From the NCBI GenBank assembly GCA_036172245.1, contig JAYWIR010000031.1, forward strand, positions 1,426,001 to 1,490,000: DNA of 64,000 bases, read 5' to 3'. This stretch comes from Raillietiella orientalis (lineage: Eukaryota). Shown here in pieces: positions 1 through 64,000 of this stretch (positions are counted from its first letter, which is position 1; every line of letters starts with the position of its first letter). The position numbers were made by a program, and so were the translations under genes. The notes under the pieces were generated by a model. That model worked only from the letters and a program-made list of their open reading frames with translations. It searched no databases and was not told the origin of the DNA.

Positions 1-12
1 ACACTTTGATCT
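1..12 (-). pseudogene. U2 snRNA fragment (nt 24-35), cut by the window edge
   Basis: The reverse complement of 1-12 is AGATCAAAGTGT, which equals U2 nt 24-35 (AAAG variant). It lies 4 nt from an oppositely oriented U2 nt 1-22 copy. Confidence 0.65.
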
Positions 13-16
13 GAGA

Positions 17-38
17 ATCGCTTCTCGGCCTTTTGGCT
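17..38 (+). pseudogene. U2 snRNA 5' fragment (nt 1-22); not a complete gene
   Basis: Exact ATCGCTTCTCGGCCTTTTGGCT, the conserved U2 5' end. The match stops at 38 and no further U2 body is recognisable after it. Confidence 0.9.
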
Positions 39-567
39 GGCGTTCACACCAAAACATACGTAACTATTGATCCTCAAGATGACAGGAGGAACTGATTGCT
101 GATTACAAATCTCCTGGCTTTCCAAGATTGTGATAACATTTTAAAACACACTTCGAAAACAACAGTATCAAAAAACCCCTTGTGATGATTGATTAGAAGT
201 TAATTCCAGTTTTACTCAAGATCTATTAGAGGAGACAAAAAATCATTGGTAATGATGAAAGTCTACGCAGAATAAAAAAATGAAATAAGTCAAAACTTTT
301 TCCTGTCAAGAAAACTCATCAAGATGAATTTGAAAAAACAACTCTGCATTACGAATATATATTCATGAACTTATTTAACTCCTTATTCACACACTCTTTT
401 TGTCAAAGTTGGAAATACATCCTCCAATAACATGAACTTTCAAACACAATCAGTACTGACACATAGGTTTCTGGCAGCTTGTGTAATCAAGTAACACATG
501 TATGGAAATAAATGCAACACACTGTATGATACAGAAGTATTCCTTTAAAATTTACATAATAACTTAC

Positions 568-3038
568 TTTACAAATGCAACATGTAAAACATGAAGGATG
601 CCAACACTTGTTCTTTCCAACTCGATCAGCAAACACGGCCACTTCTCCCTTTTTAATAGCTTGGGAACATTCACAGCAATTCCAAGTTCTTGTATCCGTG
701 CATGACAAATTGTCTCCTGTTGTAGGAGATGAATTGCAGATGGAGTTATTTTTTAATGCAAGTGACTCGGAATCGAGTTTGTTTTCTGTAAGTTCAGAAA
801 GAAGCTCAGCTGATCTTGTGTTTCCTGTTCCTTGCTGACATGGGTAAACAATTAAAAAAACATTCTTGCATCAAGGTACTTACTTCCTTCACAACTGATG
901 ATGCAAATTCTTTTACCATACCTAAACCTACAACATGCTGTTTGATATTTTCTATGTATTCCTGCAGGCTAAAAATGTGCATTTAGAACTTTTTTATCCA
1001 AAGAATATCAAAAAACACACTTTTGACTAATTATTCCAAAAATCAAAATCATCTAGGATATTAATGGAACTCCCTCATAACATTAGCCCATATAAAAACA
1101 TCAAATTTCATCAATCAGAATCTTTCTAATCAAAGATAAATATTTAAGGATTAATTGCAATTATTTCTAATCTTTATGAATAGCTAATCTTTATTCTTCC
1201 TAAAACCAAATATGCGATCAGTTACAATTAATGTAATTTTCTATTTCTCATATGATTCACATATCAGGAGGATATGATTTCACATTATGAAACACTCAAC
1301 AAAAGTATAGTAATCTTAAATAGAAGATATCCCTATTTTCACTTCTATAACAGTGCTACCAACTATACATGCAAAAATCCTGATACAAGGGTGGCATTAT
1401 TCTGTAAAACAAGAATATAGCAAATTTCCCTGCTTATCAACCATATATAAACGCAACATAACCAAAGTATCATTCTTAAAGTTGGAAGATTTTGCAAAAA
1501 ATCTCAAGCGTCGAAGTTTAATATCGCATATTGAAAATAATCATTTTTAGTAAAGTATTAGAAGCAATTTCTCTCTGTGCATAAAACTTGATGGCTGCCA
1601 AAAATCACCCAGTGCTAGCCAGTTTCCAGAATTACATAAAGGATGTCCTATTCAAGCTAATTGCTTTACAATCATTACACTCACTTCATATAGCCCTGCT
1701 TTTTTCCTGGAAATCTTTATTTTTTCTTGTGGTGCTCTTCCAACAAGAAAGAAAGAAATCAAAATTATAAATGAAAGATTTGAATACATTTTGATCAGCC
1801 CTACTAAGCAGCAGTAAACTCCAAAGATATATCTTGACATCATTGAATAGTTTTTAGGTTTCAAATTTTTACTTGCCCTTCTTGTGTATAATGTATTTTG
1901 TCTAAGTATGTTCAAGACTATTTCAACAGATAGACTTGCATGTCCTGCAAATTAATTTAGTTACCTGAAGTATAATTTACATACTGCAGAAAAACAAAGC
2001 ACTGTGCCTAGATGGTAATGAAAGCTAAAGCAAAAAACAGGATGAAGACTGCCTTCCAATAATACTCATCTATGCATAGTCTGCATTAACAAACAACTGG
2101 AGCTTTTGTTTTCAACATCTTTCATATTATTAATGCAATTATCTTTGACAATGCAAATATACTTGAACACAGGAAAAAAAAAACAAAACACAAAAAGGCA
2201 GATAAGAGCATCATGAACTAGTTTTTCATTTGCCATTCATGAGATCGTTCATTACCTTTGTCTTTCTGTGTCTGATAAGGCATGACATTGAGAAGCATCC
2301 ATATCGTGGGATGGAATTTGCTCTTCGATTTGTTTTTTCCTGTTTACAGATCCTTCACTCCCTTCAATCGGAACTTTATTTTGGGGAAGCTGTTCCATAT
2401 ATTTTCGTGCCTGGATGAGAATGATATAGAATTTCAAATCATACATTACACTGCATAAATAAACATACATAAACATTTTATACATACTAGATGAACAGGA
2501 ATACCAGGAGGAACCCAGTCGAACTTAATTGTTTTTTTTTTCTGTGGATCATAAGGATCACTCACATCCAAATTAGTCCCTAGAAATAATAAATCACTGA
2601 CTCTTCATGATACTTATATTGAAGAGCTATATCACCATAACAATAGCTTAGCTCTTCTTCTTTCGATCGCAGAGGTCGATCAAATAATTTGCCAACCCTA
2701 AGGAAACCGGGATCTTCCAATTCTTTAATATCATGATCTTCTTTTCGACAGCGACAGTTTTTACAAACTTTTCTGAAAAAAAAAATTCCAAATGAAATCG
2801 CTGATATCTATAATTTCAAGTAAAAGATTCACCTCCAAAAATGCAAATCAAAACCAGTGCATTTATCATGGCACTTTAAGCATTTGGCTCCAGCACCAAT
2901 TTCATGAGCGAGACTTTGCTGAAATGAAATCTCCTTAATTTCTGTGATCTTAAGTACTCCTTAAAATTCTCCAAGAATCATTGCTATTTAGAAATATCTA
3001 ACTTTTGGTAGAGTGATAGGCATAAACGATGAAAACAT
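568..3038 (-). CDS. TES: Testin-like protein (Cys-rich + PET + LIM domains), 3'-partial, continues left of the window
   Basis: GT-AG exons that join in frame: 3038-3003 (tentative ATG exon), 2918-2833 ([27 protein letters not shown]), 2772-2636 ([13 protein letters not shown]), 2579-2488 (FDWVPPG), 2410-2256 (KYMEQLP...[19 protein letters not shown]), 968-884, and 834-568 (first LIM: CCECSQ...[12 protein letters not shown]). The last ends at a GTAAGT donor. Confidence 0.9.
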
Positions 3039-6000
3039 GATGTTGGATGAGCAATTAAACATGTAACTTTGGTATTTGATACCTTCAATCACTTTCACTT
3101 CTAAATATGCATCTTAACTTTAGACTGTATGGAGGAAGTTTAGCATGACAATAAAATTTTGACATACGCAATAGCACATTTCCGTGTTTCTTATAAGAAT
3201 TAATAATACAAGAATTAACAAGGGACATTTTTTATAGTACAAAACCACGCATTCATAAGTTTGCTTTTCATTGCAATCAAAAATCAGAGTTCTAGTAAAC
3301 TGATTTAAATCAAAGATATAAAATATTGCAATACTGTATATCCTCAATAAACCAAATGTCCTGTAGAAATCTGCATATTACAATAACAGTGATATTTGTT
3401 TTTCCACTTTCATCAAATTTAACTTGAAAATCTCAAATTCTAGAAAAAAGTGCAGGAGCAACAGATGACTCAAGCAGAAATATCTCGATATATTAAGGAA
3501 AATACCAATGTATTCTAAGGAAGCACTTAAAGTTCTTTATAAACACTGCCTTTTTCCTAACACCCAGCCTTCATTAATTATAATCCCACTAAGCACATAA
3601 CTTAGCCTAATGAATAGGGAATAATAAATGCATGCAAGCTCTGTAGGTGGAATTAACGTTCAAAATGTTTATGCTAAATGGGACAAATATTCAGAAAAGA
3701 ACACAAAAATGAAGACGTATTTAAGTTCAGTCGGATAAATTAATAACCTGCTTGGTAGTCACTTTATAAAATGTGAAAAAAAAAAAAAAAAACATCTTGC
3801 TATTTATAGATTTTTTCCACAGTATCAGGTTAAAGTATATAAGCAACCATCATATAGAACATCAGCACAAACAGCTAAAATATTCTGGGGGGTATTAGCT
3901 TCTACACTTATGCCTTACTGGAGAATAATTACTATTCCGTGGAAAACACAGGGAATTTTGGGATTCATTATTCTTTCAAGGTTTATTAAATGCATTTTTG
4001 AAATCATATGACGTTTGATGGTTATATACTTCATTTGAATTGGCTATATCCATAACATGATTCAAACTCCGGAATTCTAAATTTCACAACAAATATGAAG
4101 AAACAGCAAATGGCATTTTGGAATCTCTAATTTGAAATTTATTTTAGGCAAACTTTAGATCTTTGTATAAACACACTTTAGCTTTTATGAACAAAGTTTT
4201 GGTTATGCTTTCATACAGTCTTGACTTGTTATGAGTTTTCTCCAGGAGATTCTTTTTTCCAAGACTGGTTACTACGAATTATCTTTTCGTTCAAAATTCT
4301 AAAAACTGCACTCTTTCCACATCGAACTTGATTGGGGAAAGCTTCAACAGAGTGATGAGGACCAACTGAATAACACATGGGCAGTCAGCATTTCAAACAT
4401 TTAGGCCATTCAAATGTTCTGTATTCATTTTACAGACAGTCTTACAAACAAAATCAGTTCTGACTCTTCTGTTTTGTCTCATTATAACTATGTAGCAATC
4501 AGAAAATCCAAGTGTTTACCAATACCATACTAATCATCTCCGTTAGCATTCACAAAGATGGATGAAAGATGAAATAAACTGTTCTATCACTAATTTCTAG
4601 TTTACTGCTAATCAAACAATCTTGTAATTATTTTCACTCTTCAAAATACCAGCTGGACATAAATTTCTGTTTTAATTTTTATATCACCTTACTGTTGAAA
4701 TGAATAATGTACTTACTTCACTGTTACAATCTTTTCATAAATTAGATATTATTGAAAACATATCTAATGAATTTTTCCTTCAGAGTTCATGTTCAGCTTA
4801 CATCTTATGAAAAGATAAACATCTCATATAATGCTTCTTTTTAGAAAAACACATGGACCACAGAATCATCAAAGTAAACTTTCAGAATGTATTCATAACT
4901 GCTGGATAGAATTTTTGGATTTCAAAACAAAACTGGACTCTGTAAACATACTGATGAGATGAGATATAGAAATAATTCAGATTACAAAAACCAGTTGGTC
5001 CGAATCAAAGTAAAACAATGCAAACTAAAGACTAAGCCGACAAATATATTGTACAAGCGCAGAATATAGAAAGTCACAAGTTCTTCTAAGACATTTGTAA
5101 AGCTGTGAACATCCTTAACTGAAATTGCTAATGCGTACTTCATGTCTGAATCTTTATTGGATGAAAACTGGTTTATGGCTTCTGTTAACTTCACTCCATT
5201 GTAAGTCTTATTTATTTACAGTTCATTCATCCTGGGCAATACTTCTTATCAAGCTAATTTCATGATTAGTTTCTCAACTGTTTCTTCTTTATAGCTTTCC
5301 ATCATACAAGGCACTGCTCTTGAGGATAAGCTCATGTTTTTTAAATTATTTAGTGTCTCACATTTAAAACCCTCCTAGAATTCAAACTCCGATTAATAAT
5401 CTTGAAAATAAGATACTTTTGTCATTTACTCAGTTATGATCACCAAAATTATGTTTACATAGACAAAACATTAATCTTAAGTTCTGGTTCTTGTTTTATT
5501 AAGTTAGTATGTACTGAATTTAAGCAGACAATCATTCTATAATAAATAAGAAGATAGGTTTATGCTCAATGGATTTTTCACTTTTCCACATGCTTTTGCC
5601 CATTTTTTTTTTTACTAACTTTTCCTCCACATTTTGCCATCTACTGTTCACTATCAGTTTATTATTGAAACACTATTTTCAAAATACTTTGAAAGTATTT
5701 GCCTTATGAAAATTATCCTTCCAAAGTTTTAAATTATTTTGTATATGGAAGCAATATCTAATATTCCTTAACATCAATTTTGATTTCAGAAATATCAAGA
5801 ACAAAGCTAAGGCTAATGCTCTTCAGAAATCATATCTCACTTCTACTGCAAAATTCCTTCAAATTCCAGTACTTGATTTCATTGCAACAATGTATAATGA
5901 GAATGGGCAACATGGAGAATGTGCATGGGTTCATATAAGATATTTTGGATAGCACTGAATCCACATCTTTAACCATTTGGTATTCAATTAAACAAATCAG

Positions 6001-6155
6001 TAATAAAATGAATACAAACCCATCATCTTATCCATACAGGATAGAACATGGTAATTGACAAAATGTTACAACTTAAAACTAAGTAGTTTAAAAATAAGTT
6101 ACTTTAGCTCATAAATCACTCGAAAAGCTCAAGATGCCTCAATACGATAAAAAAT

Positions 6156-6184
6156 TAAAAGCATAAAAACTTTTTATGCTTTTA
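6156..6184. repeat. Inverted repeat, 14-bp arms with a 1-nt spacer
   Basis: TAAAAGCATAAAAA-C-TTTTTATGCTTTTA. Confidence 0.75.
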
Positions 6185-7836
6185 TTTTTACAAATATTAA
6201 TGATACTAAAGAAACAACAATAAGAATGTTTACCTAAAGTATATTAAAATACTATTTTCTTGTATTGTGCATATCAGTTAAAACCACGTAAATCAGGAGC
6301 AAACTGTGCAGCTCTTAAAATCACAAATGAGTACATTGAAGCTAAAGTGTAAATGTTATTGTACTATGTGGAACTCATCCTTCCAATGAAGATACTGAGT
6401 TTGAAAACCTAAGAGAAGAATCCAAAATACTAAAAACTGATACACAGTATACTGCAATCCAAAATCAATTTGCCCAAAAAAACGGAAAAAGAAAAAAAGG
6501 ATGGAAAGCAGCTAGAGAAAAATTTTGCATAGTAAAATGGATGATTTAAATCTAGGGATGACATTTTACAAAGTACCTTACAACCTAAGTTTAATGAAGG
6601 TCTGCTGCTTTTTTTTAATGTGCATTGTAACTCAAGTTCAAAAAAGCGGAGTTCCATCTGAGCATATCTTATACAAAAAACACCTTGCCGAAACCAGACA
6701 ACACAAAATCAACTTTATGGAAAATAAGACTAAAATTTCGTGATAACCTGGCCACATGAATAAATTCCAATTACTTCTTAATAATGTAAGGGCAAAATCT
6801 TTTCCATTACTTAAATTCAATTCTAAAGATGCTTTAAGGAACATAAATTTATTTTATATGATGAACCAAGGGTGATGTTTTCATAAATATGGCTTAAAAG
6901 ACAGTGCGCAATTAGATTTTTGAAATATTTGTCCTGTTTTTTGATGCTTAACAATTTTACTTATTATTTCCAATTTTTAAAATCTTTCATGAATTGAATT
7001 TTACAAACTTAGAATAATTTCATACCTTCTTTTTGGATTTTTCTATTTCAAACAAATAGGGATTAGGTTGTGCACAACCATGGGTTGAATGACTACACAT
7101 ATTGCATATAATAAAAATTAAAGCTACTTTTTCATTATTTGGAAATTTAAAAAGTAAAAGCTATGTTTTAAAACTATAAATTTTTCCTGAAAACACAATA
7201 ACTCTTAAATGTATTCAATAATTTTTCCACAGTAATAATTCTGTGTATTACTATGATTAGTGTAGTACTGAATGAAAAGGAGCTTGAACAGAACATCTGC
7301 ATGCACCTAACTGTTATGGCATGCATAATTTCTGGATACTCTGGAAATGAGAATAATGAAATTTTTATATTAAAGTGGATATTCACAACAGTAAATAATG
7401 ATTATATGAACACTCACAGTAATATCAACATATTTAACCCTGTTAGAGTATACAACCTTTAAGAATGAACACCTGTAAATTTCAAACTTATAGGTGATAA
7501 TTCAGTGTTTTGTGCATCAGGATTAACTAATGAGTACATATTATCTACCATATGAAGATATGTAATTAATAGAACAAATACTTTGACAAATTTTCATTAT
7601 GTTCTTCTTAGAATTCAATAATCACAAAGAATTACTACATACATGAAAACACCAAATTCAAAATATCATCAAATAATTTACGGAATCCAAGCATTTTTTT
7701 TTTTAATATAAAATATTTTAGAACAATGGTTTATGAAAAAGCATGGATTGCTTTAAAATGTGATCAATTTATACAGTTAAATAAGTTAATGAAATTATAG
7801 AACAATAATATAAAATATATTATTCATATATTAATG

Positions 7837-10800
7837 TCAACTTCTTTGTGATGCACAAGAACTGACTGATGATCGGGAAGTAAGTGACGTGGTATGTGAA
7901 TGTTTTTTCGTTGCTGTTAGATCAGAAGAATGAAGACTTTGCTGAATACTTCTTTCTGTAGTCTGTAAACTTGCACTGGAGTTAGCACTAATCATGCTAT
8001 CAGTTCTTGATACAAATGAAGGAAACTTAATTACATCCTCTAGGTCATTATCTGGACTGTAAACAGATGCTACAAATTCTTCATAGGTACACAAATTTTG
8101 ATGCTTATTAAAAATTGTTCCTAATGCTTTGGCTCTTTCTTGATAAAAGTTTTCATAAAAAGGTAATAAATCTCTTTGTGCCTTTGAAGCATTAATAGCT
8201 GTTGCTCTCACAAGGGATGATAATATAGATTTGTCTATTACTATGCCATTGAATAAAGGGCCAAACATGGGTATATCTTTTTTCTTAGAAATCTCAATAT
8301 GATACATATTGTTTTCTAATGGATAAACAACAATCAGCACATCACAAAATTCAGTTGCTAAGATTTCTCTTCTGTACTGACGATAATGTTCTGACCAAAC
8401 AATGTGAATCTCATCATTTCCTAGATGTCGCATTTTATGAATGATGCTCTGAGGATCATCATTTCCTGGCATGCGAGTAGATACGTGGAAAATGACTTCA
8501 CAAAAAGCAGTAGCATAGTATGGTGCAGTTTCACCATTCACTCCATTCTTTTGCAATCCACCCAAGAATCCGGCATGAGATTCAAGTTCTACTTCCCATC
8601 CTAACCCTGCTACAAAGTCTTCAAAATCCGGACTTCCCACTGAATTTGATAGAATCGAATGCTTATCTTCCTGTCCTGATGCCACATAAATAACAGCTAC
8701 TTTGTAGGTTTCCCGACATTTCTGTCCATCCAAATTTTTAAGCTCTCTAATAAATTTATCATTTTTCTGCAGCAAGTTGACCTGGTTTCGCTTTTCAATA
8801 TTTGACAAACCTAAATGAGTAAAAAGCAATCTTGAATAGTGAAATGCTGAGGAAGGCATAAATATTGATGAAGCATGCTGCACTGGAAACTTGGCATCAC
8901 ATGTCATGGAATTCAAATGATGAATCTCATCATTTTTTTGATTTGCAAGCTCAGTTATTAAATCATCCTCAAGTTCTTGTGGTAAATATATGTTTGAGCA
9001 ACTAGGTTCATTCAAGGGCGCACTATGTACTTTTAAACATTCAGGGCTTGTACATCCAATATAACACAGGAGATCATTTAAATTATCAGCATCTTTCATG
9101 CTATTAGAACACTTGGGTAACATATATGATGACTGCTTGTGAAACATCGGAGAAGATTTTACAAGATGAGAAAACTTTTTTGGAACATTGGCTTGTATAA
9201 ATGACGGATCTCCTTTTTCAGATGACTTTGTATCCAGTGAAAAATTTGGTGGTAAAAGTGCTTGTGAACTTCTCCAACACTGTTCTGGAGTTCCATATAA
9301 TATAGAAGCATCCCAACATGCTTTGCCAAAAAGACTTCTTAGTATCACACGTACTTGATTTGGAGCTGTAACTAACCCTCCAGTAATTCCGCCTCCAGGA
9401 GTCTCCACTACAGGTAATTCAATAAAACTGGCTATATAAGAATTATTTAACGCAATCAGTTGAAGATTGGGATAATGCAATGTATACGAATTTGTTTCCT
9501 CTTTCTCCAGATTACAAAGATCATCTTGTTCTGTTACTAAAGAACTCATTCTTGAAGCTCCAACACTCATGGGAAAATGATGCAAATGATTTATAAGGTA
9601 CTGAGTAACAGTCCTACCACACAACGCTATTGCATCTTCTTGCAAAAGATTAATTTTGTTTGCATCAGGGGCACCATTTGGTAATAAGAGTTTTGGAATT
9701 TGAATGCCCAGATTAAGAACTTCAAATACTAATATCAAAAGCTGTTTTTGGTTTAATCTCTTTTCCAATAGCACTGATAATGGCACATTCATACACCAAG
9801 TACCCAGGCATAACATATGTGACATCAACAATCGCTGCATTTCCATTCTCCTTGGAACAAAATTTAAATGAAGCAATCTAGATAATGATTCAGAAATGCC
9901 TTTAATTATGGCATATGGTAACTCAGGGTGTAATTTGAAAAGCTGAGATGTCTGATCTGCAATGCATTGGAGCATATCACATGCCATCTGGGCAATTTGA
10001 ATCTCAGTGCTTTCCAGTGCTCTAAGAATCACATGAACAGCTTCAGGCACTTTGGTTTGCTGTTGATTATGAACTAGATCTGAATAGATAAACACTGTAA
10101 GAGCATTCAGTGCAATTATTTTAGTTTCAAAATTAGAATCATGTTTGCCACTTCGCAATAAAATATTTATAACTGTTTCTTTTGCATCAGTAACAGTAGT
10201 CAAACTGGCTCGGCCTTCTTGGAGAGTAAGAACACTTAAGGAAGGTACTTTACTAACATAGATCACTATGCTGGCAACAGTCAAAATGGCTTCTAGACGA
10301 GGAAGATCTTTATAATCACTTGAAAGAATAGAATTAGCAGCAAATAAGAAATCCAGCAACAGCAAAGAGGAAGCTGGCAACATGGCAGAAATGTAGCGAG
10401 GTCCACACCATTTGATGATAGCTTGCGTAATGTCTTTGTCTGAGCCACTTAAACCGAACTTCATGACATTGAAAAATTGTGCAAGTTGGTCCTTAGTAAA
10501 AGGGATATCTTGCAAGCTAAAAAAAATTTTGCAAATCACTTGAAATGCTGCTAACTTTCCCTTTTTATAGGATGAAGGAAGAAAAACACATTGAAAACAC
10601 CAGGGTAGAAACAGAGTGTTAGGAAGAACCACATCTGGAGGAGCAGGTGTGCTATTTTTGCCAACTGAGATACCCAAATTCCTTCTTATCTCTATCATTG
10701 TATTGCATAATTCACTCAAAATCTGAAATATGTGAGCATGAGCATCAGGCTGGCAAACTAAATTAGGATTTCCTAAAGCACCCAATAAACGTTTCCATAG

Positions 10801-13245
10801 TACAAATGCTACATCAGGTCGCCACCCTTTGATACTGCCTCCAGCCATAACAGGCTTTCCATCTTCATCATCACAAGCCACATGTTCCAAAACATCCAGC
10901 TGGATTGGAGAATCTTTGATGGATGTGGATTCCTGATTAGTGGACAATCCCAGAGATGAACAACAACTAAAATCATTCCATAATTCATTTTTCATTATGA
11001 TGAGTGAATCTTCAGATTTAGATTTTCTCAAACCGGAAATCACTTCACCAGATATTTTTCCTTCCCAGCTCTCTTTATTGCTTGCATATTCGAGGAAGTA
11101 TTCTGTGGTCTGCAGCAAAACATCATTCCCATGAGGAATATCTTTTTCACTCAAACACCTGGCAAGTCTAATCTTTTTTTTAAAATCCCTCTTAGAGAAC
11201 AGAGGCAAGATTTTATTTGCTTCTGAAAAATTAAAATCTGGTCTATCCACATCGGACAAGCAGCTTGCTGGATAGGGAGCCAACATGTGTTTTATAACTT
11301 CCTCTTTTTTGGAAACACTTATCAGAGAAATTGTTTCTTGCTGTGACAAGCCAGAACTTGAACTTGTCATTTTGGCCTGGTGCAAGCCTTTTCGTCTTTT
11401 GGTTCTCTGCTCATTAAGAGGTAAATTATTGAGATCCAGGCCGAATAAATGTTTTACAAGAATCCTGGTTAGTGTTGTTACAGTTTTCCCCCATTCATTA
11501 ATCAGTTCTTCCCAATGAGTTAAAGAAGAAAGCACACTGAGTAACTGATCCCATAAATCTAAAGACACGGGAACATTTAAATTTGCTCGAAACCAAGTAA
11601 CAATAAGAGTTTGAAACATCCCAGATGCCATTCTTCCTCCTAAAGTTGCATCCTTGCGTAGAGGGATTGTTTTGCTCATCATGGTGGATACAATATGCAG
11701 CAACACCATAAGCATGTACTCCCAAGATTGTTGATCAATTGAAATTTTCATCACAATATGACGGTATAGATTTAACACTCTTTTAGCAATTTCTACTTGA
11801 TTGTTGAGCAGAAGAGGATCTTCTTTTACATCAACAACAAAAATATTACATGAGCCACAGAGAAAGTAACGGACAAAATTTTGCATTCCTGCACAAACTG
11901 AAGCAGGAAAAGAAGTGGTAACTACATACTTAGAACTAGTTTGTGTTGACTGTTCCTTCAAGAATTCCGGACTAGTCTGAGATTCATTCATGAACCAGTC
12001 TTTGTACAAAGCTAACACTTTCCTGGGGGCAATGGGAAAATTCAAATGCATAAAAAAACTTTGTCTACAGCATTCCTGGGCAAAACTAATCATATCTTTG
12101 GATGAGCATACAAGTTCTTTTACAAAATTCAAATCTGTCAAAGAAACTGCTTCCTTAGAAGTGAACAGACTATTGGAATCAAAAGACCAAAGACCTTTAT
12201 CAACCATACTTGAATGAAAGGAGGAATGTGAGGATAAAATAGATGATAAAGAACTTCTATCTGTAGAATAGTATTCTTGTTTATCTAAGTGATTGCTCTT
12301 GGTACCAGAAAAAGTATGACTTAAACGAAAATTGGGAATATTTTGGAACAATTTCACACACCATTTGACCAAAACAATTTGATTTTGACCTTGCGATTCA
12401 GAACATTCAACTATCTTTCCATTGCTGTATACCAAATTCAGACCATCAACATAACAAGCTTCTGGAAGTTCCAACACAGGATTGTAAAGACTAGATTCTG
12501 CAGAAAAACTGGGAAAAATGAATGGAAGATACCATTTTTTAAATTCATCTAAAAGGAAAAAAAATGAATTTTTTGCCATTTCCTTTTTATTTTCCCATTC
12601 TGGTTTTGATATAACTGTGACAAAACTATCTAAAAGACATTCGAGAAAAACTGCCGTAATCTCTGTGGAGATTTTTTCATCTTTCTGAGAAGGATATATG
12701 GGAAGTACTTCCTCATGTAATGCAACAGACAAACAGTCTGAACCATATACTAGAGACTCAGCTCTTTTATTGATTCCAGGGACTAAAGTTGAAAACATTA
12801 GTCTCATTTCCTTTGTTGAATCAGCACCCACAATAAGAAACCAAATAAGAAACAGTTTAATAGCATCCCTCCTTATCCTTAATGAATTTAAAGGATGAAG
12901 AAGTTTTTTCATTATTCTTGTTAAACTATACAATTGCCACTTTTTTTTAATCAAATCTGGGAGAAGAATTAATATATTTTCAAGAAGGAAAAAAACTTGT
13001 TCTACTTCATCTTTATGTTGCTTATGGCTTTTCTGCTTTAGGTTTGTTTCTGTATATTCCAACAAATCATTCAAAGCAAAATATACTACACTATGGTGAC
13101 TTTCAAATAATTGTTTTGCTTCCTCAAGATCTGCATTTTCTAAGATTATCTTCAAGTGTTTAATTTTTGCACTGCTATCTTTTCTTACATCTAAGAATTT
13201 CATAACTGATTTTTTGATGTCTGTCTGAGAGCGTCTAGTAAACAT
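7837..13245 (-). CDS. RALGAPA: Ral GTPase-activating protein subunit alpha (RapGAP-domain protein), single coding exon, 1802 aa
   Basis: Uninterrupted ORF. The N-terminus MFTRRSQTDIKKSVMKFLD...KHLKIILEN resembles RALGAPA1/2. The C-terminal RapGAP domain reads RETYKVAVIYVASGQEDK...GLGWEVEL...PYYAT...FHVSTRMP...RHLGNDEIHIVWSEH and retains the catalytic Asn. Confidence 0.96.
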   Translation of the reverse strand: MFTRRSQTDIKKSVMKFLDVRKDSSAKIKHLKIILENADLEEAKQLFESHHSVVYFALNDLLEYTETNLKQKSHKQHKDEVEQVFFLLENILILLPDLIKKKWQLYSLTRIMKKLLHPLNSLRIRRDAIKLFLIWFLIVGADSTKEMRLMFSTLVPGINKRAESLVYGSDCLSVALHEEVLPIYPSQKDEKISTEITAVFLECLLDSFVTVISKPEWENKKEMAKNSFFFLLDEFKKWYLPFIFPSFSAESSLYNPVLELPEACYVDGLNLVYSNGKIVECSESQGQNQIVLVKWCVKLFQNIPNFRLSHTFSGTKSNHLDKQEYYSTDRSSLSSILSSHSSFHSSMVDKGLWSFDSNSLFTSKEAVSLTDLNFVKELVCSSKDMISFAQECCRQSFFMHLNFPIAPRKVLALYKDWFMNESQTSPEFLKEQSTQTSSKYVVTTSFPASVCAGMQNFVRYFLCGSCNIFVVDVKEDPLLLNNQVEIAKRVLNLYRHIVMKISIDQQSWEYMLMVLLHIVSTMMSKTIPLRKDATLGGRMASGMFQTLIVTWFRANLNVPVSLDLWDQLLSVLSSLTHWEELINEWGKTVTTLTRILVKHLFGLDLNNLPLNEQRTKRRKGLHQAKMTSSSSGLSQQETISLISVSKKEEVIKHMLAPYPASCLSDVDRPDFNFSEANKILPLFSKRDFKKKIRLARCLSEKDIPHGNDVLLQTTEYFLEYASNKESWEGKISGEVISGLRKSKSEDSLIIMKNELWNDFSCCSSLGLSTNQESTSIKDSPIQLDVLEHVACDDEDGKPVMAGGSIKGWRPDVAFVLWKRLLGALGNPNLVCQPDAHAHIFQILSELCNTMIEIRRNLGISVGKNSTPAPPDVVLPNTLFLPWCFQCVFLPSSYKKGKLAAFQVICKIFFSLQDIPFTKDQLAQFFNVMKFGLSGSDKDITQAIIKWCGPRYISAMLPASSLLLLDFLFAANSILSSDYKDLPRLEAILTVASIVIYVSKVPSLSVLTLQEGRASLTTVTDAKETVINILLRSGKHDSNFETKIIALNALTVFIYSDLVHNQQQTKVPEAVHVILRALESTEIQIAQMACDMLQCIADQTSQLFKLHPELPYAIIKGISESLSRLLHLNFVPRRMEMQRLLMSHMLCLGTWCMNVPLSVLLEKRLNQKQLLILVFEVLNLGIQIPKLLLPNGAPDANKINLLQEDAIALCGRTVTQYLINHLHHFPMSVGASRMSSLVTEQDDLCNLEKEETNSYTLHYPNLQLIALNNSYIASFIELPVVETPGGGITGGLVTAPNQVRVILRSLFGKACWDASILYGTPEQCWRSSQALLPPNFSLDTKSSEKGDPSFIQANVPKKFSHLVKSSPMFHKQSSYMLPKCSNSMKDADNLNDLLCYIGCTSPECLKVHSAPLNEPSCSNIYLPQELEDDLITELANQKNDEIHHLNSMTCDAKFPVQHASSIFMPSSAFHYSRLLFTHLGLSNIEKRNQVNLLQKNDKFIRELKNLDGQKCRETYKVAVIYVASGQEDKHSILSNSVGSPDFEDFVAGLGWEVELESHAGFLGGLQKNGVNGETAPYYATAFCEVIFHVSTRMPGNDDPQSIIHKMRHLGNDEIHIVWSEHYRQYRREILATEFCDVLIVVYPLENNMYHIEISKKKDIPMFGPLFNGIVIDKSILSSLVRATAINASKAQRDLLPFYENFYQERAKALGTIFNKHQNLCTYEEFVASVYSPDNDLEDVIKFPSFVSRTDSMISANSSASLQTTERSIQQSLHSSDLTATKKHSHTTSLTSRSSVSSCASQRS

Positions 13246-16200
13246 ATTTCACAGAGAGACTACTACATAAAACCTGTCTTTATAGTTTCCAATTACTACA
13301 TGATATTATATGTGCTTACGGAAAATATTTTTTTTTGTGTTGCATGATAAAATTTCATGGATGCACAGATTTATCACTATGTAGAAACTGAAAAGATGGA
13401 CAAAAGATTAAATCAAAAGTTACAACAAATGTGTGAATTTTATTGCAAACATTGATCATGTTACTAGTTTTGACAGAAACATGCATATCATTAGACTCTA
13501 CTTCTCAAGATAAACATTTATCAAATAATCACCATACATATACAGCAACTGTTTTCAAAATTAAATACTAGTTTGCATGTTCCGATGCTCCACATAATTA
13601 ATAATTAATTCATTTTTTACAATCAAATCATGAGAATATGAAAACAATTTTATGTTGCTATGTGTTCAGCTTCCAACTGCTGTTACGTTTTCCCAACAGT
13701 AACAAGACCCGTACAACAGGTAGCATGCAAGAAAATAACGATGTGAATTAAAGTAATAAAGCAATGATGAGCTGGCACACACTCAATGAATTTAAAACTC
13801 ACAAATTTAGGATGTTTACTCGATATTTGTGATCTTTGCCAATGTTCAATTTTAAACATGTCGAGTTGCAAAATTATCAACGAAAAAGCTCGTTTAAAAA
13901 GATCTGAAGAATTTCTAATTGCAAGCTGGTGAGAATGATCACTTGCCTCACCGACATTCATATGCATTCCTATTCTTTACAAAGATAAATATACCACACA
14001 AAAATAATACTTAATCTTTTACGAAACGTAAATCCAAGCAAATCTCCATTCTACAGATACATTTTTTTTTTTCTTTCTATTAATGATCATTTTCGCCTTC
14101 ACTATGGTGAGCTAATCATCCATGAAAAGGATTCAATCTATAAGGAACAATGAAAATATGTTCAATTTTCTTTATGGGCCTACTACATGTTATAATTTTA
14201 CAAGTAGAATAATGTCTTCATTTGTAGGAAAGCAGTATTGACTCCAATTCTGCTCAGTCGTAAAAACAATAGTACTTTTTACACACATAAGTTGTTCGTT
14301 TTGCAAGATTGAAGTTGCTAAAAAAAAATTGTGTACGGGGTTACGAGTCAAGGAGGGCCTATTCACTTTCTAATCGTGATGGATAAATCAAAAGATAGGG
14401 GCTAATTCAGGGTGCTCTGTGTGAAGTGATGTGAATATTTTATTGGGAACTGTGCCTACAAAATCAAACCATCCTTACCGACAAGATACTTTTCATAATG
14501 AACCCCTTTCGGATTATGCAGAACTGTAGCCTGCACTCATTACCTAATAGATACCATGCTTGAATTGTATTAACTGAATGTATAACTATTATTAAAGATG
14601 TAGTGTACACTGAATTTTTCACAGTGTCGGTTTCCGAGTGACTCTTACACGACTCTTACACTCATGCTCTCCTTGCATTAATGTTGTTCATGTCGTTAGA
14701 GAACAATTTTCAAACCCTAATTGCATGCGGAAAGAAGTAATTACCGGAAAGAAGACTTCTTTCCACAGACTTTAATACGGATCCCGATTCCCTATTCGGC
14801 ATTGCAAAACAGTAGTGCGTGGGAGAATTGCACATAGAACCGGGAGTTGACGGCAGTTCCCTGTGTTTCCTAATCGATCCCATTGCCCTGTTTATTCGAA
14901 ATTCTGTCATTTAGGATGAGGAAAGGAGAGTGCTATATGGCTGATTGTCAACAACAGCCTTTCGTGCTTTTCTAAATACAGCATCAAATTCATCTTGAAT
15001 CCAAATCCAAAGCACAGCAAAGTTAAAAAAAGAAAAAAAGTTTAGGAATGAATGTAGTTTTGGGGAATAAAATTCAATTCTTAACGCGTGCAAGGAATAG
15101 AGGAATGAAAGGAAAGCATTAAGCGGTTAGCTGGGAAACTGTGTCACCAGCTCTATGCCAGCATCAGTGTTACTTGATCATGTGGTCATAAGGCAATCTG
15201 TGCACTTCTCTCGGTAGAAAAGAAGGAAAAAAAATGGAAGATTGTTTACTTTTGCATCCCAAATATGACACAAACATGTCCGCTGTGAAAGGACAAACAC
15301 TGATTTTCTTTAAGAAAAATATCATAGGGATCAAAAATAGAGAAGAATAGTAGAAGAAATCTGACACTTTTTGGAAGCCATAAGCGTATATTAAGTGGTA
15401 ATTTTGAAAACATTGAAATGGAATTGGATTAAAAATGCAGCTGAAAAAAAAAAAATTTTAAACTACCAAATCCCAAATTCCAGATGATATACTAGAGGTG
15501 TAACTACTACCTATCAGGGGAAATAAATCCATTCTTTCTAATGTGGAAAGAATAGAATCTCATTGCTAGATCATTCCTATGTCAATCACTGCATAGATTC
15601 ATTGGATAGTAAAGCACTTCGTGTAATGTAGAAATCAAACAAAAAACTTTAGTGATAACATTTAGCTGTTGCTAGAGCATCAATTACTTTATCAATTAGA
15701 TTCGGTATGTGGTATGCATTCAAGTATTCGACTCTAGAATCCGAAAGTTTCCTCAGTGATGGAAAGGTCTGATTTTCTAAACCATAAAGTTCAGATCGAA
15801 AGAGTTACTTAGGTGGTTTTAGACCGATGAATTCCGGAAGCATCATCAGCAGCAAACATCGTTTTCACAGCTTGGCTGTAAGTGATTTTCAAACTCCCTT
15901 CACTATCATGAAACAAAATCCAGTGCTTTGATCTGTTTTGTCTGAATAACCTTCTAAGGCTTGGAATGATCTGGAAATCATATCCGTCCCATAATGTAAA
16001 TTTGAATGAGGGCTTCAGATATAACCACCTCACCAACCTACATGAAATGAATTAGCTGACTGGTCTACATGAAAGGACAGAATGGACTTTGGATCTCTGT
16101 TCGTACAATAGCAACAGATTGAAATGCATTGCAAATAACCGTTATTGAATAGTGCATTAACAAACCAGAAAATAATAGAACGTACGGACTGTATCACGCA

Positions 16201-18245
16201 AATAAACCTTCCCATTAATATATATCAGAGTATTGTTTTTTTTTTTTTTTTTATGAAACTAACGTGTATAATATCGAATATTTAGTGGATAAATTAGGAA
16301 CGGATGAATAATTCACCTATAATTCGCATTAATGGAGTTTAGGTTTAACTTCTTTTTTAAACCCCTTAAAATTTTGCAGTAGACAAAAGCAAAGAAGCAG
16401 ATCAGTTTGTATGCGGAAAGAATGGGGAAAAAATGAAAACCGAGAAAAGTTCATTTTTTTCTGTAGAAAAACAGAGAGTTACATTGCAATAGTCGATATG
16501 CCTTTAATGGATTATAATCAGTTAGTAAAAGCACGTAAAATAATGCTGGTTGTTGCAAAGTGTGGCAATTTCAAGAGCACTGTATTGCTGAATTTGATGC
16601 TTTACTCTCATTTGTAAGGTAGCAAACTTCGCAAAGGCTTCCATAATTTCGAGAAAAAGTCCTTGGAGAGGGGGAAGGAGGAATCCATCTACGTTTTATT
16701 ATTTGGATGGATAAGAACAGAATGAAAAAAGCAAATACATGCTATTAACGACAACAGCATGAAGTTCACTGTTTTTCGGGCTGATGAGATTTACTTTAGC
16801 TGCGCTTCCTCCATTTCAGAGAGGAATCAAAATCCATTCTGTATGAGCAGGATTAGCGAACAAAATGACGGTTCTAAAAGTGTCAAGCGTGACTATCATT
16901 GAGGAATTTTTTTTTATAGGGACAGAATGGCAAAACTAGTCGCAATTTCGAAAAAGCAGAGTGCCGATCTGGGATACAAACTTTATAAAGACAGCTGAAT
17001 GTTAGCAATCCAGAAGGAAACTGAGTATAAAACCGTACATCGTGCCCACCAGAATGAACCAATTGACTCGAAATGGAGTATCTCAAATGACATGAATTCA
17101 AATGAAACAGGAATGATTTTCCAAGGTCACTTTTATCTTCAGATAATGCATCCCAAATGAAATTTACACATCTCCATACTTCTTCCTCACATACACAAAC
17201 ACTCAACAATAGGGAACCATTGTTTTCACATTTTCCATTGCTGTGCCGTGAAGTGTATGCTTTATCTTTTGCCACTGCATGTGGCACTTTCAATTTGATA
17301 GCCGAGTTTTCCTGTCTTCACTGCATTTGGGTTTCTATGGTTTATGGGATCGCACGATGATAGCCATAAAAAGTCAGATGCAAGTTTTAGATAAAAGAAG
17401 AAATCGTTAGGAAGTATGAGAAAGAGATGCACTTTCACACACGAATTGTGTGCGGTGCAAAAAAAAAAAAAAAAAATTGATGATGTAGTAAGAGTGAGAC
17501 TTTCGAGAAACCTCACAAGAATCTCAGACATATAAATAATTATAAAATGGTTGTGAGCGAGTAACGTGACTTTGACTGACTAACTTTGGTCCAACTGTCG
17601 ATGAATTGAGCTTTAAACGTAGAAGGCACAAGTGGTTTTCTCTTGGAAGCAACCAAGAACAAATTCTAAAATCGCTAGACGGAAACTACGAACATTCTGT
17701 AGACTCAAGAAGGTGAGAATCAGGGCTAACCAAGTCCAGTGTTGTTTCGTTAGTACTCCCCACTGGAAAAGGTGCAAAAGATGCAAGCAATACTATAAGA
17801 ACAGAAAGTTGTGGTTTAAGAAATCATTGGAATAAGCACTCCGATATGAAAGGGCAAGTATTGAACTATTGTGGAAATATACGTTTAGTTCCCTGTGAAC
17901 CATACGAAGTTGAGACCTATGCGATTGGAGATATGAACATTGAATAATAAATACAACTTCCGCATGGCTTCCCAGATGATGTAATGCCATAAATGGAAGA
18001 AAAAACTGTACACTACCTCTACCAAAAGTGATACGATGCCTCGAGTGAACCATGACCATGTGAGCAGAACTGTAGTGAAGATTTCCTATGTGAAAGACCT
18101 CTTGGTGTTTTTTGCACTTGTATATGCAACTCGACTTGTGGACTTTTAACTTATATGATGAGTTGCCACTGAACCGAGACTGAATGTTGGTGGCTGAATT
18201 TTTTGTAGAAATTTTTGTCTTTACCATCATCAGCGCTAACAGGAA

Positions 18246-18331
18246 ACTAATATAGGCGAGTACTAATCACAAGCACAGTTACTAAACTGACGCAAACGAG
18301 TACTAATCACTTTTAAACCAGCACTAATCAC
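18246..18331. repeat. Iterated ACTAA(TCAC) motif at ~20-bp spacing
   Basis: CGAGTACTAATCAC at 18257 and 18297, and AGCACTAATCAC at 18320. ACTAA cores start at 18246, 18262, 18281, 18302 and 18323. Confidence 0.6.
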
Positions 18332-21300
18332 GCCTCCGTTGCCGTTTTCGGCTGCGATATTGCCCGTGAGGAAAGCAAAGCCAAGTGGGAGTTTTAGAGG
18401 TAAGGATCTCTGAATCTTCAGAGAAATCGGGATCCTATCTAGTCTCACAAGATAAGATGCTGGTTCGTGAAAGAGTCTGGATTTTCTCTCAAATGAGATT
18501 TCGACCTCATAGGTTTTCTAACATTTTTTCTAGCATCTGGATATCATTACTTAATGAATTTCCATTCAGGCTAACTTTTGAGTGAGATGGAGTGCTAGCA
18601 ATGTAAGTTTCTTCGATAAACTGAGACTCAAGTATTCTGGCATCCCTTCTTATTATGAACAAGGTTAACAGGAACATCCAGTTTATTGTCCCACTGGTTC
18701 TAAACCAGAAAACAGATACGCTGCCTTTATATTCTACAGGAATCACACCCCGAAGTTATAACTTGGAAAGACGGTATGGACATGCTAATAAAAGATTATC
18801 GATACAAAGTGTCTGAATGTGTTTGCATTTCAATTTTTTTGTCTACACTTGACGTTTGGGATGCACTGCCGTCTGGAAAAGCTAATTTTATCGATTGACA
18901 TGATTTTTCTGTAGACTCAACGATGTTGTATGTTCCTATGTATTCACATGGTTGAGCGTTCTCAGTTTTGAGATTTTCCTTCAAAAGCATCGGTGTTGGG
19001 AGAATGCCATCCTTCCAAAGTCTATTCTTCTCCGACTACTCATTCTATTTTTTCCATTGTTTACCTTGTCTTACTCTATGTGTAGGATATGTCTTTGTCG
19101 GAATGGAAGTTGCCTACTCTCTCGACTGGATTGTAATGAGGCAATTACAATCTAATGATACGGAGAACCAAGTTCTATCAAGTTCTATCAAGACTGCAAG
19201 GATGGTTACGTAAAAAGCGAACATTCATCGGAACGAATATCCATGTACGTCTCATCATGTATACAGAAATGCTCACATGAAGGATGCACATCAACATGCA
19301 TAACAGGACAACTGACTCTCTCAACAGAACTCTCTCTCTTTTTTTTTCTCATAGAGTCTTTTCCTGATGTTGATATTCGATGTGTCATAGAAAAAGTCCA
19401 TCATTTTTGTGCATTCCAGACAGATCTGCACGTGTTCGTCCCTTTAAGGTATTCAAAGTTCCAGGAGTCCAGACATACTTTTTTTCCTTTGGAATGTTTA
19501 TATTCGCAGATTATTACCACCTAATTTTGGCTTCTTCCGCAAACTTGGCAACCTTTTCTTATAAATAGACAGTGAAGTTATATTTTCTACGTAATTCTTA
19601 TCTTCAGTTCTGTTCAGCATTGCTTAACGAAATCTCAAGACACTTCAGCCATTTAAACGGACAAAGTCTTGACCAGTGATTAACTTGAATGCATAAGGAT
19701 TCCTCATTATTTGAATTTAGAGTGGATCGCAAAAAAATAATTCTTCTGATGGAATACGAATACAAAATTTGAAACCAACACCCGATGTCAAAGCTGATAA
19801 ATCCTGAGACTTCATTACATTACATTACATTTTTCTTCTACATGGAATCTATACCTATTAAGCAAGAATGGAACCAAATATTTTTTCCATTCATTACTTA
19901 GCATGAACGTTAATATGAACGGACTCAAATGTACACGTCTCACTATAAGCTTGTAGAGGTTTTCTGGGATGAAGTCATAAAACATCCTAAATCCTAGATC
20001 AAAGTGTACACGTTAGATGACTGCAGCCTCGAGTTAAAGATAAAGGCATTTCATCTGCGCCTGCCTTACACGTTTGCCATTCTGAGATGTTAACATGTAA
20101 ATACATTTAAAATCATTTTTATTTCGGATTGTACATGGGTTCAGTTTCGTTTTGGTATGATAAATATGATGCTGAAGGTAATCGATGGGTAGAAGGGAAA
20201 ATTGCTTCTCAGTGTGGGTAGGCGTGTAAACAAATTACAGGATACAAACAGAAATGTCAAATGACTGACAAATTTGCCCAAAGTGATGGAACCGTGCTTG
20301 CTTCTTCTAGATAAAGTCCATGCTTCTTCCTCAAAACCATTTATTCTTGCTCATGCGTCACTCCCGAAGGAGAATTTATAACATGGGAAATCATTCCACG
20401 ATTTGTAGGCACTGCCAATTGAGGTCTAGGTGTTTCTTTTAATGCACTTGTGAAAGATCCTTTTCCATATAAGCGGTCCAGTTCCTCCTCTGTGCTATTT
20501 GATCCCCAATACTGGTGGTGCCTTTCATTCTTGCAGAAGAAACAGTGTGATGGCTGCAATGATACTTTATTTTGTGTTTCTATCGGTAAAGTTTCTTAAT
20601 TTATTTCGAATAACTTTCAGAGATCCGTGTACGTCGGTTCGTTACGTGTACGTAACTTGGCATTCTACATTTGCAAATCCTTGAACTTTTGATTGTAATC
20701 CAACTCGAATGGATATATTATTTAGATACATCGAATAGCTCTAGATTTGACTCAGGAATTAATGAATCGAGGTGTGATTGATGGCATCAAGTGATACGAC
20801 CTTTAATCGAAAACCAAGTTTGAACTTCCGCTTCAACCTAAAACCGACACTTTGCTGTCGAAAGAAAGAAAGAAACAAATTTTCAATTCACAATATCGGA
20901 TGATTAGCAGTCCTTTAGTCCTTGCCTGGATGGACTTGCTCGAATTTATATGATGACTGAAATAACATTCGCTTAGTTCTTAAATTAAGCTCACGGTCGA
21001 CAAATTAATGCCTTCTTTTAGAATTTTTCTTTCTTTCTAGTTTGGAGATTATGGCTTTTCAATGGCCGGACTCGCAAGATACAAGAACCCCAAGACCCTG
21101 TATTCCCCCTTTCAGATAATAGGGAACTGTTCGTCATTGAAGGTGGATCGGTCGCGTATAGAAGTGCTGTCGGTCAATGAGGACTGTCTAGATGTTTCTT
21201 GTGAGGCATACTCAACAGAGGTTAAAAATGAAAAATTCATTGCAAAAATAATTTATACGGACATTTAGGACAATACATATTCATTCGATGCCCTACTTTT

Positions 21301-24300
21301 TGACGTCCATTTCTCGGAGCTGTTGCGCACTTCAAGCTTAGAATTGAAAGATTCTCAGTATGTAGTGAGGTGAGTGCAGAATTCATGTACGTAATTAAAG
21401 CTCCTGAAATGGAGGTGGGTGGGGTGGGCTCTATATGAATAAAGAAAAGTTGAGAAGTAATGTCGTGCACGGAAACCAAGGAGCTCTGCAACCAGCAGCT
21501 GAAAAAAGGTTTATCCGCATAGTTTTCCTTTTCTTTCTTTTGAGGCAAAATGTCTTTTGTATGTGATATTTAAGAACAAGGAACGAAATGATCTTTTTGT
21601 CCTCTATCGAAGGAAGTAAATTCTAGAAATCAGACGTCCTAGATGCTCAAAGAGGTGAGGGATCTTTAAGTGTCGAATCCTTGAACAAGAAACACTAACA
21701 AGCCTAAAAGCTTTAATCTTAGAATATGGAATGTTCGTCATTACATTAAATGCATCCGTCATGTTTCACGCTTTACGGAATTGTAAAGTTTTCATAAAGT
21801 AGTCATCAAGATTTTCATATAACCCGAGAGTTTGGAGATGTAATGCTCGACTGTTGAGGTAACACTGACCATCTTTCAGCCCTATTTTAAGATAGGCAAT
21901 TTGATAGGTTTTACGTAACCCCAAGTAATGTATGTGCTTCGTGATTTTCAAACCAGTTATTGAATCAGAAATTTCGATTCCTCATCTTCATGAACCATTC
22001 TCCTTTTTCCTGTATTATAGTGGTTACTAGATTTTGCAAATTATAGTAGTTATAAGATTTTACATATTCACAGATCAGCGAAATGTAATCTGATTACCTT
22101 ATTCTGAGTAATGCTAGATAGCATACGACATAAATGTCAAGAATTTAGCTATTTTCTTGCATACCCCGGAATTAATTCGTACACTAATTCGGTAGGCACA
22201 GACTACGAATTGTTTTTCCTTTTACGTATTAGTGCAGTTTTTGCATTTGTAAAAATTTTTTCTGATAAACATTTTATCTGTGAGTCGACATCGGCAAGAG
22301 TCACTGGTAATTTGTGTGGATTCCTTCGAGTTTGAAAATTCGTTATAATTTCTTTTACCTCAAGCGAGTGTCCTATACAGTTTGACATTCGAGATTTAAT
22401 TTTTCGATTTTAATGAGTGAAGTCATCATTGAGGGAATCTGATCTGTTTCCCTCCACGATGAGGTTTTTACAATCAAGCGAATCTCATTTTCCAACGAAA
22501 TTTCTTGGTTCGTGTTCAGCATTAAAATTACAGGATTAAAGTTCAGCTTCCTTTGATGTACGAGTTCACCACGGATATCAAATGTGGCGGAGTTGATAGT
22601 TTAATAACTGCAAGCCAAAAATTATGCTACTACCTATATCACCTTTTCTTTACATTTTTTTCCCCTTGTCCATAGCACAGTCTAGTATGAACAGGTATTC
22701 CTCATTCCTCATCTAATGAATGACGAGCACAAATGCTTCTATCAGTCGATTAAGAATGCAGAGAGAGCTTATCCAATCTACAGCGGCACGCCTCCTCACT
22801 CTAGAGATTGTGCATTTTCGGTTTGCATGCCTAACCATAGTGATAGTATCGCCCGTTGCTGAGCAGATGAGTCCGGTTTCAATACGAAATCGTAGGGTCG
22901 ATCCTCCCACAGCACCATCCTTCGTGGTGCTCAAGCTCCCAGTCGAATTCCGCAACGACAAACGCCTAGTTTTGGCCAGCAAAAGGATCCACTGATTTCT
23001 GGAGTTTGTTCACTGAATACAAGTGGCAGTGGATTGGGTTTGAGATCCTGTGCTGGCATGTCAACGTCTTAACACCACCCGTTCCTGTTTGTTTCGATGC
23101 TTTCCCCCTTGAAACTGTTTGGTAAGGAGTATCCTGGCTTTCGCCTCTTTTCTGGGTGTGAAGGATTCCATCCACCTCATGAATCGCCTACCTGGATGCT
23201 TCTTCTGGAGTCCAATCGTCTTTGTCAATGGAAATGAAACCAAAAATGATCAGATTCGTTGATGGATTCAGTAACGATCTCGGAAAGGGCGAGTCACGCT
23301 TGAGAAACGAGAACCTTATCTTTTTGTGAGCCCTTTTGGAAGCTCTTCTTCTTCCACCGCTAGCGAATGAATGCTCCAAGAGAAGCGTTTCAGTACATAC
23401 TTTCCGCTTTTTTCGAAGGCTTTGCATGCGGCACTGGATTCCGTAGCTTGAGAAAATCCCACGTGTGTTTCGACGCTCAGAAGGCAAAGCGAAGATGACA
23501 TTTCGATTCTAAAGGAAGGATGGAAATTCTTCCATAAAAGTGGAGTGTACGAGACCGGTTTCCGAATGGAAACAAGTTTCGTTCTTTATGGAAGGTCTCA
23601 ACCCGCCTGACTGAGTGTTTCACGTGTCCGTGGTGTTTCGTCTGCGTGTCAGCCATTTTATGAGTTCGGCTGCTTTCCAGTAACACAATGTTTTTTGAGG
23701 AACGAACCCACAGAACCCTTCAAGTCAGCTGAACGTTCACCACTCAGCGAGATATAAGGAGAAGCGTTTTCGGTGACCAGATGTGGCTCATTGACCTTCA
23801 AAAGTGAAATGATTATCGCGTCTGGGTCACGAGATTCGTGTGTTTTTCACAGAATGCAAGAAAAGACTCCAAGAAAAATCACAGAACACTCGCCTTTGCA
23901 TGCAAATCCGGTATTTCTTCTTCGTGAATTGCTTTGGCTTTGGTGTTTCACTAATACGCAATGCAATATGCAATGCGCATGTGACAGGATCTCTAACCGT
24001 GCTTTCTTGTCTTTCAAACATCTGCATTCCCTCTGATCGCTCTTGCAGGACACAAGCAGAGCTATTCAGAAACAAAGTCCTTTGGTTTGGCAATGCTTCT
24101 TTTCTGTCCTTGCGGCTCCCAAGACTTGTACCCGCCAACGAAGAGTTGTTGTCAGCAAACAAAAACAACAGATATTTTCTACTGCTTAGTGTTTACAGCC
24201 CGTGTTCCTGTCAAAAGGAAACATTCCTCGGATTCTGAAACCACATCTCCCCAGCACTATTCTCTGCATAGAACAAAACCATTGTATCCTGCAAGGATGC

Positions 24301-27300
24301 AGAGCACAATCTTGAAGCTGAATCTTAAGGATCGAGTGCCGCCGTAGCTTCCGGTAATCATGCACTAAATGGTACCTCAACGGCACATGCCTGCATGTAC
24401 ATCTTGAGAAACTCGACTCAAGCAACCGCTACTGCTTCTGGAAGGTGAGTCCAGTTGGATTGAACAACAGAGCGAAAAGAAGGCAGATCCGCGAAGATTC
24501 AGAAAGGGGGCAAAGAGACGGGTGGGGAAGGGGTCTCTCAAACGTCGCAAGGGAACCGCTCGGTATCCTGCATCCCAATCGAAAGCGGGGATCAAAAAAT
24601 TTCCCTTCGGCATGTTCAGCTCTGTAATGATGTCGTTCCCTGCTTCAGGATGCTCTAGAATTCGATTCCTTCTATCCTGAATGTTTTTGTTATTTCCTCG
24701 TCTGAGTGCGAAGATCTGGAAAAGAACGTCTCACAGACCTGTGATGACCACTCGTGGACCCACCCGGTCTCCGGTTAGATCGCAGCAGAGCACTCCTACC
24801 ATGGGCTCATTTAATGCCGCTGCCAGACTTCTAGAGAGTCACTAGTTTCCAGCTGCTCCCTCTTTTGTCTTGGCTGAGCTGTGGATCTGCATGGGATCGC
24901 TGTGCGTTTTGTTCCAGGTCTCTCTCCCAAGGATAGGCCTTCCTTCTCGGGACAAACCTCCATTCTATGCGGCGGACCTCCAGCTCCACCTTGTCAGTTT
25001 GAAATCTCTAATTGGAGAGCCCTCTCGAGGCTCGGTGCTGTCTTCAGATACCCCCATGTTCCTCCCTGCCCGACTACGCAATTCCTTCTCTGTTTCCAGA
25101 TTCACGGGAAATATGATACAAAGATACGAGTCTCCCCTGCTGGTATACCCTCCTTTCCGTCTGACTTACAGTGCCCCTATTGGACGAAATGTGACATCTC
25201 CTGGATTCTCGTTCGTGTTACGAAAGTCACTAAAACCAGACGTCATAACAACAACTAAGAACAGGGCCGTGCGACTCTTCACGGGATTCAGCCGACCGGA
25301 AACGATGCAAGAGTTACGGTTCATGGTGAGTCGCTGCATTAGGAAATTTCCTTGCCTTTTCAGGCTCCCTGAGACATGCCCAGGCACAACCAGGTAAGCT
25401 TAGCTTTTTCTTTTGAACATTCTGACCACTTTCCTTTCCCTTCCGCTTCTACGTCGTCCGGCCGACGTAGGTGGGCATAAGTATAATACAGGTGGGCAAA
25501 GGGAAAAGGGGTGTGGAGGAATACGAAGAGATGACGAAGGGAAGGAGCGATGGTGCTTTTAGAACAAGCAGAATGGCGGGACGCACTCATGTCGAGAGAT
25601 CACTGGCGAGAAATGATTCAGGGATCGTTGAAGGAAGGAGGCTGCAGTCGCCGAGAAAGACGGGACGAGGTCGTCCAGCAAAGGGTCGCGTAAAACGGAA
25701 CGGTTAATTGAACGTGTGGGACCCTGTTTTTCGAGCTGCGAATCGTGTCGTCTCCTGGGGTGGCGCGAATCTGTCGGAGCAGAGAAAGATCGGCGAGGTT
25801 CCCGTGCGGGTCGGCCCTTGTGGTTGCTTTGGCGAGATCAGCATTCGCGCGCCCTCCGGAGACATTTCCGTGGTGCTCCTCGTCTTCCCTCAAGGCCATG
25901 AAATGCGTGACCTTGAAATGCACTTCAGAAGTACCTCCTCGGGAAGGCCTCCTATGGAAAAGTCATCCGCACGAACTTTTCTAATCTCTTCGCCTTCTGC
26001 TCCCCCTCTCCCCCACACACCGAGGAAGCCGAGAAGCCTTTTCTCTGGGGAAGCGTTCTTTTCAGCCTAAGGAGGCACGTTTCCAAGCAGCAGGAGATTC
26101 CATGAGAGAGTTTCTGAGCATGTGAATGACGGTGCTCTGCAGTTCTCCTCCTAGCAAATCTTGTAAAAGATTTGCAGGAGGTGCTGCGTTCGTAATCTTC
26201 CTCCACCTTTTAGTTTGCTACCTGGAGGTCGGGGAACTTCCGCTCTGTGAAGGTGCACAAGGTTCCATTAGGGGTGAGGGACATTTTTTTTTCTGGTGCT
26301 TTTTGGGGAGCAGCAGACTTGAGCTCCAAAGCGGATGAGAAAGAAGCTTAGAGCCTGGGAGGAGAGCAAAAATTCGTCCTCTTCTGAGATTCCGCTGATG
26401 TCCGCTTGCACGTGCAAGGGCGTAATCTGGCCGCAAGAGTGACGTAAGCAGTTCATCTTACGGAGTGAACAGTGGCCTACGGGAATGAGTGAGCGAAAAC
26501 CGCGCAGAACGTCCATAGTAGGCAAACCAGCTCGAAAGAGATCCTTTGGGAAGGTCAAAAGAACAGTAGCGAATCCCAGTGCTAATCTACCAGCACTGAA
26601 TTGTTCTTGTTGTCCTGAAGAGGTCGGTGACACTATATTGGTTAGCAGCTATTAGAGAAGAGGGTTTCCCATGACCCAGAGTCGCAGTGTTTGCGAGCTC
26701 GCCAACGCAAATGTTCCTGCAGAAAGACTGAAAGCTGCTTCTTGGCTTTGACGACGAAGGACGGAGTAAGCAAGAAGCGACACCGAGCAATGGCAAATGC
26801 AAGATGGAGATTCTCTCTTTCGCCTAAAACTGAAGCAAGGGAAGTCGCGAGGCAATCGTCTGGAAAACCACCGACTGTTAGGTATGAGCAGTTCTCTCAG
26901 AGGACCTACGAATCCAGATGGCTTGTGACTCGAGAGGTGTCGTGGGAGCCGCAAAAGAAGTGGGATAGCAGGCGAAGGGGTCAGTCGACAGCGGATACTT
27001 CTAATCGGTTTAGACGCTTCCCGTAATAAGTCTTTCCGGGTGTGGAGACAACTGAAGACAAGCTTCCTGCTATGTCCTGAGGGATTCGCCTGAATCAGAC
27101 AACTGGGAGAGTGCAACGACTTTCGTCAACACTTCGTAAGATCTACTCGCTTGGTTCCGTTCTGTCCACCATTCCGAGTAGCTAGCGTGCTGGATTGCTT
27201 TTTTTGTTTTTTACATCCTTCAAGCAAAGGATGTTGATGCCTTCCGTGAAACGAGAGCGCCAAGTCGGCAGGACATTCCGATCACCAGACCACGCTTGAG

Positions 27301-29909
27301 CAGCTGGAGGCGAATCTGTCTCTGACTGGACAGCAAGGATCCTTGTGCTAAGTAGCGGGACTTCATTTTCGCAAGGAAAAGACCAGATGCGTTTTGGGCC
27401 AGAGGCCATTTTCGGAGTGGGTTGGTAAGGTGAGCGGGCGTCCTCTTGGACAGGAAATGGCAGTCTGAATCGGGAGGTTCCGGGACATCAATCACAAGTG
27501 CCCCAGCATCACCTTGCAAGGATTGCTATCTCTGCAAGTTGAGTGGGAGAAAAGCGATTCTTCACAGTAAACTGCATGGATAAAAGGAGACAGGGAAGGA
27601 GGAGGAAGAAAAATCCTCCTTTTCGATCCCCATGTGGAGAGTTTTGTCTTCGCGATGCACACTCTACGGAATGTCGTAGGCCGAGGAGATGAAAGTGCGA
27701 GCTCATCGATCTCCCATGACTCATCCAGAGGCTGCTACGCTTCCTTCGCAGTGACGGTGCATCTCCTCCTCTTCTATCGCCACTGCTGTCGTTGGGTACG
27801 CCTAGTGGAACCAGAACCACAGCCATAAAAACGTACAGCAGCAGATTACGGGTGTTTCTGCGAAGACACCCCTTTTGTAGCGATCCTAGAGTCGTTTCCT
27901 GGAAAGAAATGTACACAGAAGTGGTACCGACCGGATGATTTTTCTTTGCCTTTTTTGTTCTGATGCTGCTCCGATTTAGATCTCCCATGCGCATTTTCCC
28001 ATGATAATCCGTGATCAGGCAGACCCGAAGGCACACCTGAGGCAGATGCGGCAGGGATGCTTGCGTTTCACGCTTTGCTTCCACTAGCCTCTTCTCGTGG
28101 TCTCACGCGTGCGGACATCCACCAGAGTTTTTTTGTTTTCTTTCACTTTCCACTCTCAGACCTTTCTTCGCAACGAGGTAGCAAGAGGGAAAGAGCCTTT
28201 GTCTGCACCGAGATGCAGTTCTCTTGCAGAGTTCGACGCCAGAGAGAGCAACCTGTTTCCTTTTCAGTTTCCTGCCTCCCGTTGAGACTGTAGAAGGTTG
28301 GTCTACCCGTGCACCCGCTGTACCGGGTGGTTTGCTGATCTTTCAGTGCCTCCATTTCGGCAAGGGAAGCAAAAGCCGTCCGCTACGGTAACAGTTCCCA
28401 CTGCCTCGCAGATTCCAACACCAGCGCGACTCTTCTCAGCCGGCACTCGCTCTACGCTTGCATTCATTTAAGAGCTGCCATTTCAGCCTTGGTCAAATGG
28501 ATACTGCCGTCCTGTGGTGCACATAAAGGCCAAAGTGGATAAAGGAGAGAAACTCATTGTCAACCTTCATGGGATGAAGATCCATCCGGCCGGCACTCCT
28601 GCCACCAGGTTCGAAAACACGACTGTGAACAAAGTCTTCGAAGCGAAGTTCTTCAAATTCCCTATAAGAGTCCTCATATTCAGCAAGCGCACCTGGAAAA
28701 ACTCCAAAACGTGGACTTTCTCACATTATTCCAAATGCCTCTGAGCTCAGGTTTCCAGAGCTGCTGCCTTCCCTCCGCTCCTCCCCTTCCCCGTTCCCCA
28801 CGCTACCCTTTCGAGTTGTTCAATAAACAGTGAGATGCTCTGAGGCGAGGTGGTCGATTTCTGTGCTTAGGAGGGGAGAGGGGGAGGAATCGGTGGAAGT
28901 CAGGTGGCCTTTCTTGATCTTTTTCGTTCTCCCGTGGCTGCTTTTGCTCCGGCGTCCCGAAATGCTACTGTTAGCGGATCACGGGAGTTTCGCGGAACGC
29001 AAACTTTCTTCGCCCCCATCCGTCCCCTCGTTCTCGTCTCGGTCATTGCGAAAACCGGCTACGTAGCCAGGAAACGTTTCCCGGAAACGAAACGCTTTTG
29101 CAAACTCTCTCCTCAGAGGACTCTCCTCTTCCTGCTCCATCCCGGACATCTTCCCATGAGAGAGAGTCTCGATGACCGCCAGCTTGGCTGGAAGAAAAAG
29201 ACGATGACCACGCACACACCCCTCGGTGGCAGCGCCTCATCATTTCCTAACACGCCCGGGGCATCAACCTAAGACCGACTCGAGGCAGGTTAGTTTTATC
29301 TTACTGATGAATGGTCGTTGCGGCGGGAACGCCACTCAGTTCGAGAGGAACAGTGGATTCGGTCATTCGGACCATGTTCTTGATCGCGTTGGAGCGAAGC
29401 CACAAGCCGCCGGGACATGCCTGAACGCCCCTCTAAGGCAGAATCCGTCCTGGTGGGGAGAAGAGGTGCCATCGCACCTCCAGCATCGGGCGGACAGTTC
29501 GGGAGTGCCGGGAAGTTCTCCAGGGACGGGTCCTGCCGCCGCTGTCAAGACCCGACGGGCGAAAAAACCTCATGCGCATTCGAGACGCGCGCAGAGAGGT
29601 CGCGCGGAGCGACTGGGCCCGGCAGACTGACGCATTTTCGCCGTCCGGATCTTCTCGAGTATTCCGTATGGCGAACGAACGTGGAGCGGTCAAATCGTCC
29701 CTAGACGGCTTACGTGCCGACCATTATTGGTGCTGTACTTAGTGGAGCAGTCACCACACTGCGATCCACCAAGGCTAAGCACTTCCGGTGAGAGATTCGT
29801 AAAGACAAAAATCAACACATCTGACATGCTTCAACCACGAACTCGGCTCTCCATGGGATACTGTTGCTAGAGGAACCTAGCTTTACCGCCAACGAACAGG
29901 CTTTTTTTT

Positions 29910-31410
29910 TCTTTTGGTTCGCTGAGTACCTCAAGAGCCGTCGCACACCTTCAGCTCACGCAGCTCTTTAACTCTGTCCCACTCCACCCGAGGGTGCGTG
30001 TAATTCTTCAAGATAGGGGATATCTCGGGAAGAAACCACCATCTGAATCCCAGAAGGGCTCCGGAGAAGGAACTCCGTTCCTCTCACTCCTGGGAGGGAT
30101 TCCCGGAAATAACTTCCACCCTGTTTGTCTCCGAAGGAAACCCTGAAGGGAATCTCCTTCCTTATTTGCTCTGGGATGGGGGTGGCCCACGGAAGGGTCG
30201 GCTCTATGTTTTCTCCTCCGAAGGGAACCCAGAAAGGATCATCTAGTAGAAATTTCTTCTCCGGAGGGAACCCGCAAGGGAACTGCTCCTGTTCACTCCT
30301 CTGAAGAGAACCCTGAAGGGACGCTTCCGAAATTTCTCAAAAAAGCACTCCCCGAAGAGAGAGGCACGTTTCTCTGCACTCTTTGGAGAGGTGGCAATAA
30401 ACCTACTGCATCAGTCCGACGCGGAGGTTTCCTCCGGAATGGAGGTTCGCTCCTTCACAACCAGTGGGGTCGACCCACTCCTTGATTCCTGGAAGCACCC
30501 GGAGGTCGACCCCCAATTCCGGCCAGTCATCGGACATCCGATTTAAACTGCCACCAATGCCGCACCCGAATGAATGGAGGCCAACCAGTGTTTCTTTTTT
30601 TTTTTTTTTTTTAAGGGTTTTCTTTGTTTTTGGTTCGCTAAGTACCTCAGAGCCGGTCGCGTGCCTCGCGGCGCACGTGGCTCTTTTTAAACATTAACAC
30701 ACTGTTTTGTTTCCACGCCCCTCCGCCCGCGGCAACCCGCAGGGGGGACCTGTAATTCTTCAGGATAGGGAGCACCCCGGGAAGGGGGTCCGCCCTATGA
30801 ATCCAGGAAGGGCTCGGAGTCCGTTCCTCTCACGCTTGGTTCTCACCTCCCACCCTGGTTGTCTCCGAAGGAGAACCCCGAAGGGAATCTCCTTCCTCAT
30901 TCTCTACGGAGGGACACCCCCTGGGAGGGGAGTAGTCCTCTCCATTTCAGCTTCTCCGAAGGGAACCCGGAAAGGATCCGCTTCTAGGAATTTCTTCTCC
31001 GGAGGGAACCCGCAAGGGAACCGCTCCTTTATTCACTCCTCTGAAGAGAACCCGAAGGGACGCTTCCGAAACTCAGAAGGGGCGCTGCAGCTTCCCGCAG
31101 GGGAATCGCTCTCGCTTGCTTCCTTGCACTCTGTGAAGAGGCGACGACTCGGAGGGACCCCCCAACAGGGGGGTCCGCTCCTTTGAACAACTGGAGAGGT
31201 GCCCCTGAGGGCTCCTGCTCCATCTTGAAACCGGAGGTGGTCCCCCGGTGACGGGGGTCCGCTCTCCGTTGCACGACAGGAGGGGGAACTCCCCAATCCT
31301 TGATTCCTGGGAGGACCCGAAGGTCGACTCCCATTGTTCCGGCCTTCATCGGGAGGCCTCCGGCTTTATCCACCGCCGGGAGGCCACGCCCGAATGTCTC
31401 GGCCAACCAG
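29910..31410. repeat. Diverged tandem duplication of a ~700-780 bp hairpin-rich unit
   Basis: Colinear shared blocks: TTTTGGTTCGCT(G/A)AGTACCTCA at ~29912 and ~30628; TGTAATTCTTCA(A/G)GATAGGG at ~29999 and ~30751; AATTTCTTCTCCGGAGGGAACCCGCAAGGGAAC at ~30251 and ~30989; TCCTTGATTCCTGG at ~30478 and ~31297. Confidence 0.9.
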
Positions 31411-31464
31411 CGCCATCTTGCAGGAGAAACTCGGAACCCAAACGACGCAGTGGCGTCAGTTATC

Positions 31465-31531
31465 TGCCGAAGTATTCGAACCCGCGACGCGTGGTACCAC
31501 ACGCGGAAGCCTAAACCACAAGGCCTCCGAC
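31465..31531 (-). ncRNA. tRNA-like sequence with Pol III A/B-box-like motifs (not a functional tRNA)
   Basis: GTCGGAG pairs with CTTCGGC (7-bp acceptor-like stem, followed by A). D-arm GCC-TTGTGGTTTA-GGC, central arm CGCGTG-TGGTAC-CACGCG, and GGGTTCGAAT T-loop/B box. The 3' strand of the T stem is missing. Confidence 0.55.
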
Positions 31532-31601
31532 GCGGGCACCAGTGTTTCTTTCAGGAGGAATTCGAACCCACGACGCACCCTTATCTCTCGACGTCGATTC
31601 T

Positions 31602-31667
31602 TGCCGTGTATTCAAGCCCGCGGAGTCTGGTGCCACGCGTGGAGACCATAACCACGTGGCCTCCGAC
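31602..31667 (-). ncRNA. Second, more diverged tRNA-like head
   Basis: GTCGGAGGCCACGTGGTTATGGT...CGCGGGCTTGAATACACGGCA aligns with 31531-31465. It is followed by an extra B-box-like GTCGTGGGTTCGAATTCC at ~31574-31557. Confidence 0.45.
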
Positions 31668-32483
31668 ACTGGAGACCTCTCCGAAGAACAGGTCTTTGTT
31701 AACACGAAACAGAGAGAAGCCGAGAAGAAGGCAAGAGGATCGAAGAGCCGTTCTGAAAGCAAGCGCTTGAGGTGCTGTCGCAGAGGCATTCGGAGGAACC
31801 GAGAGTCATCGGGAGCGGGTCGTCCGGAAACCACAGCAACCGGTTTCCGTCTCGGAGGCGCTCGGGAGGGAGCCTGCTCCTCTAGAGGAGAGATTCATCT
31901 GAGCCGTGGGACCAAAGGAATTCTGGGGAAACGCTCAGGCAGAGGAGGTACGGCCTACTGCAAGCACCTCGCTGTTGTCACCGGAAAGGCTTCCTCTTCT
32001 GCCCTCCTGGAGTTTGGAGGACAGGTTCCTACTTTCCTTCAGCTCCGCTCAATCCAAGTTCTCTGACTGGCCGGAAGTGCGAAAAATGGGTCGCAGGAAT
32101 GTTTCCCATTTGTCCAGAAGCTCCGATTCAGCTTTCAGGATCTCCTCCTTGAGACAGTTCTTCAGCTGTGACGATCTTTCAAGAAAGAAGCAAGACGTGA
32201 GCAGATACTCATCTTCTTGCTCTCGGAGAGCTCCGCGTCTGGTGACCTCTGATAGCTTTTCGATTTCTCCCACTGGGAAGCATAAAATAGGTATAAAAAT
32301 CTCCCCTCCCTTCATCTCCTGACCGTTTCCTCTCTCCGTGCTGCTTCAGGGTAGCTCGATTGGAATCGGTCCAACCTCACGTCCGGATATCTTCGTACTT
32401 CATGCCACCCGAGAGGTTTCACCTCTACCAGAGGCTGTTCTCCCCTATTCCGGAAATCTGCCGATAAGCGAGTTAGCTTTGTT

Positions 32484-32515
32484 GGGGAGACGCATCGATC
32501 TCGATGCGTCTCCCC
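32484..32515. repeat. GC-rich perfect inverted repeat, 15-bp arms with a 2-nt spacer
   Basis: GGGGAGACGCATCGA-TC-TCGATGCGTCTCCCC. Confidence 0.9.
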
Positions 32516-35500
32516 CCATTGCTTTGCTGGAGCTAAAGGAAATCGCCTGGCTCTCCTGCTGCTCTCTAGGACATGAGGTCAGAATGCAGCGAGTGAGGCA
32601 GCCAATCTTTGCACTCTGAAAATTCCCGGAGCAGAAATCCTTTTGATTCGCCTCGCAAAAGGAACCCCTCTGAAGAAAAGGCTTCCCCATCGGGAAGCCC
32701 GATGCTTCATCCCGTGCTTGGGATGGATCTGCCTCTGCAACGAAGCCTGTTGCTGGCCTGAGGTGATGATGCCGTAGCTGCCTACCCTGTGTGTTCTGCC
32801 CCTGCGCGAAAAGGGACCAATCCTCGGAAAAGTCAGGGATCCTGGAGGGGTCGGCTATGCCGAGGCACTATGCGTCGAAGGCAAATCGAGGGGAAGAGCG
32901 AAGCTGGAAGAAGGTGACCGGCGAGGGAGGGAAATGTGCGACTTTTCGGTTAGGCTTTCCCCCTCTCCCTCCCCCCCCCCCATCCCCTCCTTCCTCTCGT
33001 ACCGGGGCGCTGACTGATCAGTTGAGCCTCCACCAGTTGCAGAGTTCAGCTCGTGAATCCCCATCCACTTCCTGGATGAAATGATTCCTGATACATGAGG
33101 GTTGCAACATTTCATTAATGGGAAGGAACGTGACAAATGAGTTCCAAGCGAGCACGAGGGAGCGCCGTTCCGCAGCAGCTGGTCGCGAGCTGCTGCAGAA
33201 GTTCAGGAAACTCGGATTTCGAGGCCAGCAGCCATCTCCAGTTGCTCTGGGAAGATCCTTCTCAGGAAGCAGCAAGTGAAAGGTCGTTTGAGAGGCACCG
33301 AGGAAGGCGATATCGAAGTGACTGCAGCATCTTGCCCGAGCATCAAGCTGCTGGTGGTGGTGGTGGTAGCGTTGCAGTTCCCGTCACTCGAGGCAACCAA
33401 TCTCACACACGACTCTCCCGAGAGGTTCACGCAAGGGAAAGGCAAAGGTAGATTTCACAACTGGGAAGAGCACCAGCAGACAAGCAGGTGTCAGGAGAGG
33501 ATCCTAAGATGCTTGGAAAATGAGTTCCGGGAAAAATAATGTAATTCTCCTGTTTCTCTGGTTTCAGCACATTTCGGGACTTTCTAAATGAAAAAAGAAG
33601 AAGTAGAAGAAGAAGAAGAAAGGAGCACGAGAGAGAAAAGAAAGGAAAAAAAAAAAGAAAAGGAAAAAGCTATCGCTCCCAAAAGTCACAGTCGCAGGAG
33701 AACGGAAAATATCAGTCTTCAACACCAAACGGATTGACCAAAAAAAGAAAGCCCGTGCACGAAGGAAAAGTGTTTGAAATTTGTACACGCTTCAGAGAAT
33801 TTACGATGCATTTGTTTCTTCTCTTCCTAATCAGAACTCGATGCATTTTGTTTCGCAGGATAAATGAGTGCATGTACGTATGTATATGTGGGCACACAAA
33901 CGTATGAAGGTCAGAAGAAGCATGATTTCTTGAAATGTTTTTAAACAACAGGTAATTAGAAGATAGAACGATAGTTTGCCACAAATACACGAATAGGAAA
34001 TTACAAATTTGCTGGAACTACATTGCCTACAGAACACACCCTTACTATGTGCGTGATGACGTAATTCCCAACCGTTTTGGATGAGCACAACCGATGTCGC
34101 GGAGTGCTGAGGATTTTTTTCAATACATCCTTCCATCAAAGAAAGCCTTCCAGGAATAAAATCAGAACCATAAAAAATCTGATGATCCGAACAGCTGATA
34201 AAATCCATCAAGCTAGAGACCCATCCTTAGTCAGAGTAATTGCATTCCAGAGTCTCTTGCTGAAGCTGAGGGATTCTTTTGCCCCATTTGAAGAGAAAAT
34301 TTTAAGAATCTTGTTGGATTTCCGTTCCACTATACAAAGCATTCAACGGACACAGCCAGTTGTTGTGCACAGATTTTCAATCACTTGATCCGCGGTAGGA
34401 GAATGTCGTCTCTTTAACACCAGATTTCGTCATGTTAAAGGCACATCAGCAACGATTTCGTTGTCTATCAATATGGTAAATCCAAATCTCTAGATGTGTT
34501 GCCAAATGTCGACGGAAAACAACTTTAAAGAAATGTAGTCAGCAACCAATGGGTTGGCATGTGCTAATCAGTAGAAAAACAAGGACGAGAAAGACATGGT
34601 TCCAGGATGTATGAACGATTTAGATAATCTTGTATAAAGTTTGGAGGGTTCATAGAAAATAGCTGCAGAAACAATTTTCAAACTTGCTTTCCGATGGATA
34701 CATTCTGTTGTTGTGATTGTTTTGGAAGACAGAAATCATTCGATGTCCCATGGGAGGAATGTGGACGTAGCTTTCGTTACGTTTCGAACATCCCCAGTAA
34801 AGTACCGACTCGTAAATATTGTGATTGATATTAATGCCTGATTTATTTAAATTGGCAATTTTGAAAAGCTGCTTCTGCACAGTTTTGTCGCACAAAAAGC
34901 CCACTTGCATCTGCAGGAGATTACTCCCAGCTTAGTTGGAAAAAAAAAAAAAAAATGCGTGACTGTCCTAATGTTAATTTTCCCATTATTTAGTCCTGAA
35001 TTTCGGGCAAAAACAAAAGAGAGACGAGAAAGTTTCTGTATATTTTATTTCTCCCTGAAATAACAGTATTGCACATAGTTAGTCCCAGTTTCCTTTTCAA
35101 CTTCGAAATATCAAAGTATTTGAAAAACATGACCTGATGCTGACTCTTAAATTATGTTAAACTTTAGTTGAACTGGAAACCTCAGCTTCTCCTAATCTTA
35201 ATTTCATAAAATGGAAGATTTCAAGAAAATCGAGTTCTATGAGTTCGAGCCTTGAAGCTTATTTCATGAAGATGGATGACTTGTCTGAAGGCGTTCAACA
35301 CAAGGAAAGCATTCTGTAAGAAGTCCCAATTCAAGGAGTACAGAGTTCTCTTGCAATTGTTAAGCAAACGTCTTTACTTATTAATATTTTCTGAATGCTG
35401 CAGGCCGAGGTAATTTTTCTTGGAAAACAAAGCACAAATTTGTTTACTACATTATCAATTATGGAATATAAAAAAATAAAAACAATGAGACAATGCGTTT

Positions 35501-38500
35501 TAAAGCAATTTAGAAAAATGCAGAAGAGAACAAGAATTTAATTGCCATACGAAACAGAACCTGGAGTATGATGAAGCAGAAACTATTGTAATATCAAATG
35601 CATGTAATGTCATTGATTTTAGATGACAAAATCGAAGTTTCACTTAAACCAAGTTAAATGGGTTTCAGCATTCACAACATGCAACCACTAACTCTCGTAA
35701 ACGGTTTCTATAGGAAATCCAAGGCATTTTGAATTCACGACATTTTACTACCTATGTAGTATAGTTGCTAATTATTCATTTTAGTTTATAAGCTTGAGTT
35801 TTAAGTTTTTAATCTGCCTTGAGATATTTATTAACCATCGAATGAAAAAGCAGGCATTCCATATCTTGGTTAAAAAGCATGTAATTATTTGTCCATGTCA
35901 TACGATCATTTGCACCAGCAATAGGACCTGGAGTGTAATACATGAGATTCCAAAGACAAAGACAAATGCACTTTAAACTAAATAAATTAATGTATTTATC
36001 TATATATATGAGTAAAGAAGTAAACAAACTATCTGCACAGAGTGAGAGTCTCACGACGTGAACAAAGAATTACGCACCTTTTAATGAAACAAAATAATAA
36101 CATTTCTGATTACAAATCATATGATTATATATGTACACATACATGCACACTATAGCAAATACAGTTTCAAATATTTTAAATTGAATTTCAAAATGCTGTT
36201 TCGCTGTATTGCAGTGACGAATTTGAATGTTATTGAAACTGTCATACAACATCCTAAAAGTAATAAAATACAAAACATTACAATGGCATACAATCAAACA
36301 GATACCTCCGCCTACGGGTATGTCATTGTAAGAACACCGATGGCAAGGACCGGAATGACACGAAGGAGCCTAAGAGCAAAAGTCCAATAGTTCGATCAAT
36401 CAAACTATCATTGCAAACGAACAGAACGAACGTATCAAAAAGGAGAAATATTGAAAAGGCACAGTGGATGCTTTCAAACGGAAAACAAAAAAAAATGAAT
36501 GGCTCGGAGTATAAACGTGGAAACACGCGTGTGGTGCTATTTTTTTCCGAGGCTGCGAACTTCCCATCTCGAATGAGCATTCAGAAGAGAAATCTAATAG
36601 AGTTTGAGATCTAAGTAAAAACTACAAAGGGAAATCTACCATCACATTTATCCTCACATTCTAGAGATAGTTGATCCAGGACTTGATGCCAAATAATCAT
36701 GGAATCGATGGAAAAACTCGTGATACAAAATTCAGTCTCATTTACTTAATCAAGATCTGAGGGGAGGGAAGAAAAAAAAATACAAAAGCATTACAGAAAT
36801 GATCGCTGTGTTTTTTGCAGAGGTCATTGGTTTTTCTTCATGTAGAAACGCTATTGGAGAATTTTAATGAATCAGGTGAACTGATTAATTCGAATTAACA
36901 CCAATTTCTAAAAGTAATATTGCAGTCACTCATTGGGACTCAAGAACCAAACACCAGTCATAAGAAAAAAAGTTGCATATCAAAAAGGGAAAAAGATTTT
37001 AGATGGTCTTGCTACCTCCAGAAAGTTTTGTTTACTAAGAAGACTCAAGGAATATTGCTCGTCTTGGCAGTAGAGCTCATTCTGGGTGGCATCTGCTCGA
37101 GGCAAAGCGTAAACCATCTCGCACCATATTTATCTTATGGGGTAGATATCATTTTTCTTTTCTCAGTAACTGCATTCACATCATAATTAATTTCCCAGCT
37201 GTTTAGGAATAACCATGTTATCCATTTCATTATACTTGCTTCCGTTTTTACCTGAATTTTTTTTTTGTGTGTGTGTATTTTTCCCCACATTTCCAAGAAG
37301 TTCGCAACCTTGACTTTTGATTCCAGTCTTATCAGAAAGAACGAAACCATTCTTAATTCAAAACAAAATATCAATTCCCACAGTGAGCAACTGTGTAGAT
37401 TTGAATTCGTGTATTCCACTTTATTATTGTCTGCTAAATTTCACCAAGGACACTTTAGTTTGTCATCGAATACGTCCATGCATAGTGGGAGAGCACTCGG
37501 TGGAGGCTGGAATGCACGAGATTGCCACGAGGAAGAGACTTGGGTTGACACGTGCGTTTCTGCTGCCTTTTTTTCTTGTGTACCAAATGTCCAAAAATAT
37601 ACCCGAGGGGCAAGTACACCTACGAATGCTATCATTCATTCTTTGCATTACATCTTTGCAACAAACTAATTTACAGGGGGGTTACTAGAAAGACGTGTTG
37701 GCCCGATCGAATCAAAAAATTCACACGTGAATGCCTGTGAAAAAAATGCTGTTTAGGAAAGGGAAGTCCTCTTTGACTAGAATCAAAGAAATCAAAGGGA
37801 AACACGCATGGCAAGCTAAAGGACCAGATAAAGAAAACAGATTTTCGATTCGGATAATAACAATACAATCACAAAGGCATAAAACAATTCGAAAGTCTAC
37901 CGATATCTATGCAGTAGTGATGCATACAACTAAATATGCAATTTAAATACATCTTCGTCTTCTACGGGTCAGAAACACAAAAGAAAACGAAATTATAACG
38001 ATAGCAGAAACGTGTGATGCGATTGCAGTCTATGTAGTTGTTATTAATGTATCATGAAGGTTTAGCGATATTTCCAACTTTCATTCCAAACATGCAGTGA
38101 TGTCCTTTTTATGTAACAGATAGTGATTCATAAAGACAGTTACACATTTCAGCACTCCACGATTATTTATTCAGTGAAGCAAAAAGAACTGGCTTCATTT
38201 ACTATTATGAATATGCCATTTGTCACGTTGTTGCTGTTCGTAATTTTTTTTTTTTTCTAAGGAATGAATGAAAATAATAGTCAAATCGATTATTGATCCC
38301 GAAATATGTATTTGTAATTATGCCAATTATATGCATATCTTGAACAAACCACCATCCTTTTGTTGTGTTTTGCAGTTACAGCGGTGTTTGAATGGAGAGC
38401 GCTTAATTGCAAATACATATGCCAGTGTTTTGTTAACAAATATCCTTTCAAGGACTTGGTGTATCAAAAAAATTTTCACATTATATTCCAAGAAATTCCC

Positions 38501-38849
38501 TTTCAAAATGCTACGTCATTCTCAAAGTAATGAGGAGTTTTTTTATTTTAGAGATATATTATTAGTGATTACATTGTACAGTCCATAGCTTCAGTGTGTA
38601 TTCATGATGTTAATTCTCGACAGGCACGAAATTCATGTTTTAATGTTTCAAACGTATATTTAAAGCGATTGTTTGGATTCGATGATAATGTGACACCGTC
38701 TTAGGTAATTTCATTGTATTTTAGAAAAAGGGTTACCTTTAAATATGTGATGAAGGAAATCCAAATTACTGCTGGCAGAAGAATATGCAAAATCGTGATA
38801 TTTATTTACTGAAATCTATTGTGCTTGATTAAAACGTTAAGACTTTCAT

Positions 38850-41800
38850 ATGGCTGACCCCCTGAGCCTCCTTCGCCAGTACAATGTCAACAGAAAAGAA
38901 ATTGTGGAACAAGATGGTTATATTATGTTTGGTGAATTCTCTTGGCCCAAAAATGTGAATACAAATTACCTGGCATATTCGTAAGTAAATTAATAGCCTT
39001 GTGTTTAAATGTACAAGTTAAAACTTTATTTCAAGTTTACTTATGTGTCAGAAATGCACTGAATATCAATCTGTAGAAAGGAATGAAATTCTAGGTATAT
39101 CCAAGTCCACTCTGTGCAAATTGTTTCCAAACAGAAGACTGAGATAGTCTTTGATTACTTCGTGTTTAACTTCTGAAAATTATTAACACTGAAGATTTAT
39201 TGATTTTTTTGTCAGTTTTTGAATTTGGTAGTGTGGATGCAGTAGGTGAATGTAATTCAGTATTCAGAATGATATCTGAAGTGTCACTAGAAGATGATAG
39301 AGTTACATGTTGATTAATTAAATTTAATTTCTTTGTACATTGTGAATAAAGTAATTTATAAACAAACAAATGTAAATGGAATAAAAATATATAATAGCAT
39401 GGAAACCAGTTTGTGGGCTTGCAAATTTTCTGTTATTCTCATGATACAAGAATAACATGCAAATGAAAAAAAAAGCCAGAATAAGCAAGTTTCCTGTGGC
39501 AGCTTGTATATGGGTGTAAAAAAGAGATTAGAAGAAGGATAGGTGAACTGCGGAATTAAAATTAGAAAACAAAGAAAAAAGTATTTATTGATATTTTAAA
39601 GAAATTGTAGTAGTTTTATCCTCCAAGGATGAGTAGCAACCCCTTCCATTTGTGTGTTCTAACCAAGCAACTTAGAACCTAGATTTGCAAGATTAATTGT
39701 TCAAAATTAGAATTGCTCATAAAATATCCATCAGAAGTTACAGTTACCCTGTTTGAAATCTGAAAGTTCACTGCAGTTTGAATTCATATATGATACACGT
39801 TCTTCACTTATTTGTCAGGGGACCTTGGCTTTTGAATGGCTGTATAAGACGTGTGAAGTCTTGTGAAATTTGAATGTGTCATGTGTCAATGTATCATTTG
39901 TTGATTCATTTATGCAATAAATTTTCATTTTGGTTTTCCTTTATTAATACAGGAAATTTAAATTTCCTGTATTAATAAGTTATTATTTTTTAGTTAATGT
40001 TGGAAAATTTTATATATTAAATAAAGGTTTTCTCCTTTTCTTGTTTTTGCAGAGACCTTTTCCTTATTTTCTTGTATTAATATTTTTCTTTGAATCCTAA
40101 TTTATATTAATCCCAATTTATATGTTTCATTTTTCAAAAATGTATGTTGCATAATCTTTATCCAAGTTTAATAGGATGATTCTCTTTTTAGTGTTTTTTA
40201 TGTAATTAGTTAGTGTTTATATCACTTATTGATACTGAAAATTTTGGTTTTGAATGTGTCCAATTTTTTCATCCTATTTTCATCAAGATGAGTTGTTTCC
40301 CAAAGTAAAAATGCTATTAAAGAATATGATTGGAGATATGAAATATACTTTAATGTAATATATAGACCATTAAATATAAGGAAAATTCCAATTCCAATGA
40401 CTTGTTCTGTGTGTAGGATTTTGCTTCTTTTCTTCTAACAGATAGTAATAATGTGAACTTGTGTGTGAATATTTCTGAGTACTACATACAGTAATATATG
40501 TAATCATGTATTGTGTAAACTGTAAACAGGAAAAGTGGAGTTTATACAATGTCGATGCAGAACCCTGGTTAGATGCTGCATGTTAACACTCTTATTTCTC
40601 AAGTTTGTTTCATATTCTCTATTTTCTTGGGGATTATTGCTGCCCATGTAATCATTTAGCATCAGCCAGTTTTCGACTTATACTTTCATTCATTCTTTTC
40701 AGACTTGTATCCTTGCCCCCACCCTTTTTTTTTTTTTTCTTCTCAGAAACTTGGAATTTTTATTATGAATTTATTTAAAAAGTAATAAGAAATTGTAATT
40801 AAAAGCATTAAAAAATCTGTACTTTAATATTTGATTTCATATATTGCAATGGGATGTTTTTTTCATTTATGGTGAATTCATTATATTTTCAAGTGCACGG
40901 AAACCTGGTGCTCCAAAAGAGTACTATACTCTGGAAACCTTGCTTTTCTTCTTGAAGAATGTGAAACTTCAGCATCCTGTCTATGTCCGTCAGGCTGCAG
41001 TAAGTGCTATTGCAAGAAAGATGGTATCTTATTTGGTCCTAGACTGAAAAGATACCTGCTGTGCATCTCCCAGATAGGAAAGAATTATTAGCCTATTTAA
41101 ATGGGGAAAATACTACGTCAACAAGTATCGATAAATCTGCTCCACTTGAAATACCTACACAAGTACTTTTCATTTTTCAATCATTTTCACAAATTGAATG
41201 TGCCATATATAGATCAAACGGCCAAGTGAGCAGAATGAATGTTCTGTGTCTAAAAAAGCCTGTTTGGAGGGAATCGAAGTACAAAAAGTAAAAGAACATC
41301 TTCTTGCACGTCTAGATGCCCCTAAAGAGTCATCTGTAACAATAGATAATATCAAGTTAGTAAATAAGTAGTATTTTATTTATTGGATATGTTTGGCTAG
41401 ATCTTTGTCAGATGCTATGTCTGTGGAGAAAATTGCAGCAATCAAAGCAAAACGTTTGGCAAAAAAAAGACAAACAATCAAAGCTGATGATGTGAATCAA
41501 TTAGGATCAGAAATACGTAGCATGCTAGACTTTGATAAGGACTTTGCATCAAGAGAGCGTCAGTGGCGTACGAGAACAACTATCATACAAAGCAGTGGCA
41601 AGGTTAGATATATTTCGTTACATACAGTTCTATCAGGAGATACCACAGGTATTTGCCAAGAATGTGCTTGCAATTTTGCAATCTGTAAAAGCAAGAGAAG
41701 ATGGAAGGAAAGTCCCTCCACCAGAACATGCCAGTACACCAAAACCAATTCCTCAGACAAGAATGCTCCCTCCACCTCCTGTATATAGCCGCTATGATCA

Positions 41801-43081
41801 GGAACGTTACAGTCGTTATGATCAAGAACGATTTGGGGGCAAAGGTAGATTTTAAAAATTGTGAGAACAGTTTATTTTGGTTATTAGTGGATACGGAAGG
41901 CTTCAACATTGACATACATAGCACATACAGTGGACTTTCCTTAAAATCTGTCACTGAAGGTGTGCAGCATCGCAAACCAGTTCCATCCACCCCATCTGTT
42001 CAACCACAGGTGCTCTAGTTCCATTTTCAAGCATTTGCATGTATTATTTTCTTTAAGCGCTCCCTTCAACCTGTGCATCCAGCTAAAAGACCATCACGCA
42101 CGCCCATTATCATCATCCCTGCAGCCAATACTTCGTTAATCACCATGTATAACGCAAAGGAGATTCTCCAGGATCTCAAGTGAGTTTGCCATAGCCACCA
42201 TTATTGTCTTTTTTAGATATGTAAGCACTGATGACAAGAAGGCACAAGGTATCAAGCGGGAAAACGAAATACTCATTCAGCGGCGCAAAGAGAGCAATCT
42301 TTCGGTTCCATACAGAGTTGTGGACAACCCCATTAAGCTAACTGATCATGACTGGGATCGAGTGGTTGCTGTATTTGTCATGGGTCCAGCATGGCAGTTC
42401 AAGGGTTGGCCTTGGGATGGCAATCCTGTTACCATCTTTTCCAAAAGTGAGCGCCAATTCCACAGAAGCAGCTTTCTAAACCAAATGGATCAGTACAAGC
42501 TTTTCATCTTAAATGGGATGAAATGAAACTAGACAGTAACGTCTCCAAATGGAATGTGCATGTTATCCAGTTATCTAGAACGAAGCGTCACCTAGATCGA
42601 GCCCAACTTATGAGTTTCTGGGAAGTTTTAGACAAGTAAGTAAATATGTTCAAAAAAGTTTCCTCGGAACTAGAGATAGGCTTGCTGTTATTGCACTGTT
42701 ATTTTGTACCTAACTCAGGAAGGTTATTAGAGAGACATAATGCAAAGAATTTAGGCATCAGGCATTCTTGTGGGAGCATCTTCTAACAGGTGTGCATACT
42801 AAACAAGACAAGAGAACGGAATCATCAAAGGATAAAAAAACTGACCTGAACAGATGCTGCATTTGTTATCATGTATGGAATTAGCATAATGTTCTTGTGT
42901 AAACATTTAGTTGTGTGATGGCCCTCTTGTTAGCACATTCACACATCTACGTGTTTAGATGTTCCTTTTTAGATCATAAGATACGTTTGCAGATGTTAGC
43001 TTTGAATGTTGTATCTTCATTAATAAGTAATCATCTCATTGCAGGTACATGCTGAAAAACAAATCTCATTTGAGATTCTGA
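38850..43081 (+). CDS. CDC73: Parafibromin / Cdc73 / hyrax, PAF1 complex subunit, 11 coding exons
   Basis: In-frame GT-AG exons: 38850-38980 ([12 protein letters not shown]), 40894-40999, 41043-41162, 41213-41355, 41401-41602 ([23 protein letters not shown]...SRERQWRTR), 41649-41844, 41888-42009, 42058-42179 (SRTPIIIIP), 42217-42446 ([21 protein letters not shown]), 42494-42635 (KRHLDR), and 43045-43081 ([15 protein letters not shown]). Confidence 0.97.
39941..39978. repeat. Perfect 38-bp palindrome in CDC73 intron 1
   Basis: TTATTAATACAGGAAATTT|AAATTTCCTGTATTAATAA, with no spacer. Confidence 0.95.
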
Positions 43082-45296
43082 GAAATGGCTCTCTCTGCAT
43101 GTATGGCTCTCATCAGTAAATAGATGCCTCCTTTTGGGGAACAGTATACTTCAATGAAGGTTTTACAGAAAAATGTGTGTCTGTCACATATACAGTGTTC
43201 AACATGTAAGAGTTTCAGTATTCGTACAGAATGGGAGTAAAAATTGCATTGCACTTGTTGAAAAGCTCAGAATTTATATCTGCAAACATAAAATCAGAAA
43301 TCATATCTTCAGATTTCCCAAAATCACAGTTGGATCCGGATAAATATTTAGTTAAATGACATGTGCATCAGAGGGGATGCATCATTTTATATCACAAACA
43401 CCTGTATCTTGTAACCTGTTATCTGCCCCATTCTTCTGACTTACATGCATTGTTTTCACCATTTCAAGCTTAAAGCCGGTCTTTAATAAAAGACTCAGCA
43501 AATGTATCACGAAAAAGTCGAAATTTTTTGTTTCTTCAAGTAGAATCAAAACCTCAACAAACAACATGTTTAACATTCATCAAAAACTCCAGATTCTGTA
43601 TGGCCAATTGAAATCTAAGCATTTAAATAAATTTGGACTTGAACTTTAACCAAAGAAATGATATCTAAGTTTATCATGTGTTTCTAAAATCGTAAGGCAC
43701 AGTACCAATTTGAAAATTAGTGTTGTACGTGTACCACTGGCGCATTTGTTCCCGTATTTTTGGGTTTTACATGGGCCCATGAACTACAAACCCCAACTAT
43801 CTAGATGTGATCCCAATGTCTTGCTAATCGCCTTTACATGATAATCTAGAAATTATCTGCATTTCAGTGGAAGCAGCTGGTTTTCCAAAAATGCATAAAA
43901 CTTGGTTCAGAGTGGTTTGGGGGTCGTTAAGGTTTGCGTTTGCAAGGGAGTACAGCATTCAGTGGAAAAGTCAACAGACCTGTATGTTGAAATTCTCTTT
44001 TGCTTGACATCAAAGATCAAAAGATATTGAAATATGATCAAAACACTGCTAGGCCAGCTGTCCTTGGTATTGCACCTTGCACTCCCCAATTGAGCGACTA
44101 GATACAGAATATCATCATCTTGTAACTATCGGAATGATTTGATGTGAATGTGAACAGTTGTTAACCAATGAGGTTTTGTGCGAGTTAAAAAAAAAAAAAA
44201 AAAAAAAAAAATCGTCGCAGACTTGCATCTCAGAAACGCCGAAGACGAATTTATTCTGTGTATTCTGGATTGCTTTCAGCATCTGAATAGACCAAATGTT
44301 GGACGCTCTCTAGGAGGATTCGAATTAAATCAACACGTTACTCAGGTATTGTGATACGTCTCATAGGGAGGGAATGAGGCATGAATGGCAATTCTGTCCC
44401 GCTGAAAAAATTAACCTGCAGTATGCTTGAAAGCCCCGAGCGTGTTTCGTATCGAATCGGAACGCTGTTTTTTTGTTTTTTTTTTTTTGAATGCAGTGCA
44501 GAACAGCATGCAGAAAAAGGTTCACGTTTGACTCGAGCGTGGCTGTGTGGCGGCATGTTGCGCGCTGTCTTCGAAAAGCACACCCCAAAAGGTAAATGCA
44601 TCCTTCTGCTGTGAGAGTGCCTTTTCTAATTCGGGCTCGGATCGTGTACGTTTGGTGGTCGTCGGCATCCTTCGCGACAAGGAGCAGACTCGGATTCCGT
44701 TTGACTTGGCCCTGCAACTCCCCCTTCGTCCTGGGGGATCCCCCAAGATGGGACGTTTTGCTGGTCATCATCGGAGACGGAACACGCGGCTACCCTTTCT
44801 TGAGATTTCGTGGCACCTCCTTGCGCCGCAGGGCAAACCGTGTCCTCCAAGATCTCGGGAAACCGATCCGAAGGCTCCAAGCGGTCTCGGTGCCTTCTTG
44901 GGTGATGGGTCTCGGTGTGTTTGTAGGTCTGATGCAGGTCTTAGGAATAATCATCATCTGCGGCTCACAGTGCAGACGTTTTATGGGTACGGCTAATCCG
45001 ACGCGGATGCTATGATTTTGGGAAAGTTTGTGCAACTGTTTGCAAAATTCACATTCTCACTGCTGGTTATGTGTAATTTTTTTTTGTAATATGAAAGCTT
45101 CTTATAAATTTTGGATTATTCGTTCAGAGTTGAGTAGCTCATAGTATATGGCGGCAACATTCATTTTGGTTTGGCAGGCTTGTATTCTGCAGTATTCAGA
45201 TATTTAATGCTTCTTCATTGGTTCGTACGGCAAAGTGTTTTTGGAAATTTTGTGTGAGGACCGACTGCCCCGTGTTTTCCCTTTTCTTCGTTTCCT

Positions 45297-46313
45297 TCAT
45301 TTTTTCGTTTCATTCCTTTTGGTGGAATCGAACCGCTTTTGGAAAGCGACTCTCTTTTCGTCACAGGACGCTTTGGAAGATAGGTAGATGGATGCTTTGA
45401 TGTTTTTGAGGCAACTCTTGACCTTGTTTGAAGCACTGCGTTGACCCCCTTCGTTCTCGGCTGCGTGTGTTTGCGCCTCATTACCATCCACCGGCGTGCT
45501 GATGGACGGCGAATCGGTGGATCGAGCACTTTCCTTGCTGTCTTGTGGCTGACCACTTTCACTTACCCTGCATCCACCCGTTCCTTGCGTAGAGGGGTCG
45601 GCAGTGTGGTTTTTCCTGGGTCGACTGGTTTGGGGGTCGCTGAAGCTGCTCTGCAAGTAAGCTTTCACCTGGGGTACTTGGGAAAGCAAGCGACCCAAAT
45701 CTGCTGCATTTCGGATTCCAATGACGAATTGTATGACCGCGTTCTCGTCGTCCTCAGAGATCAGCTTCTTGATGTTCAGATTACGAATTTTCATGTAGTC
45801 AGGGTGAAAAGGAACTTGAAAGGAAATCTTGAAAGGGTCCAGCATCCTTCTGAAAGATCCGTCGAATTTGAGTTTTGACTTTGAGGATGTTTGCAAGGTC
45901 TTTTCAGAGCCAGACTTGCTGATCTGTATCCGGGATTTGCTTCTCAGACTTGAGGCCTCGAGTGACTTTGGTCTGTTTTGTACTCTCGAATTTGCTTTCT
46001 TCAGTACACCATCTTCCCTTTTATAGGTACTTTTCGTTCCCATGTTGCTTTTTGCATTGCCGGATAGATTGCCTTTAAGAGCAGCATTCTGTCCCCTTTG
46101 AGATTCTTTCTTAAGTTTCAGTTCGATTTGATTCATGATATCTGTTTCTGTGAAGTCTTTGAAGAAAGTGTTTTTTGTTGCGTTACCATTGCATTTGGCA
46201 TCCAATCTACAAGTTTGATCCTGGGATGAGACGTCGTCGGAAGTAGAACAGTCATCTAAAGCATGTTTCAGCACATGAGTGCCAGTCAAAGGCAACGGTC
46301 CTTCCGTTTGCAC
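45297..46313 (-). CDS. Unknown Lys/Ser-rich ORF (338 aa); possibly an exon or pseudogene segment
   Basis: 1-kb open frame in sequence of moderate GC, with protein-like composition. It has no ATG start and no recognised domain. Protein-like but stop-interrupted frames continue upstream to ~46790. Confidence 0.4.
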   Translation of the reverse strand: MQTEGPLPLTGTHVLKHALDDCSTSDDVSSQDQTCRLDAKCNGNATKNTFFKDFTETDIMNQIELKLKKESQRGQNAALKGNLSGNAKSNMGTKSTYKREDGVLKKANSRVQNRPKSLEASSLRSKSRIQISKSGSEKTLQTSSKSKLKFDGSFRRMLDPFKISFQVPFHPDYMKIRNLNIKKLISEDDENAVIQFVIGIRNAADLGRLLSQVPQVKAYLQSSFSDPQTSRPRKNHTADPSTQGTGGCRVSESGQPQDSKESARSTDSPSISTPVDGNEAQTHAAENEGGQRSASNKVKSCLKNIKASIYLSSKASCDEKRVAFQKRFDSTKRNETKK

Positions 46314-49300
46314 GCTGTTGCTTTGCTTTCATAAAAAAGGTTGGAACGAGGTGTTAGTGGTTTTTAGCAGCATACCTGATTCACCTGCTCGTTTCTGAAA
46401 AAGTTACTTCTGTGGTTTGTCCTTGAATCAGGCTTTCGTAAGTTCTTCAGCAGGGATTCCAGATTTTCCACCTTCATCTGACTGTTTGTTAACTAAACAA
46501 GACATTTCTTTTTCAACCGATCATTCAGTTCCAAGAGCGGGATTATATCTCTTGTATTTATTATCTCATAGCCTTTACTGTGCTTCAGGTAATCCCTATC
46601 TTTCAGGCTCTAGGCAGGGTGTGTGTATTTGGTGTACGTAAATTTTTTGAAGTGAGCCCTTTGCGGTTTCATAGTCGGTTCGTCTGAATCATCAAACGCT
46701 GATTCAGTCAGTGTAGGTGCACTTCTTTTCGGTTACAACATATCCCGTCATTGGAAATTTTTGTCGCAAAATTTTCGATTTGGCCATGGATTAATTGATT
46801 TGCTGCTCACTTAAGAACGAATGTGTAGATTGTCTTAATGAAATTGGGCTGTAAAAAGAAGGCAAATTCAGAAATCGACATTCCTGTGCATACCACGAGA
46901 AAAGCGATTCGCCCCTCGTTTGTCCCTTCGGGGGACTCATGCCCGCCCAGAACGGCCTGGACTCGGAAAAGGTGATCTTCAAGCGTCAGAGCGACCTCGC
47001 CAAAATGATCGTGATGCCCTGCTTCGTACTAACCGGAGTTGAGTGGGAAGCTTTTCCCATTTCGTTGGTGGAGTTGTGCGAGAAAGTCGAGGTCTTTGGA
47101 GGTCTAACTTCCTCGTTCATCGGCAGTTTAAAAAAAATATCGGCGATGTGACTTTTCGCGTTCTGAAATCACCGTAAGGATCAGTGAGCATGCGGCGGAT
47201 CCGGTGCCTGGCGAAATGTCCCTTTGCAACTCTGCGATCCTCCTGACGAGTCGTCGCGAGGTTTTGACATTTCCAACAACACGTTTGCCTGACCACCGTA
47301 GTCGCACGAAACAGCTTGGAATTTTCTCTCACTGCTTGATCAGTAGCGACGGATTTCAACAAGTGCCTCCGGTTCAAACAAGGCAGCTTTGCCGCAAGAA
47401 GCTCGGGGCTGCGGAAGACTGCCAGCTGTATTGCGAGAACGGTGATCGTGAGCAGTCACAGGGCAGTTTAAAGAAGGCTCGGAAGTGTTTGCGAAAACGG
47501 GAAACGTGTTGCTCACTGAGGAAAGGAAAAGTGTGGCCAGCAGGAGCTGGAGCTGGCACCGGGAGTCGTCCCCCGAGCTCGTGCTGTTGAGTCGAACGGA
47601 AAGGAAGCGGTCACCAAGATGTTTCTCTTCCGAAGAGCACAGCGGAGGGTAACGTGGAAGCTTCCGGCTGTGTGACTCGGGAACTCCGCAAAGCCATTGC
47701 CACCCGGCCTGCTCCTGACAAGGGGGGAGACGTGCAGGTAGGCATTTCCTACCTCGCTCGCGTCTTGCAAGCTGAGCGCTCATCGCAGGATCCTCTCAGA
47801 CTTCCGCAAACGCCTCGATCAAGAGTCAGCGCATAGGTTGCTCGGAGCACACGTAGGCGGAAGACGGCAGCAGAAGGGATGGGTGTTTATCCTGTCACAT
47901 CCTACGGCGGATCCGTCAGCACCTGAGCTGCTGAGCGCACGCTTGGCTCGGAAAACGGCCGTCGCCGCCCAATTTCGCCTGCCAAACCTTCGATGTGGGA
48001 TGGCGCTGGCGGTTCCCCGATACACCGGCGGTCGGTATTCCTGGGCATGCGTGCGCAAGTGTGTTACGTGCCTTCACGAAGACCTTTTTGCGCCCGCGGT
48101 GCACGCGAAGATTTTTCAAACCCAGGTTTCTCCAAATCATCCCTTGGAGCCAAAATCGAAGCTGCCATGTACCAAATTGCAGTGGCAGCAGCCTCAGCGA
48201 TGTATCAGTAAAAGAAAAGGTATGAATTAGCAAAATAACGGTTCTGCAGTGCAGCGCTTGGGAGTGCCTGGTGTTTCGCTTGGTACTGAACACGGTGAGA
48301 ATTGGGTAGCAAGGAAGACCTTTCGCGTTAGGATGAAGGGGAACTCGAGGCACCGAGATGTCAGATCTGAAGTCGAGACTTCCAAGCGGCGGCAGTTCCC
48401 GTGGAGTCTTGAGCAAAGGAAGCGAAGAAAAGGGCGTGCACCGCCGGACCGGTGATGCAGGATCCGCGAGAACAAACTGCCGCCAGAGGGGGGGGGGAGG
48501 TAGAGAGAGGCACGAGAGCCTAAGGCGAGGTTGGCGGGGGAGACCTGTAAGAGAGCGGGAAAGAGGAGGAGAAACGCAGGGGCAGAGACGCCGGAAGCTC
48601 GGCTGGGGGGTGGGGCTTCCGGTGTCTGGGAGCGTGCAGCCCCCCGACGCCGGAGGCAATTCAGGCATTCTTAGCGTCCGCCACGTTCCCCGCCCTGCGC
48701 GTGCAGGAGGAAGAGGTAGAGGGAAGGAGAGTGGGCACCGAACCCGTGCAACTCTCAAGCTGCGCGTCTCCTTTCCGGGTTTTTTTTCTTTTCCCTTTTT
48801 TTTAGCTGAACACTGGAAGAGCCCGCGGATGCGTGAGGAACGCAACCTCGCAGGGATGGTGGTCGCGGATCAGGCCGTCCCTGCTGCCGCCTCTGCGGGA
48901 TGGGGGGGGGGGGGGAGAATCGAAGTGGAGCGACCAGAAGCGAGAACTCCAGGCGAGCTCCCTCTGTTGGCCTCCGCCAGCGAGGTGTGCTCCGAGCTGT
49001 CACATCCAGCAGCCAGGGTCGCGGGCGGAAAGCGCCGAAGACGCCCTTCCTACCCCACCTCGGGACCATTTTGCACACTCAACACTACTGACACAGCACG
49101 CAGCGGGTGTTTTTTGCATGCCTGTATGGGCCGGCGTCACCGTCTAACGGAGCGTCGCCTCTCAAAAGGAGATACGAGCGCGGCAGGGGGAGGCGTACCT
49201 TGTTGTTAGAGGAGTCCAGCTCCCTGGTCGCCTCCTCCAGCATTTTGGAGAACCTGTGCTTTTCGTTCTCGGAGTGTCTGCAGATCCTCGCCATCTCCTG

Positions 49301-52261
49301 GTTCTGGAAGAGCGAAGCTTTGGTGCATGGTTTCGAGCGTGGTCCCGGAGCAAGCAGGCAGGACCCGCTGGGGGAACCCTCCAGCGACCTTCGGAATACG
49401 GCGGTGCGATTCGCGCGCGCGCGTCCCGGAATTTAGCTATTGGGAGGAAGCGAGGGAAAGACTGACCGACTGCTCCCCGTCCGAGGGCGCTGCTTTCCGG
49501 AGCGATCCCCTGGTCTTCCAGCGAATGCAGCGGGATGCACCGTTCCTCCGGGTACCCCCCACGCTCAAACTCCGGAGGGACACCCACTCGCGTTGGGTCC
49601 CTCTCGCGTCTCCCCTCTCATAGGTGTTGCGAGCCACTACCACCGAGGTCGAAGCGAGTCTCGACGCCACAGTGGCGACTTCGGAGTGCAGGGCGGGGGC
49701 TGCAGTTCTCGTGTCTGGGTGACGGCTCCCCGCTATGTCTCGCCGAGCATGGGCGCGGGCCAGGGAGGACGTCCATGGCCGGCTCCCACGCCAGACCGAC
49801 GTCTCGAAGGAAGTGCGTGCGGAAGAGACCGCCGCCAACTCCATCATCGCGTTGCAAGTCTTCTCTCCCCTTCTTCCCATCATCATTGGCCCCTACCCAC
49901 CGCCTCTACTGCCCATCTTTTTCATCCGTGGCCTCTTCAGTGAGCGCCTTCCAGCTGCCTCCAAGCGCCCCTCCGCCCCAGGGAACAGGAAGTGCGCGCG
50001 CCTGCCCTCTAGCCTCCCCGAAGTCAGCGCACTTCCGAGGCTGTGGTTACTGCCACCTTCCGGAAGAAGATTACCGTGTTCTTCAGGGTCGAGATGACCT
50101 CTCTGGCCCACGTCAGTTCTGACCGCATCTTCAGCTCCGGTCTCATCTTCAGCTCTGACACGCTCTGCCCGGACGCCTCGCCGTTGGCTTCCTGAAGCAG
50201 GGAAAAACAAGAGAAAGGAGTATTAGGGGTGCACGTTCTCTCCCCCTCCTGCCTGCCAGCTACAGTCGACCGCACTTTTGGTCAGAAGGTCGCTGCTGAC
50301 GCCCGTCCGCTCGATCCCCTCCTTCGGCCACTCCGCGCTTGCCGAGCGCGTCCTTCGCGAGAAGAACGGGCCCGCTAGCCCTCCGCTGCTCCCTTCGTCT
50401 TCCCCGCTTCCCTTCCTTCCTCCGAGGGGACGGCGGATCGGAAGTTCCCACTCCTGTTTGGTCTGCTGGCTTCCCTCCAACCGTCCTCCGCGTCTGTGCT
50501 CCACTTCCCTTCTGCCTCTCAGGCTTCACTTCCTTGCCCTCCTCCCTGCATCTCCCTCGGTGTCGGTGTCTCTTCCTTCGCGGGCATCGGATGCTGGACC
50601 TTCTTTTGGAACCTGGAGTCTTCTTCGCGTGAGGTCGGAGGAGCGCACACTCACAAAAGAAGCCTCTTTCCGGTCCCGGAGCACGATGCGAGGAAGGTGC
50701 GTGCACGCGTATCCGAGCGCGCGAACAGTACTTAAATATATAAATAAATCGCATCTTCAGGATGCCATTTGTCGGTTCCTGTTTGCTCCCTACCGCCGAT
50801 CCATGGCGGGAATCCCCCCCCCCCGTGAGAAGAGATCCGTACTTGCAGTGACGCCACTGACAAGCGGGTGCCCAGGAACACGGGGAGCAGAAGCGACAGT
50901 AGCCGACTGCTCTCGCCTGCTCCACCTTCGTGTCTCGCTTGGCGCGCTCTGCGCATAACGCGATGAGCCACCGCGCAAGTGGAACAAGGCGGAAGATCCC
51001 GCCTTGTTCCTCGAGTCCGAGAATCGCCCTTCAGAGAGTGGGGCGTCCGGGGATTCCAGGAGGGAATGGTCTCGCCTGTGCTCTCTGCGTGGCCTCGACA
51101 AGGCGGCCGAGGCGGCAGAAGCTTTTCTCCTTCGCCGTAGGAACCACTGCCATACCCCTACGGTAGAGGGAGGGGAGGCTAACTCGGCGAGCTGGGAACG
51201 CATGGTGGCAAGAGTGCGCAAACTTTCGACCATTGGCTCAGCAACGCGTAGTGAAGGGCGGTGTTTCTGCGCGCTTGGAAAGTTGAAGGCGCGGCTGCAG
51301 GCTACGTTATCTGTCCCTTGTCAAGAGATGCTAATTAGAACAAAGATAAAACGAGCGGATTCCACGTAGGCCAACCTCCTCATTCCCAATACCGATTCAG
51401 TCAGTCTCCACTGCCGTCTGGCTCTGGGATCTGTTTGGGTTCGAGGACAGTCTCTTGAATTCATGCTTCTTCGGGAAGCATGCGTGCACTCGAAACAAAA
51501 AGGTTATCTAGCTGGCCAACTTCTCGAATGAAACTGCTGGATCAGTGCACGCTTTCCGAGTTTCAGCAGTATAAAAAATCGCAGGGTCGATCGAGACAAG
51601 TTCGATAACACGTCCCCTTGCCACTCCCGTCCATTTTTCTTTTTTTTCCTTGCTCTTTCCCTGTTAGTTCGGACTGGATCATTCCTCAGGGACATCTTCT
51701 GCAGACTTTGGCGGTTGATGCGTTTCGGTACCAAACACTGATTGATCCCAATGGCTTCCACGCGGAGCACATCCTTAATCTGTGCAAAAATTCCGCATCT
51801 CCGAGCTCGTTTCCTTTAAAATGCACATCTCGGAAAGTGCGGCGTAAGATTTGAAAAGATGAAACGTAAAAAGGATACAGAATTTAAAAGGGAACTGGGA
51901 GACCCTGACAAGCGCAAAGCGGAAACGATTTCCCGTTCACTCTGCGCACGTGTTCGGGGCGATCCTGCAAAAAAAAAAAAAAAAATGGCTGGCCTCCTCT
52001 TCCGTTAATTTGGAGCACAGCGCGTCCTTGTGCGACAGATTTTGTGGTGTTCGCGAACTGAAACGCAAATGTGCCCCTTATTAAGAAAATGCTCAAAAGC
52101 TTTCGATTTTGCGTACGTTTTCAGAGAGGCAGGAAAAGGAAAAGTGCAGTGTGTGTGTGGATGTTTCACGTCACTTCCGCAGCCGCAGAATCCGTGTGCT
52201 GCGTTGAAGGCGCTACGGCTACCTCAATGTCACTTTCAACTCGCGACACAGTCAGCGTGAT

Positions 52262-52325
52262 TTTTTCTTCTTCTTCTTCTTCTAAAACACACACACACAC
52301 ACACACGCGCGCGCGCAGACACACA
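52262..52325. repeat. Compound microsatellite (TTC)n-(CA)n-(CG)n
   Basis: Read directly: ttcttcttcttcttctt...acacacacacacacacacacgcgcgcgcgc. Confidence 0.85.
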
Positions 52326-55300
52326 CTTTCGGAAAGAGCGTTTCCCCTTCGGAAACGGAACAGATCGGAATCGCTCATCCTTCTGGGATAGACACCGATC
52401 GCAAAAAAAAAGAAAAAAAAAAAAGAAAAAAAAAAACACACCCACATATTCGTGCTAAGAGGATGAGCGCGATCAGAGGTTATTTATAGGCCTTTGTTGA
52501 TGACTCCTCCATAAATTCTAACAAGCTTATCTGCAGATTAAAAATATCGGCCTCGCTAGGAATAAATTCAGGAGGGTTATCTTGAACGAGGGAGGGAGGG
52601 AGGGGGGGGGGTGACGTCGTTCCCACTCCAGAGTTCTTTTTCTCTCCAGGGTTCGAGGGAGACCTCGGGCGACTTTCTACGATTCCCAGCCTTCGGTTTT
52701 TCCCGCGAGAAACGTGTCTCAGCATCACTTTGTCTCAGCGAAGGGCTACTTTTGCTTGCTTGGGATGAGGGAACCCCAGGGATCTGACGGAAGCAAAATA
52801 AAGTGAGGCAAGCAAACGAGAAGGGGGGCTGTTTTTCTTTCTTTCTTTTTTTTTTTTTTTGCTTTGCGCCCAGAAAAAAAAAAATCTCTGATAATTTGCT
52901 GTCTCGTTCCACGGTGCCCGATGCATCTTTGCGATCCTCGCCATCAATCATCATCCCGGAAAAGCCAAGCGAGATCCATCCAGCTTCCCGGCTTTGATCG
53001 TCCTGTACCTGCATCGCGTCGCTCGGGAAACCGGCGACTTCCCCTCATCGTGCCCATCCCTCCGTGAAAGAGTGAAAGGCGGATGCCACGCCGTTTCCGA
53101 TGGCAGCCATGGGAGCGCCTCCTCCGAAGAGCTTCTATTTATGGGTTCAGAGAGCGTACCGGCTCCATTCTAAATGTCTATTAATAGATCAGGCAACAAA
53201 GAACTCGGCAGGTTCTTCGTGGGATGCTATTGGCTGGGTGCAGCGGGGTCAGGGAGGCGCCATGATTCGGCTCCGCATTGTTCTTCCGAGAGTGTTGCGA
53301 GGTGTCTCCGCGGTATGCTTCAGCGCCACTGCCACCACCTCTCTCCCTTTCGCACTTTTTTTTTTTTTTTTTACTTTTTCGTGCGTGGTGTGGAGGGAAA
53401 GGGGAACAGGGACTTTACCGTGTTTCCAGAGAGGATGAGGGTGATTCCTGCTCGCCCCCCCCCCTTTCCTCGTCCTTTTCGAACTACCATCCCCTTCCTC
53501 GTCGGACGCGCGCGAAGTGCCCGAAATTAAGGCCGAACTACGCAAGGAGGATGGTGGTAAGGGGGAGGCTGAGAAGGGAAGGGATGGAGACGCACGCGGA
53601 AGCCTCCCTGCCTTCGAGGCGATTCCCCGGCCTCGCTGGGCACTTCCCAGGACGGGCATTGCTGGAGGCCGGCGGATGCCACGCATGATCCGGAGGCAGG
53701 AAGCTGGGTACTGCCCGGGCGAAGCGGACTGCCGCCTCTGCCCCCGGCCAGCATTCACGAAGGAGGCCGACGTCCGGACTGGGAGCGGCTGGTTCGCAGC
53801 GAAGCCACCCGCGAAAGAAGGACGCGAAGGTCAGACTACGGGGACCGGTGCTTCCGACGGTTGCGAGAACGAGGGAAGGAAGGACCGCTTCTTCCCCGTG
53901 GAGGAGGGTGGCTGCTTCCTGCCAACCACCCGCTGAGCAGGGGGAGGGCGCCCATCCCGTTCCGGACGGGGGCAGTGCGGGACTTGAACAGAGGGGTCAT
54001 CCCCACCCTTACTGCCCCGCGGCGCTCGGAGAACCACTGGGCGCTCCCTTGTCCAGTTTCCTCTCCCCCCCCAGGGCATCACGTGGTCTCGTGGCCATCC
54101 CACAAGGGACGCCCCCGCCAAACTGTGAAGGAGGAAGAAACGAGGAGTCGGACGCTCAAGGGGATGACCAGGATGGGCTGCTATGCAGACATGAGGGGGA
54201 CAGGGGGATTACCTCGTCCTCGGTCCTCGAGGGTTTGTCTCCTGCCTCTTCCCCTCGAGCAGGGACGTCGTTGGTCTCCAGGCATCGCAGGGACTCGAAC
54301 TGCTTCCTGGCGGCGTCCAGGCTCAGCCTAACCTTTCTCAGGGTCTCCTTGGTCTCCTGGGACTCCAGGAATCCCTCGGGCAGTCCCTCGTGTGCCAGAG
54401 GCCCCTCCCCCGAAGCGACTGAGGTCGTCGTCTCCCATCTAGTCTGCGGATCCACGTCCATCTCTCCTCGTCTCTCTTTCCCAGTCCTCAGGGTGGAAGC
54501 AGGATGAGAAGGCAGGTGCGGGTAGCGGCAAGGTAGAAGCTACCCCCAAACACTCGCACGTATCCATGGAAACGCCGGTGTCTCGAGAGTCCCGTGGCCC
54601 ACCTTCAAAAGGCCTGCGCGTCTGTGCGAGAGCTCCCCTGGAAGGAGCCCCCATTATCTTCCTTGCCTCCGGCGCTAGCTGGCAAGTCGTGGCTGCTGCG
54701 ACTCCGAGCCCGCACCTGCGGCGGCAGCAGCAACAGGAGAGCCTTCAGCTGCTTCCCTCCTCCACCACCACTGCACCACCTTGTGGTTGATGGCGCTTCG
54801 ATCTACGAGCCTTCCGCTCTTCCACAGCTTCCTCCCTCGTGGGTCGCCTCCGCGGGCCGCCCCTCTCGGCTCACACCTGTCGACTGATTGCTCCTGCTCC
54901 CGGAAAAGTACCCGGCGGACCTGCGAGAGCGCAGGTGAGGAAGCGGTGCCTCCTCCTCTCTGCTGGCGTCGAGATTAAATCCGGAGTCGGAGGCGGAACC
55001 ACCCTGCACACGCTGCTGCCACCCAGCGTGGGAGGCGGGGGTCGTCCCGGAACGGAGACGCTCTCTCCTCACCTTCTCCTGGCGGAGGGGACGGCGACAT
55101 GTCTCCTCAGGCAGTGACCGCGGCACAGGGGAGGAAGAGAAAAGAGAAGGACTTTTGGAAAGCACCGCACTTCCGCTCAAGGGACGAGATGGGAGGTTAC
55201 CCCCTTGAGGCTCGCCTGCGACCCTCCATCCTGCCCGCCGCCAGGCGCCGCGGCGATGCAGGGGGCCCTTGGCGAGCAGATCTTCCGACGGGAAGTCTTT

Positions 55301-56729
55301 TGTGAGACCCCTTCCTGTCTGCACTGGGACGGTGGCTGGATCACTACGCGACCCCTTCAAGGATGGATAAGGGGACGGCCGCCTTTCGGGAGCACCCGAG
55401 GTGTCACTACCCCTCGGAAGCCCACGGTCGGTAGGCAAAGGCAATGCAGAGACCACGGGGGATGGGGGTCTGAGTGTGCACGCCGGGGAGCTCCTCCCCC
55501 CTCAGAATGGGTCGCATCCCCTTCCGGTAGGAGGTCTTGGACTCCCGCCGACGTCTCTCTCCCACTGACTTGCCCAGCGGCGCTGCAGAAGGAGGCGGAG
55601 AGGTCATCTCGATCGCCTCACGGGAGAGGCGCAACCCTGAGAGGTTCCCTTGGGGGAGAACCGCGACTTCAGCCCCATGCGGAAGGGGACATTCGTGAAC
55701 CAGCCGGCGACAGTGCTCGTACCTGCCCTCCATCGGGAAGGGGAGCTCCGCTGCCCTCCGAGAGAGGATTCGGAGGAAAGCGCCACCTCGGATGGAGGGG
55801 AGCATTCCTCGGGGCGACCTCATGCCCGCGATCCACTCTCGCAATCGGAAGGGGGGGAGGGCGGGTCTCTTGTGCACAGAGAGAGAAATCTCTTAGGTGA
55901 AACAGTGGAAGAGGGAAAGGACAAATCACTGTGGACCTCCGGTCCACACTGATTCGCCAGACAGTTACGCCGGAGTCCCCTCTGTTCTCGTAGGAGGAAG
56001 AGGGGTAGGATTAGGAAGAAGAAGAGGAAGAAGGGAAGGATGAGGAAGAAGAGGAGGAAGAGAAAGGGTGTAAGAGAAAAGGAAACCTCCTCTCTCGGAA
56101 AGACTGTCGCCTTCTCGGCACGTGGCAGTCGGTAGGCGCTTGGAGGGCCTCGGGGCAGAAACGAGCCAGAATGCTCCAGGCCAGAGGACGAGCGGCACCA
56201 GCGAGGCAGTCAAGAGCAGATGAGGTACATTTTCCCAGAGGATCCGGACAGCATCGTGGAAGTGTCTGAGCACTGCCACGTTGTGGGAAAAGGCGCAACT
56301 TGCCGCTCGTCTCCCGCTCGCGTCTCGGAATGTTGGAGTCCGGGTAGGTGGGACCCAGAGAAGTGAAGGACTACAAGAAGAGATAGGGCCGGTCCACGCA
56401 GGCCTGGTGTCTTCACCTCCGGGCTTCTCACGGAGGGCTGTCGACGACGGGGGCGAGACGCAGCTGCCTCCTGGAGAGCTCAGTGAAAGGTGTGACTCCT
56501 CTACCTGGGTCTGGTGACCAGATGGGCCCTCGCAACATAGCGGAGTGCCTACGAGGTTCGGTCTGCGCAGCTGCCACCGTCACTCCTTGCGTAGCGCCCT
56601 GCTCGGAGCAGTGGAGGTGACTCTCGGGAGGGAAAGGTAGTGCAGGAAGATCGAATCCGCATCTGCTTCGGCCGAAAGGGACTTCGGGAGGGGCATTGCC
56701 CTTAACGCTGTCCAAGAGTCCGTCCACAA

Positions 56730-56877
56730 CCTCTTCCTCTTCCTTTTCTTCCTTCTTTCTCCTTCCTCCTTCTTTTCTGCCTTCCTTCATTTCCTCCCTT
56801 TCTTCTCTCCCTCCCTCTCTTCCTCTTCTTCCTCCCCCTACTCCTCTTTCTCCTCTTCTTCCTCCTCTTCCTCCTCC
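56730..56877. repeat. Polypyrimidine (CT-rich) low-complexity tract
   Basis: About 150 nt almost entirely of C/T. A purine-rich tract also occurs at ~55990-56085. Confidence 0.85.
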
Positions 56878-56989
56878 GGAACTGGGGAGGACACCGACAG
56901 CAAGTCAATGTAGACTACTGTCAGGTTCCCGTAGCAGATGAATCCTCCGTTCTCCCTTCCCTCGGTCTGACCCCGAGACTTCCTGCTCC

Positions 56990-57420
56990 AGGAGCACGTT
57001 CTCCTCCCTCCTCCAGCCGCAGTTCCTTCTTGCCGACGGGGTCGTGAGACCCTTCAGATTTTTCTACCACCCCCCGCCGAGCACGCTTGCAGACCCCGGA
57101 GCAGAAGCGCTCAGGACTCTCGGGGAAGCGTTCCGGATCCTTTTTTTCTTCCCGAACTCCCTTTCCTTCGGCCAACTCTCCCTCCCGAATTTCCCGCATC
57201 CGATCCGCCCTCTTCCTGTCTTTCCGGGAACGTGGCGTCGGATGAAGGAGGAGCTTCCGCGGGCGGCGCCGTGCCAGTCGTGCCAGGAGACGCCCCTTGG
57301 AATGTTCACCTTGGATATCTCCATCGCACGGAGGCGGTCCTCCCGCAGCGCGCCTTGCCCATAGCAACGATTCCTGGAAGACCCCCCTCCGTGAACTCAT
57401 TGGGCTGGCGGGCTCTTTGA
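56990..57420 (+). pseudogene. Decayed paralog of the ORF interrupted at 60791; represents the empty insertion site
   Basis: 57241-57374 aligns with 60706-60791 joined to 62985-63024. MKEELPRAAPCQSCQETPLGMFTLDISI matches MKEEELPPCQLC*ETPHVMLILDTSI, and IATIP follows in both. Confidence 0.65.
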
Positions 57421-60400
57421 GTCTGCTGATCCTGGCCGATTGCTTGATGCCGGCCGTGGTTCCTTCGGCCCGGACAGAGAGAGCGCGAACATTCAACCTC
57501 TCCATGACCCCCTGTAGACAGCTGCCTCGGGCTGCCGGCTGGATTTCCGGATGAAACCTTCACGAGACTCCCCAGGACCCTCTGCGCGCGGTGATTGCAA
57601 GGGGGGTGGTCTAGCGCCGATGCGAGGAGTCTGGGGAGGGGGGCAGAGGCAGGGTAACGAACCTCCATCCGACGGTGAGAATCCCGGGCGCACCACGGGA
57701 GACTCGACCACCTCGACAACCCAAGTCGAGCCTCTGGATGGTCGTGCCCGCCGCAAGGAGGCGCGGGTCCTCCTCATCTTTCTCCCCATTTTTCTCTTCC
57801 TCCTCCAAAACTGGGGAGGACACCGACATCAAGTCAGCATAGATTACTCACCGCGGCGAAAGCATCCCGAGTCAATAGAGGTGGGAGGTGGGAGGGGAAG
57901 GATCGTTTCCTGTGTTGGTCAGTGGCGCGCTTTAACCCCCCCCCCCCTTTTTCTGGGGGCAGCATGCGGAGCCGTTCCGTACGCGCGCGCGGCTCGGCTC
58001 AACCCAACCCACTGGCCACACCCACCAGAGACGGCGCCGGCGGCATGCGCAGGAGGTGCGCAGTTCGCGGCAGGAGTCCCTTCCGCACGTCCTCGGGGGT
58101 AGCGCGTGCGCGCAACTCCCACGCCGCCTCTCGGCTCCGCGGTGAGTAGGCAAGCAAGCCTCGAAGGGATAGCGCTGGGAGCTACTGGCCCCCAACTGGC
58201 TGCAGCCTCCAGCCTCCGACCGGATCTCGAGCTCCGGGAAGAGAAACGTGTGCGATCGGGCGCGACGTGGACTGCCCGCTGAGTGTGGCCCAGAGGACTT
58301 GGAAGCATTCCGAGGGGGCACAGGAGGGCGAGCACTGGGTTCTGGGGCCTTGCGCTTGGTCTCCAAGGGAGCCTCCGACTTGACACTAGCCACGCTCCGC
58401 CTTGGGTTCTCCGACTCAACACGAGCCACATTCTACCTTGGGACCCGACAAACCACGAAATACTGAAAGGACTCGAAATCTCATGGAGGAGAGCCGGAGA
58501 CTCGAAGGAGATGGAGAGAGGTAAAATCGACCACTCCAGGGGATGCGTTGGACCCGACCTACCGTGGGAGGGTGGGGAATCAACGTGGAAAATAGATCGT
58601 GGGTGTGGAAACCGCAGAAAATTTCCCTCCGCAGCAGGAATTTCCTTTGTAAACAATCCTGCGAAAATGAAGGGAAAAGATGCCTCCAGTGCTCCTGCCA
58701 GATGCTTGCTTGTGGTTTCCTGTCCGCAAAGATGACCAAAGGCGAAGACCAACGGCGCAGCATATGGACGGTAGGCGCCCAAGCATCTGTGCGAACACAA
58801 GCGCGCCGGATACTCGAAGAGTTGCCATCCCCGGAGGACTGATGGACACGTGAGGCGCAAAGTGGTCCTTCTCCTTGGCAACGTGGACACTTCTCTTGAT
58901 CAGATTCGGTCGGAAAAGGAGCTCTGGCACGCATCGAATACTGGACCGGTCAAGGAGTGTCGCGATCCTCCAAGCAGAAGGGCAAAGGAATGTTCCTGTG
59001 CTGACTGCTCGGAGGGGTGTCGCCCGTGCGCCGCCAGACGAGGCGGGCAACTTCGCCGCGAAGAGCTCCTCGAGCTGCTAAACATCTTCGGATCGAGTCT
59101 CCGGGACCACTCCGAGCAAGGTGGGCCATGAAAAGCACGACGCCTTCACACGCATATGTTGAAGCATATGTTATTACCCGGCATTTCTCAACCGAAAAAG
59201 ATCACCCCGAGGGGTGCACTAAGAAACGCGCAGTCTCTGGATGGACAGGCATCCGAAAGGATGCAAGTGTGCTGGACGCTCGAAGAGCCAGAGTAACCTC
59301 AGGAGGATATGGCGCGCAATGGACGCAGGAGGAGTAGAGGTCAGCATGCAGTTCAGGTGAGAATCCTCTCCTGCTTCCGCTTCTTGTACGCCGGCGATCA
59401 CCTGCTTGCTCCAGCCGCCCTGCACGGGCGCTGCTCGGTTGACCGTGCGGGCGGGCGGCTGCCAGCAGGAAGCAGCAGGGGATGCGTGCAGGGGGCGCTC
59501 GGCACGGGAAGGGTGCATCCTGAACCGTGGCGGGCGAGATTCCAGCTTGCTCGCTGAGGGGTGTGACCACCTGAACTGTTGCATCGAGAGTGGGAGTCGG
59601 TGGTCCCCGGGAACGGCCGACACAGGGAGTAAGACCAAGCCGGGAATCCGGCAGCCGGACCTCGTTCCTTTCCAGGGCGGATCATCGTGCTGGACGGTGA
59701 CTGCCCATGCGAGAGCGCGGCAACAGTGCCAGAGGAAGCGCAGCGAAGGGAAGGAACCGCGTGCGGGGGGGGACCTCGGTCCTCTCCCATCTGTTCGCCG
59801 ACAGAAGACCTCGGCTAGGGAGCTGGCGGCAGGGTCCTCGGGAGACGAAGATTGACGGGAAGTTCAGGTATCGTCGTCTCGACGGTCCTCGCGCATGCGG
59901 GTCGAAAAACCCGACGAGGAGGAGGGTGGCGTACCAGTGCTGCCGGGATGCTTACTGGGGTCGGAACGACCTACCGACGGCGAGCCCCCGGAAGGATGAC
60001 CAGAAGACGGGAGTCGGGGAGGGTCCCCTGGACCCTACAACTTTCACTGCCCTCACGGAAAGCTGACTGAACCACCCACATGTGAAGAATAAGCCGACGA
60101 ACCCGGACCCCCCTCGCCCCCCCTCCTTCCACGGAGAGCGCCGTTGCCCGGGAGAGATGCTGTTTCCTGCCCAATCGAGCGTGCGATCCCGCCTCTGCGA
60201 GAGTAGGCTGGACGAAATCTCCACGGCAACCCACGGTCCATCGCCGTTTCCCGAAGCGGTCGTTCCTCCCGCCCACCTCCTGTCCTGCAATGGCCGGCGC
60301 GCGCGAGCGCCTGGCTCCGGGAAAGAGCGCGCCTCCCTTCCTGGGACTCTCCGGCATCCCCTGCTTGGACCGGGGTCCACCTGGAAGAGAGTGCCGCTGC

Positions 60401-60782
60401 ATACTTCCCGTCTTGCACCAAGTGGTCTGGCCGTCCCGCGCCCCTCGCGGTTGCCTCAGTCCGCACGCCTCCTCCTCGCATCACCCGAATCCCCTCCGCC
60501 ACGATGGGAGGGTTGTGGACCCGAGGGAGAACGCCCGTGACGATGCTCAGATGTGCTGCGAGTCCATCCTGTGCGGAAGGATCGCCACAAGAGGCCCTGA
60601 GCAGGTGCGCGCCCTGAAAGCGGTCCTTCTCACGAACCCCGGAAACTGCTGCTCCTTGGGCTCGACACGCCGGCAGCCGGACCCGGCTCTCCAGGACGAG
60701 GGTCAGATGAAGGAGGAGGAGCTTCCTCCATGTCAGCTGTGCTAGGAGACGCCACATGTAATGCTCATTCTGGATACCTCTA

Positions 60783-60791
60783 TCGGATGGG
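60783..60791 (+). repeat. Left target-site duplication TCGGATGGG
   Basis: An identical 9-mer lies at 62976-62984. The paralog has a single equivalent (TCGCACGGA, 57324-57332). Confidence 0.85.
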
Positions 60792-60793
60792 GA

Positions 60794-60817
60794 CTTTTGG
60801 CTAAGATCAAAGTGTAG
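60794..60817 (+). pseudogene. U2 snRNA fragment (nt 14-37) forming the 5' junction of the retrotransposon
   Basis: Exact CTTTTGGCTAAGATCAAAGTGTAG, directly abutting RT-coding sequence. Confidence 0.92.
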
Positions 60818-62970
60818 ACCGACCTTTACGATGGATCTGTGACCACCTTTAGAGGGCCGACTAGGGCAACAGCACCGGTGGCTATCCGAGCAGGTGTTCG
60901 ACAGGGCTGCCCCCTCAGCGGCCTCCTGTTCAACCTGGCGTTGGAACCCATCCTATCCACCCTCTCTGACCGGTGCCCAGACTGCGTCTGTCTCGCATAC
61001 GCGGACGACGTATCGCTCGTCTGTGAGTCCCCTCAATCCCTCCAACGTGCTCTGGATGTGCTTTATTACGCGTCGGGGAAAGGTGGGTTGCGAATAAACC
61101 CAAGCAAGTGTGACTCCTACCACTTGGTGCATCAGCGCCCGGCTGGCACTCGGCCCACGACCTTTCGGGTGTGCAACGCCCCCATTCCCGTAGTGGAGGA
61201 CTCTGATGTCTACTCCTACCTTGGAAAGCCGGTGGGCTTCTATGCCCTCGAATCGGATGCCGGGGAAACACATATCCTTGACTCCCTCCAGAGACTGATG
61301 GACTCCCCCCTGACCCCCTGGCAAAAACTAGATGCCCTTAAGGTTTTCTTCTTCCTTGCCCTCACGCACTCCTTCCGGCTAGGGCATAAATCCTTGGCCT
61401 TCTGGAAGTCGTTGGTCAAGAAGGTGAAGGACATAGTGAAAACACAAATCCTATCCTTGCCTCAGTCCGCCTCCTTGGAGTACCTATATACGGCCTCCAT
61501 GTACGGAGACATGGGCTGCTTGCTGCTCCAGGAGGAGAGCGCCATCATGACGGTGGACTCAGCATTTAAGTTACTGACGAGCCCGGACCCCATGATCACG
61601 CATCTGGTCCTCCACTCTCTACGGGACGCCGTCTCCCGAAGATCAAAGTGCCCCCCACCAACCTGCTCCTCTCGCGCCACCTCAATGGGGACTGCGATTC
61701 CTCACTCAACATTCCCTGCGGCGTTCCCCGTAGCTTCTGGTCCGCAGTCCGGAGCACCTCCAAGAAACTTCCTGTCCCCTGGATGCTACAGGATGACGGC
61801 GTGGAACTGATCATGGGCGGTAGGAGGATCACCATGTACCAGAGGCATCAAGTTGCTTGCAGCCTCCACAACGCCAGAAGGGACGACAGACTTGTCTCCT
61901 TCCTGCAAAAGCCCGACCAGGGAAGAATCATGGACTGTGTATGCCTCTACCCTGCATCCACTGGCTTTCTGCAACGATGTGAATCTTTGCGGTTCTCCGA
62001 CTGGAGGTTCATCCATCATGCCCGCCTTAACCTCCCCCTTAACGGGAATATGAAGCGTGAGAGCTTCCTCGAGAGTTGCCGCAGGTGCACGTTGCCCAAA
62101 GAAACTCTGTGTCACGTAATTTCCCACTGCCCCTACCACCTGGGCTCCCTCATCAAGGGACGCCGCGATGCGGTCCTCTCCCTGCTCCTAGATGCCGCAC
62201 GCGAACGTTGGCCCTGTGTTATGAGTGACCAACAGGTCGAAGATTCCAACTCCCCCTAAGGCCCAACCTGATCGCCCGGGATGGCCAGCGCGTGGTAATC
62301 ATCGACGCCTGCATCCCTTTTGAAAACCGACGGGAAGCATTCCGCAATTCGCGGGCTGAGAGAACCAAAAAATATGCCTTGCTTGTCGAATACTTCAAGA
62401 CCAAGGCTTTGCTGTTTACGTGGATGCAATTGTGGTGGGCTCCCTGGGATCCTGGGGCTCCAAAAATGACGAGTCAATCTCCCGCCTTGGCATCCCGGAT
62501 ACGGTGGCGACAACTTTGAGGAAGGCGGCAATCGCCTCCACGATAAGATGGTCAAGGGATATCTACTCCTGCCACATCGAGCGCCAAACCCCCCCTGGGC
62601 CCTCTACCCCAACAGAAGCCCCTAGTGAACCTGATGCCTCCGAATCCGGTCCGCAGCTTTCTGTCCCCAAACCCCCGCAAGATCCCCAGCCTGCAAAGCC
62701 TACACTGGAACAACGGTCGCCCTGGGAGTCACTTATGGTCCACCCAACACGTGAAGAAACCCCGCCGTTACAGCTGAGGGAGCGGAAAACTGCGACTTCA
62801 TATTCTGCTTCCATGGACCTAACCCACCCACTCATTGATGCCAGAGCCTCAATCAACTGATTGAAGAGATTAAGCCTTAGCGATTCAATTCACGAGCCGC
62901 CGCAAATACCGTAACCCCTATTTATACCTCTAGGAGAGGAAACAATGTAAATCCAAAAAGCAATAAAGAC
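60818..62970 (+). mobile_element. 5'-truncated, frameshifted RLE-type non-LTR retrotransposon, Utopia (NeSL clade)-like
   Basis: RT motifs GVRQGCPLSGLLFNL, LAYADD and YSYLG. WRFIHHARLNL, then the CCHC knuckle CRRC...ETLCHVISHC. Restriction-like endonuclease RPNLI...VIIDACIPFENR...KKY, then AIVVGSLGSW and IRWSRDIY. About 3 frameshifts (~61650, ~62255, ~62420), AATAAA at 62962-62967, and U2 sequence at both ends. Confidence 0.9.
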
Positions 62971-62984
62971 TATCTTCGGATGGG
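62971..62984 (+). repeat. U2 nt 38-42 (TATCT) followed by the right target-site duplication (62976-62984)
   Basis: AATAAAGAC|TATCT|TCGGATGGG. TATCT is the exact continuation of U2 after GTGTAG. Confidence 0.75.
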
Positions 62985-64000
62985 AACGATCCTCTTGCAG
63001 CGTATTGTCCATAGCAACGATTCCGAAGGGAATGCAGATGGCCTCCCACCGTCCCTGTCCGTCCTTCCTCGCTAGGCAGCGCAGCGCTGCGACTGGATGT
63101 GCGGCGGTGTTGACCCCAAGCATATTGGAAGCCTTGGAGACCATCCCAAGCTCGTCCGTTTCCAAGAGCCGGATGGGACCAAGCTCTCGAAAGCTTCGCG
63201 CTCCCTGCCGTCACCGGGCGCCCTCACACTTTTACTCCCTTCTCCACCTCTCCGAGCCTGCCGGTTGCCGTGGAAGCCACCGCTTCCCCTCCGAGCCGTC
63301 CTGCACCGAGGAGTGACGTCATCGTTCGAATTCCTCCCTCGTCCCTCCTTCCGCTCTTCCGTGCCCGGAAGAAATGATTCGATTCCGGTCCCGTGATGCC
63401 GTGCATTACCGTTTTAGGAGGGGAAGCGGGGAAGGAAGACAAAAAAAACGGGATAAGCCGGGATGAGCCCGCGAGGGAACGCTCCGCCAGTCCGCTGCTG
63501 TCCGGAAAACGCGATCGCGCGGAGCACTTCGACCCCTCAGAGCACCCCTGCTCTGAAAGGTCGAACGAGGGAACGATCTCTCGTCTCACACCCGGGTGGA
63601 TTGGGGATTCCCCGTCCGTCCAAATGCGCGCCCCGCGATGCGGCAAGGGACGCCTCGAGGGTGCTCCTGTTCTCGCCCGGCACGCGTGACCATTCCGCCG
63701 GCGTTGGTCACGCAGATCATCCGCCCTTCCGATCGCGGCGCCCGCGGGGAAGAGGGTGGCTGTCGCGCTGCACCCCGTCTATCGCCACCCCGGACCTCCT
63801 TCCCCCCACCTCGATCGTTCCCTCCGCTTCCCAGGCTCTGCCCCCGGGAGTCCTGTCGTCCGGGAAGGGAGGGGGAGCGGTGCCTGTCCGCGCGGATTGA
63901 TCGATGACTCCCGCCGCCCCATCCCTGCAAAGCGCGCGGGTTTGCCGAGACCAATCTCCGATCCCTCCCGCAATCGGAAGGACAGCGCGATGGCAGGAAG

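Follow-up and report, generated by a model that had tools for sequence, protein, structure and literature searches.

A cassette at positions 60783–62984 of the 64-kb stretch of Raillietiella orientalis DNA analyzed here (the window) combines two pieces of U2 small nuclear RNA sequence with a truncated retrotransposon, outside any U2 gene. The cassette is a genuine insertion, and its element is kin to an element that inserts into U2. We tentatively prefer, at slightly less than even confidence, a reading in which a truncated Utopia copy in a U2 gene was transcribed and retrotransposed off-target with both of its flanks. The source copy, its transcription and its mobilization in trans are what we infer from this structure.

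Anatomy of the cassette

Direct reading of the sequence confirmed the layout described in the initial annotation. A 9-bp duplication is followed by GA, 24 nt of U2, a 2.15-kb element, TATCT and the second copy of the duplication, and all of these parts lie in the order and at the positions reported earlier. The two copies of the target-site duplication TCGGATGGG (60783–60791 and 62976–62984, both on the plus strand, as are all cassette features below) are the only exact copies in the 64-kb window, where shuffled sequences contain 0.40 copies on average, and they bracket the cassette. The filler GA (60792–60793), located between the 5' duplication and the U2 piece, is not U2. As the reference for this comparison we used the host U2, of which nt 1–22 are readable at window positions 17–38, and it reads GGCC at nt 11–14.

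The 5' U2 piece, CTTTTGGCTAAGATCAAAGTGTAG (60794–60817), corresponds to U2 nt 14–37 in fly numbering and terminates in GTGTAG, within the GUAGUA that binds the branch point. No other site in the window matches its 19-nt core, even with up to three mismatches, and none of 100 shuffles matched it. In comparison with the fruit-fly U2 printed in S1 Fig of Kojima and Jurka (2015), 23 of the 24 positions are identical, and the piece agrees with the Rfam U2 consensus except for one additional A. The earlier assignment of the two pieces to U2 nt 14–37 and 38–42 holds in fly-type numbering, which includes this extra A. The element begins at 60818, and the junction reads GATCAAAGTGTAG followed by ACCGACC.

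At the other end, TATCT (62971–62975) resumes U2 at the exact stop of the 5' piece. It represents either U2 nt 38–42, or the TA that ends the element followed by TCT, U2 nt 40–42. In the arthropod Utopia 3' junctions shown in S1 Fig of PMC4640811, U2 resumes at TCTG, so the TA may be the element's and 2 bp of U2 may be missing. The statement that no U2 base was lost or duplicated is thus one of two readings. An Rfam search of 60600–63200 with E up to 10 gave no U2 match, the U2 pieces being too short.

Empty site, nick and surroundings

Comparing the sequences around the cassette revealed a diverged paralogue of its flanks at 57214–57392 (plus strand), approximately 70–80% identical, which contains neither the U2 pieces nor TATCT nor the element. 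A single ATCGCACGG replaces the duplication. This single-copy site identifies the cassette as a genuine insertion. The duplication places the bottom-strand nick at CTA|TCGG, compared with GTA|TCTG in U2; the two have TA|TC and the G at +4 in common.

A short U2 fragment is located elsewhere in the window, at 1–38, where U2 nt 1–22 (17–38) adjoin an inverted piece of U2 nt ~25–36 (1–12). Rfam scored U2 in window 1–300 at merely 10.2 bits (E 9.5). Pfam families were found in 0 of 22 and 0 of 99 ORFs of the GC-rich blocks in the surroundings.

These features bear on the first option of the initial annotation, in which a mini-U2 (~nt 14–42) inserted first, with the 9-bp duplication, and was then hit by a Utopia element that made no duplication of its own. 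The mini-U2 would be a retroposed piece of U2 snRNA, whose priming may have used a nick made off-target by Utopia, and the later Utopia copy would be 5'-truncated and placed at the canonical position. There is a precedent in S4 Fig of PMC4640811: a crocodile/gharial Utopia insertion lies within a U2-like stretch of ~40 nt ending ...GTGTAGTA|TCTCT, and this stretch pre-exists in the empty alligator orthologue. The arthropod Utopia insertions treated in the same paper have no duplication of their own, as this order of events demands. A pre-existing TATCT would also make the 3' junction canonical and leave the extra TCT in no need of explanation, and the fragments at 17–38 and, inverted, at 1–12 are further U2-derived pieces in the window. 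On the other hand, two rare events would be required at one spot, and an internal U2 retrocopy of 29 nt, lacking both ends, would be an unusual product. The likeness of CTA|TCGG to the U2 nick would be a coincidence, unless Utopia made the first nick too. The paralogue, which has no mini-U2, shows merely that the mini-U2 would have arrived after the paralogues diverged. The option is sustained by the crocodilian precedent and the second U2 fragment and weakened by the need for two events and the nick likeness, and we consider it rather unlikely, though a serious contender.

Domains, decay and 3' end of the element

The element (60818–62970) is a 5'-truncated, frameshifted reverse transcriptase (RT)/CCHC/restriction-like endonuclease (RLE) retrotransposon ending AATAAAGAC. 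Pfam and tblastn place the reverse transcriptase (from about RVT_1 position 111) and the thumb in frame 2 at 60818–61654. The RVT_1 match (E 7.1e-18) covers only profile positions 111–194 of 205, which places the truncation in the middle of the RT, and by tblastn the RT/thumb segment is ~41% identical to residues 633–909 of a 1219-aa tick protein. A linker and the CCHC zinc knuckle CRRCTLPKETLCHVISHC follow in frame 1 (61669–62250), and then the RLE region RPNLIARDGQRVVIIDACIPFENR...KKY in frames 0 and 2 (62256–62590), both located by tblastn and by consensus. With ten tick, spider and aphid proteins and two Logan proteins as tblastn queries, homology spans thumb, knuckle and RLE and meets no in-frame stop; the frame shifts three times along the way (from 2 to 1, then 0, then 2).

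In an alignment of 25 sequences, the knuckle consensus is CRRCGYxxETLPHVLxHC and the RLE consensus is LRPDLV..DVTCPFENR..KxxKY..VVGALGxWD. The RLE region of the element reads RPNLI..IIDAC..FEN..KKY, then VVGSLGSWG, with the PD aspartate changed to N in this copy.

After a TGA at 62858–62860, the 3' untranslated region (62861–62970) ends in GCAATAAAGAC, in which AATAAA (62962–62967) is followed by GAC (62968–62970), the last element bases before TATCT. AATAAA or a near variant occurs a few bases before the U2 junction in several of the Utopia families published in PMC4640811, and likewise just before the U2 junction of the metagenomic relative L001 described below.

A 12-nt segment inside the element, AAGATCAAAGTG (61639–61650), is the same as part of the U2 piece. 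It coincides with the first frameshift, adjoining a run of six C, and a match of this length was reached in 5 of 5000 element shuffles. An RT alignment extending upstream of 60818, back to 60752 (9/22 identities), was rejected, because four of the nine identities fall in duplication or U2 bases, a stop lies between, and no RT motif precedes. Within the window, blastn of the cassette found itself alone, tblastn with ten relatives matched solely the element at 60818–62970, and a search relaxed to E up to 5 over 1–4000 and 18000–24000 gave no credible match.

Two of the three frameshifts are located at runs of five or six C, typical of long-read assembly errors, which would suit an assembly chimera. 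Similarly, TATCT could be element-encoded or filler rather than U2-derived, since the element itself might end in TA, or even in TATCT as ...GACTATCT. We hold such an artefact or chance origin to be very unlikely. A perfect 9-bp duplication exactly at the cassette edges, together with the clean single-copy paralogue, points to a biological insertion, and the 24-nt U2 match is beyond chance (0/100 shuffles). By our own arithmetic, the five bases after the element would equal the next five of U2, in one register, with a chance of 1 in 1024.

Relatives of the element

The element probably belongs with the Utopia-type elements, an RT grouping that we base on similarity scores and a tree. That Utopia elements target the U2 site is confirmed by the account in Kojima and Jurka (2015; PMC4640811). 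Protein searches returned 376 proteins at E up to 0.001 from 3038 candidates, and a search for nearer relatives returned 140 of 1158. The best relatives, which include tick and spider elements, are ~40% identical over all 274 aa and score 184–211 bits, against 57–64 bits for solved R2 proteins. In these two protein-collection searches (3038 and 1158 candidates), no protein exceeded 42% identity over most or all of the query length; short segments reached up to 63% identity over 16% of the query.

A metagenome scan confirmed 390 of its 560 candidate stretches, and we kept the best 80 of the 390. L001 is the sole close relative among these best 80, with 40% identity over residues 2–268, and carries an intact 1719-aa ORF. 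Its 3' end reads ...GGTAATAAAA, and U2 then starts from ATCTGTTCTTATCAG, forming a canonical-site junction with 150 nt of U2 that Rfam scores at 63.4 bits against a cut-off of 46. Rfam searches of three of the best 80 loci found U2 in one. L002 and L003 end at contig ends before their 3' junctions, and the U2 5' motif was found in 0 of the best 80 metagenomic loci.

A tree with 110 rows places the element beside a 92-row clade, as its sister (SH-aLRT 80), and this clade contains L001 and the tick and spider proteins. It stands outside the clade of the U2-inserted relative and is not nested within it; none of the rows is labelled Utopia, NeSL or R2. The protein matches, the U2-inserted L001 and this sister position bear out the kinship with a U2-inserting clade that had been proposed from the sequence.

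Utopia elements have been characterized by N-terminal zinc fingers without the Myb domain of R2 (Hassan et al., 2026; PMC13188248). The copy in the cassette lacks its N-terminal half. Pfam searches of four relatives' proteins gave weak, sub-threshold C2H2 matches in three and none in L001, and zero Myb matches in all four. Two further Utopia features are present. A C-terminal RLE with a preceding CCHC knuckle aligns to the 25-sequence consensus, and the 3' junction falls at GUAGUA|UCUG, though merely 5 nt of 3' U2 are present. The 28S rDNA site that marks R2 is absent: the insertion is flanked by U2 and non-genic DNA, and the window has just one rRNA-like piece, 31 kb away. The N-terminal APE-type endonuclease of Keno is likewise absent, the cassette element having a C-terminal RLE and no N-terminus, and its relatives are all RLE elements. 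No AATAAAGAC-type end occurs in the supplement of Kojima and Jurka, and the families printed there therefore do not include this one.

Proposed origin by retrotransposition of a U2-element-U2 transcript

In the reading that we prefer, a 5'-truncated Utopia-type element would have occupied the canonical site of a real U2 gene. Transcription of the disrupted gene would have produced an RNA comprising the 5' part of U2, the truncated element and the beginning of the 3' part of U2. The RT/endonuclease from an active Utopia copy may have bound the 3' untranslated region of the element in trans and nicked the bottom strand off-target at CTA|TCGG, the position given by the duplication. Reverse transcription would have initiated a few bases into the U2 3' flank, leaving TATCT or TCT, and the dead element and its U2 leader would have been copied back to nt 14, with GA added. 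A top-strand cut 9 bp downstream would complete the scheme, and it is recorded in the duplication of TCGGATGGG.

Several observations favor this origin. One event is needed, not two. Both U2 pieces lie within one perfect duplication and, when joined, restore uninterrupted U2. The paralogous empty site has no U2, TATCT or element, and the implied nick resembles the U2 nick. The kinship of the element points the same way, with L001 in U2 and the R2 proteins far weaker. Arthropod Utopia insertions in U2 have no target duplication (PMC4640811, section 6), which fits the clean split of U2 in the presumed source, and off-target crocodilian insertions keep residual similarity to the target (PMC4640811, section 8 and S4 Fig). 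A transcript starting at U2 +1 could carry 37 nt of 5' U2 flank, more than the 24 nt present in the cassette, and the 3' flank stops 8 nt after AATAAA. A supporting parallel comes from R2, whose RNAs retain 13–36 nt of the upstream 28S target at the 5' end and whose enzyme adds non-templated bases when it runs off the RNA, as described in PMC3774820.

Other observations count against it. The cassette has a 9-bp duplication, compared with none for arthropod Utopia in U2. By our own reasoning, simple annealing between the nicked DNA end and the U2 flank of the RNA does not account for the additional TCT, and poly(A) is absent despite the AATAAA 8 nt upstream. For R2, a stick-insect study judged the mobilization of dead copies in trans unlikely (PMC4370867). 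The crocodilian precedent and the second U2 fragment in the window support a mini-U2 that came first, and the tree places the element beside, not inside, the clade of its U2-inserted relative. Retrotransposition of a chimeric transcript, the second option of the initial annotation, is thus upheld in part: it needs one event and accounts for the nick likeness, while the published precedent stays with the mini-U2.

We notice that the two options raised earlier leave out a third, in which the reverse transcriptase changes template to U2 RNA. In such a single event, the enzyme would have copied an element RNA with a short U2 3' flank until this template gave out at a break within the RT region. 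It would then have switched to U2 RNA, or to a U2(1–37) fragment released from a co-transcript, and continued to nt 14 before the product integrated. Jumps of this kind are documented: the R2 5' ends reported in PMC3414825 carry 156 nt of U12 snRNA, tRNA-Lys with CCA and 18 nt of tRNA-Gly in vivo, and LINE-snRNA chimeras are described in PMC4476161 as common in vertebrates, some with internally truncated U5. However, the U2 piece stops exactly where TATCT resumes, and a random landing on an RNA of ~190 nt would do so in about 3 of 190 cases by our own estimate. End-to-end jumps hit RNA 3' ends, and the 3' end of U2 lies ~150 nt further. We therefore regard a template jump as very unlikely.

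We speculate that the cassette belongs to a mobile non-autonomous lineage, composed of a U2 leader, the 3' half of Utopia and a U2 stub, that is transcribed from an occupied U2 gene and spread in trans to U2-like TA|TC sites, and we consider this improbable. If it were true, a strictly site-specific element would escape its safe harbor carrying both target halves. In that case, U2 nt 14 plus GA would show that the RNA has a defined 5' end, ~24 nt upstream of the junction, and Utopia would thus have an equivalent of the 13–36-nt 28S leader of R2 RNA.

Significance of the cassette

The cassette is one old locus and a variation on known mechanisms. The published text that we covered on Utopia, ribozymes and U2 chimeras describes no Utopia copy with both target halves. 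Site-specific RLE retrotransposons such as R2 and Utopia are under development as safe-harbor gene-insertion tools, so their target recognition and its failures matter. If the cassette arose in one event from a U2-element-U2 transcript, target sequence flanked a U2-specific element on both sides in its RNA template, mobilization in trans extended to a dead truncated copy, and the enzyme accepted a site sharing merely TA|TC and one more base with U2. If a mini-U2 came first, the sufficient natural target is bounded at ~24 nt on the upstream side of the nick and 5 nt on the downstream side. Under either reading, the cassette provides a single natural data point.

Comparison with known systems

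The closest likeness is to Utopia of the NeSL clade, described in PMC4640811 with an RT followed by a CCHC knuckle and a PD-(D/E)xK-type endonuclease. The U2 flanks are split within GUAGUA|UCUG, and AATAAA lies a few bases before the 3' junction. Relatives of the element occur in ticks and spiders, from which Utopia families have been described, and its nearest metagenomic relative is U2-inserted. However, the cassette lies outside any U2 gene and retains just 24 + 5 nt of U2, it has a 9-bp duplication where arthropod Utopia in U2 has none, and its element is only ~40% identical to any relative found and sister to the clade of the U2-inserted relative.

The off-target crocodilian Utopia copies in S4 Fig of PMC4640811 are similarly 5'-truncated and outside U2 genes, at sites resembling TAGTA|TCTG, and one of them sits in a pre-existing U2-like stretch of ~40 nt. 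There, the U2-like bases pre-exist in the empty orthologue and duplications are rarely recognizable, whereas here the empty site is a diverged paralogue without these bases. Keno, an APE-type element of the L1 clade, uses the identical U2 insertion site (PMC4640811, section 6). Its endonuclease is of the apurinic/apyrimidinic type, in contrast to the CCHC and RLE C-terminal to the RT in the cassette element.

For R2 and its SIDEs, the accounts in PMC3774820 and PMC3414825 document an RLE-element template that carries 13–36 nt of upstream target, non-autonomous derivatives mobilized via the 3' untranslated region, and template jumps to snRNA. R2 copies remain inside rDNA, however, and the R2 leader is made by a 5' ribozyme, which is impossible for the 5'-truncated copy in the cassette. 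The layout of an snRNA piece and a 5'-truncated element within one duplication would fit a template-switch chimera of the U6/L1 type, for which a breakpoint unrelated to any target site is expected, but the breakpoint in the cassette coincides with the site that the element itself targets, and U2 continues on its far side.

In the 5' and 3' transduction of L1, source flanks come to lie inside the new duplication when transcription starts upstream of the element and runs past its end. The cassette also holds flanks inside a new target-site duplication, whereas here the enzyme is a site-specific RLE enzyme, poly(A) is absent, and the DNA carried along is the sequence that the element itself targets.

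Structure of the U2-flanked cassette

The cassette at 60783–62984 has the layout proposed in the initial annotation, which our reading of 60500–63300 bore out base for base. It opens with the 5' copy of the target-site duplication, TCGGATGGG (60783–60791), directly followed by GA and the U2 piece CTTTTGGCTAAGATCAAAGTGTAG (60794–60817). The retroelement body (60818–62970) ends in GCAATAAAGAC, and is followed by TATCT (62971–62975) and the 3' copy of TCGGATGGG (62976–62984). In the window, the 9-mer TCGGATGGG occurs twice, both times at the cassette ends. The U2 piece has a 19-nt core that occurs once even when up to 3 mismatches are allowed, with matches in 0 of 100 shuffles. We consider it very improbable that the cassette is an artefact or the work of chance. 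Kojima & Jurka 2015 (PMC4640811) print the fruit-fly U2 in their S1 Fig: the piece agrees with it at 23 of 24 positions, and TATCT is the five bases next in line. The host's own U2 5' end, ATCGCTTCTCGGCCTTTTGGCT (17–38, nt 1–22), overlaps the cassette piece perfectly. Because it reads otherwise before nt 14, the cassette GA is not U2.

Other U2-like stretches were noticed in the window. Positions 1–38 comprise ACACTTTGATCT (reverse complement, U2 nt ~25–36), GAGA and then ATCGCTTCTCGGCCTTTTGGCT on the + strand, followed by non-U2 sequence; the rest of this U2-derived DNA lies beyond the window edge. The first 22 nt of U2 thus face the opposite way from the part of U2 that comes next, much as a twin-primed or rearranged U2 pseudogene would have them. 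At 19996–20008, AGATCAAAGTGTA is a 13-nt match to the core of the cassette's U2 piece, isolated in AT-rich DNA; since a direct repeat of that neighbourhood, TGTACACGT (19932 and 20005), runs into it, this match may be chance.

The insertion site and its surroundings

The cassette flanks have a diverged paralogue at ~57214–57392, which reads ...GGATATCTCCATCGCACGGAGGCGGTCC... across the site and carries the duplicated stretch once, without U2, TATCT or the element. The filled site reads ...GGATACCTCTA plus duplicated TCGGATGGG ... duplicated TCGGATGGG plus AACGATCC.... As the paralogue is single-copy, U2-less and element-less, the original site was ...CTCTA|TCGGATGGG|AACG..., and the sequence comparison shows that the cassette is a true insertion. 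The first, bottom-strand nick falls at CTA|TCGG and the second 9 bp downstream. The first nick site is similar to the U2 site GTA|TCTG: both have TA|TC, and both have G at +4.

GC-rich blocks (50–64% GC) at 24000–34000 and 44000–64000 stand within DNA of 28–38% GC, and the cassette lies inside the second, which also contains A-runs at 44187–44211 and 52403–52436. No Pfam family was found in the ORFs scanned from the two blocks (0/22 and 0/99). The first block contains a diverged eukaryotic 28S rRNA fragment of the sarcin-ricin loop region (29324–29454, + strand, from ~29275; Rfam LSU 69.1 bits), isolated, with no further rRNA pieces within 22–35 kb. On the minus strand, a RalGAP alpha-type protein with Rap_GAP and RALGAPB_N domains is encoded at 7840–13248 by an intronless ORF of 1803 aa without interruptions, at most ~54% identical to arthropod orthologues over the C-terminal 500 aa. 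This identity makes an arthropod or another protostome the probable host, one without close relatives in the protein collection searched.

The element is truncated and decayed

RVT_1 (Pfam, E 7.1e-18) is matched at profile positions 111–194 of 205 only. Homology continues past the RT through the thumb, a CCHC knuckle and the restriction-like endonuclease region (tblastn, ten relatives, alignments printed for three). Relative to a 1219-aa tick protein, ~630 residues and the 5' untranslated region are absent. The homology requires three frame changes and contains no in-frame stops; two of the three shifts fall at C-runs five or six bases long, and the remaining one is a clean loss of a single nucleotide. 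In the endonuclease, N stands in place of the PD aspartate. A BLAST extension of RT homology upstream to 60752 was rejected as chance: a stop intervenes, and 4 of 9 identities fall in the duplication and U2 bases.

At the first frameshift, the coding region contains a stretch identical to 12 nt of the U2 piece (AAGATCAAAGTG, 61639–61650). When the element was shuffled 5000 times, a match of 12 nt was reached in 5 cases; the stretch was not seen in L001, a metagenomic locus with a related element. It may be coincidental, or it may record recombination or template switching with U2.

Family placement

A protein search gave 376 hits among 3038 candidates. The closest are tick and spider elements, with 38–42% identity over the whole 274 aa (184–211 bits), and a second search, directed at shorter proteins, yielded none closer. 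Of 560 candidates from a metagenome scan, 390 were confirmed; among the best 80 of these 390, only L001 is a close relative (40% over residues 2–268, 169 bits, BLASTP). It has an intact 1719-aa ORF and a 3' end reading ...GCGGTAATAAAA, then ATCTGTTCTTATCAG... and a 150-nt stretch of U2 (63.4 bits in Rfam vs a 46-bit cut-off). The Rfam scan covered 3 of the 80 loci and detected U2 at one. L002 and L003 are cut before their 3' ends. L001 also has about six tandem repeats of ~60 bp at the contig edge (1–360), running into the long ORF; the contig ends before the element's 5' junction.

We built a tree of 110 rows: the window element, L001–L003 and 106 of 120 hits, 14 hits covering <230 residues being dropped. 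The element is sister (SH-aLRT 80) to a starred 92-row clade that includes L001, ticks, spiders, crustaceans and aphids. As its branch is long (0.84) and the tree is without labelled R2 or NeSL rows, this placement only suggests the family. Solved R2 proteins match at 57–64 bits only. Pfam found no Myb domain in four relatives, and weak, sub-threshold C2H2 zinc-finger matches in three of them. AATAAA just before the junction is a feature of several Utopia 3' ends printed in PMC4640811. Based on its relatives, its U2 flanks and this AATAAA, we file the element as a putative new, divergent Utopia-type family.

Origin of the cassette

In the arthropod Utopia insertions described in PMC4640811, U2 is not duplicated, and the 3' junctions are precise: U2 picks up again at TCTG. 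Therefore, a U2 gene occupied by a 5'-truncated Utopia copy would show exactly the arrangement found within the cassette. Families of weak specificity also insert off target, at U2-like sites (PMC4640811). Our tentative preference, one of two options in the initial annotation, is that such an occupied U2 gene was the source, that its chimeric transcript would have been used in trans, and that this transcript may then have integrated at a TA|TC site. A single event would explain why one duplication encloses both U2 pieces and why these complement each other exactly, and also the bounded U2 flank lengths and the likeness of the nick site to the U2 site.

The other option, a mini-U2 inserted first and later hit by Utopia, we judge rather unlikely, yet a serious rival. 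S4 Fig of PMC4640811 offers a precedent: a crocodile/gharial insertion within a ~40-nt U2-like stretch that ends GTGTAGTA|TCTCT and is already present in the empty alligator orthologue. Another short U2 fragment exists in the window, and the 3' junction would be canonical if TATCT pre-existed. However, this route requires two rare events and accounts for the nick-site likeness only if the first nick, too, was the work of Utopia. A jump of the reverse transcriptase onto U2 RNA, for which R2 jumps to U12 and tRNAs are precedents (PMC3414825), is very improbable, and leaves unexplained why the U2 piece ends exactly where TATCT resumes.

Co-mobilisation of target flanks seems the most economical origin, although several points stand against it. 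Annealing does not account for the extra TCT, the cassette has no poly(A), and mobilisation of a dead copy is needed, which one R2 study thought unlikely (PMC4370867). The cassette represents a single old locus and varies on processes already known; it is also a natural experiment on how a site-specific retrotransposon recognises its target and how its template is structured. Its 9-bp duplication is unlike the arthropod Utopia insertions in U2 described in PMC4640811. On the other hand, R2 offers a parallel for co-mobilised flanks, in that its RNA templates are reported to start with 13–36 nt of retained target, with bases added on run-off (PMC3774820).
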